A stretch of 54,410 nucleotides of DNA, from the IMG/VR virus record IMGVR_UViG_3300005602_000004, positions 1 through 54,410 of that record. The stretch is one strand, 5' to 3'. Positions 1 to 54,410 of this stretch are shown here, piece by piece. Below the pieces are notes generated by a model, which was not told where the DNA came from, ran no database searches, and was given only the letters and a program-made list of their open reading frames with translations. The translations under genes were made by a program, and so were the position numbers. This DNA is from a virus (lineage: Duplodnaviria; Caudoviricetes). Each line of letters begins with the position of its first letter. Position 1 is the first letter of the stretch.

Positions 1-90
1 CGAAATTCGAAGGTCGGAGGACCGTCTAATGGCACGAGGAAAACTGTTCGAGTACGCAGTTCTGTATCATCCAAAGCCGTCCAAGGATCA
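1..90. repeat. 90-bp terminal direct repeat, copy 1 (circular assembly overlap)
   Basis: 1-90 is identical to 54321-54410, and ORF 53858-54349 runs through the junction. Confidence 0.95.
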
Positions 91-250
91 GAATGATCGA
101 GGAGAGACGCCCAAGTCGGAACTCCTAATCGAGCCGAAGGTGGTGCTGGCTTCCAGTCCGGATCAGGTTGCGACTCTGGCATCGAGGGCGCTTCCTGAGA
201 CGCATCTGGATCGACTGGACGATATCGAGATTGTGGTGCGCCCTTTCTAG
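29..250 (+). CDS. hypothetical protein ending VRPF; probable -1 frameshift extension to 450
   Basis: SD GGAGG before the ATG; slippery C CCT TTC at 241-247 directly before TAG; -1 frame open to TAA at 448-450. Confidence 0.8.
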   Translation: MARGKLFEYAVLYHPKPSKDQNDRGETPKSELLIEPKVVLASSPDQVATLASRALPETHLDRLDDIEIVVRPF

Positions 251-458
251 CCCAGGCGCTTGGGCAAAAGAAGGACGAGCGCCCATCAAAAGAATTGCAG
301 CACATCAAGAGCATCATTCGAGGGGCGAATTTCGGCGATCAGATTTTAACGGGGAGTAGTGGTAGTTCGCTTGCCGGACTCAATTACACATCAACCGTTC
401 CCGATACGGTGAGCCAGAGTTATGTTACGGCGAGTGTCGCCCGAAGTTAAGGTGATCG

Positions 459-1262
459 ATGTCTGAGCGAATTTGCGTTTGCGGTCTCGGCAAGGTCGGC
501 CTCCCGATCCTGAACATGCTTCGGGAAAAGGGCTTCCGGGCCATCGGATACGACCGAGATTGGAAGAAGTCGGAGTCGAGTATCGGGGACGCGGTAAAGG
601 GTTCGGATGCCGCAATCTTCATTGTGCAAACGCCATCGAATGAGGATGGGTCCTTTTCGAACGATCACCTTGTCTCGGCACTCCACCGTTTCCACGACAT
701 AGCGCCAGCCGATTACCTGTACATCATTACCAGCACCACGACTCCCGGCAGTTGCGACAAGTTTCGGAAGATTGTTGGGGATAAAGTGGTCTACAAGCCG
801 GAATTCATTCGACTGGAGTACGTGGATGCGGACCTTCGAATGCCTGATTTCGTGTTGATCGGGGAGCACCGGAAAGAGGCGGGAGATCGGGCAGAAATAA
901 TCTACAGGGAGATTTCGCATTGTCCGGTCAAACGAATGTCGCTCATCGAAGCCGAACTTGCCAAGATCACGCTCAACTGCGCCCTGACCATGAAGATTTC
1001 GCTCGCCAATCAGTTACACCTCGTAGCGAGTAAACTCGGTGCCGATTCCGCAAAGATCATGGATGCTGTTGGAACCGATCCGAGAATCGGGAAGGCGTAC
1101 CTTACTCCCGGCTGGCCGTACTCCGGGCCGTGCTTGCCGAGAGATAATCGGATGTTCCAGTACGTTGCCGAACAGGTAGGAGTGAAAGCGGCGCTCTCGG
1201 AAGCCGCCGACGAAATCAATGGGATGATCTACGATGCCGACGCAACCGGCGCAAAAAGGTAG
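459..1262 (+). CDS. UDP-glucose/GDP-mannose dehydrogenase family protein lacking the C-terminal domain
   Basis: Rossmann GLGKVG, VQTP, ST..PG, PEF, AELAK and catalytic GPCLPRD motifs; only 267 aa. Confidence 0.85.
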   Translation: MSERICVCGLGKVGLPILNMLREKGFRAIGYDRDWKKSESSIGDAVKGSDAAIFIVQTPSNEDGSFSNDHLVSALHRFHDIAPADYLYIITSTTTPGSCDKFRKIVGDKVVYKPEFIRLEYVDADLRMPDFVLIGEHRKEAGDRAEIIYREISHCPVKRMSLIEAELAKITLNCALTMKISLANQLHLVASKLGADSAKIMDAVGTDPRIGKAYLTPGWPYSGPCLPRDNRMFQYVAEQVGVKAALSEAADEINGMIYDADATGAKR

Positions 1263-1273
1263 GTGATGCCACC

Positions 1274-1522
1274 ATGATAAAAAGAAACTCACTTGCGAGG
1301 AAGGCTATAAGCTGCAAGGCGAGTACTGTGTTATGCAGTTCACTACCCACGATGGTCCTACTGTTAATGGGAATGGTGAGATTCACTACCCCGACTCTTG
1401 CATGTCAACAGCAGTCGTCGGAGACAACACAGTCTCATGCAGCCACCCAGCCAAACCAGCAGGTGAATAGCGAGGCCGGGGATGGCGCTAAACCGGAGCC
1501 GCTAGAGAGCGCCATTTTATGA
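1274..1522 (+). CDS. hypothetical protein, possibly membrane-anchored or secreted
   Basis: SD AGGTGA; stop overlaps the next ATG (ATGA); central hydrophobic stretch. Confidence 0.45.
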   Translation: MIKRNSLARKAISCKASTVLCSSLPTMVLLLMGMVRFTTPTLACQQQSSETTQSHAATQPNQQVNSEAGDGAKPEPLESAIL

Positions 1523-2283
1523 ACAAGATTGAAGAGATCGAACGGTACTGGTCAGAATCTCCGTGTAACGTCCGGCACGGGACTGCCGAGGTCGGCTCGG
1601 CTCTGTGGTCCCATCAAGTAACCACTCGGAAGTACTGGGTCGAACAACACATCCCCGACTTTGCCGACTTCCCGCACTGGCAGGGGAAGCGAGTACTAGA
1701 ACTAGGATGCGGGATCGGCACCGACACAATCGAATTCGCCAAGTTCGCAGAGCACGTCGATGCGGTGGACATTTCGAAGGCGAGCCTAGACCTTGCCATG
1801 CAGCGGGCGGCAATCAATGGATGTAAGAATATCGGTTTCTATCAGGGGAACATCGAAGACCCGCTTCCCTTTACCGCGAACTGGTGGAACACCTACGATC
1901 TCGTGTACAGTTTCGGAGTCCTCCATCACACGCCGCGTCCCGAAATCGCGTTACAGAACGCCTACAAGTTCCTAAAGCCGTACGGCGAACTTCGGATCAT
2001 GCTCTATGCTCAATGGAGTTGGAAGCGGATCATGCATCATCAGCCGGAAGCGAAGTCGGGATGTCCATACGTCCGGTGGTATACGGCGAAAGCGGCCAAG
2101 CGGCTCGTTGAGACTTCGGGATTCAGGGTTATATCCATTCGAAAGACGCACATCTTTCCGTGGCGGATTTCGGAATACAAGAAGTATCGGTACGTGCGGG
2201 CATTCCCGTGGAACGTGGTTCCGGAACGCTGGCTCGAACCATACCTCGGCCATCAAATTTTGATTCGAGCGGTGCGGGTGTGA
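1519..2283 (+). CDS. class I SAM-dependent methyltransferase
   Basis: VLELGCGIG, VDIS, YDLVYSFGVLHH and LKPYG motifs. Confidence 0.9.
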   Translation: MNKIEEIERYWSESPCNVRHGTAEVGSALWSHQVTTRKYWVEQHIPDFADFPHWQGKRVLELGCGIGTDTIEFAKFAEHVDAVDISKASLDLAMQRAAINGCKNIGFYQGNIEDPLPFTANWWNTYDLVYSFGVLHHTPRPEIALQNAYKFLKPYGELRIMLYAQWSWKRIMHHQPEAKSGCPYVRWYTAKAAKRLVETSGFRVISIRKTHIFPWRISEYKKYRYVRAFPWNVVPERWLEPYLGHQILIRAVRV

Positions 2284-3332
2284 AGGCCGCAGTCGTTGTC
2301 ACCACGATCCACGATTGTACGGAACTCCTCGACGGATACCTAAAGAACTTCTCGAAGTATGGGCACGAGGTCAATTTTTATCTGATCCCGGATGTGAAGA
2401 CGCCTCGATTCGAAATTCCGACTGCTATAGGCGTTCCGAGTGACGGTCAACAAACGGCATTTCTCGAAAAGATTGGATTCCCTCCCGCCGACATTCCCTG
2501 GAACTCCGACAACCGGCGCAATGTCGGCTACCTCATGGCCCTTGCGGATGGAGCAGAGATGGTCGTCTCCATCGACGATGACAACTACTGCTCAGAGAAC
2601 GAGGATTACTTGCAAGCACATGAATACGGTTTTTCAAGGTCCGTGGGCTATGAAAACGAAGGACACTGGTATAACAATCTCGCTTTGCTGGATGCTCCTC
2701 CATACGAATATCCGAGAGGATTCCCTTTTTTTGCAAGGGGGACAGTAAAATCGAGAAAGCTACCGCTCACCGAATCTACCGTGAGAATCAACGCTGGGAT
2801 GTGGATTGGCGAACCCGATCTAGATGCGATGAGTTGGCTGCATCTTCCATTTCAGGCAATCCGATGCTCTAGCGAGTTAGTGCTTGGACCTGAAACTTGG
2901 TGCCCGATCAACTCTCAGAATACAGCGGTGCATCGAGATTTGATGGGCGCGTATTATTTCGTTCGTATGACCTCGCTGATGGATCGCTTCGGTGACATCT
3001 TCCAGGGATATTTCGCACTCAAAGTGGCAAAGCATATGGGTTGGACAGCCCGGTTCGGATCGCCTGTGGTCACGCATCGCCGGAACTCCCATGTGTACCT
3101 GAAGGATGTGCGGAAGGAAATCGAGCCAATTCTGCTCCTCGAAGAACTGCTCCCGAAACTGTTAGAGGTGAAACTAACCGGCACGACGGTCGAGGAAGCG
3201 TATTTGTCGCTTGCGGACTTTATCGAAAGCCAATCGTCGCCATTTTATTCCGAAACGGCTAGACTGATGCGCGTGTGGTCCGGCGCGATAGGGAGGATCA
3301 ATGGCAAAAGTCATTCTAGCCGGGGGGCCTAG
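2280..3332 (+). CDS. GT75-like protein (reversibly glycosylated polypeptide/STELLO-like)
   Basis: VVTTI, RRNVGYL, IDDDN, YPRGFPF, G.W.GEPDLDA, PINSQNT and RFGDI motifs; GTG start overlaps the upstream stop. Confidence 0.75.
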   Translation: MKAAVVVTTIHDCTELLDGYLKNFSKYGHEVNFYLIPDVKTPRFEIPTAIGVPSDGQQTAFLEKIGFPPADIPWNSDNRRNVGYLMALADGAEMVVSIDDDNYCSENEDYLQAHEYGFSRSVGYENEGHWYNNLALLDAPPYEYPRGFPFFARGTVKSRKLPLTESTVRINAGMWIGEPDLDAMSWLHLPFQAIRCSSELVLGPETWCPINSQNTAVHRDLMGAYYFVRMTSLMDRFGDIFQGYFALKVAKHMGWTARFGSPVVTHRRNSHVYLKDVRKEIEPILLLEELLPKLLEVKLTGTTVEEAYLSLADFIESQSSPFYSETARLMRVWSGAIGRINGKSHSSRGA

Positions 3333-4662
3333 TTTCGCCCTGTTCAATCCGTCTCTCCATGCGAGTCTTGGACTACTATATCTCGCGGCATGCCTTCGGG
3401 AAGCAGGTCACGAAGTCAAAATCATCGACTGCCATAAAATCAGCACCTTCGACGCCGAAGCGAATAAACTGCGAGTCGATCCCGACAAAATGGAACCCTG
3501 TGACATCCTCGGTGTGTCGATTGTTACGCCGAACGCCGAATTCGGAGGGCAACTAGCCGCTCTCTGGCCCGCCAAGGTGAAGGTAGCCGGTGGACCTCAT
3601 GTGACCTATATCATCGAAGGTCCGCACCAGCAGTTCAAGCAGAAGAAGTATTTCGAAGGGTTCGACTTCCTGATGACCGGCGAGTGCGAGGAATCGTTCG
3701 TCCAGTTCTGCAATCTTTGGCAATCGGGCGGCGATGTAACGAGGGTGCCGGGAGTGACGTGGTTCGACTCCTTCGGGGTTCATCAGCTTTACCCGTCGCC
3801 GCCACTACCGGACGTAACAAAAATGCCCTGTCCAGCTTATGACCTCTGGGGGAATTATTCGAAGGGAGGATTACAAGTTGCGTCGATCAAGGGGCACTCC
3901 GTGGATGTCGCTGAACGAACCATCGGATCGCTCTGGACGGCCAGAGGGTGTCCGTATGGTTGTTCGTTTTGTGCGGACGCGAGGACTAAACTCCGAGAAG
4001 AAACCTTCGACCAAATCGAAGCCGAAGTCAAAGCCCTCGCCGAAATCGGAGTGACCGCCCTCCGAGTTTGGGACGATGTGCTGACCATCAAGGCGAAGCG
4101 GTGCCGGGAACTGGCTGCCCTTTTCCACGACTACGGGATGCTCTGGCGGGGATGGAGCCGGGTGAATCTGTTCGACCCGGAACTGTTCAAGGACCTTGCT
4201 CGCCTCGGCTGCACGGAACTCGGATTTGGCGTTGAGCACGGATCGTCCCGAATGCTAAAGGCAATGAACAAGGGCACGACGCCAGAAGCGAACACCCGAG
4301 GAATTCGCCTATGCCAAGATGCCGGAATCTCGGCACGGGCGTATCTTCTGATCGGGTTTCCGGGTGAAACTTGGGAGTCGATCCAGGAAATGCAGGATTG
4401 GCTCGATGACTGCCGACCGGATGCAGCCAGCCTGCACCAATTTCAACCATATCCAGGGTGTGAAGTTTGGAATCATCCCGACCGTTTTGGAGTCACAATA
4501 ACTGCCGATTCATGGTCTAAGCTCTGGGAATTGAACGACGAGGACCCCAGTACGATTGTGCTCGAACTTCCTACGATGAATAAGGCGGAGTTGTTCGCTG
4601 CTAGAAAGCAGTTGCACGATTGGGTGACTGAAAATATCTCCCTTCGACTTGCGAACCGATGA
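3301..4662 (+). CDS. cobalamin-binding radical SAM enzyme (class B-like)
   Basis: N-terminal B12-binding motifs (LGLLYLAA, GGPH, GECE); RGCPYGCSFC; GVEHGS; GFPGET. Confidence 0.9.
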   Translation: MAKVILAGGPSFALFNPSLHASLGLLYLAACLREAGHEVKIIDCHKISTFDAEANKLRVDPDKMEPCDILGVSIVTPNAEFGGQLAALWPAKVKVAGGPHVTYIIEGPHQQFKQKKYFEGFDFLMTGECEESFVQFCNLWQSGGDVTRVPGVTWFDSFGVHQLYPSPPLPDVTKMPCPAYDLWGNYSKGGLQVASIKGHSVDVAERTIGSLWTARGCPYGCSFCADARTKLREETFDQIEAEVKALAEIGVTALRVWDDVLTIKAKRCRELAALFHDYGMLWRGWSRVNLFDPELFKDLARLGCTELGFGVEHGSSRMLKAMNKGTTPEANTRGIRLCQDAGISARAYLLIGFPGETWESIQEMQDWLDDCRPDAASLHQFQPYPGCEVWNHPDRFGVTITADSWSKLWELNDEDPSTIVLELPTMNKAELFAARKQLHDWVTENISLRLANR

Positions 4663-5369
4663 CACTGAGCATTGTCACTTCGGGCCGGAATGATCTGCAC
4701 GCCGGAGACTTCATTGACCGGATGAATCGTTCGTTCGAAACTCTTCCTTCCGATGCCGAAATCATTATGGTCGAATGGAATCCTCCCGAGGATCGGCCCG
4801 CGCTCGCATCGATGATTCGGCGAAATGGCGTTCGGGTCATTACCGTTTCACGGGAATTGCACAATCAGATGCACGGGCATGACTTGCTTCCGTTTTTCGA
4901 ATATCGGGCGAAGAATGTCGGCATTCGCAGGGCGCACGGGAACTGGATTTTATCGATGAATCCCGACATCATATTAGGCCAGGAAATGCTCGAACGTCTA
5001 GGGTACGACTTCGATCATCACTGCTGCTACGTGGCTCCGAGACATGATATTGAAGGCGGGAAACTCGTTCGGATTACGAGCGGGCCAGGAGACTTCGTTC
5101 TGATGCATCGGGATAAGTGGTCCGATCTTCGAGGGTATCTCGATATTGTTAGTTATTCGCATATCGATTCGCTACTACTATGGAATGCGGAGTCTATTGG
5201 CATTCCGATGGTCGAACTTCCCTGTCCGATCTTCCATCAAGAGCACGACCGTTCGGTGCATAAAGGGCGCATGTCGATCCATTCTTCCGACCTGCATTGG
5301 TTCGTTGGGCAGAAGAATGACCTAGATTGGGGATTTGCCAAACTCGACCTAGCGGAGACGCTGACTTGA
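4659..5369 (+). CDS. GT-A fold glycosyltransferase (GT2-like)
   Basis: LSIV..GRND, AKNVGIRRA.G.WIL..NPD and GDF motifs. Confidence 0.8.
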   Translation: MTLSIVTSGRNDLHAGDFIDRMNRSFETLPSDAEIIMVEWNPPEDRPALASMIRRNGVRVITVSRELHNQMHGHDLLPFFEYRAKNVGIRRAHGNWILSMNPDIILGQEMLERLGYDFDHHCCYVAPRHDIEGGKLVRITSGPGDFVLMHRDKWSDLRGYLDIVSYSHIDSLLLWNAESIGIPMVELPCPIFHQEHDRSVHKGRMSIHSSDLHWFVGQKNDLDWGFAKLDLAETLT

Positions 5370-6343
5370 AAGTCGCATTACTCTACCCGACTGTAGCCGC
5401 TCTCGTGGAGAAGATGGGCGTACTTTTCCCCGGTCTGAACGTTATAGGCCCTCCATGCGATGCGCTGTACAGTTGGGACAAACGAATCCTCAATCTGGCA
5501 AAGGCGAAGGATCGTGGCAAGGAGTGGCAGGAAGTGGGTCTCGACATCCACTTTGAGGAAAAGCCGTACTCTGAATGCGACTTCTCGAAATTCGACCTGT
5601 TGATCGAATCGGTCGAAACATTCGACTATGCCGCCGACTGGAAGAACCATTGTCACCGTCTCGAATGCCCAACAATGGTCTTTGTGTGCTGGTATGACAA
5701 TCCGACCTATCTCCCATCGAACTATCAACAGAAGATCAAAAACTTGCCAATTAAGGTTGGGATGCCGTCGCTTGTTCCGGCATGGAAGTCTGTCTATCCC
5801 CAAGCCGAATTTGCTCCGGTTCCGGTGGGTGACTGGTGGTTCGAGCGGGAATGGAACGGGATTCGAGAAGAGGCGCTATTTGTTCTCGCCGGGAAGGATT
5901 TGTGGCGACCGGCAGACAAGTCAGTTTGCGGGGTTGATCTATTCGAAAAACTCTCGGAATCCTTTCCGGGAAAGATGCACCACCATGACGGGGCGATGGA
6001 GTTTAAGACCTCGAAGCAGATGGCCGAAATGTTCAGCGAGTACCGGGTATTCCTGAATCTCGATAATGCAGCGGGGAGACCGCTATCGACTTCCTTCACG
6101 GAGGCTCTGGCAGCCGGGATGCCGGTTGTGGCTCGGGACCTATCGGGACTCTCCTACTTTGACTACATCGAAGGGAATGGAATCGCAGCCTATAATTTAA
6201 GCGAGATTGCCGAATTCATCGCTCTCTGTTTCTCGGACATAGCATTCGCTCGAAGGTGTAGCGCCCGTTCTAGGCAGATTGCGAAGGCGGCGTTCTCGAC
6301 CGAAGCGGTTCGGCCATTCTACGAAATCGGAAGGTCGGCATGA
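5366..6343 (+). CDS. GT-B fold glycosyltransferase (GT4-like)
   Basis: C-terminal STSFTEALAAGMPVVA motif; TTG start overlaps the upstream stop. Confidence 0.8.
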   Translation: MKVALLYPTVAALVEKMGVLFPGLNVIGPPCDALYSWDKRILNLAKAKDRGKEWQEVGLDIHFEEKPYSECDFSKFDLLIESVETFDYAADWKNHCHRLECPTMVFVCWYDNPTYLPSNYQQKIKNLPIKVGMPSLVPAWKSVYPQAEFAPVPVGDWWFEREWNGIREEALFVLAGKDLWRPADKSVCGVDLFEKLSESFPGKMHHHDGAMEFKTSKQMAEMFSEYRVFLNLDNAAGRPLSTSFTEALAAGMPVVARDLSGLSYFDYIEGNGIAAYNLSEIAEFIALCFSDIAFARRCSARSRQIAKAAFSTEAVRPFYEIGRSA

Positions 6344-6918
6344 CGATTTCAAAGAACCGAGAGGACGATCTAAGGAAACTGCAAGAGCATGCCATCGAGG
6401 AATATGAATCTGGCAAAAATCTCCAAGAGATCGGTGAACAATATGGATTTTCGGGCAGCACTGTCCTGCATATTCTTCAATATTTAGGTGTATCCAGAAG
6501 ATCAGGAACACCAATCCGTCACGGCCACAACCAAGTTGGGCATCGGACTGGAACTTATAATTCTTGGGACACGATGATTCAACGCTGCACCAATCCAAGA
6601 AACGATAACTATAGAAATTATGGTGCGCGTGGTATTACGGTATGTGAACGCTGGCTGATATTCGCTAATTTCCTCGCCGACATGGGAGAGCGCCCGGAAG
6701 GTCTAACGCTTGATCGGCTCGATAATTCTAAGGGATACGCTCCTGAGAATTGTAAATGGATAACAAGGAAAGAGCAGTTGAATAATAAGCGAACGAATGT
6801 AGTAATCGAATACATGGGCAAGAGTCAGACATTGGCTCAATGGGCCGTAGAACTTGGCGTGGACTATATGGCTCTCTGGCACAAATATCGGAGAAAGGGA
6901 ACATGGCCCCCGAAATAA
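6340..6918 (+). CDS. free-standing HNH homing endonuclease with N-terminal HTH
   Basis: W..M.QRC.NP...Y..YG.RGI.VCERW..F..F..DMG and LDRLDN.KGY.PENC.W motifs. Confidence 0.9.
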   Translation: MTISKNREDDLRKLQEHAIEEYESGKNLQEIGEQYGFSGSTVLHILQYLGVSRRSGTPIRHGHNQVGHRTGTYNSWDTMIQRCTNPRNDNYRNYGARGITVCERWLIFANFLADMGERPEGLTLDRLDNSKGYAPENCKWITRKEQLNNKRTNVVIEYMGKSQTLAQWAVELGVDYMALWHKYRRKGTWPPK

Positions 6919-7739
6919 TTTCACTTCTCCTGCCTTCCCGGAAGCGCCCGACCATTCTTCGCCGGATGGTTAAGTCTGTCCGAGATACGGCGACTAACCC
7001 TGACCGCATCGAAATTGTAGTCCGATTTGATGATGATGATGAGGCTAGTGCGGAAGAGGCCCGCATGGATGGACTAGTAGTATTGGTCGGTCCACGCATT
7101 CGAAAGATGACTCAGTACTGGAATCTGTGTTTCGACGAGTGCTCTGGCTCTATATGTCAACAAGCCAATGATGATTATATAATAACTAGTAATGGATGGG
7201 ACGTTGCTCTCGAACAAGCGTTCGCAGAAGTGCCTGATAAGATTATGTGCGCGCATTTTTCAGACGTATATGGTCATGGATCGAATTTTGGCCCCCATGC
7301 ATTTACCAGCCGACGCTGGATAGAAACATTAGGTTACTTTATAGCACCGTACTTCAGTAGTGACTTTGGTGACGCTTGGCTTTTAGAAATAGCGAACATC
7401 CTCGGACGCCGAAGATTCCTACCCTTCAACATAGAGCACTGGCATTTTTCTCAAGGTCTCGCCGAGATCGACGAAAACACCGCCGAACGGTTGCAACGCC
7501 ATCGGGAGGACGATCCCGAAACTCTGTACTACAGTCCGGCAATGCAGGCCGAACGCCAGCATGACGCGCAAAAACTGGCGAAGTTAATGGACAAAACAAT
7601 CAGCACGAAGGGTTGGTGCCCGCCGCACAACAATATCCGAAGCGCCGGGATGTGTCCGAAGTGCGACAGTTTATCGACTGTGGCGGTCGGAGTAGGGCAG
7701 TTCCATTGCAATTGTTGCTCGCACATTTTTACGAGATAG
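6903..7739 (+). CDS. GT2-like glycosyltransferase with C-terminal Zn ribbon
   Basis: ISLLLPSR.R, EIVVRFDDDD, NDD; ends in CPKC...CNCC. Confidence 0.8.
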   Translation: MAPEIISLLLPSRKRPTILRRMVKSVRDTATNPDRIEIVVRFDDDDEASAEEARMDGLVVLVGPRIRKMTQYWNLCFDECSGSICQQANDDYIITSNGWDVALEQAFAEVPDKIMCAHFSDVYGHGSNFGPHAFTSRRWIETLGYFIAPYFSSDFGDAWLLEIANILGRRRFLPFNIEHWHFSQGLAEIDENTAERLQRHREDDPETLYYSPAMQAERQHDAQKLAKLMDKTISTKGWCPPHNNIRSAGMCPKCDSLSTVAVGVGQFHCNCCSHIFTR

Positions 7740-7747
7740 CGTAGGAT

Positions 7748-7803
7748 GGGGACACCGTGATTGGTCACGGCATCCCCGCAGGCTCAGTCAGTTAGGACTG
7801 AAC
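7748..7803 (+). promoter_or_regulatory. two hairpins upstream of the HNH gene; the second covers the RBS
   Basis: GGGGA-ca-CCGTGA/TCACGG-ca-TCCCC, then TCAGTC/GACTGA overlapping AGGA before ATG 7804. Confidence 0.55.
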
Positions 7804-8244
7804 ATGCAAAATAGAACTTTATCACACAACTCAAATTATCGGCACGGCCATGCTCTCGCAGGCAAAGAGACCGCTACGTACATCTGTTGGAGAAACATGA
7901 TCTCTCGTTGCGAGAATAAAAATCAGAAAGATTACAAATACTACGGTGGTCGTGGGATTCAAGTTTGCGAAAGATGGAGAACTGATTTTACTTCATTCCT
8001 TAGAGATATGGGTGAAAAACCCAAAGGAATGTCCATAGATAGGATCGACAATAATGGTGATTATGAACCCTCTAATTGTCGGTGGGAAACACACACTAAT
8101 CAAATGAATAATAAGAGGAATAGCGTTCTAATTACGAGAGAAGGATTGACATTGAACGCTTCCGAGTGGGCTAGGAGAATAGGTGTGGACCATCACACTA
8201 TCGCAAGATGGCATCGGAAAGGTACGTGGCCGCAGGGAAAATGA
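7804..8244 (+). CDS. free-standing HNH homing endonuclease
   Basis: YGGRGIQVCERW and SIDRIDNNGDYEPSNCRW; paralog of 6340-6918 (both end in RKGTWP). Confidence 0.9.
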   Translation: MQNRTLSHNSNYRHGHALAGKETATYICWRNMISRCENKNQKDYKYYGGRGIQVCERWRTDFTSFLRDMGEKPKGMSIDRIDNNGDYEPSNCRWETHTNQMNNKRNSVLITREGLTLNASEWARRIGVDHHTIARWHRKGTWPQGK

Positions 8245-8921
8245 AAACAAAGTGGGAATTATTGATTCTTACAATGCCAACTCGCGTCGAGTTTCTTCGG
8301 CGTTTATTGATTTCATTGGAGCCGCAATGTGCAAGTAATCCAGAAGTTTCGATTCGTATTCGAACTTGTGATCCACGATATACATTAGGAGAGAATCGTG
8401 AAATGTTGCGCCGCTCGTCGGAGGCTTCGTATCTTAGCTTCGTAGACGATGACGATGGCGTTGATCCAGAATTTGTTTCTACTATTCTTCCATTATTGGA
8501 TGGTATCGATTATGTGGGATTTGATGTTCAAGCATACATTGACGGAAAACCGTTGGTAAAAATCACTCATCATTCACTCCGATATGATGGCTGGTATGAA
8601 ACGGATGAATTTTACGCCCGAGACATCTCACATATAAACCCAATGCGTAGAGATTTAGTACTTCTGGAAGCCTTCGAAGGCGGTCACGGAGAGGACGTTC
8701 GATGGGCCGACCGGATGCGGGCGAGAGGTGTTCTGAAAACAGAACGCTACATAGATCGGGTTCTATACCACTACTATTTCCGGACCCGAAAGAACATCGG
8801 CAAGCCGTGCCCGAAGTGTGGGAGTACGTCCACAGTGCTCGTCGGCGAAGGAACGGTATGCAATGCCTGCTCGCTATCCTTTGACCGGCATCCGGAGCAA
8901 AAATCTTGTCTTTGGACTTGA
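8241..8921 (+). CDS. GT2-like glycosyltransferase with C-terminal Zn ribbon
   Basis: LLILT..R, YLSFVDDDD, GED..W; ends in CPKC...CNAC. Confidence 0.8.
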   Translation: MKTKWELLILTMPTRVEFLRRLLISLEPQCASNPEVSIRIRTCDPRYTLGENREMLRRSSEASYLSFVDDDDGVDPEFVSTILPLLDGIDYVGFDVQAYIDGKPLVKITHHSLRYDGWYETDEFYARDISHINPMRRDLVLLEAFEGGHGEDVRWADRMRARGVLKTERYIDRVLYHYYFRTRKNIGKPCPKCGSTSTVLVGEGTVCNACSLSFDRHPEQKSCLWT

Positions 8922-8979
8922 CTTGGGCATCTGGATTTGCGAGTATCGTGGCCTGCGGGTAGGTAGGTTCTCCGGTTGA

Positions 8980-9079
8980 AAGGCGAGGGCGGGTGGGTAG
9001 CGAGTGGACCAACGTGGAGGGTGGACGGTTTGCCAGCACCCTTCGGCGGGTCGGACAAGGCTTAGGCCGCCCTCGTTTT
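8980..9079 (+). ncRNA. candidate structured RNA (about 100-nt rod with internal loops)
   Basis: nested stems GGCGAGGGCGG/CCGCCCTCGTT, GACC/GGTC and GGAGGGTG/CACCCTTC; intergenic; followed by a T run. Confidence 0.45.
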
Positions 9080-9183
9080 TAAGCTTTCCAAGCGATATAG
9101 CCCAAAAGCAAAAGTTCGAGGATCATAGCGACCAGCATCGCTGCTCTGTACCACTTATCGATTAGAGTTTGCTTGTCAGCCAT
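9079..9183 (-). CDS. small single-pass membrane protein
   Basis: MADKQTLIDKWYRAAMLVAMILELLLLGYIAWKA. Confidence 0.5.
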   Translation of the reverse strand: MADKQTLIDKWYRAAMLVAMILELLLLGYIAWKA

Positions 9184-9254
9184 GTCAGTAGGAGGAGTAT
9201 CCCCGCGCTTACCAGTGTCACCCATGCCGGTTGTTGCCTCCCGGTACCCCGCAT
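9162..9254 (-). CDS. small membrane peptide (30 aa)
   Basis: MRGTGRQQPAWVTLVSAGILLLLTWLTSKL; start overlaps the upstream stop. Confidence 0.4.
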   Translation of the reverse strand: MRGTGRQQPAWVTLVSAGILLLLTWLTSKL

Positions 9255-9517
9255 CACTCGTCCAGTAGGGGAAAGTCGGTTCCGTTAGAAGTGAAAAAGT
9301 CACAGACTCCGGTCGAGGATACCCCGTCTTTGTCGGTCTCTTCATCTCGGAATATTTCGCAGGTGTGGAACTTGTCGATGACCCGCTCGAAAAAGTGCTG
9401 ACAATATCGGCATTGTTCTTTGCCATCGGCTTCCCGGTAATTGACCTCTTCGGCGTCGAACTTAACGGGACGCGATTCGATCAATCTTTCGTAGAAATTC
9501 TTGCTCACCGTTGCCAT
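9254..9517 (-). CDS. HiPIP-like Cys4 protein
   Basis: VNY...CRYCQHF...CEIF...V...GVCDFF pattern. Confidence 0.6.
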   Translation of the reverse strand: MATVSKNFYERLIESRPVKFDAEEVNYREADGKEQCRYCQHFFERVIDKFHTCEIFRDEETDKDGVSSTGVCDFFTSNGTDFPLLDE

Positions 9518-9839
9518 TGATTAACCTCGTGAATACCGGAGACGGAGTAAAAACGTGATCGATAATCGCTTCTCCGTAATGGCCAAGTACTGCATTGATC
9601 GATGCTTCGATATGTGGACCTAGTTCGATACTCGCTTCTCCGTAATGGCCAAGTACTGCATTGATCGATGCTTCGATATGTGGACCTAGTTCGATACTCG
9701 CATACTCACCAGTGTAGATTTCCGGAGGTGGAGGAGTCCAAATCTTGCTCCGGCCCATATCGAAAATCTTCCGGTTGGGATCAAACACAAACGGAGCGGC
9801 GGTCAGAAACGCCATGAACCTTCGTCGAGAGAGTTCCAT
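9462..9839 (-). CDS. twin-arginine-motif protein with an internal 22-aa duplication
   Basis: N-terminus MELSRRRFMAFL; ASIELGPHIEASINAVLGHYGE occurs twice. Confidence 0.65.
   Translation of the reverse strand: MELSRRRFMAFLTAAPFVFDPNRKIFDMGRSKIWTPPPPEIYTGEYASIELGPHIEASINAVLGHYGEASIELGPHIEASINAVLGHYGEAIIDHVFTPSPVFTRLINGNGEQEFLRKIDRIASR
9566..9701. repeat. perfect 66-bp tandem duplication
   Basis: 9566-9631 equals 9632-9697; in frame. Confidence 0.95.
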
Positions 9840-10241
9840 CTATTGAACCTCGGTGGGCGGCATCTCAATATCGGACGGTCTAGCCCGAGCCTTTGCTTCG
9901 AGAGCGGCAATCTCTTCTTCGGTTAGTTCCGGAACCGGAACAGCCGGTGCTCCGAACTTTCGGCCACACTTCCCGCAAAATCTATCGGATTTATCTCCGA
10001 TTTGTCCACATTCGCATTTCTGTGGAACGACCAGTTTTTCCCCGTCCGACCGGCAAAAGGAATCCCCGCTCCTTGGTTTCGTTGGGCATATCGGGCAAAT
10101 TAGCTCGTTCGATGAACCATTCCGTACCGGCTGGGTTGCACGCATAAGTTGCTGGACTTCTTTTCTACACAAGCAGCGGCATTGTGGATCGCGGCATTCC
10201 GCATGTTGGCCGCTAACACAAGACTCACAAAATCCCGGCAG
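9840..10241 (-). CDS. Cys-rich double zinc-ribbon protein, probable CTG start
   Basis: CPIC, FCRSDG, CECG, FCGKCG; frame is open upstream to AAGGAG-N7-CTG. Confidence 0.65.
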   Translation of the reverse strand: MPGFCESCVSGQHAECRDPQCRCLCRKEVQQLMRATQPVRNGSSNELICPICPTKPRSGDSFCRSDGEKLVVPQKCECGQIGDKSDRFCGKCGRKFGAPAVPVPELTEEEIAALEAKARARPSDIEMPPTEVQ

Positions 10242-10413
10242 GTTCGTTCTCCTTCCGGCCCCAGCGTTTCATGGCAGCGTGTCGAGCTTTGAGCCGATTC
10301 GCAGCAGACTTTGCCGGACTCGATACCCGGCCCCCTTTAGCACCCCGGCAAGAAAGGCATGGAAAGGGCCGATTATGCAATTCGCAAATTCCGTTACTAG
10401 TTGTACCCCTCAT
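10225..10413 (-). CDS. small basic protein, possibly DNA-binding
   Basis: GAKGGRVSSPAKSAANR..A motif; ATG lies 8 nt after a -10 box. Confidence 0.6.
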   Translation of the reverse strand: MRGTTSNGICELHNRPFPCLSCRGAKGGRVSSPAKSAANRLKARHAAMKRWGRKENEPAGIL

Positions 10414-10421
10414 GCCCAAGC

Positions 10422-10450
10422 ACGATACACGAAACATTTGACAGAGTCAA
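10422..10450 (-). promoter_or_regulatory. sigma70-type promoter, leftward and near-leaderless
   Basis: TTGACT-N17-TATCGT. Confidence 0.65.
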
Positions 10451-10466
10451 TGCCCAAGCGTATGGT
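10438..10466 (+). promoter_or_regulatory. sigma70-type promoter, rightward and leaderless, heading the packaging operon
   Basis: TTGACA-N17-TATGGT-N7-ATG. Confidence 0.7.
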
Positions 10467-10473
10467 GCTCTCG

Positions 10474-10734
10474 ATGGCCACCTTGCCGACCTGTGGAAAT
10501 TTCCTAGCTGGAACGTGCGAACGATCTGATGTCTACGTCTCGAAGGAGACGGACACTGCTTTTGTGATTGCCTGCCGGACGTGCGCCTCGGTGAACGTGT
10601 GGCCGAAAGACAAAAACGAATCTGCCGGGAAATACGAAGCATACCTTCGCCATCAAGCCGCCCGAGAAGCGCAGTACCAGTACGATTCAAGCCGACCAGC
10701 GTACTCGTTTCTGACCAGTGGAGATAAGACATGA
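10474..10734 (+). CDS. hypothetical Cys-containing protein
   Basis: C-terminal part of ORF 9853-10734; start placed at the promoter-proximal ATG. Confidence 0.6.
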   Translation: MATLPTCGNFLAGTCERSDVYVSKETDTAFVIACRTCASVNVWPKDKNESAGKYEAYLRHQAAREAQYQYDSSRPAYSFLTSGDKT

Positions 10735-11261
10735 TGACCGCCGAGGCCCGAGCCTTGCAATCCGCGAAGATGAAGGAAGCATGGATTAAGCGCAAGGCTC
10801 TAAAGCAGGAAGTTCCCGCCGATCCGGGGATTCGGGAGGCGATGGCAAAGGTTCCGATGAATGCGGTAACACCAGCGGCATTGCCGACACCTACTCCACC
10901 TCCCCCGGAATCCGACACGCTCGATCAGAGCCACATCATCATCGAAGTCGATTGGGACCATCTCCCGATGTCCGAAGCGCAGCAGTTTTACGCTCACCTG
11001 AAAGAGAACTTCGAGCGGGCCGGTAAAATCCTGAATGCCCGGTCGATGGAACGAACTTCCGGATATACCTGCTTCATGTGTCACAAACACTTCCAAGGGA
11101 ATCCCGGTTTCACCGACCACAGCTACATCGATCCCGCAACTGGCCTATCCCCCCGAGTGGATTGCTGTGGCGAACTCTGTGTGATCAACTATAATTCCTT
11201 CCGAATCAACGAACGGCACCAACGGCAACTCGCCCAAGCTGCCGCCCAACGAAATGGCTAA
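10731..11261 (+). CDS. hypothetical protein upstream of TerL (positional TerS candidate)
   Basis: overlaps both neighbours; CxxC...CC..LC; no TerS motif recognised. Confidence 0.6.
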   Translation: MMTAEARALQSAKMKEAWIKRKALKQEVPADPGIREAMAKVPMNAVTPAALPTPTPPPPESDTLDQSHIIIEVDWDHLPMSEAQQFYAHLKENFERAGKILNARSMERTSGYTCFMCHKHFQGNPGFTDHSYIDPATGLSPRVDCCGELCVINYNSFRINERHQRQLAQAAAQRNG

Positions 11262-13044
11262 ACATAACGATCCGGTCTGGATGGATCGCTCCCGCCAGTT
11301 ACTCGCTCGCCTGCCGATTAAATCAAGGGAACATAATCAGATGACGCCTTTCAGCTTCTTTCCGAGTCAGGAAAGAAGATTCCAAAGGATGCGGGAGCAA
11401 TGGCGTCGAGAAGGGCACATTCGGATCATTGATCTGAAGAGTCGGCGTGTGGGATTTTCGAGTCAGACCGAAGGAATTTTTTGGTGCAGGGGACTGGGAT
11501 TCTCCAATATGAACATGAAGATCGTCGCCCATCTTACGACGAGCGCCGAGGAACTGTTTCGTGTTCCAGGCGATCTATCCAGAGGATTCCCAAACTTCCC
11601 GCTCGAAGACATCCAGCAAAAGAAAATCTATTTCCGGCATCCGAGTGGAGATAGCCATTTGACGGTTGCGACCGCTGGCACTCCATCGGCGGGGCGCGGG
11701 GGAACGCTCTCCGCGCTTCATCTTTCTGAAGCAGCTTCCTATCCGGATGACGAAATTTTCACGGCCATGATTTCGTCCGTGTCGAAGGGTCCAGGAAGCA
11801 TGATTATCATTGAATCGACGGCCAATGGCCGGGAAGGTCCGGGGGCGGCGTTTGCCGAATACTGGGATGAAGCGGTAGCGGGTCGAAATGGGTACATCCC
11901 CAACTTCGCATCGTGGCTCGAAGACCCGGCCTTCATTCGTCCGGAAGAAGAGGCGGAAGACGCTCCTCGGGACGACCTCGAAAAAGAGTTGATGAAGGCT
12001 CCATTCAATGCGACTCGGGAGCAAATCGCATGGATGCGTCGAACGAAAGCCGATGACTGCCGGAACATCGAGTCAAAATTCCTGCAAGACTTTCCGCACA
12101 CGCCCTCGGTAGCCTTTCAAGTATCGGGATACCCGGCTTTCCCGAGGGAGGAGCTTGCGTATGCGGAAAGCACGGTCAAACCACCGATCTGTCGAGGGTC
12201 TTTTCAGCGTATGGCTGGGAGTTCGGCTTTTAAGTTCATCGAGGACGATAACGGTCCTGTCCATATGTGGAAGAAGCCCGTCAACGAAAAAAATCGTCCA
12301 GATGGATTGCATTACTACATCGGAGCGGATGCTGCGCTTGGAACTGAAGAGGGTGATTTCTGCGCTTACGCGTGTATTTGTGGAGAGACCGGCGAACTCG
12401 CTTGCCGTTTTGCTGAACGAATTGCCCCCGAAGTCCTGGCGAATCAACTCGATATGTGCGGACAGTACTACAATCGAGCAATGGTAAATCCGGAATTGAC
12501 AGGGAATCTCGGGAGGTGGGCGCTTGTCAAGCTACGCGACGTATACCGATACCCGAACATCTACACTTGGAAAGGGCGAGACGACCGGAAAAAGGGTAAG
12601 AGCCGTAGTATTGCCCTTGGCTTCGAAATGACGCAGGCGACACGCCGATTAATCGTGGATGCGGCTCGAAGCGGCATTCGCATGGGGCTAAAGGCTGAAC
12701 CCGGAGCACTCGTCATCAATGATCGAGCGTTGATGGACCAACTCGGGATGATGACGGTGAAGGAATGGCGGTGGGACATTCTTCGGGGGCACGACGATAT
12801 TGCCGTAGCCTGGATGATTGCGGCTTTAACCCGTGAGCAGTATCCTCCCCCTCGAATGAAGTACGCACCAAAAAACTTAATGGACCCACAGAATCCAAAG
12901 GAAATATTGGCTGGATTGCCGCTCAAGGAAGAGATTGGACCGATGATCCAGCGAGAAATGAGACAATTTATGAATCAAGCCAAAACGCCTGCTCCGGGTA
13001 GTCGCGTACGGTGGAGCACAAGGGCACGACTGGCGGGAATATGA
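11254..13044 (+). CDS. terL: terminase large subunit
   Basis: Walker A LKSRRVGFS, Walker B LHLSEAA, coupling motif IESTANG, nuclease motifs YIGAD and HDD. Confidence 0.95.
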   Translation: MAKHNDPVWMDRSRQLLARLPIKSREHNQMTPFSFFPSQERRFQRMREQWRREGHIRIIDLKSRRVGFSSQTEGIFWCRGLGFSNMNMKIVAHLTTSAEELFRVPGDLSRGFPNFPLEDIQQKKIYFRHPSGDSHLTVATAGTPSAGRGGTLSALHLSEAASYPDDEIFTAMISSVSKGPGSMIIIESTANGREGPGAAFAEYWDEAVAGRNGYIPNFASWLEDPAFIRPEEEAEDAPRDDLEKELMKAPFNATREQIAWMRRTKADDCRNIESKFLQDFPHTPSVAFQVSGYPAFPREELAYAESTVKPPICRGSFQRMAGSSAFKFIEDDNGPVHMWKKPVNEKNRPDGLHYYIGADAALGTEEGDFCAYACICGETGELACRFAERIAPEVLANQLDMCGQYYNRAMVNPELTGNLGRWALVKLRDVYRYPNIYTWKGRDDRKKGKSRSIALGFEMTQATRRLIVDAARSGIRMGLKAEPGALVINDRALMDQLGMMTVKEWRWDILRGHDDIAVAWMIAALTREQYPPPRMKYAPKNLMDPQNPKEILAGLPLKEEIGPMIQREMRQFMNQAKTPAPGSRVRWSTRARLAGI

Positions 13045-13457
13045 GCGCCTACAACCGTGGGGAATTGAGTCTAGAGGCGTATTTGGTCCGTATTCTGGCC
13101 GCTCTATGTCGGCAAAATGGAGGGGAACTTCGGATCAAAGGGGAACTCGTCGATGCGATCAATGAGCCGACCACGCTCCTGAAGGACTGGGATTCAAAAA
13201 CTCAGGAACTCGTCCTTCGCACCCACATGGGCAGTTTTGGGGAAGTTTTCCGTGTTGTGCCGGAGAAGCAGCCGACCAAAGAAGTGATTGCCGCCGATCC
13301 GATCAAGAAGTCCGAAGACCTGCCCCTTTTTACACAGAAGGGGTCCACACTTGATGACGAAAAGCTAAAAAAGCTAGAAACGGACTTGACTCGAAGACGT
13401 GTCGCAGCAATGATAACCGAAGATTTGAAGCGGCGTCGGGGCCAGCCGGAGGCATGA
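13041..13457 (+). CDS. hypothetical protein
   Basis: ATGA overlap with terL. Confidence 0.7.
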   Translation: MSAYNRGELSLEAYLVRILAALCRQNGGELRIKGELVDAINEPTTLLKDWDSKTQELVLRTHMGSFGEVFRVVPEKQPTKEVIAADPIKKSEDLPLFTQKGSTLDDEKLKKLETDLTRRRVAAMITEDLKRRRGQPEA

Positions 13458-13458
13458 A

Positions 13459-13689
13459 ATGGAACAAGTTGTATTACGGACGATGCTTCTGACTTTCCAT
13501 CCCGACACGCTCGAATTGGACATCGATGCTCCGGATATGACCCTCGATTTTGGCATTGCCCTTCTCCAGCGGGCCAAGCACCTCCTCGAATTCCAGGAAA
13601 AACTTCTTTTAGCGAAACTGGTTCGAGAGCAGGATGTAGCAAATGAGATTCGGACGAATGATGTGATACGGAAGCTGAAACTCCAATGA
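13459..13689 (+). CDS. hypothetical protein
   Basis: SD GGAGG; tightly packed in the operon. Confidence 0.65.
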   Translation: MEQVVLRTMLLTFHPDTLELDIDAPDMTLDFGIALLQRAKHLLEFQEKLLLAKLVREQDVANEIRTNDVIRKLKLQ

Positions 13690-13988
13690 GTGAAGATACG
13701 CCCAAAACGATCTTCGACCAAATCTGGAAGCAGTTCGCCGCTGACCGGAAAGATGGTAGGGCTGCCGCTGCCGTGAAATTGCAACGGGCGCTTGCCGAAC
13801 ACGCTTCCGATCTCGTTCCATCCTACGCGACGGCGAAGGAATTCATGTCGATGGTATTCGATTGCGAGCAGTTCACGAAAGAAGACAAGCAGGGGGATAC
13901 CGGCGATCCGTTGACGAATATCAGCGATTGGATCAGCGGAAAGAAAGACTTCTCCCGAATCTCGATGATTAAGGAGCGGACGCACTGA
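13686..13988 (+). CDS. hypothetical protein
   Basis: ATGA overlap with the upstream gene. Confidence 0.65.
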   Translation: MSEDTPKTIFDQIWKQFAADRKDGRAAAAVKLQRALAEHASDLVPSYATAKEFMSMVFDCEQFTKEDKQGDTGDPLTNISDWISGKKDFSRISMIKERTH

Positions 13989-14155
13989 TGCAGCCACAGT
14001 GTCCGTACTGCCAGCGTCCAATGCAACTGAACACGGCGTCAAGCACCGAAACGCAGCGGCAGTTTATTTGCGGATGCCGGGGATTCGTGTACTACGTGAA
14101 CGTCCCAAATTGGAAGCCTCCGCTCGAATTGAGAGGGAAACGTCATGGAGCGTAG
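13988..14155 (+). CDS. small Zn-ribbon protein (55 aa, not in the ORF track)
   Basis: MQPQCPYCQRPM...FICGCRG; SD AAGGAG; TGATG overlap. Confidence 0.55.
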   Translation: MQPQCPYCQRPMQLNTASSTETQRQFICGCRGFVYYVNVPNWKPPLELRGKRHGA

Positions 14156-14426
14156 AAAGCTACTCCAAGCACTGACCGCGCTACCGGCGATGGTGATAGC
14201 AGGTAAAGATGGCAACCCGGTCGGAGTGAAGTATGAGACCACACCGGATAAGCGATACGTCGTATTCCTGAATGCACGAATGGTAGATGTAACGGATTTT
14301 TGCGCTCCACCTTCTGAATCATGCCCTGCCGCACATACACTTCCTCCGGGAACTGTTGTCCATTGTGTCTATGTGAGTAAAGATGAATCAATGGACGAAA
14401 TCATCCGTATCTACGAGGTCGGATAG
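14145..14426 (+). CDS. hypothetical protein with twin-arginine-like N-terminus
   Basis: MERRKLLQALTALPAMVIAG. Confidence 0.6.
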   Translation: MERRKLLQALTALPAMVIAGKDGNPVGVKYETTPDKRYVVFLNARMVDVTDFCAPPSESCPAAHTLPPGTVVHCVYVSKDESMDEIIRIYEVG

Positions 14427-16162
14427 TGTCCGTCACCTACGTCCAAGCGCCATTCATCGTCACCGAGGAGAAGAAAACTGTCGCTTTTACCGGAGATAAG
14501 AAAATATCGAAGCAACTCGATGAATTGCAGCGCATGTCGAAAAACGAACGGGAAAATAAGCAGGGAAGCAACCACTCCGATGAAATGCGGCAGTACTACA
14601 ACCTGAATTACTATCCATCGGTATCGACTCCCGCTTTCCGTCCCCGTGTCATTCTTCCCGAAGCGCAATTCCTGATGTGCTGTGAAGCGACCGAGCTAAC
14701 GAACGATACGCCCAAAGTTTACATCAGCGTGAATGGGAAGGCCGACGAGCAACGGGAGAAGGCATTCAACGCAGCATGGCGTCTCGGGATGTTCAATAAC
14801 CGGCTCTTTGACGGTGTTTTCTGGTCGCAATTCGTCAATCCATCCTTCATGCAGGTTGGCTGGAATCCCGACGCTCGAAACGGGAAGGGAATGGTTTGGA
14901 TCGCTGCCGACGATCCCGACACTATTTTCCCCGATCCGCACGCCAAGGATGACAAAACTTGGTCTTATGTCGTGAAGGAAAAGTACCTGTATGTCGATGA
15001 AATTAGGCGTATTTTCCCGGAAAAGGGGAAGTACGTCAAGATCGGCGGAGGGTACGACGATTACGAAGAGAATGAGATGGAAGGCTCCCATTTCGATCTT
15101 GGAATGGAACTTCCTCCTGGACCGCTTCGGATCGATGCCCCTCAAGGTTTCGAACATCAAAGGAACGGCCCTCGGGTACGCATCCGGTACGTATGGGTCA
15201 AGGATTATGCTCGGGATCGGGTGAAAGAGATCGCGGGACGAGAGGCCGGAGAAGGTTTCGAACTAGTAGTCCAGCCACGATTTAAGTGGAGGTATCCGAA
15301 CGGTCGATTCATCGTCGAGTGCAATGGGATTATTCTGGCTGATGGACCGAATTTCATGCCCCGATTGCCGGAGGATGATTTCGGTACTTTCCCGTTTATC
15401 GGCTTGTGGTCCATGCCGCACCTCGATTCGATGTACGGACCTCCCCCGATTCGGTACGTGAAGTCTCCACAGGACATTGCCGAGCGAATGTATACCCAGC
15501 TTATCGAGAACATGATCCGAACGAACAATGTGCAGTGCTGGATTCCTCGGGATGCGAATATCGACATCGATGCTTACGGCGGGTTGCCAGGAGAAGTGCA
15601 GGTTTACGACGGCGACAAGCCTCCGACCATGAGTTCGCCGCCACAGATTCCGCAGCATATGACACAGATACCGGAACTATTGCTGCAAAAAGTGGCGCGG
15701 TATTCGGGGACAACCCCTGAACGGCAGGGGCAGGCGGGTGGGGGAAACATTTCACCGGAACTGTTTGACGCTGCTGTATTTCAGGGTCAGACATTCGTTC
15801 GGATGAAAGCCCGCCTTCTTGCCGAATCGTATCAGCGGTTAGCACGACTCGTTTTTTACACAATGGCCCGGTTCAAGCGGAACGAAGATATGCTGATGCC
15901 CGAGCGCCGGAAGCAGAAATCATGTTCATGGTTGCCACTTCCCGATGGGGCGGAATGCGATCTCGAACTCGATTCAGTTTCATTACAGGCAGTTTCAAGC
16001 TCGATGATGAAGAATCTCGTTCTTTCGCTCTCGAAGACGGGCGCGTTGCCGCCGAAGTTTATCTTCGAGACGATGGGTTTCCCGCAAGCCGACCAATTGG
16101 CAGAAGATGCGCAAAATGCACAAGCATTAGCCGCGATTTCGAAATTGCGCCGTCCCCGGTAG
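14426..16162 (+). CDS. portal protein
   Basis: 578 aa, located between terL and the scaffold/capsid genes; DP..FPDP.A and FPF...W....S.YG motifs typical of podoviral portals. Confidence 0.85.
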   Translation: MSVTYVQAPFIVTEEKKTVAFTGDKKISKQLDELQRMSKNERENKQGSNHSDEMRQYYNLNYYPSVSTPAFRPRVILPEAQFLMCCEATELTNDTPKVYISVNGKADEQREKAFNAAWRLGMFNNRLFDGVFWSQFVNPSFMQVGWNPDARNGKGMVWIAADDPDTIFPDPHAKDDKTWSYVVKEKYLYVDEIRRIFPEKGKYVKIGGGYDDYEENEMEGSHFDLGMELPPGPLRIDAPQGFEHQRNGPRVRIRYVWVKDYARDRVKEIAGREAGEGFELVVQPRFKWRYPNGRFIVECNGIILADGPNFMPRLPEDDFGTFPFIGLWSMPHLDSMYGPPPIRYVKSPQDIAERMYTQLIENMIRTNNVQCWIPRDANIDIDAYGGLPGEVQVYDGDKPPTMSSPPQIPQHMTQIPELLLQKVARYSGTTPERQGQAGGGNISPELFDAAVFQGQTFVRMKARLLAESYQRLARLVFYTMARFKRNEDMLMPERRKQKSCSWLPLPDGAECDLELDSVSLQAVSSSMMKNLVLSLSKTGALPPKFIFETMGFPQADQLAEDAQNAQALAAISKLRRPR

Positions 16163-16164
16163 CC

Positions 16165-16767
16165 ATGAACGCAGAAGAAAAACGCGCTAAACATACAGCT
16201 TATATGCGCGAATGGTATAAGCGTAAGCCGGGTTATAAATCTTCCGCTGATAGAAAATATCGTGAAAAATACAGAGAGAAGCTCAATGAATACGACAGAA
16301 AAAGGAGTCAATTTGATGCCGTGCGAATAGCAAACAGAAAAAGGTATAACGATACATATTTAGAGCTTCGCAAGGTGCCGGGTCCTGTCCGAGAAAAACA
16401 TCTAGCCTATTGCAAATCGTACTACGAGAAAAATAAGGATTATTACCGCCAGAAAGAGAAGGCTAGGAGGGCCAGATATACAGAACAGCAATGGCATGCA
16501 TTGCAGAGGCGGTACGGCCTAAAACATAGGCACAAACTGACTCCCGAACAGCGAGACGAAATGCTTCTGGCTCAAGGGGGTGTGTGCGCCATTTGTGGAG
16601 GTCCACCAACTGGACGGCAAAAGCGTTTTCATGTTGACCATGACCACAATACCGGCGTTCGTCGCGGACTCTTATGTTCGGCTTGCAATTTTGCAATGGC
16701 GCGGGTAGATCATTGCCCTGGCTGGTTACTAGCTGCTGCAAAATATCGACTGCGAGGCAAGCGGTGA
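16165..16767 (+). CDS. endonuclease VII-family homing endonuclease
   Basis: QGGVCAICG...HVDHDH.TG.RRGLLCSACN; basic repetitive N-terminus. Confidence 0.9.
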   Translation: MNAEEKRAKHTAYMREWYKRKPGYKSSADRKYREKYREKLNEYDRKRSQFDAVRIANRKRYNDTYLELRKVPGPVREKHLAYCKSYYEKNKDYYRQKEKARRARYTEQQWHALQRRYGLKHRHKLTPEQRDEMLLAQGGVCAICGGPPTGRQKRFHVDHDHNTGVRRGLLCSACNFAMARVDHCPGWLLAAAKYRLRGKR

Positions 16768-16937
16768 ACCAGCAAGGTCAATGGGTTCGAGTCGGCGATG
16801 CTGCGAGATATTACCAGACCACGACGCAGACTATTCGAAATTGGTGCAAAATAGGGCTGCTTGTACGTGTCGGCTGCCGAGTAATGCGTGATCCAAAGGG
16901 TCGATGGCGCATTCAACTCCCCGAAAGAATAAACTAA
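16764..16937 (+). CDS. small MerR/excisionase-like HTH protein
   Basis: VGDAARYYQTTTQTIRNWCKIG...GRWRI; GTGA overlap. Confidence 0.7.
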   Translation: MNQQGQWVRVGDAARYYQTTTQTIRNWCKIGLLVRVGCRVMRDPKGRWRIQLPERIN

Positions 16938-16977
16938 AAAATGCAAAATAGGCAAAGCGCAAGATTGACGTATCCGT

Positions 16978-17229
16978 GTGTCTACCCGCACTCTGTTTCG
17001 CGTGCAACATAAGTTCGAATTAATTCATCTCAGCGAGCACACGCATCCAGGGTATCTCACTCCGATCTATCTCGTTCAATTTGCCATCGATGGTCAAGTA
17101 GCTCCTCCTTTTTGGTCAACGAAGGCTGATCGTGTGCAAAGCGGAGAAGATGCATGGTTCGATGGGTTGAAATTGCAAGCCGAAGGCGCTCTTGCCGAAT
17201 GTGGCCCTTCGAAGGCTTTGACGAACTAG
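16978..17229 (+). CDS. hypothetical protein
   Basis: 83-aa ORF in operon orientation. Confidence 0.55.
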   Translation: MSTRTLFRVQHKFELIHLSEHTHPGYLTPIYLVQFAIDGQVAPPFWSTKADRVQSGEDAWFDGLKLQAEGALAECGPSKALTN

Positions 17230-17241
17230 GAGATTCATTTT

Positions 17242-17328
17242 ATGGCGCGAGGACGTAAAGCACGCGGCTCCATGAATACAAAAATGGCCGGACGGCACCC
17301 TGGAAGCAGGAAGGCTGGACGGTACTAA
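17242..17328 (+). CDS. small basic peptide (28 aa)
   Basis: MARGRKARGSMNTKMAGRHPGSRKAGRY; SD AGGAG. Confidence 0.6.
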   Translation: MARGRKARGSMNTKMAGRHPGSRKAGRY

Positions 17329-17397
17329 TTTTTGTAAATCTATCCGGGGGTCTCTCCGCATTTCGCGGATGCCCGGAAAACGAGAGGAGACACCAAT

Positions 17398-17436
17398 ATG
17401 GCTCGACGTAGGGGTCGGCACTCGAAGCGTAAGTAG
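17398..17436 (+). CDS. protamine-like 12-aa peptide
   Basis: MARRRGRHSKRK; SD GAGGAG at normal spacing. Confidence 0.55.
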   Translation: MARRRGRHSKRK

Positions 17437-17471
17437 TTGCGCTGAGAGAACAGAAGCGTGGAAGGCACTGC

Positions 17472-17511
17472 TGGAGGCGGGACACTGGCCGGTTCCCTTT
17501 GTCCCGCCTTT
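17472..17511 (+). terminator. hairpin, possible terminator or processing site
   Basis: GGAGGCGGGACA/TGTCCCGCCTTT. Confidence 0.4.
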
Positions 17512-17526
17512 CGCACGGAGGAAGAA

Positions 17527-17739
17527 ATGGGCACTGAACATAATGGTCGAAACGACCAAATCGATGTTGAGCAGATCGACCGAAACATTCTGACAACCGA
17601 AGACTCGACGCTAGAATCGCCATGGAACGAAGAGGTTATGTCAGGCGACGCAGATTGGGGACCGCAACTTTTCAACCAAATGCCAGAGGATCGAGTCGGT
17701 TTTATGACTAATGGTAGGAATCGGAGGGACCGGCGATAG
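17527..17739 (+). CDS. small acidic protein of the head region
   Basis: SD GGAGG; MGTEHNGRND... Confidence 0.6.
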   Translation: MGTEHNGRNDQIDVEQIDRNILTTEDSTLESPWNEEVMSGDADWGPQLFNQMPEDRVGFMTNGRNRRDRR

Positions 17740-18172
17740 TGCGATGTTCAATGCCATGACAAGTCGAACAGAGCCAAATTACATCGAGCGGGGAATTGTA
17801 TCCTCGGTGATGATGGCCGTGTGGTTTGCATTCCTTCAGACATTTCGAGCATTGATTAGGACGCACTACCAATCCTTTTCGGATGGCATCGAAAAGAGCC
17901 TTGCGAGCCTTTCTCTTCTCTGGATAGTAAATTGGTTTATTCCTGTCAATTTCACGCGCCTTTTCTGGGTTCTTAAGTCGCCATTCTCGGGAGCATTCTC
18001 TCAGATAATCGGCATGATCGATGTAATAGCGGTGCTGATATCCCTCCGCATTCTGTGTGTATTGTTTGAGTTTTTCCGGGTGTTCGCTACGCCATTGTAT
18101 TTGCCATTGGCGGCATTTTTCTCGGTTTTTGGAGCGCCATTCCCGGAGGTATTCAGCTTTTGAGTTGGGCAT
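17708..18172 (-). CDS. HNH homing endonuclease, inserted antisense to the head operon
   Basis: CSKC...HGHH..Y..PLDVIWLCSTCH; TAGAAT-N5-ATG suggests a leaderless start. Confidence 0.85.
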   Translation of the reverse strand: MPNSKAEYLREWRSKNREKCRQWQIQWRSEHPEKLKQYTQNAEGYQHRYYIDHADYLRECSREWRLKNPEKAREIDRNKPIYYPEKRKARKALFDAIRKGLVVRPNQCSKCLKECKPHGHHHRGYNSPLDVIWLCSTCHGIEHRTIAGPSDSYH

Positions 18173-18204
18173 GAGGGATTCTACAGCAAAAGGAAGGAAA
18201 CACA

Positions 18205-18393
18205 ATGGCCAAGGGAAACCACTTTGACATCTATGATACGCCCTACGAGACGCAACCTCCGAAGGGTTCTGCGGAAGGCACTATCGACTACGGTGGTGTA
18301 GCCGAGGTTGCGGATGATGCTCGCACCGATCCCTTGGGCGTGTTGCCCAAGGATGCGAAGCCGCGAAACATCGGGCCTAGCTCGAAGGAGTAA
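18205..18393 (+). CDS. small head-region protein
   Basis: SD AAGGA; 62 aa. Confidence 0.65.
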   Translation: MAKGNHFDIYDTPYETQPPKGSAEGTIDYGGVAEVADDARTDPLGVLPKDAKPRNIGPSSKE

Positions 18394-18398
18394 TGTGA

Positions 18399-18812
18399 GT
18401 GGCTTCTCCTCCAAATCCGCTAGGCGGTGGTGCCCCTCCGGGTGGAGGGATGCTCTCGACCATCCTCGGGGCGCTATCGAATCGAGCCTCGACGAATCCA
18501 GGGCAGGATTTGTCTCAACAGTCGGCGGCATTACAAGGTGCCGACCCTTCGATGGTTTTGCGTCAACTCGAACAGGTCAATCAGGTGCTCGGGGTATTGT
18601 TCGTCAAGACGTTCCAAAGTCTGCCGAACATGGCGAATCAGATCAGCGCCACGATGAAGGCGCTATCCAGAGCGATTAAGGAAGGGCAACAGGCCAGTAA
18701 TGTAACCGAGGCGGTCAGCAAGAACGAGGAAGGATCGAGTCAGCCGCCGATCAATTTCAGTGCAGTGAGTCAAGGGCAGGTTCCTGGTGCCGACCAGGGT
18801 GCGACAACTTAA
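18399..18812 (+). CDS. hypothetical head-region protein
   Basis: SD AAGGAG; rich in P, G and Q; precedes the scaffold gene. Confidence 0.7.
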   Translation: MASPPNPLGGGAPPGGGMLSTILGALSNRASTNPGQDLSQQSAALQGADPSMVLRQLEQVNQVLGVLFVKTFQSLPNMANQISATMKALSRAIKEGQQASNVTEAVSKNEEGSSQPPINFSAVSQGQVPGADQGATT

Positions 18813-18830
18813 AAGGAGAAAACTGATTTT

Positions 18831-19634
18831 ATGGATGACATCAAGAAGTTCCTCGAAGACAAGCAGAACCATCCCGACAATACCCCTGTACGGATTGGGG
18901 ATACCGAGATTCCACTAGGTTCGCTTCGGCAATTGAATGCTTCGGAGCGACAGACACTTTCGGAAAGACTCAAGGGGATCGAAACTAAGGAAACGGAGCT
19001 TAATCAGCGGCAGGCGCAGGTTGTCGATCTCGCGCAGAAGGCGCAGCAGGCGTATAACGCCGCCGAAGAAGCCAGAAAAGTGGCGACGACGCGGCAGGCC
19101 GATCCTGGAAGCGATCCGTTCAACGATCCGTGGCTTCAACCAGTTAAAACGGCGCTATCGGAGCGGGACAAGAAGCTCGAAGAGTTCTCGAATATGGTCA
19201 AGGGCCTGCAATCGACTATCGGGCAGGCCGCTACGATTTGGGCACAGGATCGATGGGACCGGGAGTACGACTCGCTCAATTTTGGGAAGCGCGAAAAGAA
19301 GCCCACTCGGGATGAACTCCTGAAGTTTGCCCAAGAGCAGAAGCTTGTGGATCGGCACGGAATGCCATCGGTTCGAGAAGCATGGAACAAGATGTCGGAG
19401 GCGGATCGGCTAGAGGAAGCCCGGAAGGAAGCCATTGAAAAGGGTCGGGAAGAGGGCCGAATGGAAGCGATGGCCGCTCGTGTGACGGCTCCCGGCGTAT
19501 CTGGAATGGGGCAAGCGCCGATGGGTAAGGAAAAGCCGATCACTCCGAATACCGACATTCTCGGAGATTTGTACGGGGACGCAATTAAGGACCCCGAACT
19601 TAGGGCACTGATCGAACAGTCTGGTGTCGTGTAG
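18831..19634 (+). CDS. capsid scaffolding protein
   Basis: charged coiled-coil protein directly before the capsid gene; SD AAGGAG. Confidence 0.75.
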   Translation: MDDIKKFLEDKQNHPDNTPVRIGDTEIPLGSLRQLNASERQTLSERLKGIETKETELNQRQAQVVDLAQKAQQAYNAAEEARKVATTRQADPGSDPFNDPWLQPVKTALSERDKKLEEFSNMVKGLQSTIGQAATIWAQDRWDREYDSLNFGKREKKPTRDELLKFAQEQKLVDRHGMPSVREAWNKMSEADRLEEARKEAIEKGREEGRMEAMAARVTAPGVSGMGQAPMGKEKPITPNTDILGDLYGDAIKDPELRALIEQSGVV

Positions 19635-19650
19635 ACAAAAGGAGCCTTAA

Positions 19651-20655
19651 ATGGCGTTTACAGTCGGAACTGGCGTTAATCAACCCAGCGCGTTGCTGGT
19701 CAACACGCTTCAGTCGATCTCGCAGAAGATGATTTATCCGAAGGTTGCGGACCTCGTGTTCCAACCATCGCCGACATTCTCTTTCTTGAACCAGTATGCC
19801 AAGAAATACAATGCCGGAGCCGAAATCGTCTATCCCCTCCTCACGACCAAGATTACGACTCGCGGCTCCTACTGGGGCGACCAGCTTTTGCCGACCTCGG
19901 CAATAGACGCGATTCAACCGGCTGACCAAGTGTGGCGTGGCTATTTCCAAGCAACCACACTGCCGGTCATGGACATCGTGATCGGGCGCGGCGGGCCGGT
20001 AGGTCTCGATCTCGTGAAGACCTATGTACAGGCTGCCGCTGGTTCGATGCTCGACATGCTAGCCGAAGCGGTAGCCGGTAACGCGCCATTTAACTCAGCG
20101 ACCGACCTCGATTCGATCAATGCCTGGGTGCTACAAACCACGAATACGATTGCCGGGATCAACCGCACGACGAGCACGTTCTGGCAGCCACAGCCGAATC
20201 AGCCCATCTCCGGCCACTTGACCCCGATCAAGTTGCTTCCGGCCTACTTCCTGACGACCTATGGTTACGACGAGCCGAACCTGCTCATCCTGAACAACAC
20301 GGATTTTGCGAACTTCGAAGGGCAATTCACGCAAAACTCGAACGCAGCGGCTTCGACAACCATCATCCGCGCTACCGACAACTATGCGGATACGGCCCCA
20401 ATCCAGACTTCGTTCCGGTATCACATGCGGTTCAAGAATGCCGTTGTGCTTGCGGATCAGCACTTCCCGGCAGGGACGGGATACCTGTTGAACACTAAGT
20501 ACATATGGATGGTGTATAACATGGGTTCATATTTCAGAATGACCCCTTGGATAATGCCGTCCAATCAGGATGTTATCACATCGCGCATTCATCTGATTTG
20601 CCAACTCGGATGTAATAGGCCGATTGGTCAAGTGGCGTTGACGTTACTATCGTAA
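19651..20655 (+). CDS. major capsid protein
   Basis: 334 aa; position after the scaffold; DLVF..SP.F, G..I.YP, IAGINRTT.TFW and YLLNTKY motifs. Confidence 0.85.
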   Translation: MAFTVGTGVNQPSALLVNTLQSISQKMIYPKVADLVFQPSPTFSFLNQYAKKYNAGAEIVYPLLTTKITTRGSYWGDQLLPTSAIDAIQPADQVWRGYFQATTLPVMDIVIGRGGPVGLDLVKTYVQAAAGSMLDMLAEAVAGNAPFNSATDLDSINAWVLQTTNTIAGINRTTSTFWQPQPNQPISGHLTPIKLLPAYFLTTYGYDEPNLLILNNTDFANFEGQFTQNSNAAASTTIIRATDNYADTAPIQTSFRYHMRFKNAVVLADQHFPAGTGYLLNTKYIWMVYNMGSYFRMTPWIMPSNQDVITSRIHLICQLGCNRPIGQVALTLLS

Positions 20656-20681
20656 CGCGACGGGGTTGTTGGTAAAATGCA

Positions 20682-21179
20682 ATGATGGAACCAACACAGA
20701 TCGACTGGGCACGGCTCGCGGCTTTCATCGACGGCGAAGGGACGATTGTGATTAAGCCATATTTAGTGAAATATACACAATTGTTCGTTCGTATTGCCAA
20801 TACTGATCCCCGCCTTCCCTTGTGGTGCAGGAAATGTTTTGATCACGGGAAGGTATATGCCAGCGACAGTCAATCCAGGAAATTTCCTGGCCGCATGAGG
20901 GTGTATACATGGATTGTTCAGTCAAAAAAGGCAGAATTAATTCTCCGTGGATGCCTGCCGTATTTCATCCTAAAGAAGGAGCAGGCGGAGATTGCGCTGG
21001 CGTATCGAGAAACATTCAATCACATTAAGGGTAATACGCCATTGCAGGAACTTACTCCAGCTAGGTACGCTCTCAGGGAGCATTATAGGCAGGAACTGAG
21101 CCGTATAAAGAAAGAGCTTCCGCAACATGCGTTCGTGGGCGCACCAGAGCCGCCGAATCCGAAGGAAACGATTCAGTAA
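20682..21179 (+). CDS. free-standing single-motif LAGLIDADG homing endonuclease
   Basis: WARLAAFIDGEGTI, IANTD, LPYFILKKEQA; extended -10 TGGTAAAAT just upstream. Confidence 0.9.
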   Translation: MMEPTQIDWARLAAFIDGEGTIVIKPYLVKYTQLFVRIANTDPRLPLWCRKCFDHGKVYASDSQSRKFPGRMRVYTWIVQSKKAELILRGCLPYFILKKEQAEIALAYRETFNHIKGNTPLQELTPARYALREHYRQELSRIKKELPQHAFVGAPEPPNPKETIQ

Positions 21180-21194
21180 CACGAGGAGAGCAGA

Positions 21195-21701
21195 ATGGCG
21201 ATCAACATTTCGGTACAGCGCGTATTCCCCGGATTTGGGGCTACCAGCCTTCAATCGATTCAGATTGCGGCGGGGATCGCGGTCACTTCGGGGACGACCT
21301 ATTTTGTTCCCGGAACGAGCCTGAACAGCGTGGCGGGGCTACTTGTCCCGACGATCACTTGTGGCCGTGTCCGGGTGAAGATTTACAACGGCACCGGCAC
21401 GACTCCGACGCTGACGAAGCTGCAAGTCCAGGCTTTCGATAACACGAATACCGTTGTGATCGCCGACTGGAATCCGTCCACTGCCGCGACGCTCTCCTCG
21501 ACGAGTTGGTTCGATAGCTATGCCGATTTCGTTGTCGATACGGCTCCATCGACGATTTCTGGTGGAGCGGTTGGTTGGTTGATCGGCAGCGCGAGCGCCG
21601 TAACCGGCAATGGCGGCATTACGTCCCTAAAGGTTATTCCGACGCTCGGTGGAACTGGGCCGGGCGCAACGATGGACGTGGAAGTGTTCGGCCTGATCTA
21701 A
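21195..21701 (+). CDS. putative capsid decoration or minor virion protein
   Basis: beta-rich and T/G/S-rich; follows the capsid gene; followed by a hairpin. Confidence 0.55.
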   Translation: MAINISVQRVFPGFGATSLQSIQIAAGIAVTSGTTYFVPGTSLNSVAGLLVPTITCGRVRVKIYNGTGTTPTLTKLQVQAFDNTNTVVIADWNPSTAATLSSTSWFDSYADFVVDTAPSTISGGAVGWLIGSASAVTGNGGITSLKVIPTLGGTGPGATMDVEVFGLI

Positions 21702-21727
21702 AAACAAGTTTCTCCACTGGTCGGCAA

Positions 21728-21767
21728 CGGGCCGGGTCGGGCATCTCCCATGCTCGGTTCTGGCCCG
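21728..21767 (+). terminator. GC-rich hairpin after the head genes
   Basis: CGGGCCGGGTCGGGCAT/ATGCTCGGTTCTGGCCCG. Confidence 0.45.
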
Positions 21768-21785
21768 TACCAGTTTTAGGAGCAC

Positions 21786-23045
21786 ATGGCTACCACTCCT
21801 ATTGCGCTATTTACCGGGTCTCTGATCGGGGACGTTCTTATTCAGGCGCGAGAGACCGTTCCGGACATGCCCCCATCCCTCCCTGTCCCGATAGCAGCGG
21901 CAGTCGTAACGACTCCTGGTACTGGAACTCTTTCGGCAGGGACTTATTTTGTCGAAGTAACCCAATGGAATCAATGGGGAGAGACGCTTCCATCGACCGA
22001 ATCTTTGCAACTGACTGTGCTGGCAACGAATGGAATCCAGATCACTTCTGCCCTACAGGTCGGAGCGACGAAGATTCGGGCTTATCTAACTCAGGTGAAT
22101 GGACCATCGGGAAGCGAATCGCAGTACGTCGAATCGACCACTTCTCCGTTCACGATCCTTGTTAATCCGGTTCTGGCCGGGTCTCCTCCGGTACGTGGAA
22201 CGGCATGGCTGCCGGACTCGGACGGCGGTTTCATCTCGGCAGGAGCAATTTACCGCTGGCTGAATGCTGGTCTCGAACTCATTGCTCGTGGTACGGGAGG
22301 GTTTCAGGACTATTCAGCGGTGGGATCGACGATCAATCAACCGCTCTACCAGATTCCGGGGACGTGGAACGCGATCACGTCGATCTGGTATGACGGCTAC
22401 TGGATGCAGGGCGGCGATCCAGGCTATTTCTGGCGGCGCAACTCGATTACGAGCCAAGTTCTATCGAGCGCCCACGTATCGATCAGTTACGGGAAGACGG
22501 TTCTCGAAGTCTATCCGCAACCGACTCGAACTTCGATTGTGACGACGCTCTCGGCACCCATGCTTGCGACCGACACGACGGCGGCGCTTACAAACTCTAG
22601 TTTCACGCTGCCATTCGGATTCGTCTCGGTCGGTTCCGAGATTATGGCCTACGCGACGATTACCGCTGGCAGCCTGACCGGACTCATTCGCGGCATCGGT
22701 GGAACGACTGCCATCGCGCACACAACGAGCGAAGCGGTCATTGAATGCAATATCGCTTGGATGGGGAAACGGCAATCGAATCAGACCTACACTCCTGGGC
22801 AATCGACGTTAACGCTTCCTGTGACAAACGGATGGGACCAGCTTCTCGTCCAGTATATTGCCGGTCGAGCGAAGATCGTCGAGCATGACATGCAGTCGAT
22901 GCAGGCATTCAATTCGGACATGGAAAAATCGATCAAGGGATGGGCACAGACAACGAATACGGTGGTGCGCCGGAGGCAGGTGGGCGGCAATAACAGCCCG
23001 GTTGTGTACTACGGCGATCAGGCGGGAGGTCTAATCGTTCCCTAA
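21786..23045 (+). CDS. head-tail adaptor (tail tubular A-like) with inserted beta domains
   Basis: position; RWLNAGLELI, LEVYPQP and LLVQYIAGRA adaptor-like segments; Fn3-like insert. Confidence 0.6.
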   Translation: MATTPIALFTGSLIGDVLIQARETVPDMPPSLPVPIAAAVVTTPGTGTLSAGTYFVEVTQWNQWGETLPSTESLQLTVLATNGIQITSALQVGATKIRAYLTQVNGPSGSESQYVESTTSPFTILVNPVLAGSPPVRGTAWLPDSDGGFISAGAIYRWLNAGLELIARGTGGFQDYSAVGSTINQPLYQIPGTWNAITSIWYDGYWMQGGDPGYFWRRNSITSQVLSSAHVSISYGKTVLEVYPQPTRTSIVTTLSAPMLATDTTAALTNSSFTLPFGFVSVGSEIMAYATITAGSLTGLIRGIGGTTAIAHTTSEAVIECNIAWMGKRQSNQTYTPGQSTLTLPVTNGWDQLLVQYIAGRAKIVEHDMQSMQAFNSDMEKSIKGWAQTTNTVVRRRQVGGNNSPVVYYGDQAGGLIVP

Positions 23046-26000
23046 TGGCATACGCCGCGCAGTCCCAAGGACCTTGGCTCAAGGGGCTATTTGCCTCGAA
23101 TCAGCCGCTTACGCAACCGAAGGGATCGTTCCCTCGCGGGTCGAATCTTGTTTTGATGGAGCGTGGCGCTCTGACTCCGTGCGATGGCTCGGGGATTATC
23201 AACGCTTTTGGCGGAACTTCTCCCAGCAATCAAGGTAAATTCCTCGATATATTCCTATTCGAGCCTACCGGCGTAACCCCTTATTATCTTGCATTGCAGA
23301 GAGCGCCTGCGCATTTGGGGGCACCGGCAGGACTCGTAGCGACTTTGGCCGCAGGAGGAAGCCTGACCTCGGGGACGACGTACTACTATGTTGTGACTTC
23401 AATCGATGGGACGGGCGGGGAATCGGTAGCTTCGAGCGAGGTAAGTGCGACACCTTCGGCTGGCAATCTATCGGTCAAACTGACTTGGAATACGGTTCCG
23501 AATGCCTTTGGATACAATATTTACCGCTCAACCTCTCCGGGAGCGGAAATCAAACTCGTTGCTGCTGGTCTGCCTGTCCTTCAACCGTCCACGGCAACCA
23601 CAACCTTCACGGATACAGGCATTGTTTCGTTTACGACATTGACCTTCACGAACGTCTCGGCGGTAGGATCGACGAGCGGCGGGCAGAACTACATTCAGTT
23701 CACGCTTGCGGGATCGCAGACGTTTCCTTCTGGATCGATTATCGGATTGCCGCTCACAGCCACACTCTTTGTGCCGACTGGATTCAATGGTAGTTGGACA
23801 GTTTTCAGTCAGCCCGCACCTAATTCCGTCATCGTGCAGGGTGGTCCGGGTTCCGGCTCAACGGCTGGATCGAACATCTCGATTGGGCCGTTCAATGCCG
23901 GATCGGGCAGTAGTTTTACAGGGATCAACGTAGCATGGTCTAATCCTAATAATGTTACCAATGGCGGTGGAGGGAGTTTCGCAATTGCGAATGTCACACC
24001 GTCGAATCCAACGACCAATTTTCTTGGCGCAGCTAATTTCAGTGGATTTTCAGCCATTCCGATAGGCGCAGCTATCCTCGGAATCCAGATGGACATACAT
24101 CGCAAGGTTGCCCCTGCTGGTGCTGGTCTCGTGCAAGATGTTGGAGTTTTTCTAACGAAAGCGGGAGTTATTACTGGGTCGGATCATTCCTCCGGTACGC
24201 CGTGGCCGACGACGGCGGCATGGGTGCCGTACGGAGGTCCTACGGACCTTTGGGGCGCGGCGTGGACCGATACAGACATCAAAAACTCTGGATTCGGTGG
24301 AGGAACGACGGCGGAATATTTCGGTAGTTTGCTCAAATCAATTAATCCCGCCGTGGACGGCATTCGAATCACTGTTTGGTACTCGTCCGGTACTGGAGGA
24401 ACGCTCGTATTATCAAATACTTCCGCCGTTTCAAACCCTCCTACGATAGACACGACGACGCAGACAGTGCTCTTCAAAATGCCGAATTCCGGTGGACTGC
24501 CGATTCCCTATTCCTTCGCAAATGCCGTGGCTTACTATCCATCTGCCGAGGTTTCTCTTGGGACGCCTCCTTCGGGTGGTTCCGGTGGAAGCGGAACCAC
24601 TGGCCCTGGTACGCTTACGAATTCGACGAGTTCTACTCCTTCCGGTGGGATTATTGGATTGGTTGGACCGCTTCCCCAATTCAAGCAATTCACGAACCGC
24701 GTCATTATTGCTCTCGGAAATGGCTTTCCGATGCAAATTTATTGGGACCCTACAGGAACCGCCGTAAATCCTGCCCCGACCGGAACTATTGCGTCGGTTG
24801 TTAAAACGGGCGACCTAGTAACCGTAACGGTTTCGGGGGTCACTCTCAATGCCACAAATCCGAATGCTGTCGCTCCAGACCAATTCTTCCCCGTAGGAGC
24901 GAATGTAGTGCTTTCGAATATGTCGGACCCAACGTATAACGGGGCATTCGTAGTGATTTCCGTGCCTTCGGCAACGACTTTCGTAATCCGGAATCCATTG
25001 GCTTCGGGTGGTCCATCTACTGGTACATTTACGATCTCAACCACGCCGATTACGCCCGCCGATGAAAACTTCATCCCGGCATATCCGGTATGGACTGCTT
25101 CCACAGCTTATGCGGTAGGAGACATCATCGTTCCAGCAACGCAACCGCCGAAACCGATTTACGTAACCGTTCTTCAGGCTGGAACTTCAGGTTCAAGTGA
25201 ACCGGGATGGAATACCCCGCAACCAACCATCGGTGAGCAGTTCAAAGACAACAACATCATCTGGACGGTGACGGCTCTACTAAACAGCGCTGCACCACCG
25301 CCTCCTGGAGCCGGTCACATTGAAATTTATGCGGGATCACTGTGGGTGTTCAATACGTGGCCGATCAATACAGCAAATGGTCTAGATGGACCGACATCTC
25401 TTCGAATGTCGAATCTCAATAACCCTTTCGGCTGGAATCCGGTCAATCAAGCATTCCTCGATAAAGACGATGGCGCGGAGGGCATGGGACTCGGGAAGTT
25501 TACGATCACGGCGCAAGGTATTCCCCCCGAAGGCTCGTTGATCGCATTCAAGTACCGAGTCCCATATCAATTGATCGGAGTGTTCGGGGCGAATAACTTC
25601 GCAATTCAGCCGGTATCGAGCGATATGGGATGTCTCGCTCCCCGTTCGATCCAGTTTATTGCCGGAAACGGCCTCGTACGGTACACCCACCTCGGGATTG
25701 CGACTTTCGATGGTTGGCGGGATCAGGTGATCAGTGAGCAGATTCGTCCATTTATCTTTCCGGTGAACGATTTCGACGTTCAGGACATTGTGGTTGCCGA
25801 TGCAAACTACTTGCCGCTTTCATGGGGAGCACAGACAGCGAACCCGCCCATGTATACATTTGCGATGCCGATTGGAAACAGCGGCGGTCAACTGACCCGA
25901 ATCATGCTATACGATTTAATTCTGAAGTGTTGGGCGGCTCCGGTTGATTTGCCATTCCCGATTGGGTGCATGGTTCAGGTGCAGCCGGTCACGTCGAATC

Positions 26001-26428
26001 CGCTCACGATTATTGGCGGGTTTAATGACGGTTGCCTTCAACGCTGGCAGGCGGGCGATGTGCTTTGGTATACGGGCGGGGGCGCTGCCCAAATGGAGGT
26101 CGCATGGTCGGTTCGGACATCGACAATGGCCTCGCAGAATTCGAGTCAACGGCTATGGGCACGGAAACTGGTGATTCGAGGGACAGGATCGAATGTCGAT
26201 ACCGACCCGGCTATCGTGATGAACGTGCAAATCCGGCAAAGCGGGATCGTGAAGTCATCGATCAATTACACGGCCTCGAATCAAGGGGATTTCGATATTT
26301 TCGCCGACATTGGGCTGACGGGATTGCGGTTCGATGCCGTGATTAGCGGAACAGATCACTTAGAGCTTGACGGGTGGGATTGGGCGGTCGAACCGAGGCC
26401 GTTCGGTGTTCCGGTGCAGGCGGTATGA
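23045..26428 (+). CDS. tail nozzle (tail tubular B-like) with inserted Fn3/carbohydrate-binding-like domains
   Basis: 1127 aa; C-terminal GCLAPRSI...ISEQIRP propeller-like motifs; TYYYVVT..GES..S.E and WTASTAYAVGD inserts. Confidence 0.7.
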   Translation: MAYAAQSQGPWLKGLFASNQPLTQPKGSFPRGSNLVLMERGALTPCDGSGIINAFGGTSPSNQGKFLDIFLFEPTGVTPYYLALQRAPAHLGAPAGLVATLAAGGSLTSGTTYYYVVTSIDGTGGESVASSEVSATPSAGNLSVKLTWNTVPNAFGYNIYRSTSPGAEIKLVAAGLPVLQPSTATTTFTDTGIVSFTTLTFTNVSAVGSTSGGQNYIQFTLAGSQTFPSGSIIGLPLTATLFVPTGFNGSWTVFSQPAPNSVIVQGGPGSGSTAGSNISIGPFNAGSGSSFTGINVAWSNPNNVTNGGGGSFAIANVTPSNPTTNFLGAANFSGFSAIPIGAAILGIQMDIHRKVAPAGAGLVQDVGVFLTKAGVITGSDHSSGTPWPTTAAWVPYGGPTDLWGAAWTDTDIKNSGFGGGTTAEYFGSLLKSINPAVDGIRITVWYSSGTGGTLVLSNTSAVSNPPTIDTTTQTVLFKMPNSGGLPIPYSFANAVAYYPSAEVSLGTPPSGGSGGSGTTGPGTLTNSTSSTPSGGIIGLVGPLPQFKQFTNRVIIALGNGFPMQIYWDPTGTAVNPAPTGTIASVVKTGDLVTVTVSGVTLNATNPNAVAPDQFFPVGANVVLSNMSDPTYNGAFVVISVPSATTFVIRNPLASGGPSTGTFTISTTPITPADENFIPAYPVWTASTAYAVGDIIVPATQPPKPIYVTVLQAGTSGSSEPGWNTPQPTIGEQFKDNNIIWTVTALLNSAAPPPPGAGHIEIYAGSLWVFNTWPINTANGLDGPTSLRMSNLNNPFGWNPVNQAFLDKDDGAEGMGLGKFTITAQGIPPEGSLIAFKYRVPYQLIGVFGANNFAIQPVSSDMGCLAPRSIQFIAGNGLVRYTHLGIATFDGWRDQVISEQIRPFIFPVNDFDVQDIVVADANYLPLSWGAQTANPPMYTFAMPIGNSGGQLTRIMLYDLILKCWAAPVDLPFPIGCMVQVQPVTSNPLTIIGGFNDGCLQRWQAGDVLWYTGGGAAQMEVAWSVRTSTMASQNSSQRLWARKLVIRGTGSNVDTDPAIVMNVQIRQSGIVKSSINYTASNQGDFDIFADIGLTGLRFDAVISGTDHLELDGWDWAVEPRPFGVPVQAV

Positions 26429-26817
26429 AGATTCGCACACTACGGGAAGACGAAACTTTTCCGCAGCACCTCGGGACGGGATTCGAGTCGATGCCGGTAA
26501 TGAAGTCCTATTGCTGGATTGCCGAGCATGAAGGCCGAATAGTCGGGATATTGATGGCTGCTCCGTGTCATGGACTTGTGTACATCGTACGTCTCCGGGT
26601 CGAGGAAATGGCACCGACTATCACGGCAGCACTTTTGTTCAGGAATTTCATCCGGGATGTGAAGCAGATGGGCTTTGTTGGGTATTTCACTCACGTTGAC
26701 CCATCGAGAGAGAGTGAACGGTCGATGATTCCGATTTGCCGGAAAGCGAAGGGACTGCAAATAGCGATGATGCAGATTCCGCTTGCCGGTTCAATTCAAG
26801 AGGCAGCGAGGTTCTAA
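26425..26817 (+). CDS. GNAT-like protein of the podoviral tail module
   Basis: MKIRTL..., WIAEHEGRIVGIL, L.V motifs; position after the nozzle gene. Confidence 0.6.
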   Translation: MKIRTLREDETFPQHLGTGFESMPVMKSYCWIAEHEGRIVGILMAAPCHGLVYIVRLRVEEMAPTITAALLFRNFIRDVKQMGFVGYFTHVDPSRESERSMIPICRKAKGLQIAMMQIPLAGSIQEAARF

Positions 26818-26821
26818 ATTT

Positions 26822-27253
26822 ATGCCATTTCTAGCGCCACTTGCAGCATTTTTGGCAGCCAATGCAGGTGCAATTGGGGCGGGGGCTTCGATTGCGGGAG
26901 CGGGCACGAGTATCGGAGAAGCGATAGCGAATTCAGGTGGTCCACCGAAACCAGGGGCACTTCCTGGTCCCACACCGCCGACTGCGGGTCAACTTCAAAC
27001 TGAGCGTGGTCTTGTGAGCCAACAGCTTCCGAACGTGATAGGAGCCACTTCGGGACTTGCGAATCCGGAATACGCCTCTTTAATGGCTCAGATTTTAGCT
27101 GGAACGCTTGGTCAACCGGGATCAACCGCTGCGGGCAATGCGGCAACGGGACAGAATTCTTCGAGTTTCACGCCTACGGGCACCAATCAGGCAACGAATG
27201 CAGCGATTCAAGGGAGTCCGATTCAGCTTTCGGACTTCGTGAATCAGATATAG
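26822..27253 (+). CDS. putative ejection/internal virion protein
   Basis: A/G-rich amphipathic N-terminus; position in the module. Confidence 0.6.
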   Translation: MPFLAPLAAFLAANAGAIGAGASIAGAGTSIGEAIANSGGPPKPGALPGPTPPTAGQLQTERGLVSQQLPNVIGATSGLANPEYASLMAQILAGTLGQPGSTAAGNAATGQNSSSFTPTGTNQATNAAIQGSPIQLSDFVNQI

Positions 27254-27260
27254 AGGCCGC

Positions 27261-27854
27261 ATGAGTGATTTTTTGGGGAGTATAGGCAATTTCTTCTCAA
27301 GTTCGGCAGGCAAAGGGGTCGAAACCCTAGCCGGTTTGGGAGCTACTGGTAGTGGTTTGGTCGGGAACTTGCTCGCCGACAAACAGCGTTCCGATGCGGC
27401 GAATCTTGCCAAAAAGAATGCGAATTTAACCCCCCAGCAACTCGGAGCAATGGTAACAGGAGCTACTCAGCCGCTCGACCGATCTCTTGTGCAAGCCATT
27501 ACCGGCAATGTTGATGCTTCGCTTGCCGAGCAAGGACTGTCGCAGGCTCCAGGACTCATTGCTACGGCTACATCTCAAGCACTAGCGCCATACCAACAAA
27601 TGAATCAACAAACCGCTCTCCAACTTGTGTTGCGTAAACTTGGCCTTCCTGCGGAGTACGCCGCTACAGTCCCTCAGAATGCCCAACTCGCTCCGCTGAT
27701 TGCGATGCTTTTTAAGGGTTTCGGAAATAATTCTACTCCTGCTCGGGGTGGAGCATTACCGGAAACAACTGGGCCAACGCTCGATCAGTTGGGCGCTCCA
27801 CCGACTTACGGTGATACGAGTGGTGATCCAAATAATTATGGGATCAATACATAA
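27261..27854 (+). CDS. putative ejection/internal virion protein
   Basis: A/G/Q-rich helical composition; position in the module. Confidence 0.6.
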   Translation: MSDFLGSIGNFFSSSAGKGVETLAGLGATGSGLVGNLLADKQRSDAANLAKKNANLTPQQLGAMVTGATQPLDRSLVQAITGNVDASLAEQGLSQAPGLIATATSQALAPYQQMNQQTALQLVLRKLGLPAEYAATVPQNAQLAPLIAMLFKGFGNNSTPARGGALPETTGPTLDQLGAPPTYGDTSGDPNNYGINT

Positions 27855-27869
27855 CATAGGCGGTGACTT

Positions 27870-28835
27870 ATTGGGTGGCTAGCTCGGGGACTCGGACAAT
27901 TCGGGAGTGATGTTGGCAGCGGCTATGATATCTCGCTCGGATGGAAGGAAAGAGCGCAGCAAATGGCCTTGGCGAACGCTCGGCAGAAGCTTGCCGACGT
28001 GATGGGACCACTCCAAATTGCCGAGATTCAGCAAAAGCTGAAGCAGATGAATCAGGTTCAGCCTGCTGGAATCGAGAAATTGCCGACCGGAGCCATTTCC
28101 GGCGTGACATTCGATCCAAATACCGGGACGTACAGCCTTCAGAATCTTTCTCCCGGCGCTCCACCAGAGCCAAAGTTTACGACACTGCAAGCGGCAGCGG
28201 CGTATTACCTGCAAAAGGGGGATTTCGAGAAACTGAAACTGGTAAACGACGAGATTGCAAAAACAAAGCCTCCGGCGAAGGAAGAAAAGCCGGACACGCA
28301 GATTTTCGGAGGCTACCGCTGGCAATATGACCCAGAAAATAAGGTTCAGGGTCCTCGGGACAAAACAGGTCAGTACGTTCGGCTTGGGATTGCGAAAGAA
28401 CCGAGCGGATCGACTCCTCCAGGCGATCTCGATGCAATCTCATATGATGTTGCAACCGGCAAGGCGAATATGCCTACTGGGAATCTCGGCGTTCTCGTTG
28501 CTAACAATATGAAGAAATTAGGCATTGAGCCGCCATTAAAGAAGCCGCCGAAGGATATTCCGCCCGATGTGCTAGCAATGCTCAAATCGCCAGTTCCAGT
28601 TACTCCTTCCCCGGAGGAAAGCCGCAGGCTTGCGGATGCAGCGGATCGTATTTTTGGTGGGACAGCCTACAAAGAGGATTTGATAAAACGTGGACAGCGA
28701 TCTCCCTGGATGGGCCTGCGCGATCCCTACCGTGCAATTGCATATCCAAATGAAGAATATGCACGAATCGTTGGCCTGTTAAATAATTCAATCACGGAAG
28801 ACCTGAGCGACGTTGGTGGTAGGCCGGTACAGTAA
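27870..28835 (+). CDS. putative ejection protein, probable ATT start
   Basis: frame is open 31 codons upstream of ATG 27963, up to AGGCGGTGA-ctt-ATT. Confidence 0.6.
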   Translation: MGWLARGLGQFGSDVGSGYDISLGWKERAQQMALANARQKLADVMGPLQIAEIQQKLKQMNQVQPAGIEKLPTGAISGVTFDPNTGTYSLQNLSPGAPPEPKFTTLQAAAAYYLQKGDFEKLKLVNDEIAKTKPPAKEEKPDTQIFGGYRWQYDPENKVQGPRDKTGQYVRLGIAKEPSGSTPPGDLDAISYDVATGKANMPTGNLGVLVANNMKKLGIEPPLKKPPKDIPPDVLAMLKSPVPVTPSPEESRRLADAADRIFGGTAYKEDLIKRGQRSPWMGLRDPYRAIAYPNEEYARIVGLLNNSITEDLSDVGGRPVQ

Positions 28836-28837
28836 AT

Positions 28838-30964
28838 ATGCCCGATCAAGACATGGTTCGAGTGCAATCGAGGGATGGGAAGCTGTGGGACATTCCGCGC
28901 TCACGTTTGTCCGAAGTTACATCGCAGGGTAGGGCTAAATTATATATACCATCATTGAATGCACCGGCAGCATCGAAGTTTCCAACTGGATCGATGCAGA
29001 CCCAACCCGGTGGTCCGATCTTGAATTATCGCGGATTGGCACCAGGAGCGATACAAAAATCTCCCGGTGGACCAATTATGAGCGGATTCCAACAAGAACA
29101 TCCGATCAGGGCAATCCCACCGACTATTTTGAAGTCATTTGGTATCGATCCATCGGATGTCGAAAACGCGCATAGCTATGCGGATGCTCTCAAATCGGGT
29201 TTCGGTGGTGCCGCTAGTGATGTAGGGGAAGGGATGCTCGAATCATTCAAGGCTGGACCACTCGCTCCCGCATATTTTGCTTTGCAGGGGATTGAGGGAA
29301 TATCGAAAAACATTCGATCCGGTAGCGAACAAGCCTATGAGTCATACAAAAATGGGGATCGATATGGGCTTGTGGAAGGATTGACACAAGTTGCAAGCGG
29401 AGTTGGACAAATCGCGGCAGCTAAGGCAGGAGAAGCTGGGGAGGGCGTGAAGAAAGTTCAAGCGAACGTCGGCAAGGGAATGGTAAATAATCCACTTGGG
29501 GATGTTCTGATTCGGAAACCAATTGCGGGAGCATTTGATGTTGGTAAGAATTTTGAAGAGCGGGCTATAAAGGAACATCAGGAAATTGTGGATACCATTA
29601 ATCGGGAATACGAGCAAAAGATACAACAGGAAGGGAAAAAAACAGTTGAAGGGGAAGCCGAATACCGTACCAAACTCGAACACGCACGGGATGATTTTTC
29701 GAAGAAGCTGGCGGAAATAGAGAAAAAGAAGAGTGATTTCCAAGACCCGGTAGAGAGAGCTAAGAACAGGAAGATCAATGATCCGGCGCGAGAAGAGGGC
29801 ACTTCCGTATCGGCTCGTCGAACTAATGCACAATTAAGGAAGAAATCTTTCACCACGCAGCCGCGTAGCGGTCCTGCATATCAGAGAATTGCAGGGATGG
29901 CGGATCAGGTTGCTACAGAGGACGTTCCTCGGCTCGACAGAGACGTTCGAACTGCACAAAATAATCGATGGACGGCCTTCCGGCAGGCGATTGGTGATCC
30001 TGGCAGAATGGTGGATTGGACTCCAGTTCAGCAAGCAGTTGTTGATGCGGAGACGAATATCCTTCAGGGATCGCCGGAGAATATCGCCATCTTCAGGAAT
30101 ATCCTCCGGGAAGGGGTCGATCCAACGCTAGAAAAAGCCACCGTTTTCAGGACAACAGGTGGAGCACTCGAAGATATATTGAAAAGCAAGAACTTAACGG
30201 AAGAAGGCCGCGCTAGGTTGATTAAACAACTCGGGGAAGAAGCTCAGTTCGAGGATCGAGGTGGAAGTGGTCCGGCTGCAAAGCAGAACGTTCAGATTCC
30301 ATTCGAGGATGCGCGGGGCTATTACACCGAACTGGGAGAAAAGATTGCCAAAGCTCGGTCTCTTCCGGGAGATGTTCGGAGGGCGCTTAAATTCGTGCAG
30401 GATGCCGCTGATACGAAATCAATTAAGCCATCCATCCCGAAAGGGCAGCTTTCGATTTACAACCAATTGAAGTCCGATTGGGCGCAGTATATGGGAGATT
30501 TTTACGATTCGGATGGTCCACTTGCAAAGTTAAAGAATTCCTTGAACTCTGATTCTCGTTTGAATCTCATTACCGGCAGTGAAGGTTCAAATATCATTGA
30601 TGCTCTCGGTCGATACGCTCGTCATAATCCGAATGTCGTCAATTTGACCGGACGGATTCGTTCGATGATGAAACAAGTCGAAATGCTCCCAACGGATGCG
30701 GGAGCGATCCCTGGAAGGCTTGAACCACCGAAGCTTCCAGAGCCTCCTGAGGTGACCCATCTATCCGAGCGCCCGAAAGGTCCAGAACCACTCGATGTAA
30801 CGAGAGAGAAGATTGAAAAACTGAACAAAAAAGCGGAGGAATGGTCCCAATTGAGGCCCTGGCAATTAAGGGCAAGGCAGATTCCTCTTGCCATAGCGGA
30901 AAGGGTCATAGCTAATCTTTTGTCCAGACCGGAAATTCAACGATGGATTGCCGGAGCGAAATAG
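28838..30964 (+). CDS. large putative ejection/internal virion protein
   Basis: 708 aa, helical and charged; last of the internal-protein series. Confidence 0.6.
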   Translation: MPDQDMVRVQSRDGKLWDIPRSRLSEVTSQGRAKLYIPSLNAPAASKFPTGSMQTQPGGPILNYRGLAPGAIQKSPGGPIMSGFQQEHPIRAIPPTILKSFGIDPSDVENAHSYADALKSGFGGAASDVGEGMLESFKAGPLAPAYFALQGIEGISKNIRSGSEQAYESYKNGDRYGLVEGLTQVASGVGQIAAAKAGEAGEGVKKVQANVGKGMVNNPLGDVLIRKPIAGAFDVGKNFEERAIKEHQEIVDTINREYEQKIQQEGKKTVEGEAEYRTKLEHARDDFSKKLAEIEKKKSDFQDPVERAKNRKINDPAREEGTSVSARRTNAQLRKKSFTTQPRSGPAYQRIAGMADQVATEDVPRLDRDVRTAQNNRWTAFRQAIGDPGRMVDWTPVQQAVVDAETNILQGSPENIAIFRNILREGVDPTLEKATVFRTTGGALEDILKSKNLTEEGRARLIKQLGEEAQFEDRGGSGPAAKQNVQIPFEDARGYYTELGEKIAKARSLPGDVRRALKFVQDAADTKSIKPSIPKGQLSIYNQLKSDWAQYMGDFYDSDGPLAKLKNSLNSDSRLNLITGSEGSNIIDALGRYARHNPNVVNLTGRIRSMMKQVEMLPTDAGAIPGRLEPPKLPEPPEVTHLSERPKGPEPLDVTREKIEKLNKKAEEWSQLRPWQLRARQIPLAIAERVIANLLSRPEIQRWIAGAK

Positions 30965-30965
30965 G

Positions 30966-31115
30966 ATGCCAATGGAGCATTTCCAGGACGAGGAGAGTTA
31001 TCGGAAATACCGCGCCTATACCCATATCCACGGAATACCGACCCATGCCCGAGAGGTTGTAGTCGGGGGCCGTAAGCATAAGGTGAAGCATCACCGGAAA
31101 TCACGGAGGTCGTAA
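30966..31115 (+). CDS. small protein with a basic tail (49 aa)
   Basis: MPMEHFQDEESYRKY...GRKHKVKHHRKSRRS; TAATG overlap with the next gene. Confidence 0.55.
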   Translation: MPMEHFQDEESYRKYRAYTHIHGIPTHAREVVVGGRKHKVKHHRKSRRS

Positions 31116-31327
31116 TGGCCCGAAAAAAGAAGGACAAAAAGTTCATCCAGAAGGCCGAAAAGCGCATGGAGGAGAAGGGTACAGTCGGAGCCTTTGGACC
31201 GGCCACGAAGTCGAATATCGCCGAAGGAAAGGCCGAGGGCGGCTTACAGGCCAAAAGAGCCAATTTTGCGGCGAACATGCGGAAGATCGCGGCGCGTCAT
31301 AAGGGCCGACATTCAAGGCGGCGCTAA
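31115..31327 (+). CDS. small basic protein
   Basis: KFIQKA...GAF...KRANFAANMRK...GRHSRRR; SD GGAGGT. Confidence 0.7.
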   Translation: MARKKKDKKFIQKAEKRMEEKGTVGAFGPATKSNIAEGKAEGGLQAKRANFAANMRKIAARHKGRHSRRR

Positions 31328-31429
31328 GTGTTCGATAACAAGAAGATTTCCGGCTCACAGAACGGTTCGTCGAGGGAAGTGAAGCGTCTAAAACGGCGGT
31401 CTAGGAGGAGGTATGCCGCCCGAAGATGA
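31328..31429 (+). CDS. small Arg-rich peptide (33 aa)
   Basis: GTG directly after the upstream stop; ...KRLKRRSRRRYAARR. Confidence 0.4.
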   Translation: MFDNKKISGSQNGSSREVKRLKRRSRRRYAARR

Positions 31430-31622
31430 CCCGCACCGGCTCTGCAAGGTTGAGCTAAAGGTAGCTGTGATCGAGTCCGAGGCCAAGGGTACAGCCCAAG
31501 CTCTCGTTCTTGCTAGAAGCCTAGCGGCGGCGGAAAGCCTAAAAATGGCTTTGATTATGTCGGCAGTCGTCGGATGGCTGATTGCGATTGGCGGTATTTT
31601 ATTCGGAGTGCTACGTAGATAG
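31413..31622 (+). CDS. small membrane protein with a C-terminal TM helix
   Basis: SD AGGAGG; hydrophobic C-terminus ending in RR. Confidence 0.65.
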   Translation: MPPEDDPHRLCKVELKVAVIESEAKGTAQALVLARSLAAAESLKMALIMSAVVGWLIAIGGILFGVLRR

Positions 31623-31633
31623 GGAGGAGGTAA

Positions 31634-34111
31634 ATGAAGAAAATACTACAGATAGCAGTTCTCGTTCTGTGTGTGTCAAGCGTTGCCAGAGGGCAGCAAA
31701 AACTGCCTTTGACCGCTTCGGCGACGACCTGTACAACCACAAATACCGCGTGCCTCATTTACGGCATCGATTCGACGAATGGGGGAGCGACATTCACCAT
31801 TGGATCGAACTCCGGGAACACGGTCCAGTTCGAGGCTTCTGGTGACGCAGGGGCAACTTGGGTTGCGCTCAGTGTCACACCATCCAATAGCACGACCACC
31901 GTAACCTCGACCACCGGCACCGGCACATGGCAGGCAAATGTGGCCGGTTATACAACCGTTCGGATGCGCTGCTCGACGTTTGTAAGCGGCAGCGCAGTCG
32001 TCTCGATCATCACCTCTCTCGCTTCTGCCCGCGCAGGCGGAGGTGGGGGAGGTGGTGGAACGGTAACGGCAGTCACAGGTACAGGTCCAATCGTTTCCTC
32101 CGGTGGTGCTACCCCGGCGATTTCTTGCCCCACCTGTAACACGAGTGGAGCCACGATTGCTGGCACGGTCACTACGTTTCATATCCCGTACGCGAGTGCT
32201 TCGAACACGCTGAGCGATACCATCGGCAGCGCGGTTACGGGAGCAACGGGAGCGATTGCATTGACTGCTGGTGCGGATACGACAACACAGCTTTCTCTCG
32301 CGGCTCACTCCGCTACCCAATCGGCATCGCAACTAGATATAAACGCAAGTAGCGCGGGGTCCGCTACCGGAGTGCCGTTTGCTGTTAGGGGGAAAGGGAC
32401 TGGATCGTGGACTCCTGCCGGGGGCACGATGCTCGTGGAGTTTCTAGAGGATAGTTCCGGTACAGAGCCGGTCGGATGGGCTGTAAGAAATTTGAACGCT
32501 GTTGGATCGAGTGGAGTTCTGTCTGGAATATCCGCATTTGTGGATGACAACGGAGTTTCTTCGATAACGGGCGGGAATGCGGTTGGTGACTCAAACGGAC
32601 TGTACGCCAATGTGACTTTTGCTGCTAACCCCAGTTTGTACGGGGCTGCAAGTGTTGCCGGGGGCCTTGGGATAACAATCGAGGCAAACGGGAGAAGTAA
32701 CCAAATCCCGTTAACGATCTGGTCTGCCACTCAATCTGTAGGCTCGTCCAATGGAGATATGTTGGATATCACTAGGGGTACAACACCGGGGTTCCCGCTT
32801 GCCGGTTTTGACACTTGCGGCACCGCTTCTACGGCAGCTACCTGTAAGCTCTTTTTCGCTGGGACGACAAGCGGCAAGGCCACGATAAGTGCGGCTGCGG
32901 TAGCCGGAACTCCTTGTACCTTCCTGCTTCCTACCGTATCGCCTACCGCTGGTATTTTTCTCAATACAGCAGCCCCTTCGAGCGGAGCGTGTCAGACAGT
33001 TTGGGATACGCTACTTGTCGATAGCGGCTCTACGCTCAGCTACTCCGGGGCGAATGGGATTTCTACTACTTCGGATGGCGTGCATGCAGGACAGATTTCC
33101 CTCGTAGGGAATACGACCAATCCAGCGGTGCCTGCGAACACGGCGGGTATCGTAGGGCCTGCACTCGCTTCGTTTACGGCGTATTCGCTTCAACTTCCGA
33201 GTACGGGACCTACGAACGCGCTGCCGCTGCTTAGTTGCGCTACGCCTGCCAGTTCCGTCTCAGCGTGTACGTTCGTAGCTAATTCGGGTCTCGCGCCTGC
33301 GTTCAATACGATTACAAGCGGGACGAATACCACGGCGGCGATGGTAGTAGGTACGGGCGCTTCGCTTAAGAGTACGCCGGAATTCGACATCGGTGCGGTA
33401 GGTACGAACGGAGTACTGGGATTGAATGGCACTACAAGCGGGACGGCAAAGTTCACCGCACCGGCTGTGGCTGGAACTTCCACGAATGGCGTTACGATGA
33501 CGAACGTACTACTCGGACCTTTGGGTGCTGTAGGCACACCGACTTACTCAAGCTCGACAAACGCTGGCGATGGTATGTGGTTTAGAAGTTCGGGGACTGT
33601 AGATATCTCTACAAATGGATCGGCTCAAGAAGATTTTGCAGGAGGAGGGACAATAAAAGCATCCAGTACTGGCGTTTGGGCTTTTGCTAGCGGCGACCCT
33701 TCGATAACTGGTCCAGATACGGGAATCTCGCGTATTTCCGCAGGCGTGGTAGGCGTTGGGAATGGAACGGCGGCAAACGTAACTGGAACTATCGAGCCGG
33801 GTAAATACGCTACGGGTACGAACTGCTCGTCTAGCGCCGCGCCAGCCGTTTGCGGTTCGGCGGCGGCGGGTAGCGTAGTGGTAGCGGCTGCGGGAACTAC
33901 GGTGACTGTAAATACTACCGCCGTCACCGCCAACAGCCAAATCTTCGTGATGTACGATTCCTCGCTCGGGACGAAGTTGAGCGTCACCTGCAATGCGACG
34001 GAACCTGCTCTTTACGGCGTTACGGCTAGAACGGGAGGGACTAGCTTTACGATCACGGCAACTTCTCCGGTTACGAATCCGGCGTGCTTTAGTTTTTTTA
34101 TAGTCAACTGA
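31634..34111 (+). CDS. tail-fibre-like T/S/G/A-rich protein with Sec signal peptide
   Basis: MKKILQIAVLVLCVSSVARG/Q; GGGGGGGTVTAV, DTGISR..AGV..VGNG and VTVNTTAVTANSQIF fibre motifs. Confidence 0.75.
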   Translation: MKKILQIAVLVLCVSSVARGQQKLPLTASATTCTTTNTACLIYGIDSTNGGATFTIGSNSGNTVQFEASGDAGATWVALSVTPSNSTTTVTSTTGTGTWQANVAGYTTVRMRCSTFVSGSAVVSIITSLASARAGGGGGGGGTVTAVTGTGPIVSSGGATPAISCPTCNTSGATIAGTVTTFHIPYASASNTLSDTIGSAVTGATGAIALTAGADTTTQLSLAAHSATQSASQLDINASSAGSATGVPFAVRGKGTGSWTPAGGTMLVEFLEDSSGTEPVGWAVRNLNAVGSSGVLSGISAFVDDNGVSSITGGNAVGDSNGLYANVTFAANPSLYGAASVAGGLGITIEANGRSNQIPLTIWSATQSVGSSNGDMLDITRGTTPGFPLAGFDTCGTASTAATCKLFFAGTTSGKATISAAAVAGTPCTFLLPTVSPTAGIFLNTAAPSSGACQTVWDTLLVDSGSTLSYSGANGISTTSDGVHAGQISLVGNTTNPAVPANTAGIVGPALASFTAYSLQLPSTGPTNALPLLSCATPASSVSACTFVANSGLAPAFNTITSGTNTTAAMVVGTGASLKSTPEFDIGAVGTNGVLGLNGTTSGTAKFTAPAVAGTSTNGVTMTNVLLGPLGAVGTPTYSSSTNAGDGMWFRSSGTVDISTNGSAQEDFAGGGTIKASSTGVWAFASGDPSITGPDTGISRISAGVVGVGNGTAANVTGTIEPGKYATGTNCSSSAAPAVCGSAAAGSVVVAAAGTTVTVNTTAVTANSQIFVMYDSSLGTKLSVTCNATEPALYGVTARTGGTSFTITATSPVTNPACFSFFIVN

Positions 34112-34124
34112 TAATAAACGACTT

Positions 34125-34799
34125 ATGATAATTTACGCAATTCGTCACAGAGATAGCGGGAAACTTTATATAGGCCAGACTGGGCGTACTTTGCGGCAAC
34201 GATGGATAGGCCATCAATCTTCGGCGCGGAATGGATCGAAATTGCATTTCCATTGCGCCATTCGAAGATACGGAGCAGGCGCGTTCCACGCCTACGAGTT
34301 AGCAGAAGTTACGCCGGAAAATTGTGACGATGCTGAAAAGTTTTATATCGCTCTGTTTGGTTCGGTGATGCCGGAAGAAGGATACAACATAGCCTTTGGA
34401 GGGAATCGCGGTGAATTAAACGAAGCGAGCCGGAAGAAAATCAGCGATAGGATGAAGGGCAACAAGCACGCAGTCGGAGCGGTGCGATCTCCAGAAACTA
34501 GAGCGCTGATGGGCGCAGCTAAAAGGGGTTGTTCTGGATACAACAAAGGAAAAATTTTATCGGAAGAGACCCGTAAGCGTATGAGCGAATCGGCTAGTAG
34601 AAGAACTGATTTATTCGATCAGGGTCGGCGCTTAGGATTGTTCAATCGCGGTAGAAAACATACCCCGGAAGCTCGCGCTAAAATGGGAAAGCATTGTATC
34701 GGGAAAACCCACTCTCCAGAGACTATTCAAAAAATGTCAGAATCCAGGAAGGCTTATCACGCTAGAAAGAAAGTGGAATGTTTAGCTATTTCATCGTGA
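34125..34799 (+). CDS. GIY-YIG homing endonuclease with NUMOD3 repeats
   Basis: IIYAI...KLYIGQT...R...H, E, GYN; repeated HSPET..KMS units. Confidence 0.92.
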   Translation: MIIYAIRHRDSGKLYIGQTGRTLRQRWIGHQSSARNGSKLHFHCAIRRYGAGAFHAYELAEVTPENCDDAEKFYIALFGSVMPEEGYNIAFGGNRGELNEASRKKISDRMKGNKHAVGAVRSPETRALMGAAKRGCSGYNKGKILSEETRKRMSESASRRTDLFDQGRRLGLFNRGRKHTPEARAKMGKHCIGKTHSPETIQKMSESRKAYHARKKVECLAISS

Positions 34800-34804
34800 A
34801 TTGA
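34781..34804 (+). pseudogene. displaced copy of the fibre gene 3' end (FSYFIVN*)
   Basis: matches the in-use terminus FSFFIVN* at 34088-34111. Confidence 0.7.
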
Positions 34805-34813
34805 GAATCGAAC

Positions 34814-35446
34814 ATGAGAAAACTACTCGGCATTCTCGCGCTTCTCTTCGCACTGCAAACGTCCGCATTGGCGCAAAACGTCGCGTATCCGGGAGTCACC
34901 GGGGCAGGTTCGCCGGTTGGCGTAATCACTTGCGCCGCTGCGTCCAACTCCGGGCAAATCTACACCGATAATTCCACGGGACTCGTGTGGACGTGCGTTC
35001 CTCCCAATTGGCAACTGCCCGCGAAGCTGATGCTCACTTCGGCGTATACCGTCTCTTCGAATGTCTTTACGAACATGACGGGGCTTTCCATCCCCGTGGC
35101 GGCGAACACGAATTACGCGCTGATCTGTAATCTGGTGTACCAGGTTTCCAGCACGTCCACGATCCCGCAGATTCGCTTCACGGGTCCGGCATCGGTCACG
35201 GCGGTCAGCTATTCCTCGCTGTGGCAACAGACGGCCAGCGCCGCGCCGGTCTTTACCATTGGACCAGCGGCGGCTTTCAGTACTACACAGGGCGCGGCAC
35301 CCACCGCTGCGACGACGAATTTTACGCTGCTTCTGCATCTCGGTCTTATCAACGGCGCGAACGTGGGTACGATACAACTCCAAGGGGCTGCGTCTGTATC
35401 GGGATCGTTTACGGTACAGCCGACAAGCTGGTGTGCGGTGCAATGA
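34814..35446 (+). CDS. secreted-type fibre/adhesin-like protein
   Basis: signal peptide MRKLLGILALLFALQTSALA/Q; C-terminal TGLSIPVAANTNY...GTIQLQ beta domain. Confidence 0.7.
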   Translation: MRKLLGILALLFALQTSALAQNVAYPGVTGAGSPVGVITCAAASNSGQIYTDNSTGLVWTCVPPNWQLPAKLMLTSAYTVSSNVFTNMTGLSIPVAANTNYALICNLVYQVSSTSTIPQIRFTGPASVTAVSYSSLWQQTASAAPVFTIGPAAAFSTTQGAAPTAATTNFTLLLHLGLINGANVGTIQLQGAASVSGSFTVQPTSWCAVQ

Positions 35447-36867
35447 GGGTCAATCCATTTCGAAGTGCTGTTCTATTCGTATCATTCCTACTTATCGCGC
35501 TGCCGTCTTCAGCAACGGCTTATTTTCTAGCGACGGCTGCCGGTGGAGGGAACGACGCGAATAACGGACTCTCTGCTGGAGCGCCTTGGCTTACGCCAAA
35601 CCACGCTGTCAACTGCGGGGATGTAATCACGGCAGCTTCGGATACTACCTACGTCTTCACAAACTTCGCCCATAACTGGGGAACGGTAACGTGCGCGGGC
35701 GGAAACGATGTCGCATGGCTAAAATGCGCGGTGTTCGATACTTGCAAGATAAGCGTAAACGGGGGAAGTCTCGATAACGGTATGCTGATTCAAACGAGCT
35801 ACTGGGGCGTGCAGGGATGGGAAATTACCACCACGACGGCTTCTAGTGCCTGTTTTATTGTGTACCCGTACAATAACACCCCGGTTCATCATGTGATCGT
35901 CGCAAACAGCATTTGCAATGTAGCCGGACAAAGCGGATTTACGATTGCTCCGCGCCCGCCGAACGTGGAGGATTACGTCTTTTTCATCGGAGACATCGCT
36001 TACAACACCACCGGGGGCAGCACGAACTGCACCAGTGGATTCAACATGGGTAGCCAGAACCCTCTCGATACGCTAGCCGGTACGCACATCTACGTCGGCG
36101 GTAGCTTTGCCTGGAACAATGTTGACGGGAACCCGTGTAATGGGACTACGCCAACAGACGGTCAAGGATTTATGGTGGATACGGAAGTAGCGAATACCGC
36201 GCAGATCGTCTACGACAACAATATCTCCGTATTCAACGGCGGGCGCGGAGTAGAAGTGTTCAGCAGCCCGCAGGCGCACATCTATTTCCGGCATAATACG
36301 ACTTACGGGAATAATACGGACGTGAACCAGCCGAACCACGGCCCTTGTGGTGAGATCGAAGTTAACACAGTCTCCGACACCGAAGTGTTTTTAAATCTCG
36401 CGCAACAGTTCTTTAACGTGGGATGCGGTGGAGCAACGAACTACGCATATTTCGTCACTTCGGGCGACACGACGGATCACGTCTACCTAAACTTTGGCTA
36501 CAGTGCAGCCGGAAATAACACAGGCTTGGCAAATAACGGCGGGGGTTTTGCGTTCGGGCCGAATAACGTACTGGGGACGAATCCTAGTTTCGCTAACCCG
36601 GTCGATCCTTCCGCGCCCTCCTGTGGAGCCTTCGCCAGTGTTCCGGCTTGTATGGCGACGGTAATCGCCAACTTCACGCCGACGAACGCGGCAGCAGCGG
36701 GGTACGGCTATCAGCAGGTGAGTACTACGTCCAGATACGATCCGTTGTATCCGCAATTCCTTTGTACGGTAACGAATCTTCCTACTGGCCTTGTAACGCC
36801 TGGATGCCTTGTAGCAGATAGCGCAGGAACAGGCATAACTCTAAATTCTGGTACTACATTGCATTAA
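35443..36867 (+). CDS. right-handed beta-helix (pectate-lyase-like) protein with signal peptide
   Basis: GNDANNGLS..APWLT, DGQGF..D, NNISVFNGGRG and HNTTYGN repeats; N-terminal hydrophobic leader. Confidence 0.8.
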   Translation: MRVNPFRSAVLFVSFLLIALPSSATAYFLATAAGGGNDANNGLSAGAPWLTPNHAVNCGDVITAASDTTYVFTNFAHNWGTVTCAGGNDVAWLKCAVFDTCKISVNGGSLDNGMLIQTSYWGVQGWEITTTTASSACFIVYPYNNTPVHHVIVANSICNVAGQSGFTIAPRPPNVEDYVFFIGDIAYNTTGGSTNCTSGFNMGSQNPLDTLAGTHIYVGGSFAWNNVDGNPCNGTTPTDGQGFMVDTEVANTAQIVYDNNISVFNGGRGVEVFSSPQAHIYFRHNTTYGNNTDVNQPNHGPCGEIEVNTVSDTEVFLNLAQQFFNVGCGGATNYAYFVTSGDTTDHVYLNFGYSAAGNNTGLANNGGGFAFGPNNVLGTNPSFANPVDPSAPSCGAFASVPACMATVIANFTPTNAAAAGYGYQQVSTTSRYDPLYPQFLCTVTNLPTGLVTPGCLVADSAGTGITLNSGTTLH

Positions 36868-36880
36868 GGTGGAGGAAAAC

Positions 36881-37474
36881 ATGGAAATCAGTAGAAGGAG
36901 TTTCGGGAAAATGGCAATAGTTCTAGCCGCAGGAATTCCCACTTTTATGACGGGTTGCGGAATCTTCTCCGATATTCTCGCTTGGACGAACGTAGCCGGA
37001 GTCGCCTTCGATGGAATCGTGAGGGCGCTTGGTGCTTTCCTGCCTCCAGGTGGTCTTGTTGCCATCAATGCGATCAAAATATTTCTACAGGACCTTGCCG
37101 GGGCTGTCACCGAATATCAGAATGACACGAATCCTGCGGATAAGGCAACATTGCTCGAAAAGATTCGGACGCTTCTCGGGGATATTGCGGCGAATTTCCA
37201 AACTTTCCTGTCACAACTGAATCTCGGGAATAATCCCATCGTGGCAGTCGTGCTTGGCCTCGCGCAGGTGATTCTGGCGGCGATTGGCGGATTCCTTGGG
37301 CAGCTTCCAGCGCCCACGACGCCTATTGTACAGGCGAAGATTGCTGCGGTCTCCGTTCCCGGCTATCCGCCATTGACGGTTACACCGAAATACTACAAAC
37401 GCGTCCAAGATTTCAAATCCGACTACAACGCTGTATGCATTTCTTATGGGCACACGGAATGGGAGATTCGATAA
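36881..37474 (+). CDS. putative Tat lipoprotein
   Basis: SRRSFGK twin-arginine motif, h-region and lipobox-like MTGC; SD GGAGG. Confidence 0.7.
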   Translation: MEISRRSFGKMAIVLAAGIPTFMTGCGIFSDILAWTNVAGVAFDGIVRALGAFLPPGGLVAINAIKIFLQDLAGAVTEYQNDTNPADKATLLEKIRTLLGDIAANFQTFLSQLNLGNNPIVAVVLGLAQVILAAIGGFLGQLPAPTTPIVQAKIAAVSVPGYPPLTVTPKYYKRVQDFKSDYNAVCISYGHTEWEIR

Positions 37475-37574
37475 ACTGTGCTCGGGGAGTAAATAACGTA
37501 ATCGGAGCAAAAAACTAAAGGACTATTGCCGAGCAGCTTTATTTTTTACCAAAATTAAGTATAAAGGAGGCCGA

Positions 37575-37946
37575 ATGGACCCCACAGCATCAGTCCTGTT
37601 CTCGCATTTCACCTCGGCTGCTCTTGTCGTGTGGATGATCCAAGTATTGAAGAAAGCGTCGTGGTTCCCTTGGCTACAAATGGAGAGCCAAGCGGAAATG
37701 AAGCGATTCGTCAGCCTCGTGGGAGCGCTTGCTGCTCATACCGGGATCAATTATGTTTGGCACGCCAACGCATCTGTTCAGGGCGGCTATCAACTTATGG
37801 TGACAATTCCGCCATTACATCTGATCGCGCAATTTGTTTGGCGCTGGATCGGGCAGTACATCATGCAGGAGGGTTGGTACAAGCTAATTTATGATCGGCT
37901 ATCAGTTCCAGGAGTTCAAAGTCCCCTACCGGCCCCAAAACCATGA
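37575..37946 (+). CDS. putative holin
   Basis: 2-3 hydrophobic segments; IQVLKKA.WFPW; upstream of the endolysin. Confidence 0.6.
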   Translation: MDPTASVLFSHFTSAALVVWMIQVLKKASWFPWLQMESQAEMKRFVSLVGALAAHTGINYVWHANASVQGGYQLMVTIPPLHLIAQFVWRWIGQYIMQEGWYKLIYDRLSVPGVQSPLPAPKP

Positions 37947-38173
37947 CAGCGGCGCTTGACCGAAAATACCGTACGGTCCTGGACGAAGCGCACATCCAGC
38001 TTCTCTCGCTCGTCGTTTCGGCAATGCGAAAAAGTAAGGGAGAGGAAGCCCATTCGAACGACGTACACGATTGCCGGGATGTGCTCTTTGCTTTGACGAT
38101 TTCGGGGTACGCGGTAATCCCGCAAGGAGCCATCGACAGTCTGAAGGAAATTTTCGTCAACGGGGATATCTGA
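37943..38173 (+). CDS. hypothetical protein
   Basis: overlaps both neighbours. Confidence 0.55.
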   Translation: MTAALDRKYRTVLDEAHIQLLSLVVSAMRKSKGEEAHSNDVHDCRDVLFALTISGYAVIPQGAIDSLKEIFVNGDI

Positions 38174-38832
38174 TGGACTGGTGGGATGAATTTAAGCACA
38201 AACTTGATCGACTAGAGAGGGAATTTGCAGAAATTAGAATCCTTCTCAGCCGGATTGAGAAACTATTACTTCAGTCGTTTCCCAACTGCGGGAAAGCGGT
38301 TTCTGCGGTAATGGTTTTCATTAATGCCAGAGGAGAATCGCAGAAAATGGATATAACAGTCAATCTAACAGATGCACCCTTACAGGCATCACAAGTTGAA
38401 TTCAGCGGTCCAAACGGAACGGGAACCATCATTCCTGCCATTGGGCCAACGACCTATACTAGCTCGGACCCTACTATTTGTACAGTAGACCCGAACACCG
38501 GAAATCTAACCTACGTCACTGTCGGCGTAGTCACAATCAGCGGCAATAACGCTGGAAATAGTTTGAAATCCAGCGGAACCGTAACCATCGTGAGTATCGT
38601 CACAGCGCAGTCTGCTGTGATGGACTTTATTGCTCAGGGTGGAACGCTTACCGAAGCTCAGATGGCTACCTTGCTATCTGCGAATGCGGCTCCGGCACTC
38701 ACTCCGGCACAAATCGCGGCGCTGTTTCCTGTCGGCGGGCCGACAGCGGTCACTGTTGCTGTGGCGACGGCGACGCTCATAGCTGCCAATCTACCGTTGA
38801 CGGCGGCGCAGATTGCCGCTCTGAACTCGTAG
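38173..38832 (+). CDS. Ig-like (Big_2-type) domain protein; possible internal start at 38347
   Basis: YTSSDPTICTVDPNTG.LT....G.VTI motif; second SD AGGAG before MDITVNL. Confidence 0.7.
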   Translation: MDWWDEFKHKLDRLEREFAEIRILLSRIEKLLLQSFPNCGKAVSAVMVFINARGESQKMDITVNLTDAPLQASQVEFSGPNGTGTIIPAIGPTTYTSSDPTICTVDPNTGNLTYVTVGVVTISGNNAGNSLKSSGTVTIVSIVTAQSAVMDFIAQGGTLTEAQMATLLSANAAPALTPAQIAALFPVGGPTAVTVAVATATLIAANLPLTAAQIAALNS

Positions 38833-38841
38833 AGAGGCTAG

Positions 38842-38867
38842 AGTGGGGGTGAGCGCTCACCTCCGCT
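38842..38867 (+). terminator. hairpin between the Ig-domain gene and the endolysin
   Basis: AGTGGGGGTGAG/CTCACCTCCGCT followed by an AT-rich tail. Confidence 0.45.
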
Positions 38868-38875
38868 TAAATTTT

Positions 38876-39382
38876 ATGGACAATATTTCCGATGCTCGAC
38901 TCGCTGGTGTCCACCCACGACTTGCTTCACGTGTGCGCTCGATGGCTGAACAGCTTGCGACTGAAAACATTACCATTAAGGTCGTGCAAGGGTTTCGGAC
39001 ATGGCCGGAACAGGCCGTCCTATATAACAGAGGACGAGATGCTAATGGAAATGTTGTGGATAAGTCGAAAGTGGTGACGAATGCAAAGGCCGGAACAAGT
39101 TGGCACAACTTTGGACTCGCTGTTGACGTGGCTCCATTCGATGGAGGTGTACCCGACTGGAATGCGTCTCACCCAGCTTGGAAGCGGATCGTGGCTGTTG
39201 GAGAGAGCGTCGGCCTCATTTCCGGTTCCACTTGGCGTACCTTCCCCGACTGGCCCCACTTTCAGATGACTGGGCGCTATCCCGAATCACCGGACGATGC
39301 GGTGCGTTTCGTTTTCGAAACAGGCGGAATTGATGCGGTTTGGAACGACTCGGGACTTGATGAAACTTCCATCAGTGCCTAA
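38876..39382 (+). CDS. endolysin, M15-family L-Ala-D-Glu peptidase
   Basis: G.RT..EQ..LY..GR, VTNAKAG.SWHNFGLAVD and DWPHFQ motifs. Confidence 0.92.
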   Translation: MDNISDARLAGVHPRLASRVRSMAEQLATENITIKVVQGFRTWPEQAVLYNRGRDANGNVVDKSKVVTNAKAGTSWHNFGLAVDVAPFDGGVPDWNASHPAWKRIVAVGESVGLISGSTWRTFPDWPHFQMTGRYPESPDDAVRFVFETGGIDAVWNDSGLDETSISA

Positions 39383-40052
39383 ATTCATTCCCTTCATCCT
39401 CCTCAGTACTCTTGCGTGTGGTGCTCAGGAGCGTCCCTCTATCCTTATCGGTGCATCGGGCGGCGAGAGCTTCGGCAACTTGTCTCTCGGGCTAACGGTG
39501 GAGGTGGAAGCGCCCATCGCTCACTACTTCGAGCTAGACCTACGTGACACGTTCGATCCACTTGAGTCTCATATCTCTCTAGGCAGCGGTTACGATAATA
39601 TTGTGACCGTGGAGCCTGTGCTGTGGATCAAACACGGCTTCGGTCTCGACGGGCGAGTGGACTGGTCCCAGTACCACGTAACCAAGGTCTCGAAACATGG
39701 AACCTACGTCTATGGCGGTATATCTACCCGTGGAGTGTGGCTCGATGCTCCGGTGCGCGTGATGCTCGATTACTTCCGCGAGGTAAATAACGGCATCTAC
39801 GGGCATGGCATCGAAACGAGCCACTTACAGGGAGGATCGATGTACCTGGAAGCCCAGGTCGGCTGTTCGAAGCACGTCTGCTACTACACGACGCTGGAGA
39901 TGGCGGTGGGTGGATTACTCGAACAAGGCAACCCGCAATGCGATGGCAGCTTTAGCAGAGTAACGTGCCCACGCACACGCACCGTTAGCGGCAGTGGAAT
40001 TATGGGAGTTCTGATTGAGTTTTTTAGAAGTTCAGTAGGACGCGGACTTTGA
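39360..40052 (+). CDS. putative outer-membrane beta-barrel protein
   Basis: signal-like N-terminus; many alternating amphipathic strands rich in G and Y. Confidence 0.5.
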   Translation: MKLPSVPKFIPFILLSTLACGAQERPSILIGASGGESFGNLSLGLTVEVEAPIAHYFELDLRDTFDPLESHISLGSGYDNIVTVEPVLWIKHGFGLDGRVDWSQYHVTKVSKHGTYVYGGISTRGVWLDAPVRVMLDYFREVNNGIYGHGIETSHLQGGSMYLEAQVGCSKHVCYYTTLEMAVGGLLEQGNPQCDGSFSRVTCPRTRTVSGSGIMGVLIEFFRSSVGRGL

Positions 40053-40083
40053 GCGCCATATCGTTCGGCAGGCGGTGCCGAGC

Positions 40084-40248
40084 CTACGGTACAATCCAAA
40101 TCGTGAATCTCGCTTCGCATACGTCGCAGTGAAAGCTAAAAATGTGAGCATGTTGCGCTACTGCCGGAGTCTCTAGCTTTCCACCGCAGACGGGACAGTA
40201 ATCTGGCTCAAGGCGACGATCACCTTTCTTTGTCACCTCTTCGGCCAT
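40084..40248 (-). CDS. small Zn-ribbon protein (54 aa)
   Basis: YCPVCGG...FHCDVCE. Confidence 0.55.
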   Translation of the reverse strand: MAEEVTKKGDRRLEPDYCPVCGGKLETPAVAQHAHIFSFHCDVCEARFTIWIVP

Positions 40249-40250
40249 TT

Positions 40251-40448
40251 CTACCGTTCCCCCTCTGCGCCCTTCGCCGGACGCTCGCGTGATTTGGAGC
40301 TACTTGGCCGGAAAATGGTCAATGCGTTCTTGGAGCACGCCTTCATATTGAACCATGATGTCGAATTGACGACGCAGGCGGCCCTGCTCATCTGACGGCA
40401 GGCTGTAGAATGTTGACGAAGGCGGCCCGTACTTTTCAGGTCTGCCAT
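40251..40448 (-). CDS. hypothetical protein
   Basis: SD GGGAGG. Confidence 0.45.
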   Translation of the reverse strand: MADLKSTGRLRQHSTACRQMSRAACVVNSTSWFNMKACSKNALTIFRPSSSKSRERPAKGAEGER

Positions 40449-40595
40449 TTACCGCCTCCCTTTCGTTTTAACGCTTAAAATCTATCCCTTTCGACTAGCT
40501 TCTCGTATCGCTAGATATGCGGCCATAAAGAGAGCCATTACAAGCATGCCGAGCCAAAACGCTTCTTTAGTGCTCATTACGCTCCTTATCCGCCT

Positions 40596-40904
40596 TTATC
40601 GTTCGGCAGGCGGTGCCGACTCCCACCATTGCAGATCAATCCCACAAAATGGACAGAAATTCAACATCACGCCTTTATCTGAAGTCTTCGCGGTATCACA
40701 GTAGCGGACTCCAATCAGGCGACTTGTGCCGGTTTTTACATTTAGGCTCGTTATCGATGTGAACCCGCGCCGGGTATCATTATGGAAATATCGGCTAAGG
40801 GCATCGCAAAAAATAGGGCGTTCACATTGCACTTGAATGTCAGCAGCATTGAGAACAGCCAAATCATGGGCCTCTGGGTCATCATGAAATGTATGCGGCT
40901 TCAC
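40596..40904 (-). CDS. hypothetical protein with NFCPFCG motif
   Basis: C-terminal NFCPFCG motif common in phage proteins. Confidence 0.6.
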   Translation of the reverse strand: MKPHTFHDDPEAHDLAVLNAADIQVQCERPIFCDALSRYFHNDTRRGFTSITSLNVKTGTSRLIGVRYCDTAKTSDKGVMLNFCPFCGIDLQWWESAPPAER

Positions 40905-41096
40905 CGTCCGCCCTCGTCTCGCATGTAGTCTTCCATAACGCGGCGTGCTGTCCTCAACTCGGCGAGACTCATATAGCTGTCGGGTGTGGTCATTTGCCTC
41001 TCGGGAAAAGCCAACAAACTAGCGTAAGCAGCGCGTTCCAGATGTAACCAAAGATAATTGCATCCGCGAGTCGGGCTGGTGTTATAGGATCGGTGG

Positions 41097-41318
41097 TCAT
41101 GCTCGTTTCCCCTTGGGGCGACGCTTCGGGCGCGGGCCGATCTCTCGGGCGGTAAGATGCCGGACGTGTTTGTCTTTCATTTCCACACTCGTCAGTTGTG
41201 CGGTAAGCGCGGCCATGAAGCGGACGGCGTGAAAATGCCCGTGATGCACCTTACGAATCCAAAGCAGGTCTGCTCCGTATCTAACGAACTGTCCAACCTT
41301 AAACTTCGGCTTACTCAT
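41097..41318 (-). CDS. hypothetical protein
   Basis: KFKVGQFV N-terminal motif; SD GGAGG. Confidence 0.6.
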   Translation of the reverse strand: MSKPKFKVGQFVRYGADLLWIRKVHHGHFHAVRFMAALTAQLTSVEMKDKHVRHLTAREIGPRPKRRPKGKRA

Positions 41319-41408
41319 CTCCCCTCCAAAATCTCAATCCGCTGCTTCACTTTGTCGATCATGGTGCGGGTTGATAATCATTACGCCAAGAACTAGCGAC
41401 GTACACCT

Positions 41409-42017
41409 TCATGGCTCGACCTTCCTTCCGAGAGCGCGTAGAAGTTCAGTGTCGGCAATCTTGCCGCATTTCTCGCATCGAGAAACGCCAATTGGCTGCG
41501 CACCGTGATACGGATATTCACATTCGCACAGTAATTTACGCGCAGCCTCGATGCGGGCGTCTTGGGTAGCCAGGGCCTTGTGCCAGCCCCATGATGCAGC
41601 GGCTTTGGGAGTGCTGAATTCGTCGATGGGCGTGAGAACCGTTGACGCCTCTTTCCATGCCTCCTCAAACGTCTGCCCCGTCACCGTCACCGTGAATGAT
41701 GGCCCTGCCGAGGATGGCATGCCCGTCCATGTGGTCACCGGCTTGGGCGCGGGTTCGGCGTCTCGGGCGGCAATCATCTCGGCAACTCTAGAAAGAACAC
41801 CTTCTGGCGTATCGTAATAGACTCCGGCAATCTCTTCCGCAAACTCCCTCGGCGTGCTGGTCTTGCCTGCTACCTCGGCGGCGCGTGATTCGGCGAGGAG
41901 TTCGGCGATCTTATTCGCAGCATCTCTTCTAGCCGCGTTGTTTGTAGAGTAATGGGTCGGTGCATAGAGCAACTCGACGATGCGCTCGGCGAGCTGGTCT
42001 CTCTCAGTTGGTTCCAT
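41409..42017 (-). CDS. hypothetical mosaic protein
   Basis: SD AGGAGG; Ala/Glu-rich; C-terminal CEC...CEKC. Confidence 0.65.
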   Translation of the reverse strand: MEPTERDQLAERIVELLYAPTHYSTNNAARRDAANKIAELLAESRAAEVAGKTSTPREFAEEIAGVYYDTPEGVLSRVAEMIAARDAEPAPKPVTTWTGMPSSAGPSFTVTVTGQTFEEAWKEASTVLTPIDEFSTPKAAASWGWHKALATQDARIEAARKLLCECEYPYHGAQPIGVSRCEKCGKIADTELLRALGRKVEP

Positions 42018-42030
42018 TTGTCGAAACCTC

Positions 42031-42411
42031 CTATACTGCCCACACGGATATGACCGTTCTCGGATTGTCGATATCCCGAGTCTTACTCATTCGAAGCTCG
42101 GTTACTTTTGCATCCGAGTCGATGATGGCCGAATAGACCAGGGAATCTAGCATTACCTTGGCGAAGTTATCCAAATCACCCTTCTGCTTCCTTCCGAGAA
42201 AGATCGAGATTCCGACTCCATAATGCTTCCATCGGATCGTCAGTTTCTTCGAATTGGCAATATGAAATACCAAGTCTTTGAATCGATTCGCTTCCTCGGT
42301 GACGTAGTGTCGGCCCATCTTCGTATGCCGGACGTAGGCATTCCCCGAGGGTGGTACTGCCGGAACCGAAAAGCTGATGCCCGCAGGCTTAGAAATGCGC
42401 CGGTTCTCCAT
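42031..42411 (-). CDS. rusA: RusA-like Holliday junction resolvase
   Basis: PPSGN, DLDN..K..LD and I.SD..V motifs. Confidence 0.85.
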   Translation of the reverse strand: MENRRISKPAGISFSVPAVPPSGNAYVRHTKMGRHYVTEEANRFKDLVFHIANSKKLTIRWKHYGVGISIFLGRKQKGDLDNFAKVMLDSLVYSAIIDSDAKVTELRMSKTRDIDNPRTVISVWAV

Positions 42412-42730
42412 GATTGTCCAGTAAAACGTGGTGTCGCCAACATCGGCAGAATACCTGCTCCAAAACGTCCGAGCCTTCCGATTTACTCATAGCCGGGAAG
42501 TGGCTCATTTGCAAAGGCCCATCACACGCCACATCACTTTTGCTAGAATCGACACAACGCCCACGGTCACGTTCGAAACAGCGTTCTCGAAGGTTCGATT
42601 TGTCCTTGCCGAACAGGACGATCCGAGAGGTTCCGTCCATCCTTCGGAGTACAACGCTTCGAGGGTCAGTGAATCGTCCTGATTGTCGGTATTCACGGGT
42701 CAATGTCCTATCTAGGCTGCCGAATCTCAC
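42389..42730 (-). CDS. degenerate HNH-like nuclease
   Basis: ERDRGRC...C...SH....S.GSD....C.C..HH. Confidence 0.55.
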   Translation of the reverse strand: MRFGSLDRTLTREYRQSGRFTDPRSVVLRRMDGTSRIVLFGKDKSNLRERCFERDRGRCVDSSKSDVACDGPLQMSHFPAMSKSEGSDVLEQVFCRCWRHHVLLDNHGEPAHF

Positions 42731-42996
42731 GGAGTCTTCCCGTTCGATAGCCGCTCGAAGATTCGGTCCATGTCGGGATTCATCGATAGCAGCATTTCGT
42801 CGTACCGATAGGACTGCAATAGCACGGTCAACTCTTCGACATTCTTGAGCGCCGCATCTAGTTGAGCCTCGACATGTCGGCGCTGCGCTTGGAAGGCTTC
42901 AAAATACGGTCTCCTGCTCGGCTTTGCCATCTGTTCGAGCTTCGCTGCTACTTCCTTCACAATGGGAGGGGTGGGCGGCTTTTTTCCTGTGAACAT
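42727..42996 (-). CDS. hypothetical coiled-coil protein
   Basis: tightly packed in the operon. Confidence 0.6.
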   Translation of the reverse strand: MFTGKKPPTPPIVKEVAAKLEQMAKPSRRPYFEAFQAQRRHVEAQLDAALKNVEELTVLLQSYRYDEMLLSMNPDMDRIFERLSNGKTP

Positions 42997-42999
42997 TTT

Positions 43000-43290
43000 T
43001 CATACCCTCAATACATCATCGCTTTCCGTTCGTTCGAGTAGCAAAAGCAGGCATTCCCACACCTGGACCCGTGGTCCGACCGCTTGCGCAAACTTCGAAT
43101 CCGCACTAAAACTCTCCGGACTTACTCCATTCGCTAGAGCAAGTCTTTTGAATTGAACGATTAGGCGGATGTAGATTGGTTCTGGCAATTCTTGGTGGAG
43201 AGTTTTCCAAGTATCCGCCTCTTCTTTTGAACCGCCAGTTTGCACGTTCGACATATCCTTCCTTTTCCGTTGCATCGTTGATTGGGTCAT
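43000..43290 (-). CDS. hypothetical protein
   Basis: SD AAGGAG before MTQST. Confidence 0.55.
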   Translation of the reverse strand: MTQSTMQRKRKDMSNVQTGGSKEEADTWKTLHQELPEPIYIRLIVQFKRLALANGVSPESFSADSKFAQAVGPRVQVWECLLLLLERTESDDVLRV

Positions 43291-43292
43291 TT

Positions 43293-43466
43293 CTACTCCT
43301 TCACCTCTCGAAACTGCGAGCACGGACAATACTTAACCCTAGCTGTATCAACGATAACGAGACAATCTTTTTGCTTGTGATGTTTGGTTTTTGGATGGCC
43401 GCACTTGCACATTTGCTTGGCGTTTCGATAATCCGGTGTTTTAGTTGGGCATGAGTCGGTTGTCAA
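43293..43466 (-). CDS. small Cys/His metal-binding protein (57 aa)
   Basis: CKCGH...H...C...CPC.QF; TTG start. Confidence 0.5.
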   Translation of the reverse strand: MTTDSCPTKTPDYRNAKQMCKCGHPKTKHHKQKDCLVIVDTARVKYCPCSQFREVKE

Positions 43467-43874
43467 GGCTTTTCTCCGACCACAGTAATTTGCATCTCGG
43501 ACAGGTGAATGGTGCCCAAGCTGCGATCATTTGACACCCACAGAAACACCGCCGCTCGATTTTCCGAGGATGTACCGCCTTCTGAGAATTTCGACCAGTT
43601 CCGGAAGTGACGTGCTTGCGGTCGATTCGGACCGCACCTTTGCGATTGTGTGACCTTTTCCGCATCGTTTCGACCTCCGACAGCCACAGTTACAGTCATT
43701 CATGGTTCAATCCCTAACTTGGGCAAATCCACCATCGGGAGTGCGTCCGCTGTACCGTTTCCCTTTTTTGGCATTCTTTTCAATACATTCTGGACATTCG
43801 ACCCAAGCGCGGACGATAGTTCCCTCGGGCACTTCCGTTGACACAGATTTACCACACTCCATGCACCAGATTCC

Positions 43875-44441
43875 TCATAGGGATTTCCTCGCGGCCAGTT
43901 TTGATACTTCGGCCATCAATTCGCGGTCGGCGCACATTGGCCCTGCTCCAACGTAGAGTTCCCTGGCAACCTCAGCTTCGACCTGTAAGCGCTTTTGCTT
44001 TGCTTCGATTTGCCGAATTTGCTCAGGTGAGTGGGAGCCGAGCCGGGGTTGCTCGGGTTTTGATTGCTTTAAGGACGGTTGCTTTAAGGACGGTTCGGGG
44101 GCAATGGGTTGCCCCCCCTGATGTCGCATTTTGCCCCCCTCTTGACGGATTTTGCCCCCGGCAAACTTTGCCCCCCTGTGGAAATATGCAAGACTGTAAA
44201 GGTTGGTTCCATGCGGACCCTTCCCGCGAGCACTTTTCAATTCGCCTGACTTCTCTAGTTTTCGTAGAGAGTATCGGACTTCGCGTTCACTCAAATGCGC
44301 TTCTCTAGCAATTGTGCGCAGACTAGGCCACGCGCCAGTGCCGTCATTTTTGGCGTGGTTAGCAATCGAAAGGAGAACGAGGCGAGCGCCGAGAGTGGAT
44401 TGTGATTGTTCTAAGACCCACGAAATTGCTTGGACTGACGT
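43875..44441 (-). CDS. HTH replication initiator, probable ACG start
   Basis: SVQAISWV...RLVLLSIANHA...AWPS..TIA.EA.LSER.V...L..LE..G is a typical phage initiator wHTH; internal iterons. Confidence 0.8.
   Translation of the reverse strand, partial: TSVQAISWVLEQSQSTLGARLVLLSIANHAKNDGTGAWPSLRTIAREAHLSEREVRYSLRKLEKSGELKSARGKGPHGTNLYSLAYFHRGAKFAGGKIRQEGGKMRHQGGQPIAPEPSLKQPSLKQSKPEQPRLGSHSPEQIRQIEAKQKRLQVEAEVARELYVGAGPMCADRELMAEVSKLAARKSL
44064..44177. repeat. putative replication origin: iterons inside the initiator gene
   Basis: TTGCCCCC at 44109, 44131, 44152 and 44168, inverted copy at 44097; 15-bp tandem GCTTTAAGGACGGTT. Confidence 0.7.
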
Positions 44442-44554
44442 GGCAGCCCCCTCGAAAGGCCAACGGGGGCGGTGTTCGAGGCACCGCCCCGGATCAGCTT
44501 CGGCATAAGAACCTGACGGTCCCACGCCAACTCGTTACATCAAATTCAAGGCGC

Positions 44555-44582
44555 ATTCTATTCATTCCGGAACGGGTGTCAA
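44555..44582 (-). promoter_or_regulatory. sigma70-type promoter upstream of the initiator gene
   Basis: TTGACA-N16-TAGAAT. Confidence 0.65.
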
Positions 44583-44774
44583 GTGTTTTTTTGCACCCAA
44601 AATGGATTCGAGGTCCTGAGCATGAATTTTGGCGAACGGCTCAATACTAAGGCCACGACTAATCAATAGCCAATGTTCCGGCAATCGGAAAAGTTGCTGC
44701 ATCTTCTCCTGAATCTCGGGCGGAGCCTGCTGGTCGGACATCCATTCTCGAAGCGTCTTTGGTTTAGTCATCAT
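44562..44774 (-). CDS. hypothetical protein
   Basis: 70-aa ORF in operon orientation. Confidence 0.5.
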   Translation of the reverse strand: MMTKPKTLREWMSDQQAPPEIQEKMQQLFRLPEHWLLISRGLSIEPFAKIHAQDLESILGAKKHLTPVPE

Positions 44775-44903
44775 AGTCCTAGCTCAATTCTGAGCGAGTT
44801 TTCTTCGCTCGGCTTGCTTTTGTCGCCGGAACTGGCCTTTCGCCTTTCTTCGGAGGGTGAGGTCCAGTTCCGGCGTTTGCGCGGGGAAGGCAGTTGCGCA
44901 AAA

Positions 44904-45197
44904 TCATCGATTCTCGAATGTGTATCCCCCGCCACGTCGAGATTCGACCCAATTCAGTGCCCAAAATAGCCGATTTTCCGACATCGCATCGATCAAAGCT
45001 TCATTCCCGGACCAGCCGCCTGTCGAAATTCGAATCCAGCGCCGTCCGGGACGCCAAAGATTCGGCCAGCGCCATGCCTTTTGGACGAATTTCATAAGCG
45101 CCGTTCGCCCTTCCGCCTTCGAGCAGTCCCAAACCTTGATCGCTCGAAGCGTAGCCCTTGTCGGGTAGCCGTCTTTGTCGAATTCAGGTTCGGTCAT
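44904..45197 (-). CDS. conserved phage hypothetical protein
   Basis: DGYPT, STGGWSGNE.LI.AM and SRRGG.Y.F motifs. Confidence 0.75.
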   Translation of the reverse strand: MTEPEFDKDGYPTRATLRAIKVWDCSKAEGRTALMKFVQKAWRWPNLWRPGRRWIRISTGGWSGNEALIDAMSENRLFWALNWVESRRGGGYTFENR

Positions 45198-46032
45198 CAG
45201 CGAATGTCACCGTATAACCATGTTTTTTTGCAATATCTTGCAGTTCAAAAGCTAACGCTGCTTTGATGTAGTGAACTTTGTCGGCCTCATCTAACTTTAT
45301 ATCGAGAGCCTTGCGGGAACCGTCCGAAAGTGCAGCCCGGAAGACAGAGACACCAATGCCCTGTAATGCCAAATTCCCATTTTTCCACCGGACAAGCGTG
45401 ATGCTCTTTAGTTCGGCGTCTTCGCGTTCCTGATACCGTTGCTCGGCCTCAACTTGGGCAATGACGTTCGCTTCCTCGACGGGGGTCGGATCGAACCCGG
45501 CGAGTTTGATAATCCAGCCGTAGGTCAGACGATAGGCTTTACTCGCTGCCCGTGTAATCGCCATCGACCGCACGGCATACTCGTCAGCTTTTTCCCACTG
45601 GCCTTGGCGGGTACAGATCGAACTGGCAGCACCTACAATAGCCTTGTCACGCATCCTAACTAGCTGAATCTTAGCCTCATATCCTTGCGGAATCTCTTTG
45701 ACGTACTCTTCGACCGGCACGACACCCATCATGCCGCCAATGATCGACCAACCCTCGAACCAGACGTATTTCTTGCCCTTAATGACAGTGTAGAGCTTCT
45801 GGGCGGTGACAATTTCGGCCAGAGCATTGGCAATATCGACAGCCTCTTTGATGGCAGCCTTCGGGTCGTGACCACCAAGCCGACCGAGGAAGTAATTCGG
45901 TTGCGCTTCCCTTGATGGCTCGATAACGATTTCCTTTGGCGCTTCGGCATTCGGCTCAGGATTGCCCTTTGCTGGCGTTTCTAGGCTCGTAGGCGCGTTT
46001 TTGGGCTGGTCCTCGGCATTTGGGTCATTCAT
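45184..46032 (-). CDS. single-strand annealing protein (recombinase-like)
   Basis: I.GKKYV..EGW, SMAITRA.SKAYR and G...TP.EE motifs; SD GAGGAGG. Confidence 0.7.
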   Translation of the reverse strand: MNDPNAEDQPKNAPTSLETPAKGNPEPNAEAPKEIVIEPSREAQPNYFLGRLGGHDPKAAIKEAVDIANALAEIVTAQKLYTVIKGKKYVWFEGWSIIGGMMGVVPVEEYVKEIPQGYEAKIQLVRMRDKAIVGAASSICTRQGQWEKADEYAVRSMAITRAASKAYRLTYGWIIKLAGFDPTPVEEANVIAQVEAEQRYQEREDAELKSITLVRWKNGNLALQGIGVSVFRAALSDGSRKALDIKLDEADKVHYIKAALAFELQDIAKKHGYTVTFADDRT

Positions 46033-46238
46033 TCGGATTCCTCCTCTAGATCGTCCCGTGTAGCCGGTTCGAAGCATGGACATGGGCAAGCATATCCGCC
46101 GAATTCATCCATGAAGCATTGCGGATGGTTTTCGAAGATTCCGTGAGCATCTTGCTCGTGCCCGCAGTTTCGGCAAGGATGATCCGGTTCGAGCACGTCG
46201 GCATTGGCTCTGGATTCGAGTTCTTCGTCGGGGGTCAT
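46029..46238 (-). CDS. small Cys/His metal-binding protein
   Basis: CRNCGH...H...C...CPCPCF. Confidence 0.6.
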   Translation of the reverse strand: MTPDEELESRANADVLEPDHPCRNCGHEQDAHGIFENHPQCFMDEFGGYACPCPCFEPATRDDLEEESE

Positions 46239-46723
46239 TTCGGCACCTTGGCGGCGATCGTTTCGGCCAAATTCATTAGTTTTTTGAAACTCCAGATTGC
46301 CGACCATGCGTCTTTCTTGACTTCTTCCGGCGTCCATGGATGTTCTTCGTGTGAGCGTTTCATTTGCGGGTATTTGAGTTCGTAGAACGGCATATCGCCC
46401 GCATGGCTGTAATCGTAGCCGTACCAGTAGAAGCCATTCGGGAAGTCGCCAGTTCCATCTTTGCCGAAGGTCAACCCGCCATGACACTCGACTGGTAGAT
46501 CGTCATAACTAAATCCTGCAAGTGGGTGACTCGATGGGATGCCCAAGTAGCAGTTGACCGAAGCCGGGCCGCGCAAAATCAGAACACGTATCCCTTCCTC
46601 GAAGTAATCGAAGTAAATTTTGCCAGGATTGTCGGCAGCACATTCCTTGAATCGTTTTGGAACTGGCATCAATCGTTTCCCTTCTGCCCGAGACAGGGCG
46701 CAGGCAAGTTCGAAATAATCCAT
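46235..46723 (-). CDS. conserved phage hypothetical protein
   Basis: YLGIP..HP, CHGGLTF and W.GYDYSHAGD motifs. Confidence 0.75.
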   Translation of the reverse strand: MDYFELACALSRAEGKRLMPVPKRFKECAADNPGKIYFDYFEEGIRVLILRGPASVNCYLGIPSSHPLAGFSYDDLPVECHGGLTFGKDGTGDFPNGFYWYGYDYSHAGDMPFYELKYPQMKRSHEEHPWTPEEVKKDAWSAIWSFKKLMNLAETIAAKVPK

Positions 46724-46845
46724 TTCAGTGCCTCGAATCGAGTTGCTGAATGGCTTGTTCGGCGGTGGCCCAAATATCATCGAGCGACTCGCCGCGTGCG
46801 CAAAGTATCTGGATCAGTTCGAGCAGATTCTTGATCGACTCGGCT

Positions 46846-47106
46846 CTACTGGTTCTTCGGCAATGCGTAAATAACACCCTCTCTCGCATAAATTTTGTGG
46901 CTCCCTCGGTATTTCCGCTTGAGGGCTTGGACGAAGGCATTGATCGGGTTTCTGAGGTCCAGTTCCCCATTCAAGCGGATTTCGATGCTCTTTCCGTCCT
47001 CGATGTCCCGTACGGCGCTTTTCCATTCGGGTGTATTCCGAATGATGCCGGATTGCTTCGGGCGAGGAGGATTCTTGGCGGCTTTGACACCACGGCTTTT
47101 CGGCAT
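46846..47106 (-). CDS. small basic protein
   Basis: SD AGGAGG. Confidence 0.65.
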   Translation of the reverse strand: MPKSRGVKAAKNPPRPKQSGIIRNTPEWKSAVRDIEDGKSIEIRLNGELDLRNPINAFVQALKRKYRGSHKIYAREGVIYALPKNQ

Positions 47107-47115
47107 GAATTCCTC

Positions 47116-47571
47116 CTAGGCGGCATCCGTTTCCGATGAATTGAGGTCGGTTCGAATTCCGGTGGTGTAATGGAATTTAATCTTCCGGCCAGCGACTTTG
47201 TGTGGACCCTTCGGCTTATGTGAGCCGAGACGCAAACTCTGCGGGAAAGTTTTGAGGGTATAGTCTCCCGGCGCAAAGCCAGCTTCGCGGTCGAAACTGA
47301 CAATCTCCCGCTGGACGGAATTCGGCACCCGGTAGCGAATGGCCTTTTTGCCTTTGATGACGTATGCCACACTGAGGGAAATAATGACTCCATCGGCTTT
47401 GGTCTTGCGTTTCGAAGCGACGGCCATTGCGCAAGAGGCATGGCTTCGGACAGCCGCCGAATTGGAATCATTGGCGGTCACTTCGATATTGAGTGGACTT
47501 TCTCCGTCCTCGACCTTTTCGACTTGCGGGAAATACCGCTTGACGATGATTAACGCTCGATCTATTTTCAT
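47116..47571 (-). CDS. hypothetical protein, paralog of 47574-48065
   Basis: YFP.VE.VEDG, DSNSAAVR, CAMAVA and EIVSFDREAGFAPG are shared. Confidence 0.85.
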   Translation of the reverse strand: MKIDRALIIVKRYFPQVEKVEDGESPLNIEVTANDSNSAAVRSHASCAMAVASKRKTKADGVIISLSVAYVIKGKKAIRYRVPNSVQREIVSFDREAGFAPGDYTLKTFPQSLRLGSHKPKGPHKVAGRKIKFHYTTGIRTDLNSSETDAA

Positions 47572-47573
47572 GG

Positions 47574-48065
47574 TTATTCAATCTCCACATCGGACCCAAG
47601 TGCTGTTCGGATGCCGGTTGTTTTGTGCTGGAAGCGCACTGGTTTCCCGGTCAACTTGCCTGGACCAAACTCTCTTTTTTCTCCGAATCGGTTTGCTGGA
47701 CTTTCGGGGATCAGTTGATAGGTTCCCGGCGCGAAACCAGCTTCCCGGTCGAAGCTCACAATTTCTTTTTGAGCGGACATTGGGACGGCGTATCGGGTTG
47801 CCGTGTTGCCCTTGATGATGTAGGCAACGCTTCGGGCAATGAGAACGCCATCGGCGTGCATCTTGCGTTTGCAGGCAACAGCCATCGCGCATCCCTCTTT
47901 GTTGCGAACGGCGGCAGAGTTCGAGTCTGCTTTCGTCACTTCGACTTGAAGCGGCTTATCGCCATCCTCGACTCTCTCAACCTTCGGGAAATACTTTCGG
48001 ACGTTTGCGAGCGCGATGGACTTTGGTCTGTGATTCTGCGGGATACGGTTCACTTTGGTTGACAT
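47574..48065 (-). CDS. hypothetical protein, paralog of 47116-47571
   Basis: same shared blocks; SD AAGGAG. Confidence 0.85.
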   Translation of the reverse strand: MSTKVNRIPQNHRPKSIALANVRKYFPKVERVEDGDKPLQVEVTKADSNSAAVRNKEGCAMAVACKRKMHADGVLIARSVAYIIKGNTATRYAVPMSAQKEIVSFDREAGFAPGTYQLIPESPANRFGEKREFGPGKLTGKPVRFQHKTTGIRTALGSDVEIE

Positions 48066-48076
48066 TCGATTCTCCT

Positions 48077-48460
48077 TTATCGAGCGACGTAGAATTTACT
48101 GCGCCGAGTAGCGGGTGCGGGACTCGGAATGAGTTGATCGTGGAGCCGGTCTAATTCCGACTCAATCGTTTGGCGCATCTTCGAAAAGGCATATTCGAGG
48201 AGCGCGGGTGAGATTTCGGTGAAGTGTCCATTCGTCGGCAAGTTGTGAAGCAAGTCCTTTCGGATTTTATTGAGTGGATTACCGACCTCATAGCCGGTCT
48301 TGACGTTCACGAGGACGTGCCCAGGGAATCTCTTTCGATGCCCGGTTTGTCCGGTTTGCGAAGCTACCCACATATTGCAGGTCTTGCAAATGTATTTGGC
48401 CTCGGGCGGAACCTTGCCATCTGCGGGAATATACTTATCCATGCGGGATACTGTTGCCAT
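48077..48460 (-). CDS. hypothetical protein with a C2H2-like motif; first gene of the leftward arm
   Basis: CKTC...H....PGH; SD GGAG. Confidence 0.65.
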   Translation of the reverse strand: MATVSRMDKYIPADGKVPPEAKYICKTCNMWVASQTGQTGHRKRFPGHVLVNVKTGYEVGNPLNKIRKDLLHNLPTNGHFTEISPALLEYAFSKMRQTIESELDRLHDQLIPSPAPATRRSKFYVAR

Positions 48461-48587
48461 GTGCGGTTCTCCAGTTCAAAGCGATTTTGGGCTTACTCGT
48501 TTGGCCTATAGGCGCTTTTAAAACTCCGGCAGAAAAATTCGCAGCAAAAACGATTCCTCGAAAATTCACCCGGATTTTTTGAAAGAG

Positions 48588-48681
48588 CCTGTAACCCTCC
48601 GAGGACCCGAAACCCTCGGAAAACGCCATTTTCGTTTGGATTGTCGGGTCCCCGGAGTCATAGGAGCAAACCAACTACAGG
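48588..48681 (-). ncRNA. candidate antisense sRNA or leader RNA with an exposed anti-RBS segment
   Basis: 14-bp stem CUCCGGGGACCCGA/UCGGGUCCUCGGAG (G-U on the minus strand, A-C on plus); 5' segment GUUGGUUUGCUCCUAUG complementary to six RBS regions; directly behind a promoter. Confidence 0.65.
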
Positions 48682-48684
48682 TAA

Positions 48685-48713
48685 AATCTACACTGTCAAG
48701 TGTTGTTTGTCAA
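48685..48713 (-). promoter_or_regulatory. leftward sigma70-type promoter
   Basis: TTGACA-N17-TAGATT. Confidence 0.75.
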
Positions 48714-48798
48714 CTGGCAAGTGTGGAAAATTTATACGGTAAAAACTTCCAACTAACATACGGACACGCAATAGTTTCCATACTTTACAGATTACGCT

Positions 48799-48827
48799 TG
48801 ACACTTTTCACGCATTGCTGTATCTAA
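48799..48827 (+). promoter_or_regulatory. rightward promoter candidate for the small-gene arm
   Basis: TTGACA-N17-TATCTA (imperfect -10) in an AT-rich divergent intergenic region. Confidence 0.5.
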
Positions 48828-48870
48828 TTTCGTGCGGGCGAATATTGCCCAACAAGAGGAGTAAAAACCG

Positions 48871-49194
48871 ATGGCAGAAAACGAACAAGTTATCCCGTTG
48901 CGTCAACCGCAAGTAGGGCGAAAGAACGTGATTCTCGGCAAGATTCTCACTAATTCGCAGATACACAAGGCTTTGGACATTCTGCGGGATGAAGAGTTAA
49001 CCGGAAATGATCGGTCTCCGGAGAGGATTACCGAAGAACTGATTCGTCCCATCATTTCGTACATCAACCGCGTAACGGGACAGGAGAATGACCCTGCCTA
49101 TCTCGGATACGCAATCGCGTTTGCCTTGCGTCCGCACATTATTGGAGCGGAGTCCGACCGCTTGGAGTGTGAAGACCCAAGCATATGCGAGTGA
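48871..49194 (+). CDS. hypothetical protein
   Basis: SD GAGGAG; IN..TGQENDPAYL.YA motif. Confidence 0.75.
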   Translation: MAENEQVIPLRQPQVGRKNVILGKILTNSQIHKALDILRDEELTGNDRSPERITEELIRPIISYINRVTGQENDPAYLGYAIAFALRPHIIGAESDRLECEDPSICE

Positions 49195-49301
49195 TATGTG
49201 CGCTCATTTCGGTAGCCGTGCTCTTTTACCGGGAATGGTTTGGACCGGACTCGGAAGAGATAGCACGGCAAACGTGGGACGCATGTATGCGGAAGCGGTA
49301 G
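49185..49301 (+). CDS. small protein (38 aa)
   Basis: MRVICALISVAVLFYREW...; ends exactly where leader element 1 begins. Confidence 0.4.
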   Translation: MRVICALISVAVLFYREWFGPDSEEIARQTWDACMRKR

Positions 49302-49388
49302 ATGCGCCTTGCGGGTTTCGCTCGGCAAACGAGCGATTCCCGGAACGTGCATAGGACGTTCCAATCCGAGACTGAGGAGCAAACCAGC
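49302..49388 (+). promoter_or_regulatory. structured leader element 1
   Basis: TTGCGGG-[hairpin]-CCCGGAA; alternative hairpin GGAACGT/ACGTTCC; RBS AGGAGCAAACCA. Confidence 0.7.
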
Positions 49389-49736
49389 ATGACTTATGAC
49401 TTGTTTTTCCATGACTACGGGGTCCAGGGATTCACGCAACGCGGGCGAGACTTCATTGGAAACATTCTTTCCAAACGTCCGCTGTTTGCGCCGCTGGATT
49501 ACCGGGAAGCGGTCCGGGATGGACTACTCGTTTCCTTCCGGAATCGAGCGGTGGCGGACGCTGCACTCACTGATCCCGGCAGCACGTCAACCATCGAAAA
49601 CGGTGATGGACCTTTTGTGACGGACGTGGGAGTCGAAACCCCGGAAGGGCTTCCGCTTCCATTCGTTACCGAAGTACCTGCCACGATTGAGGACTGCGAG
49701 CTAGAGGACGATTCTCCAGACGCGGCCTTGTGTTAA
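49389..49736 (+). CDS. hypothetical acidic protein
   Basis: start placed at MTYDLFF behind AGGAG. Confidence 0.7.
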   Translation: MTYDLFFHDYGVQGFTQRGRDFIGNILSKRPLFAPLDYREAVRDGLLVSFRNRAVADAALTDPGSTSTIENGDGPFVTDVGVETPEGLPLPFVTEVPATIEDCELEDDSPDAALC

Positions 49737-49748
49737 AGCGGGATGTAG

Positions 49749-49840
49749 TAGTCCCTTGCGGGTTTCCCATGCCCAACTAAAAAGCATGGGATTCCCGGAA
49801 CGGATTAACCGTTCCAATCTGACATAGGAGAACAAACCAA
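49749..49840 (+). promoter_or_regulatory. structured leader element 2
   Basis: TTGCGGG-[hairpin]-CCCGGAA; GGAACGG/CCGTTCC; CATAGGAG. Confidence 0.7.
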
Positions 49841-50038
49841 ATGCCACGTACAGCGAAGAAAATGAGTCCCAAGGCGGCTCGGAAGAGGAATCGTCGGACT
49901 ACGAACGTGCATGTCCACATTCATCCCCCTGCGCAAGCCTCGGATGAGCAGTTCGAGCAAATGCTCGCGCAATTGGAGAACGGGGACGCTAGTCCAGACG
50001 GTCCGGACAGTGACCCGGACTCCGACCCGCTTTCCTAG
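49841..50038 (+). CDS. small protein with a basic N-terminus and an acidic C-terminus
   Basis: SD AGGAG; VHVHIH. Confidence 0.65.
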   Translation: MPRTAKKMSPKAARKRNRRTTNVHVHIHPPAQASDEQFEQMLAQLENGDASPDGPDSDPDSDPLS

Positions 50039-50115
50039 TGGATTGCCGATAGGACTCCTTCGGGAGTCCCTTCGGGAATGCACACCAAAGCATTCCGACA
50101 TAGGAGAAACCCCGC
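50038..50115 (+). promoter_or_regulatory. structured leader element 3
   Basis: TTGCCGA-[UUCG hairpin]-TCGGGAA; GGAATGC/GCATTCC; CATAGGAG. Confidence 0.7.
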
Positions 50116-50487
50116 ATGAAACCAAAGCAACACAGGGAAATCGCGTCCGGGAAGTTAAAGCTCGCGGCATCGATCATCCGGGAAGCGATAACGGAAGCGA
50201 ACGAAGCGGCAGCACACAAAACCCTCGTCCGGAGACTTGCAAGAGCGGAATTAATGCTCGGCAGGGAAGCGGACGTTTTGAAGCAAAACAATCGGCTACC
50301 AGACTTGCATTACACCCACATGATGTACCGATGGGAGGACGGCGAATTAACGGAGGAGGAGACGAGCGAGCTATTCCAGCACCTTGTAGACACTGGCCTA
50401 GTGTGGCAGCTACAGGGGACGTACGGACGTGAGGCAGCGAGACTAATCGAAGCGGGCGAAATTCGATGGGTGCCGAATGCGCGTTGA
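50116..50487 (+). CDS. conserved phage hypothetical protein
   Basis: E.GEL..EE..ELFQ.LVDTG..W.LQG.YGR.A..LI..G motif. Confidence 0.8.
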   Translation: MKPKQHREIASGKLKLAASIIREAITEANEAAAHKTLVRRLARAELMLGREADVLKQNNRLPDLHYTHMMYRWEDGELTEEETSELFQHLVDTGLVWQLQGTYGREAARLIEAGEIRWVPNAR

Positions 50488-50893
50488 GCTAACGCGTTCT
50501 GGGAAGATTCGGGCGACATCGATGATACCGAATCCGCAGAAGTGTGCAGCGATGCGGACTAAAACCTATCCCTACTGGGTGCGGATTGAGGGAACCGACC
50601 GCAAGCTTTCTCCGGAGGGGTACCTATTCAATAACGAGCGGATACAGAGCTATTTCGACAATCGTTTCGGGCATCTAGCCAAGCCATGGCGAGCGGAGTC
50701 CTGCGAAAACATGGCTCTAGAAGCTTGCAAAGACCTGTCCCGGATCATGCTTGACGAAGGAATAGACGTTAAGTGTGTGGAATGTCAGATACTTGGAAGT
50801 AATGGAGCAAAGATTCGAGGAATCTGGAACGCGCCGGGAGAGGAGCAAACTGGCCGTGAATCAATTTCTGAAAACGCTGTTAGCGGAATGTGA
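50477..50893 (+). CDS. degenerate QueD/PTPS-like T-fold protein
   Basis: C..Y.V.IEG..L..EGY..N...ESCENMA spacing resembles QueD, but HxH is absent. Confidence 0.45.
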   Translation: MRVELTRSGKIRATSMIPNPQKCAAMRTKTYPYWVRIEGTDRKLSPEGYLFNNERIQSYFDNRFGHLAKPWRAESCENMALEACKDLSRIMLDEGIDVKCVECQILGSNGAKIRGIWNAPGEEQTGRESISENAVSGM

Positions 50894-51044
50894 GCGAGAG
50901 CACAAGCAATCCGGGGACACCGGAGACTGGCAGACGTGGTATGCGTCCTACATGACTCCGCGTCTATCGGAATGGCTGTTAAACACATACGGGAGTTTTG
51001 CGGGCGAGATAGCGTGTCCGTACAAGCTTCCGGGAAAGGAATAA
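50856..51044 (+). CDS. hypothetical protein
   Basis: GTG behind AGGAG; H......DW..WYA.Y motif. Confidence 0.65.
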   Translation: MNQFLKTLLAECEREHKQSGDTGDWQTWYASYMTPRLSEWLLNTYGSFAGEIACPYKLPGKE

Positions 51045-51046
51045 CG

Positions 51047-51247
51047 GTGCATCGGAAGAGGCATTGGGTAGTCCGTTGTGCTCGCCGTTGCAAGGGATTC
51101 GTAATCCGAGCGGTAATCGTGACACTCGCCGTGCTCGCCATACTGATCATCATGGCGAACACAGGGGAAGTGGTATCGGTAGGAGTAGCAACGGAGCGAC
51201 TAACGGAAGCATTGGGTATGGCAGCGGCAGACACGTTTGCCGATTGA
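51047..51247 (+). CDS. small membrane protein
   Basis: one long hydrophobic helix; SD AAGGA. Confidence 0.6.
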   Translation: MHRKRHWVVRCARRCKGFVIRAVIVTLAVLAILIIMANTGEVVSVGVATERLTEALGMAAADTFAD

Positions 51248-51248
51248 T

Positions 51249-51322
51249 CGTCCTCGGGGACTCTCGAAATAGAGTCTCCCGGGATGCGTTCATAGGCGCA
51301 TCAGACATAGGAGCGTAAGCCG
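51249..51322 (+). promoter_or_regulatory. structured leader element 4
   Basis: CGGGGACTCT/AGAGTCTCCCG; GATGCGTT/GGCGCATC; CATAGGAGC. Confidence 0.6.
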
Positions 51323-51814
51323 ATGAAACAAAGAGCGATAGTCTTAATCACGATTGACCCGGACGAAAAACCGCGTGCGAGCAACACGCAAAACCATGTA
51401 GCAACGAATCCGATAACTGGGGAATTAGCCGCATTGTTTGAGGTCAACATTTTCCGGAACGATGTAGACGGCAAGGACCCGGAAAAGCTAACCTCGGAAA
51501 GCATGAAAACGAGTCTCGCGCATGAACTAGGCCACGTCGTTGCTACGCTGGCAAACACCAAAGCAAACCGGGATGACCCTCGGAGTAAACCGATGGGCAA
51601 TCGGTGGACAGAGGAACCCGGGGAAGCGGTAGTCAATTCGGAGCGGGAAGCATGGGAAATAGCGCGTCTCATCGCGCCGGACCTAGACGAGCGGGAAGCG
51701 GAGCGAAACCTTGCCAGTTATGAGGAGGACCCGACACTAGACGGGCAATTGAGAATTGCTATCCTTGCGGACATGGTTGCACACCAAAACCCGGAGAAAG
51801 GAGGAATCAACTAA
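51323..51814 (+). CDS. HExxH zinc metallopeptidase-like protein
   Basis: LAHELGH plus downstream E.EAW. Confidence 0.75.
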   Translation: MKQRAIVLITIDPDEKPRASNTQNHVATNPITGELAALFEVNIFRNDVDGKDPEKLTSESMKTSLAHELGHVVATLANTKANRDDPRSKPMGNRWTEEPGEAVVNSEREAWEIARLIAPDLDEREAERNLASYEEDPTLDGQLRIAILADMVAHQNPEKGGIN

Positions 51815-51816
51815 CC

Positions 51817-51903
51817 GTGATCACCGTAGCTTGGATAGTGCTCGGAATAGCGGCAATTCCGGTATTGTGGTGTCTCGTTCAGGAGAGACACACCCGGCAG
51901 TGA
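51817..51903 (+). CDS. small membrane peptide (28 aa)
   Basis: VITVAWIVLGIAAIPVLWCLVQERHTRQ; SD AGGAGG. Confidence 0.45.
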   Translation: MITVAWIVLGIAAIPVLWCLVQERHTRQ

Positions 51904-51957
51904 GCCTGCATTGCGGGTGCGGCATTCGGAAGAGTGCCAATCCCGGAGGGTAGGCGA
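51904..51957 (+). promoter_or_regulatory. structured leader element 5 (short form)
   Basis: GCCTGC-aTTGCGGG-[GGAA hairpin]-CCCGGAG-GTAGGC. Confidence 0.6.
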
Positions 51958-52089
51958 ATGTGCGAGCTAATCGAAATGGTTATTGCTCTATGGTTTATCG
52001 CGGTTTTCGGCTTACTGGTTTTATGGGCAATCGTGCGCGTCGGGGTATGGCTTGCATTCGGACCGAAAGAGACAGGGAAGAAAACATGA
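51958..52089 (+). CDS. small membrane protein (43 aa)
   Basis: MCELIEMVIALWFIAVFGLLVLWAIVRVGVWLAFG... Confidence 0.55.
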   Translation: MCELIEMVIALWFIAVFGLLVLWAIVRVGVWLAFGPKETGKKT

Positions 52090-52241
52090 ATGCCCGCACA
52101 TTCGACACGCGCACACTCGCAGGTTTGAAAGCGGCAGAACGCTATCAGGCAAGGCTTTACAATTGTTTCGACAAGGTGACAGTCACGACAATTGGCCTAT
52201 ACCGCGTCCGCATTTCGGGCTTGACTCCGAAACCCCGATAG
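52086..52241 (+). CDS. hypothetical protein
   Basis: ATGA overlap; T.T.AGLKAAER motif. Confidence 0.6.
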   Translation: MNARTFDTRTLAGLKAAERYQARLYNCFDKVTVTTIGLYRVRISGLTPKPR

Positions 52242-52257
52242 GCGCATTCTCGGGCGC

Positions 52258-52617
52258 ATGGACCCGCGTTTCGATTCGACACACCCGAAATTCTTACCGT
52301 GGTGGACTCGCGCAGATCGGCACACATTCGAATATCAGCTTGCCCGGATGAAACGTGCATTGCCGTATTGCCGAGGACGCGCATCGGACCTAAGACCGCA
52401 TCTCGAATCGCACATCCGTTTTCTCGAATCAAAGCAACACATTTCGATTCAACAGCAAAGAGCAATCATGCTCGACACTTCGACACTCCTAGAACGCCTT
52501 GCCATTCGATATAACGTATCATTCCCCGTTTCGACACTTCGGACCCTCAAATCCGGAATAGGCCTCTTAAAACAGCACGCAAACTCCAGCAATGGCACGT
52601 CTACAGGCCGGTCTTGA
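52258..52617 (+). CDS. hypothetical protein
   Basis: 119-aa ORF in operon orientation. Confidence 0.5.
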   Translation: MDPRFDSTHPKFLPWWTRADRHTFEYQLARMKRALPYCRGRASDLRPHLESHIRFLESKQHISIQQQRAIMLDTSTLLERLAIRYNVSFPVSTLRTLKSGIGLLKQHANSSNGTSTGRS

Positions 52618-52865
52618 GCGAATCGAGCAAAACACAACGTACGTCCGCTGCGACACTTGCTCGAATGGAAGTATGGAAGCGTACTCCGGCCCATGAACGT
52701 AAGCGTATCGGAATGCGCTTGTTTGCGATCTACAGCGGACGTAGGTCCCAACAAATGTATAGGTTACGTGGTATTGATCCGTTCGCGTACGCTCGGCAAT
52801 TCCGCTGGCCGAAGAAGAAAACAGACGAAGAAAAGACGCGCAGCAAAGTCCTACCAATTGGCTAA
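52614..52865 (+). CDS. hypothetical basic protein
   Basis: TTGA overlap with the upstream stop. Confidence 0.5.
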   Translation: MSESSKTQRTSAATLARMEVWKRTPAHERKRIGMRLFAIYSGRRSQQMYRLRGIDPFAYARQFRWPKKKTDEEKTRSKVLPIG

Positions 52866-53089
52866 CACACACATTCTACAGGTACATACGTTGGGCATTG
52901 TCGTATACTAAGTACTATGTTTACCTCACGCCTACGCTCGCGCCTAAGTCTCTCATTCTAAGCATGTAACGTCTCTGGGAACCCCATCGCGGATGTTCAA
53001 GCCCCGGGTTTGAGCACGCGGTTCGGGGAACTGGCTACCGCGAGGCCAATCCGTACAATCTGGTGGATTCATGCCCAACAAGGTTGATT

Positions 53090-53142
53090 TGTACCCACGA
53101 ATTCTCTTGACAACTGTACCCACAGGGCGTAGATGTACCCAC
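53090..53142 (+). promoter_or_regulatory. leaderless promoter with three TGTACCCAC direct repeats
   Basis: TTGACA(53107)-N17-TAGATG-N7-ATG; repeats at 53090, 53115 and 53134. Confidence 0.7.
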
Positions 53143-53559
53143 ATGAATGATGCGACGGTGAAGTTCCGGTTGCCGAGTGTGGAACTGGAGCGGTGGAGGG
53201 TGCAAGCAGCGGAGGCAGGGGAGTCGGTATCGGAGTGGATACGTAGCCGGTGCAACGACGGGGCAGGACTGCCGAAAGCAGGGTTGAGCGGTGTTGATCC
53301 GACCGATCTTGGGAATGAGGTTGGGGAGCCGTCAATTTCCAATTCTGCCCCGACCAAAACGGAGGAAAGTGGAGAAGATTATCGAGCGTCGGACGTGTCA
53401 AGGGGTGGAGAGGTACCTGCGCCTCGGAGACGGAAGTCTGTTTCCGTTGGACCTCTTGCCTCGATGCAGTGCAGTCATTGTGGGCACGGGAAGGCTGTGC
53501 ATCGAGGATTTGGAACGGCGTGCATTCAGGATGATTGTCGGTGTGGAGGATTCAGATGA
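53143..53559 (+). CDS. ribbon-helix-helix protein with a C-terminal Cys/His module
   Basis: VKFRL...E...W...A..AG.SVSEWIR; CSHCGH...H...C...CRC..F. Confidence 0.7.
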   Translation: MNDATVKFRLPSVELERWRVQAAEAGESVSEWIRSRCNDGAGLPKAGLSGVDPTDLGNEVGEPSISNSAPTKTEESGEDYRASDVSRGGEVPAPRRRKSVSVGPLASMQCSHCGHGKAVHRGFGTACIQDDCRCGGFR

Positions 53560-53732
53560 CGGAGACTCCGGACAAGGGGTTGGGGTATTTGCACAAGGAG
53601 TACAAGGAAATCGGGGTGCATGAAGCGGAATCGGTATGGCAGACGTGTATGTGTCGGTCGTGTCAGGATATTAGAGAACTTAGGCATCACGACAAGGGTA
53701 CGAGTTTTCGGCACAAGGACGAGAAATACTAG
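53556..53732 (+). CDS. small hypothetical protein
   Basis: SD GGAGG; ATGA overlap; CMCRSC. Confidence 0.5.
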   Translation: MTETPDKGLGYLHKEYKEIGVHEAESVWQTCMCRSCQDIRELRHHDKGTSFRHKDEKY

Positions 53733-53857
53733 ATGAAGGTTGGGCAAAGGCTGGTGAGCCGGGAACCGAGGGTAAGTGTACCGTGTTTAACCGGGCAGCA
53801 CGGGCATTGTTTTAAGCTGAATTGCTCGTGTACACGCCACGGAAAGAGGAGGCAGTG

Positions 53858-54349
53858 ATGTGGTTCAAGCCGAAGTTGACTAGGGAACCAGTGGTGATCG
53901 ATCAGCCGGACGAATCGAGGAAGGCGCTCGCGGTCAAGGCCAGGGTGGTGTTGGGATACCTGGTGCTCGAACGAGAGATTCCAGGATCGAACGCGAAGAC
54001 TGAGGTCGAGACGGTTTTCAAGAAGTTAGGCATAGAGCCGCTTAATTTCGAGCGAGTCCAGAAGTATCAGAAGTGGTTTGCCAAAAAACATTCAGGAAGT
54101 TTCAGTTGGGAAAGAACAGTTTGGCATGAAACGCCGATTAGACAGTACGAGCATTTTATCCCCGAGTTTGCCCTATCGAGGGCAGTGGAGGTCAAGGAGC
54201 ATCTTCCGGCAGCCGAATTTACAATCGAGTTTCCGGTACGGGAGCAAATCGTTCGGCCCGATCCATTTATGGTGATACATTATAAAGGGACTAAGTATTA
54301 TCTCGATGTGTGGGATGAACCGAAATTCGAAGGTCGGAGGACCGTCTAA
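53858..54349 (+). CDS. conserved phage hypothetical protein
   Basis: SD GAGGAGG; W..T....Y...IPEFAL, DPFMV and VWDEP.F motifs; TAATG coupling to gene 1. Confidence 0.8.
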   Translation: MWFKPKLTREPVVIDQPDESRKALAVKARVVLGYLVLEREIPGSNAKTEVETVFKKLGIEPLNFERVQKYQKWFAKKHSGSFSWERTVWHETPIRQYEHFIPEFALSRAVEVKEHLPAAEFTIEFPVREQIVRPDPFMVIHYKGTKYYLDVWDEPKFEGRRTV

Positions 54350-54410
54350 TGGCACGAGGAAAACTGTTCGAGTACGCAGTTCTGTATCATCCAAAGCCGT
54401 CCAAGGATCA
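54321..54410. repeat. 90-bp terminal direct repeat, copy 2
   Basis: identical to 1-90. Confidence 0.95.

Follow-up and report, generated by a model that had tools for sequence, protein, structure and literature searches.

Relatives of a small phage gene point to a probable programmed -1 ribosomal frameshift just ahead of its stop codon

The DNA analyzed here (the window) spans an entire IMG/VR virus record, 54,410 bp long. Its ends form a direct terminal repeat of 90 bp, positions 1-90 being identical to 54321-54410. Gene 1 encodes a 73-residue protein, and its ATG overlaps the TAA of the upstream ORF in the sequence TAATG at 27-31 (Table 1). A series of small plus-strand ORFs without family matches precedes the gene, a sugar-metabolism island lies downstream, and the terminase gene is found 11 kb further along, with the portal and major head protein genes beyond it. 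We compared the gene 1 region with relatives' contigs from four soil DNA runs of other soil samples. Likeness to the window begins exactly at 27-29, and at this edge the contigs carry GGAG-type ribosome-binding sites; these two observations therefore confirm the start of gene 1. A search of sequencing runs for the window sequence listed no RNA run.

Table 1. Positions of gene 1, its recoding features and landmark genes in the window
Feature	Position	Strand	Details
Upstream ORF	53822..54349	+	175 aa, without family match; stop overlaps the gene 1 start across the terminal repeat
Gene 1, zero-frame ORF	29..250	+	73-aa core ending R-P-F; stop TAG 248-250
Slippery heptamer C CCT TTC	241..247	+	After a -1 slip: CCC TTT, then CTA GCC
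Zero-frame stop TAG	248..250	+	Abuts the heptamer; C follows
-1 frame extension	241..450	+	69 codons (P, F and 67 new residues), TAA 448-450; predicted trans-frame product 140 aa
Small alternative stem	250-254/261-265	+	5 pairs; overlaps the 5' arm of the main hairpin
Downstream hairpin	255..283	+	Arms 255-262/276-283, 8 pairs, 13-nt loop, 7 nt past the heptamer
Conserved C-terminal motif S-Y-V-T-A-S	418..435	+	-1 frame
Next gene, UDP-glucose/GDP-mannose dehydrogenase family	459..1262	+	Starts 8 nt past the extension stop
Large terminase	11254-13044	+	
Portal	14426-16162	+	
Major head protein candidate	19651-20655	+	PHROG match at 19651-20652

The original prediction for this locus proposed that ribosomes shift into the -1 frame at the end of gene 1. 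As it described, the gene ends CGC (239-241) CCT (242-244) TTC (245-247) TAG (248-250), and these codons contain a heptamer of the X XXY YYZ form in the frame of the ORF. The 8-bp stem it placed after a 7-nt spacer is also there, with one G.U pair. The -1 frame is closed by a TGA at 196-198 and then stays open from 199 to the TAA at 448-450, without an ATG, and counting from 241 yields the Pro and Phe codons plus 67 more. Because the next gene begins 8 nt after this TAA, the extension fills the whole intergenic gap, and the SD-like sequence AAGGTGA lies ahead of the ATG at 459, again as predicted. The expected product sizes of 73 and 140 residues were likewise correct.

Considered in the window alone, these features are within chance. 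A run of at least 69 open codons follows 32% of arbitrary plus-strand start points in this DNA, real genes included. Counted from the heptamer, a 60-nt segment has a folding energy of -15.3 kcal/mol, which corresponds to a z-score of -0.45 against 200 dinucleotide shuffles, 62 of which fold as well, and the 45 nt past the heptamer fall at the 4.9th percentile of 389 segments from the first 6 kb. The sequence signal rises far beyond chance only across relatives.

We collected relatives by searches with the 73-residue protein and with an alignment built on it. IMG/VR viral contigs provided 33 loci (33-77% identity) and metagenome contigs 12 (51-100% identity). In the cultured-phage collection, the protein search found only two versions of one uncultured 735-kb phage record, and the DNA search gave no match. 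Duplicates (L006, L031, L032, L039, L043 and L044) were dropped, as were the fragment L047, the fused form L033 and the uninformative L034, a locus of high G+C in which both alternative frames are open. Frames, heptamers and motifs were then counted over 38 loci with core identities of 33-99%, hairpins over 37 loci (L035 left out), and codons and start codons over 36 loci (L035 and the partial L048 left out); because the loci are related, all of these counts overstate independence. In L037, L038 and L048 the core is near-identical to that of the window.

The family extends well beyond these loci. A profile search with the core against 1.84 billion cluster representatives returned 896 at E <= 0.001 and 362 at E <= 1e-10, and the features recognized by a language-model atlas place the core family almost wholly in viruses. 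All 66 near-length protein matches are 66-77 residues long. Among the best 150 representatives from the core profile, 111 end exactly in R-P-F and only 2 have an in-frame tail, and a search for longer versions of the 73-residue protein produced a single match, in which the addition is N-terminal rather than C-terminal.

The heptamer is retained across the family. C CCT TTN occurs in 32 of the 38 loci, as CCCTTTC (20), CCCTTTT (10), CCCTTTA (1) or CCCTTTG (1). The other six loci have GCCTTTT (3), ACCTTTT (1), GTCTTTT (1) or GTCTTTC (1) and keep T TTY, which is present in 36/38 loci overall. In the window and the 33 viral loci, NCC TTT N or GTC TTT T followed by a stop terminates 30 of the 34 sequences. 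The codons that make up the heptamer are constrained too. The terminal Pro is CCT in 35/35 genes, compared to 21/145 Pro codons elsewhere in the same genes and to 3/34 and 8/32 in a further two columns where Pro is conserved; in a single gene the terminal Pro is replaced by Ser (TCT). The preceding Arg is CGC in 31/35 genes versus 34/101 elsewhere. For the terminal Phe, 19 genes use TTC and 15 use TTT, and either codon fits the frameshift model. Between the window and the L037/L038 core, the proteins are 99% identical and the DNA differs at 27 nucleotides, 24 of them at codon position 3, with none of the 27 differences falling within 233-253. As judged by sequence comparison, the gene 1 core is under strong purifying selection.

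The zero-frame stop directly follows the heptamer in 37 of 38 loci and comes one codon later in L035. TAG is used at 28/37 of these sites, with TGA at 5 and TAA at 4, compared to TAG at 50/220 other long ORF ends of these loci. The tetranucleotide TAG-C is found at 21/37 sites versus 12/220 other long ORF ends.

We then compared the three frames past the heptamer. All 38 loci have a -1 frame without a stop for 50 codons or longer (median 73.5), as against 4/38 for the +1 frame (median 20) and 2/38 for zero-frame read-through (median 16.5). In eight loci a -1 stop lies only 4 codons ahead of the heptamer. Varied R-P-F codons and early -1 stops in homologues had been named beforehand as findings that would speak against a frameshift, and the homologues show the opposite on both counts. 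This comparison of sequences strongly supports the frameshift interpretation, and it shows that selection acts on both the signal and the -1 reading frame.

The extensions range from 50 to 190 codons, and their sequences are very diverse across loci. Among relatives with near-identical cores, the first ~15 and the last ~25 extension residues are kept, while the middle consists of unrelated sequence of different length between close relatives, the frame being preserved despite the indels. The pattern [S/T/A/V/Q]-Y-x(1-2)-[A/S/T]-[A/S/G/Q/N] is found within the last 25 extension residues in 32/38 loci, whereas over 1000 shuffles of the extensions it turned up in 7 loci at most and in 2.2 on average; the pattern was chosen after the data were seen, and six of the 38 extensions lack it so defined. 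The longest extension, that of the 735-kb phage with 190 codons, contains ~23 collagen-like G-X-Y triplets, and the fused form L033 contains ~6. The tail is Ser/Thr-rich. In general it is conserved at its start and at its S-Y-T tip, and the part between them is exchanged among phages that are otherwise near-identical. The extension had no family match in Pfam or PHROGs and no usable match in the protein atlas. In a model of the fused form built from only 3 sequences, pLDDT is ~80 for the core and below 50 for the tail. The tail is probably disordered, which this model indicates only weakly because the value below 50 comes from 3 sequences.

RNA structure past the heptamer is common in the family but not uniform. 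The 45 nt past the heptamer rank in the top 10% of stability for their own locus in 26/37 loci and in the top 5% in 23/37, and 11/37 loci are without unusual stability there (for example L009, L018, L029, L030 and L036). Against mononucleotide shuffles of 28 loci the mean z-score was -1.88, with 15/28 below -1.5. Uninterrupted stems of 7-13 bp start 2-10 nt past the heptamer in 24/37 loci, and the stem sequences vary among loci at the same position; no simple stem past the heptamer was found in L009 or L030. In L037/L038, the T261C change converts the G.U pair of the window hairpin into G-C. The hairpin at 255-283 is a probable stimulator of the slip.

The original prediction also offered a 5-bp stem as an alternative pseudoknot fold. 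The stem itself is present and partly kept. RNAalifold, run on an ungapped alignment of 8 sequences, recovered only this small stem, with 4 pairs of which 2 have compensated changes, and missed the main hairpin because the loop lengths differ. The pseudoknot, by contrast, was not established and is rather doubtful, since no residue connects the two stems and A254C together with T261C breaks the closing pair of the small stem in L037/L038.

In a few cases the core and tail are joined without any shift of frame. The core of L032/L033, of L051 and of two database proteins, P0111 and P0123, runs in frame past R-P-F into a tail of ~55-65 residues carrying an S-S-S-[S/T]-Y-T motif. These in-frame fusions bear the same motif as the extensions, and therefore the tail belongs to the core protein. 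L033 and L051 are ~57% identical to each other and both keep CGC CCT TTT, followed by GAC or GAA, so that their -1 frame reads TGA at once. A slip in these two lineages would yield exactly the short R-P-F form, a suggestive parallel at the sequence level to the layout of dnaX. The two layouts mirror each other: slipping would add the tail in most members and remove it in the fused members.

On these grounds, ribosomes reading gene 1 very probably undergo a programmed -1 frameshift on the final two sense codons. Most ribosomes would read CCT TTC, meet the TAG and release the 73-residue protein. A fraction would slip back one base on C CCU UUC, aided by the adjoining stop and by the hairpin 7 nt downstream, and would continue through CCC UUU CUA GCC and on for 67 more codons in all to produce a 140-residue isoform made of core and tail. 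One message could thereby supply tail-less and tailed copies of a single domain in a ratio set by the RNA. The simplest route would be a hairpin-stimulated tandem -1 slip of tRNA-Pro and tRNA-Phe from CCU UUC to CCC UUU. At the six of 38 heptamers that lack the first X, however, a strictly tandem slip would leave a mispaired codon in the P site. Alternatively, tRNA-Phe in the P site could slip on U UUY while a poorly recognized stop waits in the A site; this route would give the same product and would explain those six heptamers. The position of the stop directly against the heptamer in 37/38 loci, together with the enrichment of TAG and TAG-C, suggests that the stop takes part in the slip. 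On the P-site route TAG-C would act as a weak terminator. The TAG-C preference may instead come from the Leu-Ala that the -1 frame encodes there, or from the foot of the hairpin.

Several other explanations for the downstream ORF were considered. It could be a separate small gene on which ribosomes either initiate independently or reinitiate once they have terminated at the TAG; there is a TTG at 295 (codon 18 of the -1 frame) in the window, and some relatives, such as L011, L042 and L046, have an SD-preceded start inside the ORF. These start positions are not conserved, however. The whole -1 ORF is without any ATG in 6/36 loci, no SD-preceded start lies in its first half in 24/36, and the frame is open straight from the heptamer in all 38 loci. 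Such a gene would also leave the frozen CCT TTY codons and the in-frame fusions unexplained, and we regard it as very unlikely. Still less likely is that 251-458 is a non-coding spacer, with the open -1 frame and hairpin arising by chance or the hairpin acting as a terminator or other regulatory structure. The features of the window are indeed within chance by themselves (z-score of -0.45 and an open-frame background of 0.32), and an Rfam search of 1-700 matched no family. A spacer does not account for a -1 frame that is open in 38/38 loci while the +1 frame is open in 4/38, for a peptide motif at its end, for a frame that survives indels, or for homologous sequence in frame with the core in the fused forms.

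The two frames could also be joined at the level of nucleic acid, through transcriptional slippage on the T run, through an assembly indel or because the locus is a pseudogene of a fused gene. Fused forms do exist and there is a T run at the site, but the run has only 3-5 bases. Known transcriptional slippage runs are longer. Moreover, the same frame break recurs in 37 independent contigs from different samples as well as in the source-sample contig, relatives' contigs covering 241-260 are without indel, and the upstream core is under strong purifying selection; joining of this kind is as improbable as the spacer. Finally, the tail could be added by read-through of the TAG, through suppression or stop reassignment, a possibility that the preference for TAG at the site (28/37 versus 50/220 other long ORFs) would favor. 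The zero frame past the stop closes early, with a median of 16.5 codons and at least 50 in only 2/38 loci, the conserved motif is in the -1 frame, and TGA (5) and TAA (4) are also used at the site. Because TAG is the ordinary stop of 15/59 window ORFs of at least 150 residues, and because a tRNA gene search of the window found none, TAG is not reassigned. Read-through is almost certainly not the source of the tail.

The genes around gene 1 differ from locus to locus. BLASTP between loci revealed no conserved neighbor gene. We scanned 83 upstream and 76 downstream neighboring ORFs across loci against PHROGs, which matched 78 and 60 families, respectively; annotation is absent for most of these ORFs, and each of the 25 most frequent of the 78 and of the 60 families matched only 1-2 members. 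The named families among those listed are mainly helicases, primases, RecE/RecT, a clamp loader, DNA methyltransferases, ParB, and HNH and other nucleases, together with terminases and endolysins, two families of each. Capsid and tail families were absent from the 25 most frequent per side. Gene 1 therefore probably lies outside the tail module, among early or DNA-metabolism genes. The original view that the gene looks like neither a tail nor a capsid gene fits both its position 11 kb upstream of the terminase and the missing PHROG and Pfam matches, which fall short of proof. We also weighed whether gene 1 might encode a RiPP precursor, given that radical SAM, methyltransferase and glycosyltransferase genes lie downstream; this candidate was dropped because that gene island is not beside gene 1 in other loci.

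We modeled the core with AF2 from 51 sequences. The model has a mean pLDDT of 90.5 and the order strand-helix-strand-helix-helix-strand, and it predicts a compact alpha/beta protein of 73 residues. Sequence searches with the core found no match in Pfam or PHROGs and none in NCBIfam, where only far sub-threshold SrpA rows appeared for two fused homologues; the best hit in a PDB sequence profile search had E 0.42. The structural searches with the core model were similar. Foldseek gave no clear match in the PDB (best E 0.088, PurS), and the best BFVD hits, at E 0.02, were uncharacterized proteins. In the VIA wide search the best hit was PurS (2zw2_B, Z 6.1, rmsd 3.5 over 66 residues), which is below the tool's meaningful level, followed by ribosomal eL20-type chains at Z 5.3-6.0. 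The nearest protein atlas clusters of the core are all viral and labeled "hypothetical protein."

What the two forms do can be proposed only tentatively. By analogy to dnaX tau/gamma and to SSB tails, the tail might serve as a flexible tether, with a binding tip through which a partner is reached by the core or by oligomers of it, with the frameshift setting the share of tailed molecules. A broader proposal, which we hold with no greater confidence, is that phages of this family require one 70-residue domain in two versions, with and without the tail, and obtain them through two mirror-image uses of one heptamer. The tail would then be a tether or fibre of modular build that evolves fast, recoding would control its dosage, and the whole could represent an undescribed protein class.

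Conserved programmed frameshifts of phages are well documented mainly for tail chaperones and for a few capsid and tail genes. The signal described here is textbook -1 frameshifting, with an in-frame heptamer, a downstream stem in most loci, and an open, startless and conserved -1 ORF, and the gene family is outside the known cases. Full-text literature searches found no description of the gene 1 family or of its heptamer in phages, and supplements may list predicted cases. The family would add a large group of frameshift genes outside the chaperones, given the 896 representatives that the core profile matched at E <= 0.001. Database entries are nearly all of the short form, and the long isoform is missing from them. 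Dozens of different hairpins behind one heptamer and stop offer a natural set for bacterial -1 efficiency, and the family could serve to train frameshift predictors on non-chaperone cases. The two mirror-image layouts are possibly a new twist.

The closest phage counterpart is the lambda-type -1 frameshift of the tail assembly chaperones G and GT (Xu et al. 2004, described in PMC10885494), which gives a short and an extended product in fixed ratio. As in G/GT, the gene 1 heptamer is located close to where a small ORF ends, the -1 ORF lacks a separate start, and a short and a C-terminally extended product are predicted and conserved across very divergent phages. Unlike G/GT, gene 1 is not between the tail tube and tape measure genes, and its short extension is probably disordered, not a folded domain added to the first. 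Gene 1 also has no PHROG, Pfam or NCBIfam match to chaperones and no clear fold match, although the chaperone families are very divergent and a missing match thus does not exclude membership.

Frameshifting also occurs in capsid genes, namely gene 10A/10B of T7 and the major head protein gene of Lactobacillus phage A2. These resemble the predicted case of gene 1 in that a -1 slip at the end of the ORF, near the stop, places a C-terminal extension on a fraction of the product. They differ from it in that gene 1 is not the major capsid gene and its fold matches nothing capsid-like. Slips of +1 at CCC followed by a stop occur in structural genes of Listeria phage PSA and Bacillus phage SPP1. The recoding site of gene 1 likewise abuts the zero-frame stop, and slow termination with an empty A site may therefore drive the slip. 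In contrast to PSA and SPP1, the direction is -1, a tandem-slip heptamer is present in 32/38 loci, and a hairpin lies downstream.

The tau and gamma products of E. coli dnaX arise from a -1 frameshift on A AAA AAG with a hairpin. In bioRxiv 10.1101/2025.10.02.679949, dnaX is named as a -1 control. Like tau and gamma, the predicted isoforms of gene 1 share their N-terminal part and differ in their C-terminal part, which in dnaX binds a partner, and we propose that their ratio is likewise set by heptamer and hairpin. The gene 1 core, at 73 residues, has no sequence or fold relation to the AAA+ clamp loader. The fused forms L033 and L051 have the dnaX layout, in which the long form is encoded by the zero frame and ribosomes slipping by -1 on C CCT TTT would meet TGA at once, whereas in most members of the family, including the window, the layout is reversed and the slip would add the tail.

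We examined the stop codon context that follows the heptamer proposed for -1 frameshifting at the end of gene 1. A TAG codon followed by C occurs directly after the heptamer in 21 of 37 loci (window positions 248-251 and 36 other loci with homologues of the gene 1 core), compared with 12 of the 220 other long ORF ends within the same loci. This preference for TAG-C could stem from a weak terminator, from the Leu-Ala that it encodes in the -1 frame, or from the foot of the downstream hairpin.

Some homologues of gene 1 are fused in frame to further coding sequence. The fused genes (L033, which is the same gene as L049, and L051) retain CGC CCT TTT, followed by GAC or GAA, and the -1 frame therefore meets TGA immediately. 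Because of this TGA, a slip would yield a short form ending in R-P-F. Judged from these sequences, the fused homologues would thus represent the reverse of the window's layout, were slippage to occur at all. A gene 1 homologue was also found in a 735-kb uncultured phage genome (L036, LR756501.1). Its 3' end reads CGC CCT TTT TAA, and the -1 frame runs for 190 codons without a stop, encoding about 23 collagen-like G-X-Y triplets and then a Ser/Thr-rich part. A further, high-G+C homologue (L034) carries CGG CCC TTT TGT with the stop five codons further on. The two alternative frames each run on for over 140 codons, and this homologue could either shift differently, by +1 on TTT T, or contain an indel.

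Features of the window and of loci with gene 1 homologues
Feature	Locus	Position
Direct terminal repeat, 90 bp	window	1-90 and 54321-54410
Sugar-modification gene run	window	459-8921
UDP-glucose/GDP-mannose dehydrogenase family	window	459-1262
SAM methyltransferase	window	1519-2283
RGP-like glycosyltransferase	window	2160-3332
B12-binding radical SAM enzyme	window	3301-4662
GT1-like, weak match	window	5327-6343
GT2-like, weak match	window	6840-7739
GT2-like, weak match	window	8208-8921
825-aa ORF	window	31634-34111
Fused homologue	L033 (= L049)	3001-3399
Fused homologue	L051	1501-1900
Homologue in 735-kb genome	L036	1501-2280
High-G+C homologue	L034	3150-3630

The terminal repeat covers the end of the upstream 175-aa ORF and extends 62 nt into gene 1, whose start therefore lies inside the repeat. 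Directly downstream, gene 1 is adjoined by the run of sugar-modification genes; this island does not adjoin the gene 1 homologue in the other loci. Its products may modify DNA, the phage particle, the surface of the host or the Ser/Thr-rich tail predicted for gene 1 itself. Elsewhere in the window, the C-terminus of the 825-aa ORF has a weak match, at E 3e-4 short of the Pfam cut-off, to the K1 capsule lyase C-terminal domain, and this protein may be a tailspike with a depolymerase.

Finally, we compared window positions 283-385, the middle of the extension, with the closest relatives of the core (L037, L038 and L048) and with related contigs from sequencing runs X3 and X4. Between phages whose core proteins are 99% identical, this middle consists of unrelated sequence of different length, while the first ~15 and last ~25 residues of the extension are kept. 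The middle of the extension thereby resembles a swappable cassette.

Follow-up and report, generated by a model that had tools for sequence, protein, structure and literature searches.

A phage genome was found to carry, besides six extended ribosome-binding sites (RBSs) in front of rightward genes, one copy of the same motif that has no gene and lies at the putative start of a leftward transcript. We propose that the complement of this copy at the 5′ end of the leftward leader (the anti-motif) pairs in trans with the early rightward ribosome sites. Documented below are the sequence architecture, how well it is conserved, the way in which the anti-motif co-varies with the motif allele, and the predicted pairing; on these we put the probability of this reading at roughly 0.45. 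Sequence comparison supports selection on the gene-less copy, which in every relative occupies the predicted leader of the leftward operon's transcript, and supports its co-variation with the lineage-specific motif across three alleles. New here are the conservation of the module in seven variants and the change of the gene-less copy with the allele in distant phages. Every sequence statement in the initial annotation was confirmed on checking; its interpretation is supported in part.

The window, that is, the whole stretch analysed, is the complete record of a soil phage (54,410 nucleotides; 54.4 kb), for which blastn gave zero matches among GenBank phages. Our start set consisted of 89 start contexts in the window, taken from rough in-house gene calls. 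The seven diverged variants compared were the window, L006, L008, L009 and, as group B, L010, L011 and L012. None of the RNA runs searched for this sequence contains it.

Leftward promoter, gene-less copy and leader

The elements of the leftward side are as follows.

48685..48713, minus strand: sigma70-like leftward promoter, -35 TTGACA (48713-48708), 17-nt spacer, -10 TAGATT (48690-48685)
48690..48703, no strand: palindrome ACACTGTCAAGTGT within the promoter spacer, abutting the -10
48659..48675, minus strand as RNA: gene-less motif copy CATAGGAGCAAACCAAC, as RNA GUUGGUUUGCUCCUAUG, starting 9 nt past the -10, at about +2 to +4 of the predicted transcript
48597..48657, minus strand: stable hairpin with a 14-bp outer stem, directly after the anti-motif
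48532..48583, minus strand: A/U-rich block UUCAAAAAAUCCGGGUGAAUUUUCGAGGAAUCGUUUUUGCUGCGAAUUUUUC, 52 nt, conserved, in the leftward leader
48490..48514, minus strand: degenerate sense-like motif copy CGCCUAUAGGCCAAACGAGUAAGCC in the leader, a possible cis partner of the anti-motif
48077..48460, minus strand: first gene of the leftward operon, 127 aa, Cys/His-rich
left of the 48077..48460 gene, leftward operon: replication initiator (O-like) and RusA

The initial annotation placed TTGACA-N17-TAGATT on the minus strand at 48713-48685, and a consensus scan recovered it. By itself the match proves nothing, since the same scan gave 4 sites in 47500-54410 where 4.2 were expected. The promoter position was kept in 7/7 close variants, all with a 17-nt spacer and a -10 of the TAnnnT type; the -35 was TTGACA in four, TAGACA in two and TTCCCA in one.

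As had been noted, no start codon follows the gene-less copy: TAC AGG TAA stands in its place. Since the copy lies 9 nt downstream of the leftward -10, the leftward transcript would open with the complement of the motif. The stem arms (48597-48610 and 48644-48657, 14 nt) are 93% complementary, and 48588-48681 folds better on the minus strand (-42.6 kcal/mol) than on the plus strand (-35.9), both in agreement with the earlier description. The 89-nt 5′ module of the window had a predicted energy of -38 kcal/mol (z -3.0). An open anti-motif followed by a hairpin was predicted in all eight of the folded 5′ modules (z -2.0 to -5.3), with unrelated stem sequences, and the leader sense was more stable than the opposite sense in six modules and equal to it in two. 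The largely unpaired 5′ segment claimed earlier is predicted for the 5′ modules but not for full-length leaders, where this seed was mostly paired in the predictions (mean P(unpaired) 0.12-0.52; in full-leader ensembles 0.20 for L006, 0.12 for L008 and 0.15 for L009).

Behind the hairpin, the window reads GGUUACAGGCUC without a U-tract, and the scan of the window listed no minus-strand terminator there. A discrete sRNA made from the leader, as first proposed, is therefore not indicated. A UUUUUCUU tail was present in L008 and L009 only, of the seven close variants, and no U-tract follows the hairpin in L017, L018 or L044. The 52-nt A/U-rich block has 43/52 invariant columns in group A (four diverged variants) and 40/52 in all seven variants; it had no match in Rfam.

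In the mechanism that we favor, the sigma70-like promoter would fire and transcribe the leftward (replication/recombination) operon, giving an RNA with the anti-motif at its 5′ end and the stable hairpin after it. This 5′ module would base-pair in trans with the rightward RBSs, over the SD and 3-9 flanking nt on each side, and it may act within the leader or once cleaved in the conserved A/U-rich block past the hairpin. Expression of the two divergent early operons would be coupled post-transcriptionally, in a direction and with a sign that we infer; in the simplest form, initiation would be blocked on the rightward genes. The annotation saw in this a timing or immunity switch. Because the two promoters appear constitutive, there are no grounds for a timing switch, and the immunity switch likewise lacks a basis and is unsupported.

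Rightward ribosome sites and predicted pairing

Six rightward genes (48871-51323) share an unusually long SD motif, (CAT)AGGAG..AAACC, each preceded by tandem hairpins.

48798..48826, plus strand: rightward promoter-like element, TTGACA, 17 nt, TATCTA
48857..48870, plus strand: extended RBS AGGAGTAAAAACCG of gene 48871-49194; duplex -18.9 kcal/mol
49309..49362, plus strand: hairpins in tandem ahead of the 49389 RBS; similar elements near 49738-49815, 50047-50096 and 51255-51301
49375..49388, plus strand: extended RBS AGGAGCAAACCAGC of gene 49389-49736; -25.9 kcal/mol, the best non-self site genome-wide
49823..49840, plus strand: extended RBS CATAGGAGAACAAACCAA of gene 49841-50038; accessibility-corrected rank 1
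50099..50115, plus strand: extended RBS CATAGGAGAAACCCCGC of gene 50116-50487 (DUF7417)
50841..50855, plus strand: extended RBS AGGAGCAAACTGGCC of GTG gene 50856-51044, within the end of gene 50477-50893; rank 27/89 with target structure counted
51306..51322, plus strand: extended RBS CATAGGAGCGTAAGCCG of gene 51323-51814

The promoter-like element fails the -10 rule of the consensus scan; its TTGACACTTTTCAC is kept in relatives. The RBS copies before 48871, 49389, 49841, 50116, 50856 (GTG) and 51323 match those quoted in the initial annotation. GGAG lies 9-10 nt ahead of the ATG or GTG in all six, the flanks are conserved on both sides, and the extended motif was absent from the remaining 83 of the 89 start contexts. 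Four copies of CATAGGAG occur in the window, every one on the plus strand, from 48659 to 51313 (shuffles: mean 1.04; 4 reached in 2/100). Restriction of the motif to the divergent rightward arm holds for the window, where all motif copies are on the plus strand (48659-51322), but not for relatives L011, L012 and L006, where a few leftward genes also have it upstream. The four tandem-hairpin elements had z values of -4.8, -4.5, -3.6 and -2.1 and left the RBS motif unpaired in their centroid structures. Upstream hairpin sequences differ among cassettes and among lineages, and the consensus scan found no promoter-like site within them.

To rank duplexes, the 5′-terminal 24 nt of the RNA were compared with positions -30..+10 of the 89 starts. 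The six sites, which had been expected to rank top, came 1, 2, 3, 5, 8 and 9 by duplex energy, but with opening energies added one fell to 27 (1, 2, 3, 4, 7 and 27; Mann-Whitney p = 5e-6), and the ranking is partly circular because it restates sequence similarity. Opening of the seed costs about 9 kcal/mol, leaving net energies of -3 to -11. When 21,752 30-nt windows on both strands were scanned without bias, the 49389 site (-25.9) alone stood above the best non-RBS matches (-22.8, -22.1). Sites 49841, 51323 and 50856 were at -22.8 to -21.7; three of the four best named sites were not above the best random sites genome-wide. Under the gapped alignments of the initial annotation, the 10 substitutions in four targets are indeed all C>T or A>G. 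Its own caveat about wobble pairing holds, because transversions disappear into the gaps and the flank consists of A/C only.

The anti-motif might instead work in cis. Leader anti-SD sequences can occlude the SD of their own operon, as in translational attenuators and RNA thermometers. Here the partner of the anti-motif would be a segment of the same leader that resembles the motif, or else the RBS of the leftward operon, and the pairing would shut the leader and control leftward translation or stability; the complementarity of the anti-motif to the rightward sites would be a by-product of an extended SD common to the early genes of the lineage. We consider this unlikely. It would explain the co-variation too, and the full-leader ensembles, in which the seeds of L006, L008 and L009 are paired, agree with it. 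An anti-SD helix was predicted clearly in L019, where the minimum-free-energy (MFE) structure of the leader (z -4.0) pairs the anti-motif with the SD region of the first leftward gene, AACAAUAGGAGGA. In L018 the predicted partner of the anti-motif is a downstream CACGAGGAG with an ATG behind it, in L017 it is CAGAG, and CCAUAGGCCAAACCAAC lies downstream in L008 (-19.6 kcal/mol; 4/500 shuffles as good) and L009 (-17.5 kcal/mol; 13/500).

In the window, however, pairing with 48490..48514 was at chance level (-13.1 kcal/mol, equalled by 180/500 shuffles). It was weak also in L006 (82/500), L010 (62/500), L011 (210/500) and L012 (107/500), and in L044 (-5.5) and L017 (-8.4). The SD of the window's leftward operon was a poor partner (-10.6, rank 15/89) and is not seed-paired in the MFE structure. 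The cis partner is conserved at 11/17 columns against 17/17 for the anti-motif. In every lineage compared, the divergent RBSs fit the anti-motif better than any cis site: the best trans duplexes were -18 to -26 in the window (own leader -13.1), -19 to -20 in L017 (-8.4), -21 to -22 in L018 (-17.2), -18 to -19 in L044 (-5.5) and -25 to -26 in L019 (-18.9).

Conservation and co-variation in relatives

The seven variants retain the promoter, the spacing, the anti-motif and the hairpin. The anti-motif showed no variation at 17/17 columns within group A and at 15/17 across all seven; the corresponding counts for adjoining segments were 2/9 between the -10 and the seed, 5/17 in the promoter spacer and 23/109 in the hairpin plus linker. 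A start codon follows the gene-less copy in none of the seven. No single RBS copy is as invariant as the gene-less one, which 11 variant loci, representing three alleles, retain at a constant position with respect to the leftward promoter.

The motif allele is CACAGAGGAG in three distant phages and CTCACNCGAAAGGAA in one, and the gene-less copy changes alongside. The RBSs of L017, L018 and L044 are (T/A)CACAGAGGAG (3, 2 and 3 copies), and each of these phages has one gene-less CACAGAGGAG downstream of an opposite-strand TTGACA-17-TAnnnT promoter, followed by a hairpin. In L019 two RBSs have the form ATCTCAC(G/A)CGAAAGGAA, and the opposite leader carries a single gene-less CTCTCACAACGAAAGGAA. 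The seed/target covariation that had been suggested as a check was thus found across three alleles, but in group B the seed is altered to CGTAGGAGCAACC while the RBSs remain ATAGGAGCAAACC. The co-variation spans about three clades and therefore few independent events. The same pattern would arise under any motif-reading factor, or if the cassette copies underwent gene conversion.

A protein of the phage or host might read the motif as double-stranded DNA. Its operator would then be the copy that spans +3 to +20 at the leftward promoter, and the copies at gene starts would be roadblock or marking sites, like the stoperators of Cluster A mycobacteriophages. The position just past the start point is classic for operators, a protein recognition sequence would make all copies co-vary, and the region seems to hold protein sites, namely the spacer palindrome and, read from the sequences of relatives, repeated CACTTTTCAC boxes. 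Exact ACACT-N4-AGTGT occurs once in the window, at the palindrome, and aligned relatives show palindromes at the same place; this unique, conserved palindrome suggests a protein regulator and is likely an operator. For the Cluster K motif, Pope et al. (2011; PMC3203893) allowed, in the passages concerned, a protein or an RNA ligand. On the other hand, the motif contains the SD at a constant 9-10 nt from start codons, which argues for the RNA level. The hairpin is kept with unrelated sequences and is stabler in the transcribed sense, unlike an inverted-repeat site for a protein. Pfam/PHROG searches of about 37 of the roughly 89 ORFs gave no DNA-binding family and no candidate binding protein. 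The earlier remark that no classical CI-type repressor was recognised has to be read with the promoter palindrome in mind, which points to a protein regulator. For the motif itself, we regard a DNA-level role as quite improbable.

Least probable is a functionless gene-less cassette, a 'hairpin + RBS' boundary cassette that was duplicated, left where the rightward arm ends and homogenised by recombination among cassettes. Such cassettes flank swapped gene modules in relatives. Gene content between cassettes varies among the window, L002 and L003, with insertions and losses at cassette borders. Consisting of a hairpin and the motif, the gene-less copy is a complete cassette and is oriented in the DNA like the rest, as expected for a duplicate; this observation speaks against the trans reading. 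Against a functionless cassette, the copy persists in 11 loci with three alleles at one promoter-relative place although its flanks have diverged, and its hairpin is upheld by differing sequences. If the RBS copies, which vary, were the donors of conversion, variation rather than invariance would spread.

Related systems

The closest known analogues are the start-associated sequences (SAS) of Cluster K mycobacteriophages and P1 c4 RNA. The window phage is unrelated to Cluster K phages (blastn, GenBank phages). SAS, in the passages of Pope et al. (2011; PMC3203893) that describe them, share with the motif an asymmetric conserved sequence around ATAGGAG that extends beyond the SD, a few nt before start codons, and restriction to the non-structural early arm in a single orientation with inverted repeats upstream. 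There is also one extra copy away from gene starts, which we confirmed for Anaya. The consensus differs (CATAGGAGCAAACC or CACAGAGGAG here; in Cluster K the 13-bp GGGATAGGAGCCC, with at most 2 mismatches); compared by reading, the window copies (C)ATAGGAGC/A..AAACC share only ATAGGAG with the latter. The repeats here are true hairpins of variable sequence without a promoter, whereas those of ESAS are conserved in sequence and bear a SigA-like promoter; no conserved-sequence, promoter-bearing, imperfect 17-bp inverted repeats of that kind were found in the window. The extra copy here forms the 5′ end of the leader of the divergent operon, whereas that of Anaya is reversed and occupies a non-coding gap close to the right end. 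Krueger has 15 exact SAS copies and no complementary copy at the Anaya-type site; this persistence of the analogous motif is a further observation against the trans reading.

More speculatively, lineage-specific extended SDs may be 'address labels' on early genes, read by the 5′ end of the divergent transcript, with label and reader co-evolving as interchangeable alleles (CATAGGAGCAAACC, CACAGAGGAG, CTCACNCGAAAGGAA). With the alternative cis pairing in the leader, the interaction would become two-way, in that early rightward mRNAs could open the replication leader and be silenced themselves. We hold this broader proposal to be possible but doubtful. If true, it would give the first mechanism for start-associated sequences, which have been unexplained since 2011 and whose function was still called unknown in papers of 2024 and 2025.

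In multi-target or 5′-UTR-derived bacterial sRNAs with a 5′ seed, a single-stranded 5′ seed precedes a stable hairpin, the seed is more conserved than any single target, and the targets are at ribosome sites. The window differs from these in having no Rho-independent terminator and in a seed that contains an anti-SD and reads the SD plus flanks. The c4 RNA is excised by processing. In P1 and P7 it is a leader-derived phage RNA that pairs around an RBS and blocks translation, as far as it is summarised in PMC12197685. According to the same summary, co-variation of RNA and target shifts specificity between related phages (P1 vs P7), as it may here, and the c4 RNA acts on a single target, which lies downstream on the same transcript, with its pairing segments in loops. 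The target ribosome-binding regions are complementary to the RNA in both systems. Here, in contrast, the predicted targets, at least six, are on the divergent operon and not downstream in the same transcript, and the pairing segment is 5′-terminal and linear.

Organisation of the divergent region and its start-site motif

The phage record, which has direct terminal repeats at its ends (54,410 bases, IMG/VR), is organised in two divergent arms with the following features.

About 40.2-48.46 kb, minus strand: leftward arm, replication/recombination genes
42031-42411, leftward arm: RusA-like resolvase
43875-44525, leftward arm: lambda-O-like replication initiator
48461-48870: divergent region of 410 nt, which, with the initial 2.5 kb of the rightward arm, holds the finding
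From 48871, plus strand: rightward arm, beginning with small genes of unknown function, one with DUF7417
14426-16162, structural genes of the rightward arm: P22/SU10-like portal

The rightward arm continues over the record ends into sugar/modification genes and then the structural genes. A blastn search of GenBank phages with 48000-52000 found no relative, two scans of genome contigs gave no host match, and the window contained no tRNA genes. Six DNA soil runs, of which one is probably the source, and no RNA run were listed as carrying 47000-52000.

The leftward promoter sequence (TTGACA-17-TAGATT, minus strand, 48713-48685) was confirmed, as was CATAGGAGCAAACCAAC at 48659-48675, a copy of the start-site motif with no start codon after it (the gene-less copy). 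The initial annotation was also correct about the arms of the 14-nt stem (48597-48610 and 48644-48657) and about the fold being more stable on the minus strand (-42.6 kcal/mol) than on the plus strand (-35.9 kcal/mol). Six rightward genes (starts 48871, 49389, 49841, 50116, 50856 and 51323) carry the extended Shine-Dalgarno (SD) described for them, namely (CAT)AGGAG, 0-2 nt and an AAACC-like sequence, with the start codon 9-10 nt past GGAG. This extended motif is absent from the other 83 start contexts of our rough gene list. Upstream of each of the six ribosome-binding sites (RBSs) stand two hairpins in tandem (z -2.1 to -4.8), with the motif itself unpaired. The core CATAGGAG occurs four times in the window, always on the plus strand and within 48659-51313; shuffled sequences had a mean of 1.04 copies, and four were reached in 2 of 100.

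CATAGGAG was likened to the ends of T7-type promoters, and a phage RNA polymerase promoter was considered. This idea was dropped because the ten largest proteins gave no match to a polymerase family and the distance to the starts is SD-like. Rfam gave no family at gathering score for the whole window, and its E-value mode gave just two chance-level matches for 48300-51500.

Conservation and co-variation of the gene-less copy

The family of the first rightward gene comprises only 4 clusters. Viral and metagenome scans yielded seven distinct control regions: the window, L006, L008 and L009 (group A), and L010 (identical to L002), L011 and L012 (identical to L003) (group B). The leftward -35 is TTGACA in four of them, TAGACA in two and TTCCCA in one; all seven have a 17-nt spacer and a TAnnnT-type -10. 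The minus-strand sequence of the gene-less copy (the anti-motif, or seed) is present in every version as GTTGGTT(T)GCTCCTA(T/C)G, 9 nt from the -10 (11 nt in L012). Its columns are invariant at 17/17 in the four group-A variants and at 15/17 across all seven. For the flanks, the invariant columns number 2/9 between the -10 and the motif, 5/17 in the promoter spacer and 23/109 in the hairpin with its linker. The gene-less copy is steadier than every individual orthologous RBS and, judged by this pattern of invariant columns, is under selection. A start codon past it is found in none of the seven variants, which ruled out a small ORF behind it. As for a leader peptide from an AUG within the seed, conservation fails in group B, where the codon is ACG. 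A copy homogenised with the gene-bearing sites and lacking function would also resemble them; with the gene-less copy the steadiest of all, we regard this explanation as very improbable.

The leader of the leftward transcript also holds a 52-nt A/U-rich block (window 48532-48583, minus sense) with 43/52 and 40/52 invariant columns, a conservation far above that of the leader around it or of the adjacent proteins; L018 has a weaker likeness. It had no match in Rfam and might be a processing site or a protein/Hfq-type binding site.

The second leftward gene (47574-48065) belongs to a broad family of 104 clusters, and a 29-member alignment of it retrieved 70 viral loci. Most of these had nothing comparable to the design in the window; four (L017, L018, L044 and L019) shared that design and had motif alleles other than that of the window. 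Ahead of the starts of divergent genes, L017, L018 and L044 have (T/A)CACAGAGGAG in 3, 2 and 3 copies, respectively. Each of these loci has one gene-less CACAGAGGAG, with TTGACA-17-TACCCT, TACACT or TAGGGT upstream on the opposite strand and a hairpin next. In L019 the two sites read ATCTCAC(G/A)CGAAAGGAA, and the opposite leader has CTCTCACAACGAAAGGAA as its gene-less copy. An exact 9-mer screen of the 70 loci found the pattern in L015, L017, L018, L044 and L019, along with scattered two-copy matches that we judged to be chance; an 8-mer screen was noisy. Thus, by sequence comparison, the gene-less copy tracks the motif of its lineage over three alleles, which is the strongest new result. The co-variation, based on about three clades, shows a single agent to be the reader of every copy; that this agent is an RNA does not follow. 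Even if pairing is not real, a single factor reading all copies is still indicated.

Upstream of the leader promoter, L019 also has a run of repeats, GGTATTGTCT / GGCATTATCTAGAT (3950-4030), which could be iterons or operators.

Proposed pairing in trans, with pairing in cis and a protein reader as possible alternatives

All evidence is computational. The reading that we favour, at a probability of roughly 0.45, is that the 5′ leader of the leftward transcript bears an anti-RBS element whose trans partners would be the extended SDs ahead of the early rightward genes. The initial annotation had expected these six genes to rank first as targets. Largely as expected, they took places 1, 2, 3, 5, 8 and 9 of 89 by duplex energy, and places 1, 2, 3, 4, 7 and 27 of 89 with the opening energies of both RNAs; the ranking restates sequence similarity and hence adds no separate evidence. 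When both strands were scanned without bias, the 49389 site (-25.9) alone exceeded the best non-RBS matches, near -22.

Eight 5′ modules, each an anti-motif with its hairpin and together representing every lineage, were folded to look for signs at the RNA level. They have like folds with unrelated stems (z -2.0 to -5.3), and the leader sense is more stable than the opposite sense by 3.6-7.8 kcal/mol in six of them and equal in two. In every lineage, the anti-motif forms a better duplex with the divergent ribosome sites than within its own leader. Of 55 site comparisons, 41 favoured the real-strand duplex over its mirror-strand counterpart; this result was set aside on account of the G/U-rich seed, the dependence among sites and a few non-motif sites in the set.

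No U-tract comes after the hairpin in the window, and among the close variants only L008 and L009 have one (UUUUUCUU). Barring processing, the RNA of the window would therefore be a 5′ leader of about 217 nt. The predicted structures of full leaders leave little of the seed free (mean unpaired probability 0.12-0.52); its partners in cis are as follows.

L008 and L009: downstream motif-like CAUAGGCCAAACCAAC
L017: downstream CAGAG
L018: downstream CACGAGGAG plus AUG
L019: SD of the first gene itself

A leader helix acting in cis only is a second, unlikely explanation. The helix was significant in L008 and L009 (matched in 4 and 13 of 500 shuffles), and no significance was seen in the window (180 of 500), L006 or L010-L012; the better duplexes of the anti-motif are those with the divergent sites. 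Because both types of partner exist, it is plausible that cis and trans partners compete, which would couple the divergent early operons both ways.

The group B seed has one substitution and one deletion, and the group B RBSs retain the group-A form. Single leftward genes of L011 (about 2803, minus strand), L012 (about 2813, minus strand) and L006 (about 2226, minus strand) have the motif in front of them as well, e.g. ATAGGAGAAAACCAATG, so it is not strictly a mark of the rightward arm. The absent U-tract, the paired seed, the drift in group B, the leftward motif copies and the listing of no RNA run with the sequence tell against a simple trans-acting sRNA.

A motif-binding protein with the motif as its DNA operator would also be a single reader of all copies; given the like folds of the eight modules and their mostly greater stability in the leader sense, we consider it rather improbable. 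A protein regulator of the leftward promoter is a separate matter: the promoter spacer contains a perfect, genome-unique palindrome, ACACTGTCAAGTGT (ACACT-N4-AGTGT, 48690-48703), and relatives have palindromes at the same place, which suggests an operator. No regulator for it turned up in family searches with about 37 of the roughly 89 ORFs.

The interpretation in the initial annotation finds partial support, and its observations stand and are considerably extended. The proposed "timing or immunity switch" is without support; each of the two promoters resembles an ordinary sigma70 promoter.

Related systems and neighbouring genes

Since 2011, Cluster K mycobacteriophages have been known to carry conserved motifs around the starts of early genes (start-associated sequence, SAS). 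In its passages on SAS, the original paper describes a 13-bp GGGATAGGAGCCC 3-7 bp ahead of starts, in the non-structural arm only and in a single orientation, often with inverted repeats upstream; it mentions a lone reversed SAS away from gene starts in K1 phages and allows RNA or protein as the ligand (PMC3203893). Later papers, where they touch on the element, still call its role unknown and place a promoter within the extended form (ESAS). SAS is the nearest described system and shares ATAGGAG and the general design with the window motif. It differs in consensus, promoter-bearing repeats and phage lineage, so the window motif is an analogue, not a member.

In phage Anaya, the reversed SAS forms the loop of a 6-bp stem (GCGCGG/CCGCGC) in a GC-rich non-coding gap of 385 nt behind a terminator.

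L085 34690-35067 (record about 59689-60066): Anaya gap with the sole reversed SAS

This gap is shared, in conserved form, by 182 Cluster K records, and its local fold in Anaya is unexceptional (z -1.1). Complementarity of the loop to SAS is confined to Anaya, Angelica, Peanam and Mdavu. In Ekdilam and Krueger the loop sequence differs and the complementarity is absent; Krueger nonetheless keeps 15 exact SAS. The idea of an RNA reader therefore transfers poorly to Cluster K.

The closest antisense RNA in action is c4 of P1/P7, which, in the part of PMC12197685 that deals with it, pairs around a ribosome site with a specificity that shifts between related phages. Unlike the divergent-arm sites in the window, its target is single and lies on its own transcript.

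The present case, in an unrelated soil phage group, adds to the same kind of motif a single conserved complementary copy, located where the opposite early transcript has its 5′ end. As a variation on phage antisense control and start-associated motifs, it makes the old question of the motif ligand testable by simple reporters. If the pairing is real, it would be a compact multi-target circuit of translational control coupling two divergent early operons, and the natural alleles would provide ready orthogonal pairs for compensatory tests.

Several neighbouring genes deserve mention. A 38-codon ORF (49185-49301, plus strand) overlaps the stop of gene 48871-49194, with its ATG within ...ATGCGAGTGA; it lacks an extended RBS, had no Pfam match, appears hydrophobic by eye and is kept in L002 and L003. 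The first leftward gene (48077-48460, minus strand; L017 4615-4998) has a C-x2-C ... H-x5-H spacing that resembles a C2H2 zinc finger; its sole family match was a sub-threshold B-box zinc domain in the L017 homologue (E 0.014). L019 and L044 have other genes in its place. In L002 (3459-3899, plus strand), and likewise in L003, L007 and L011, an additional 146-aa gene lies between the divergent promoters. Its own TTGTTA-17-TAAAAT promoter ends only 9 nt before the ATG and an SD is lacking, which makes the gene nearly leaderless; it gave no Pfam match and shows a D...D-x-K nuclease-like motif by eye. Just past the early genes, window 459-4662 (plus strand) encodes UDP-glucose-dehydrogenase-like, methyltransferase, RGP-type glycosyltransferase and B12-binding radical SAM proteins, and may be a module for sugar modification of DNA or surface.
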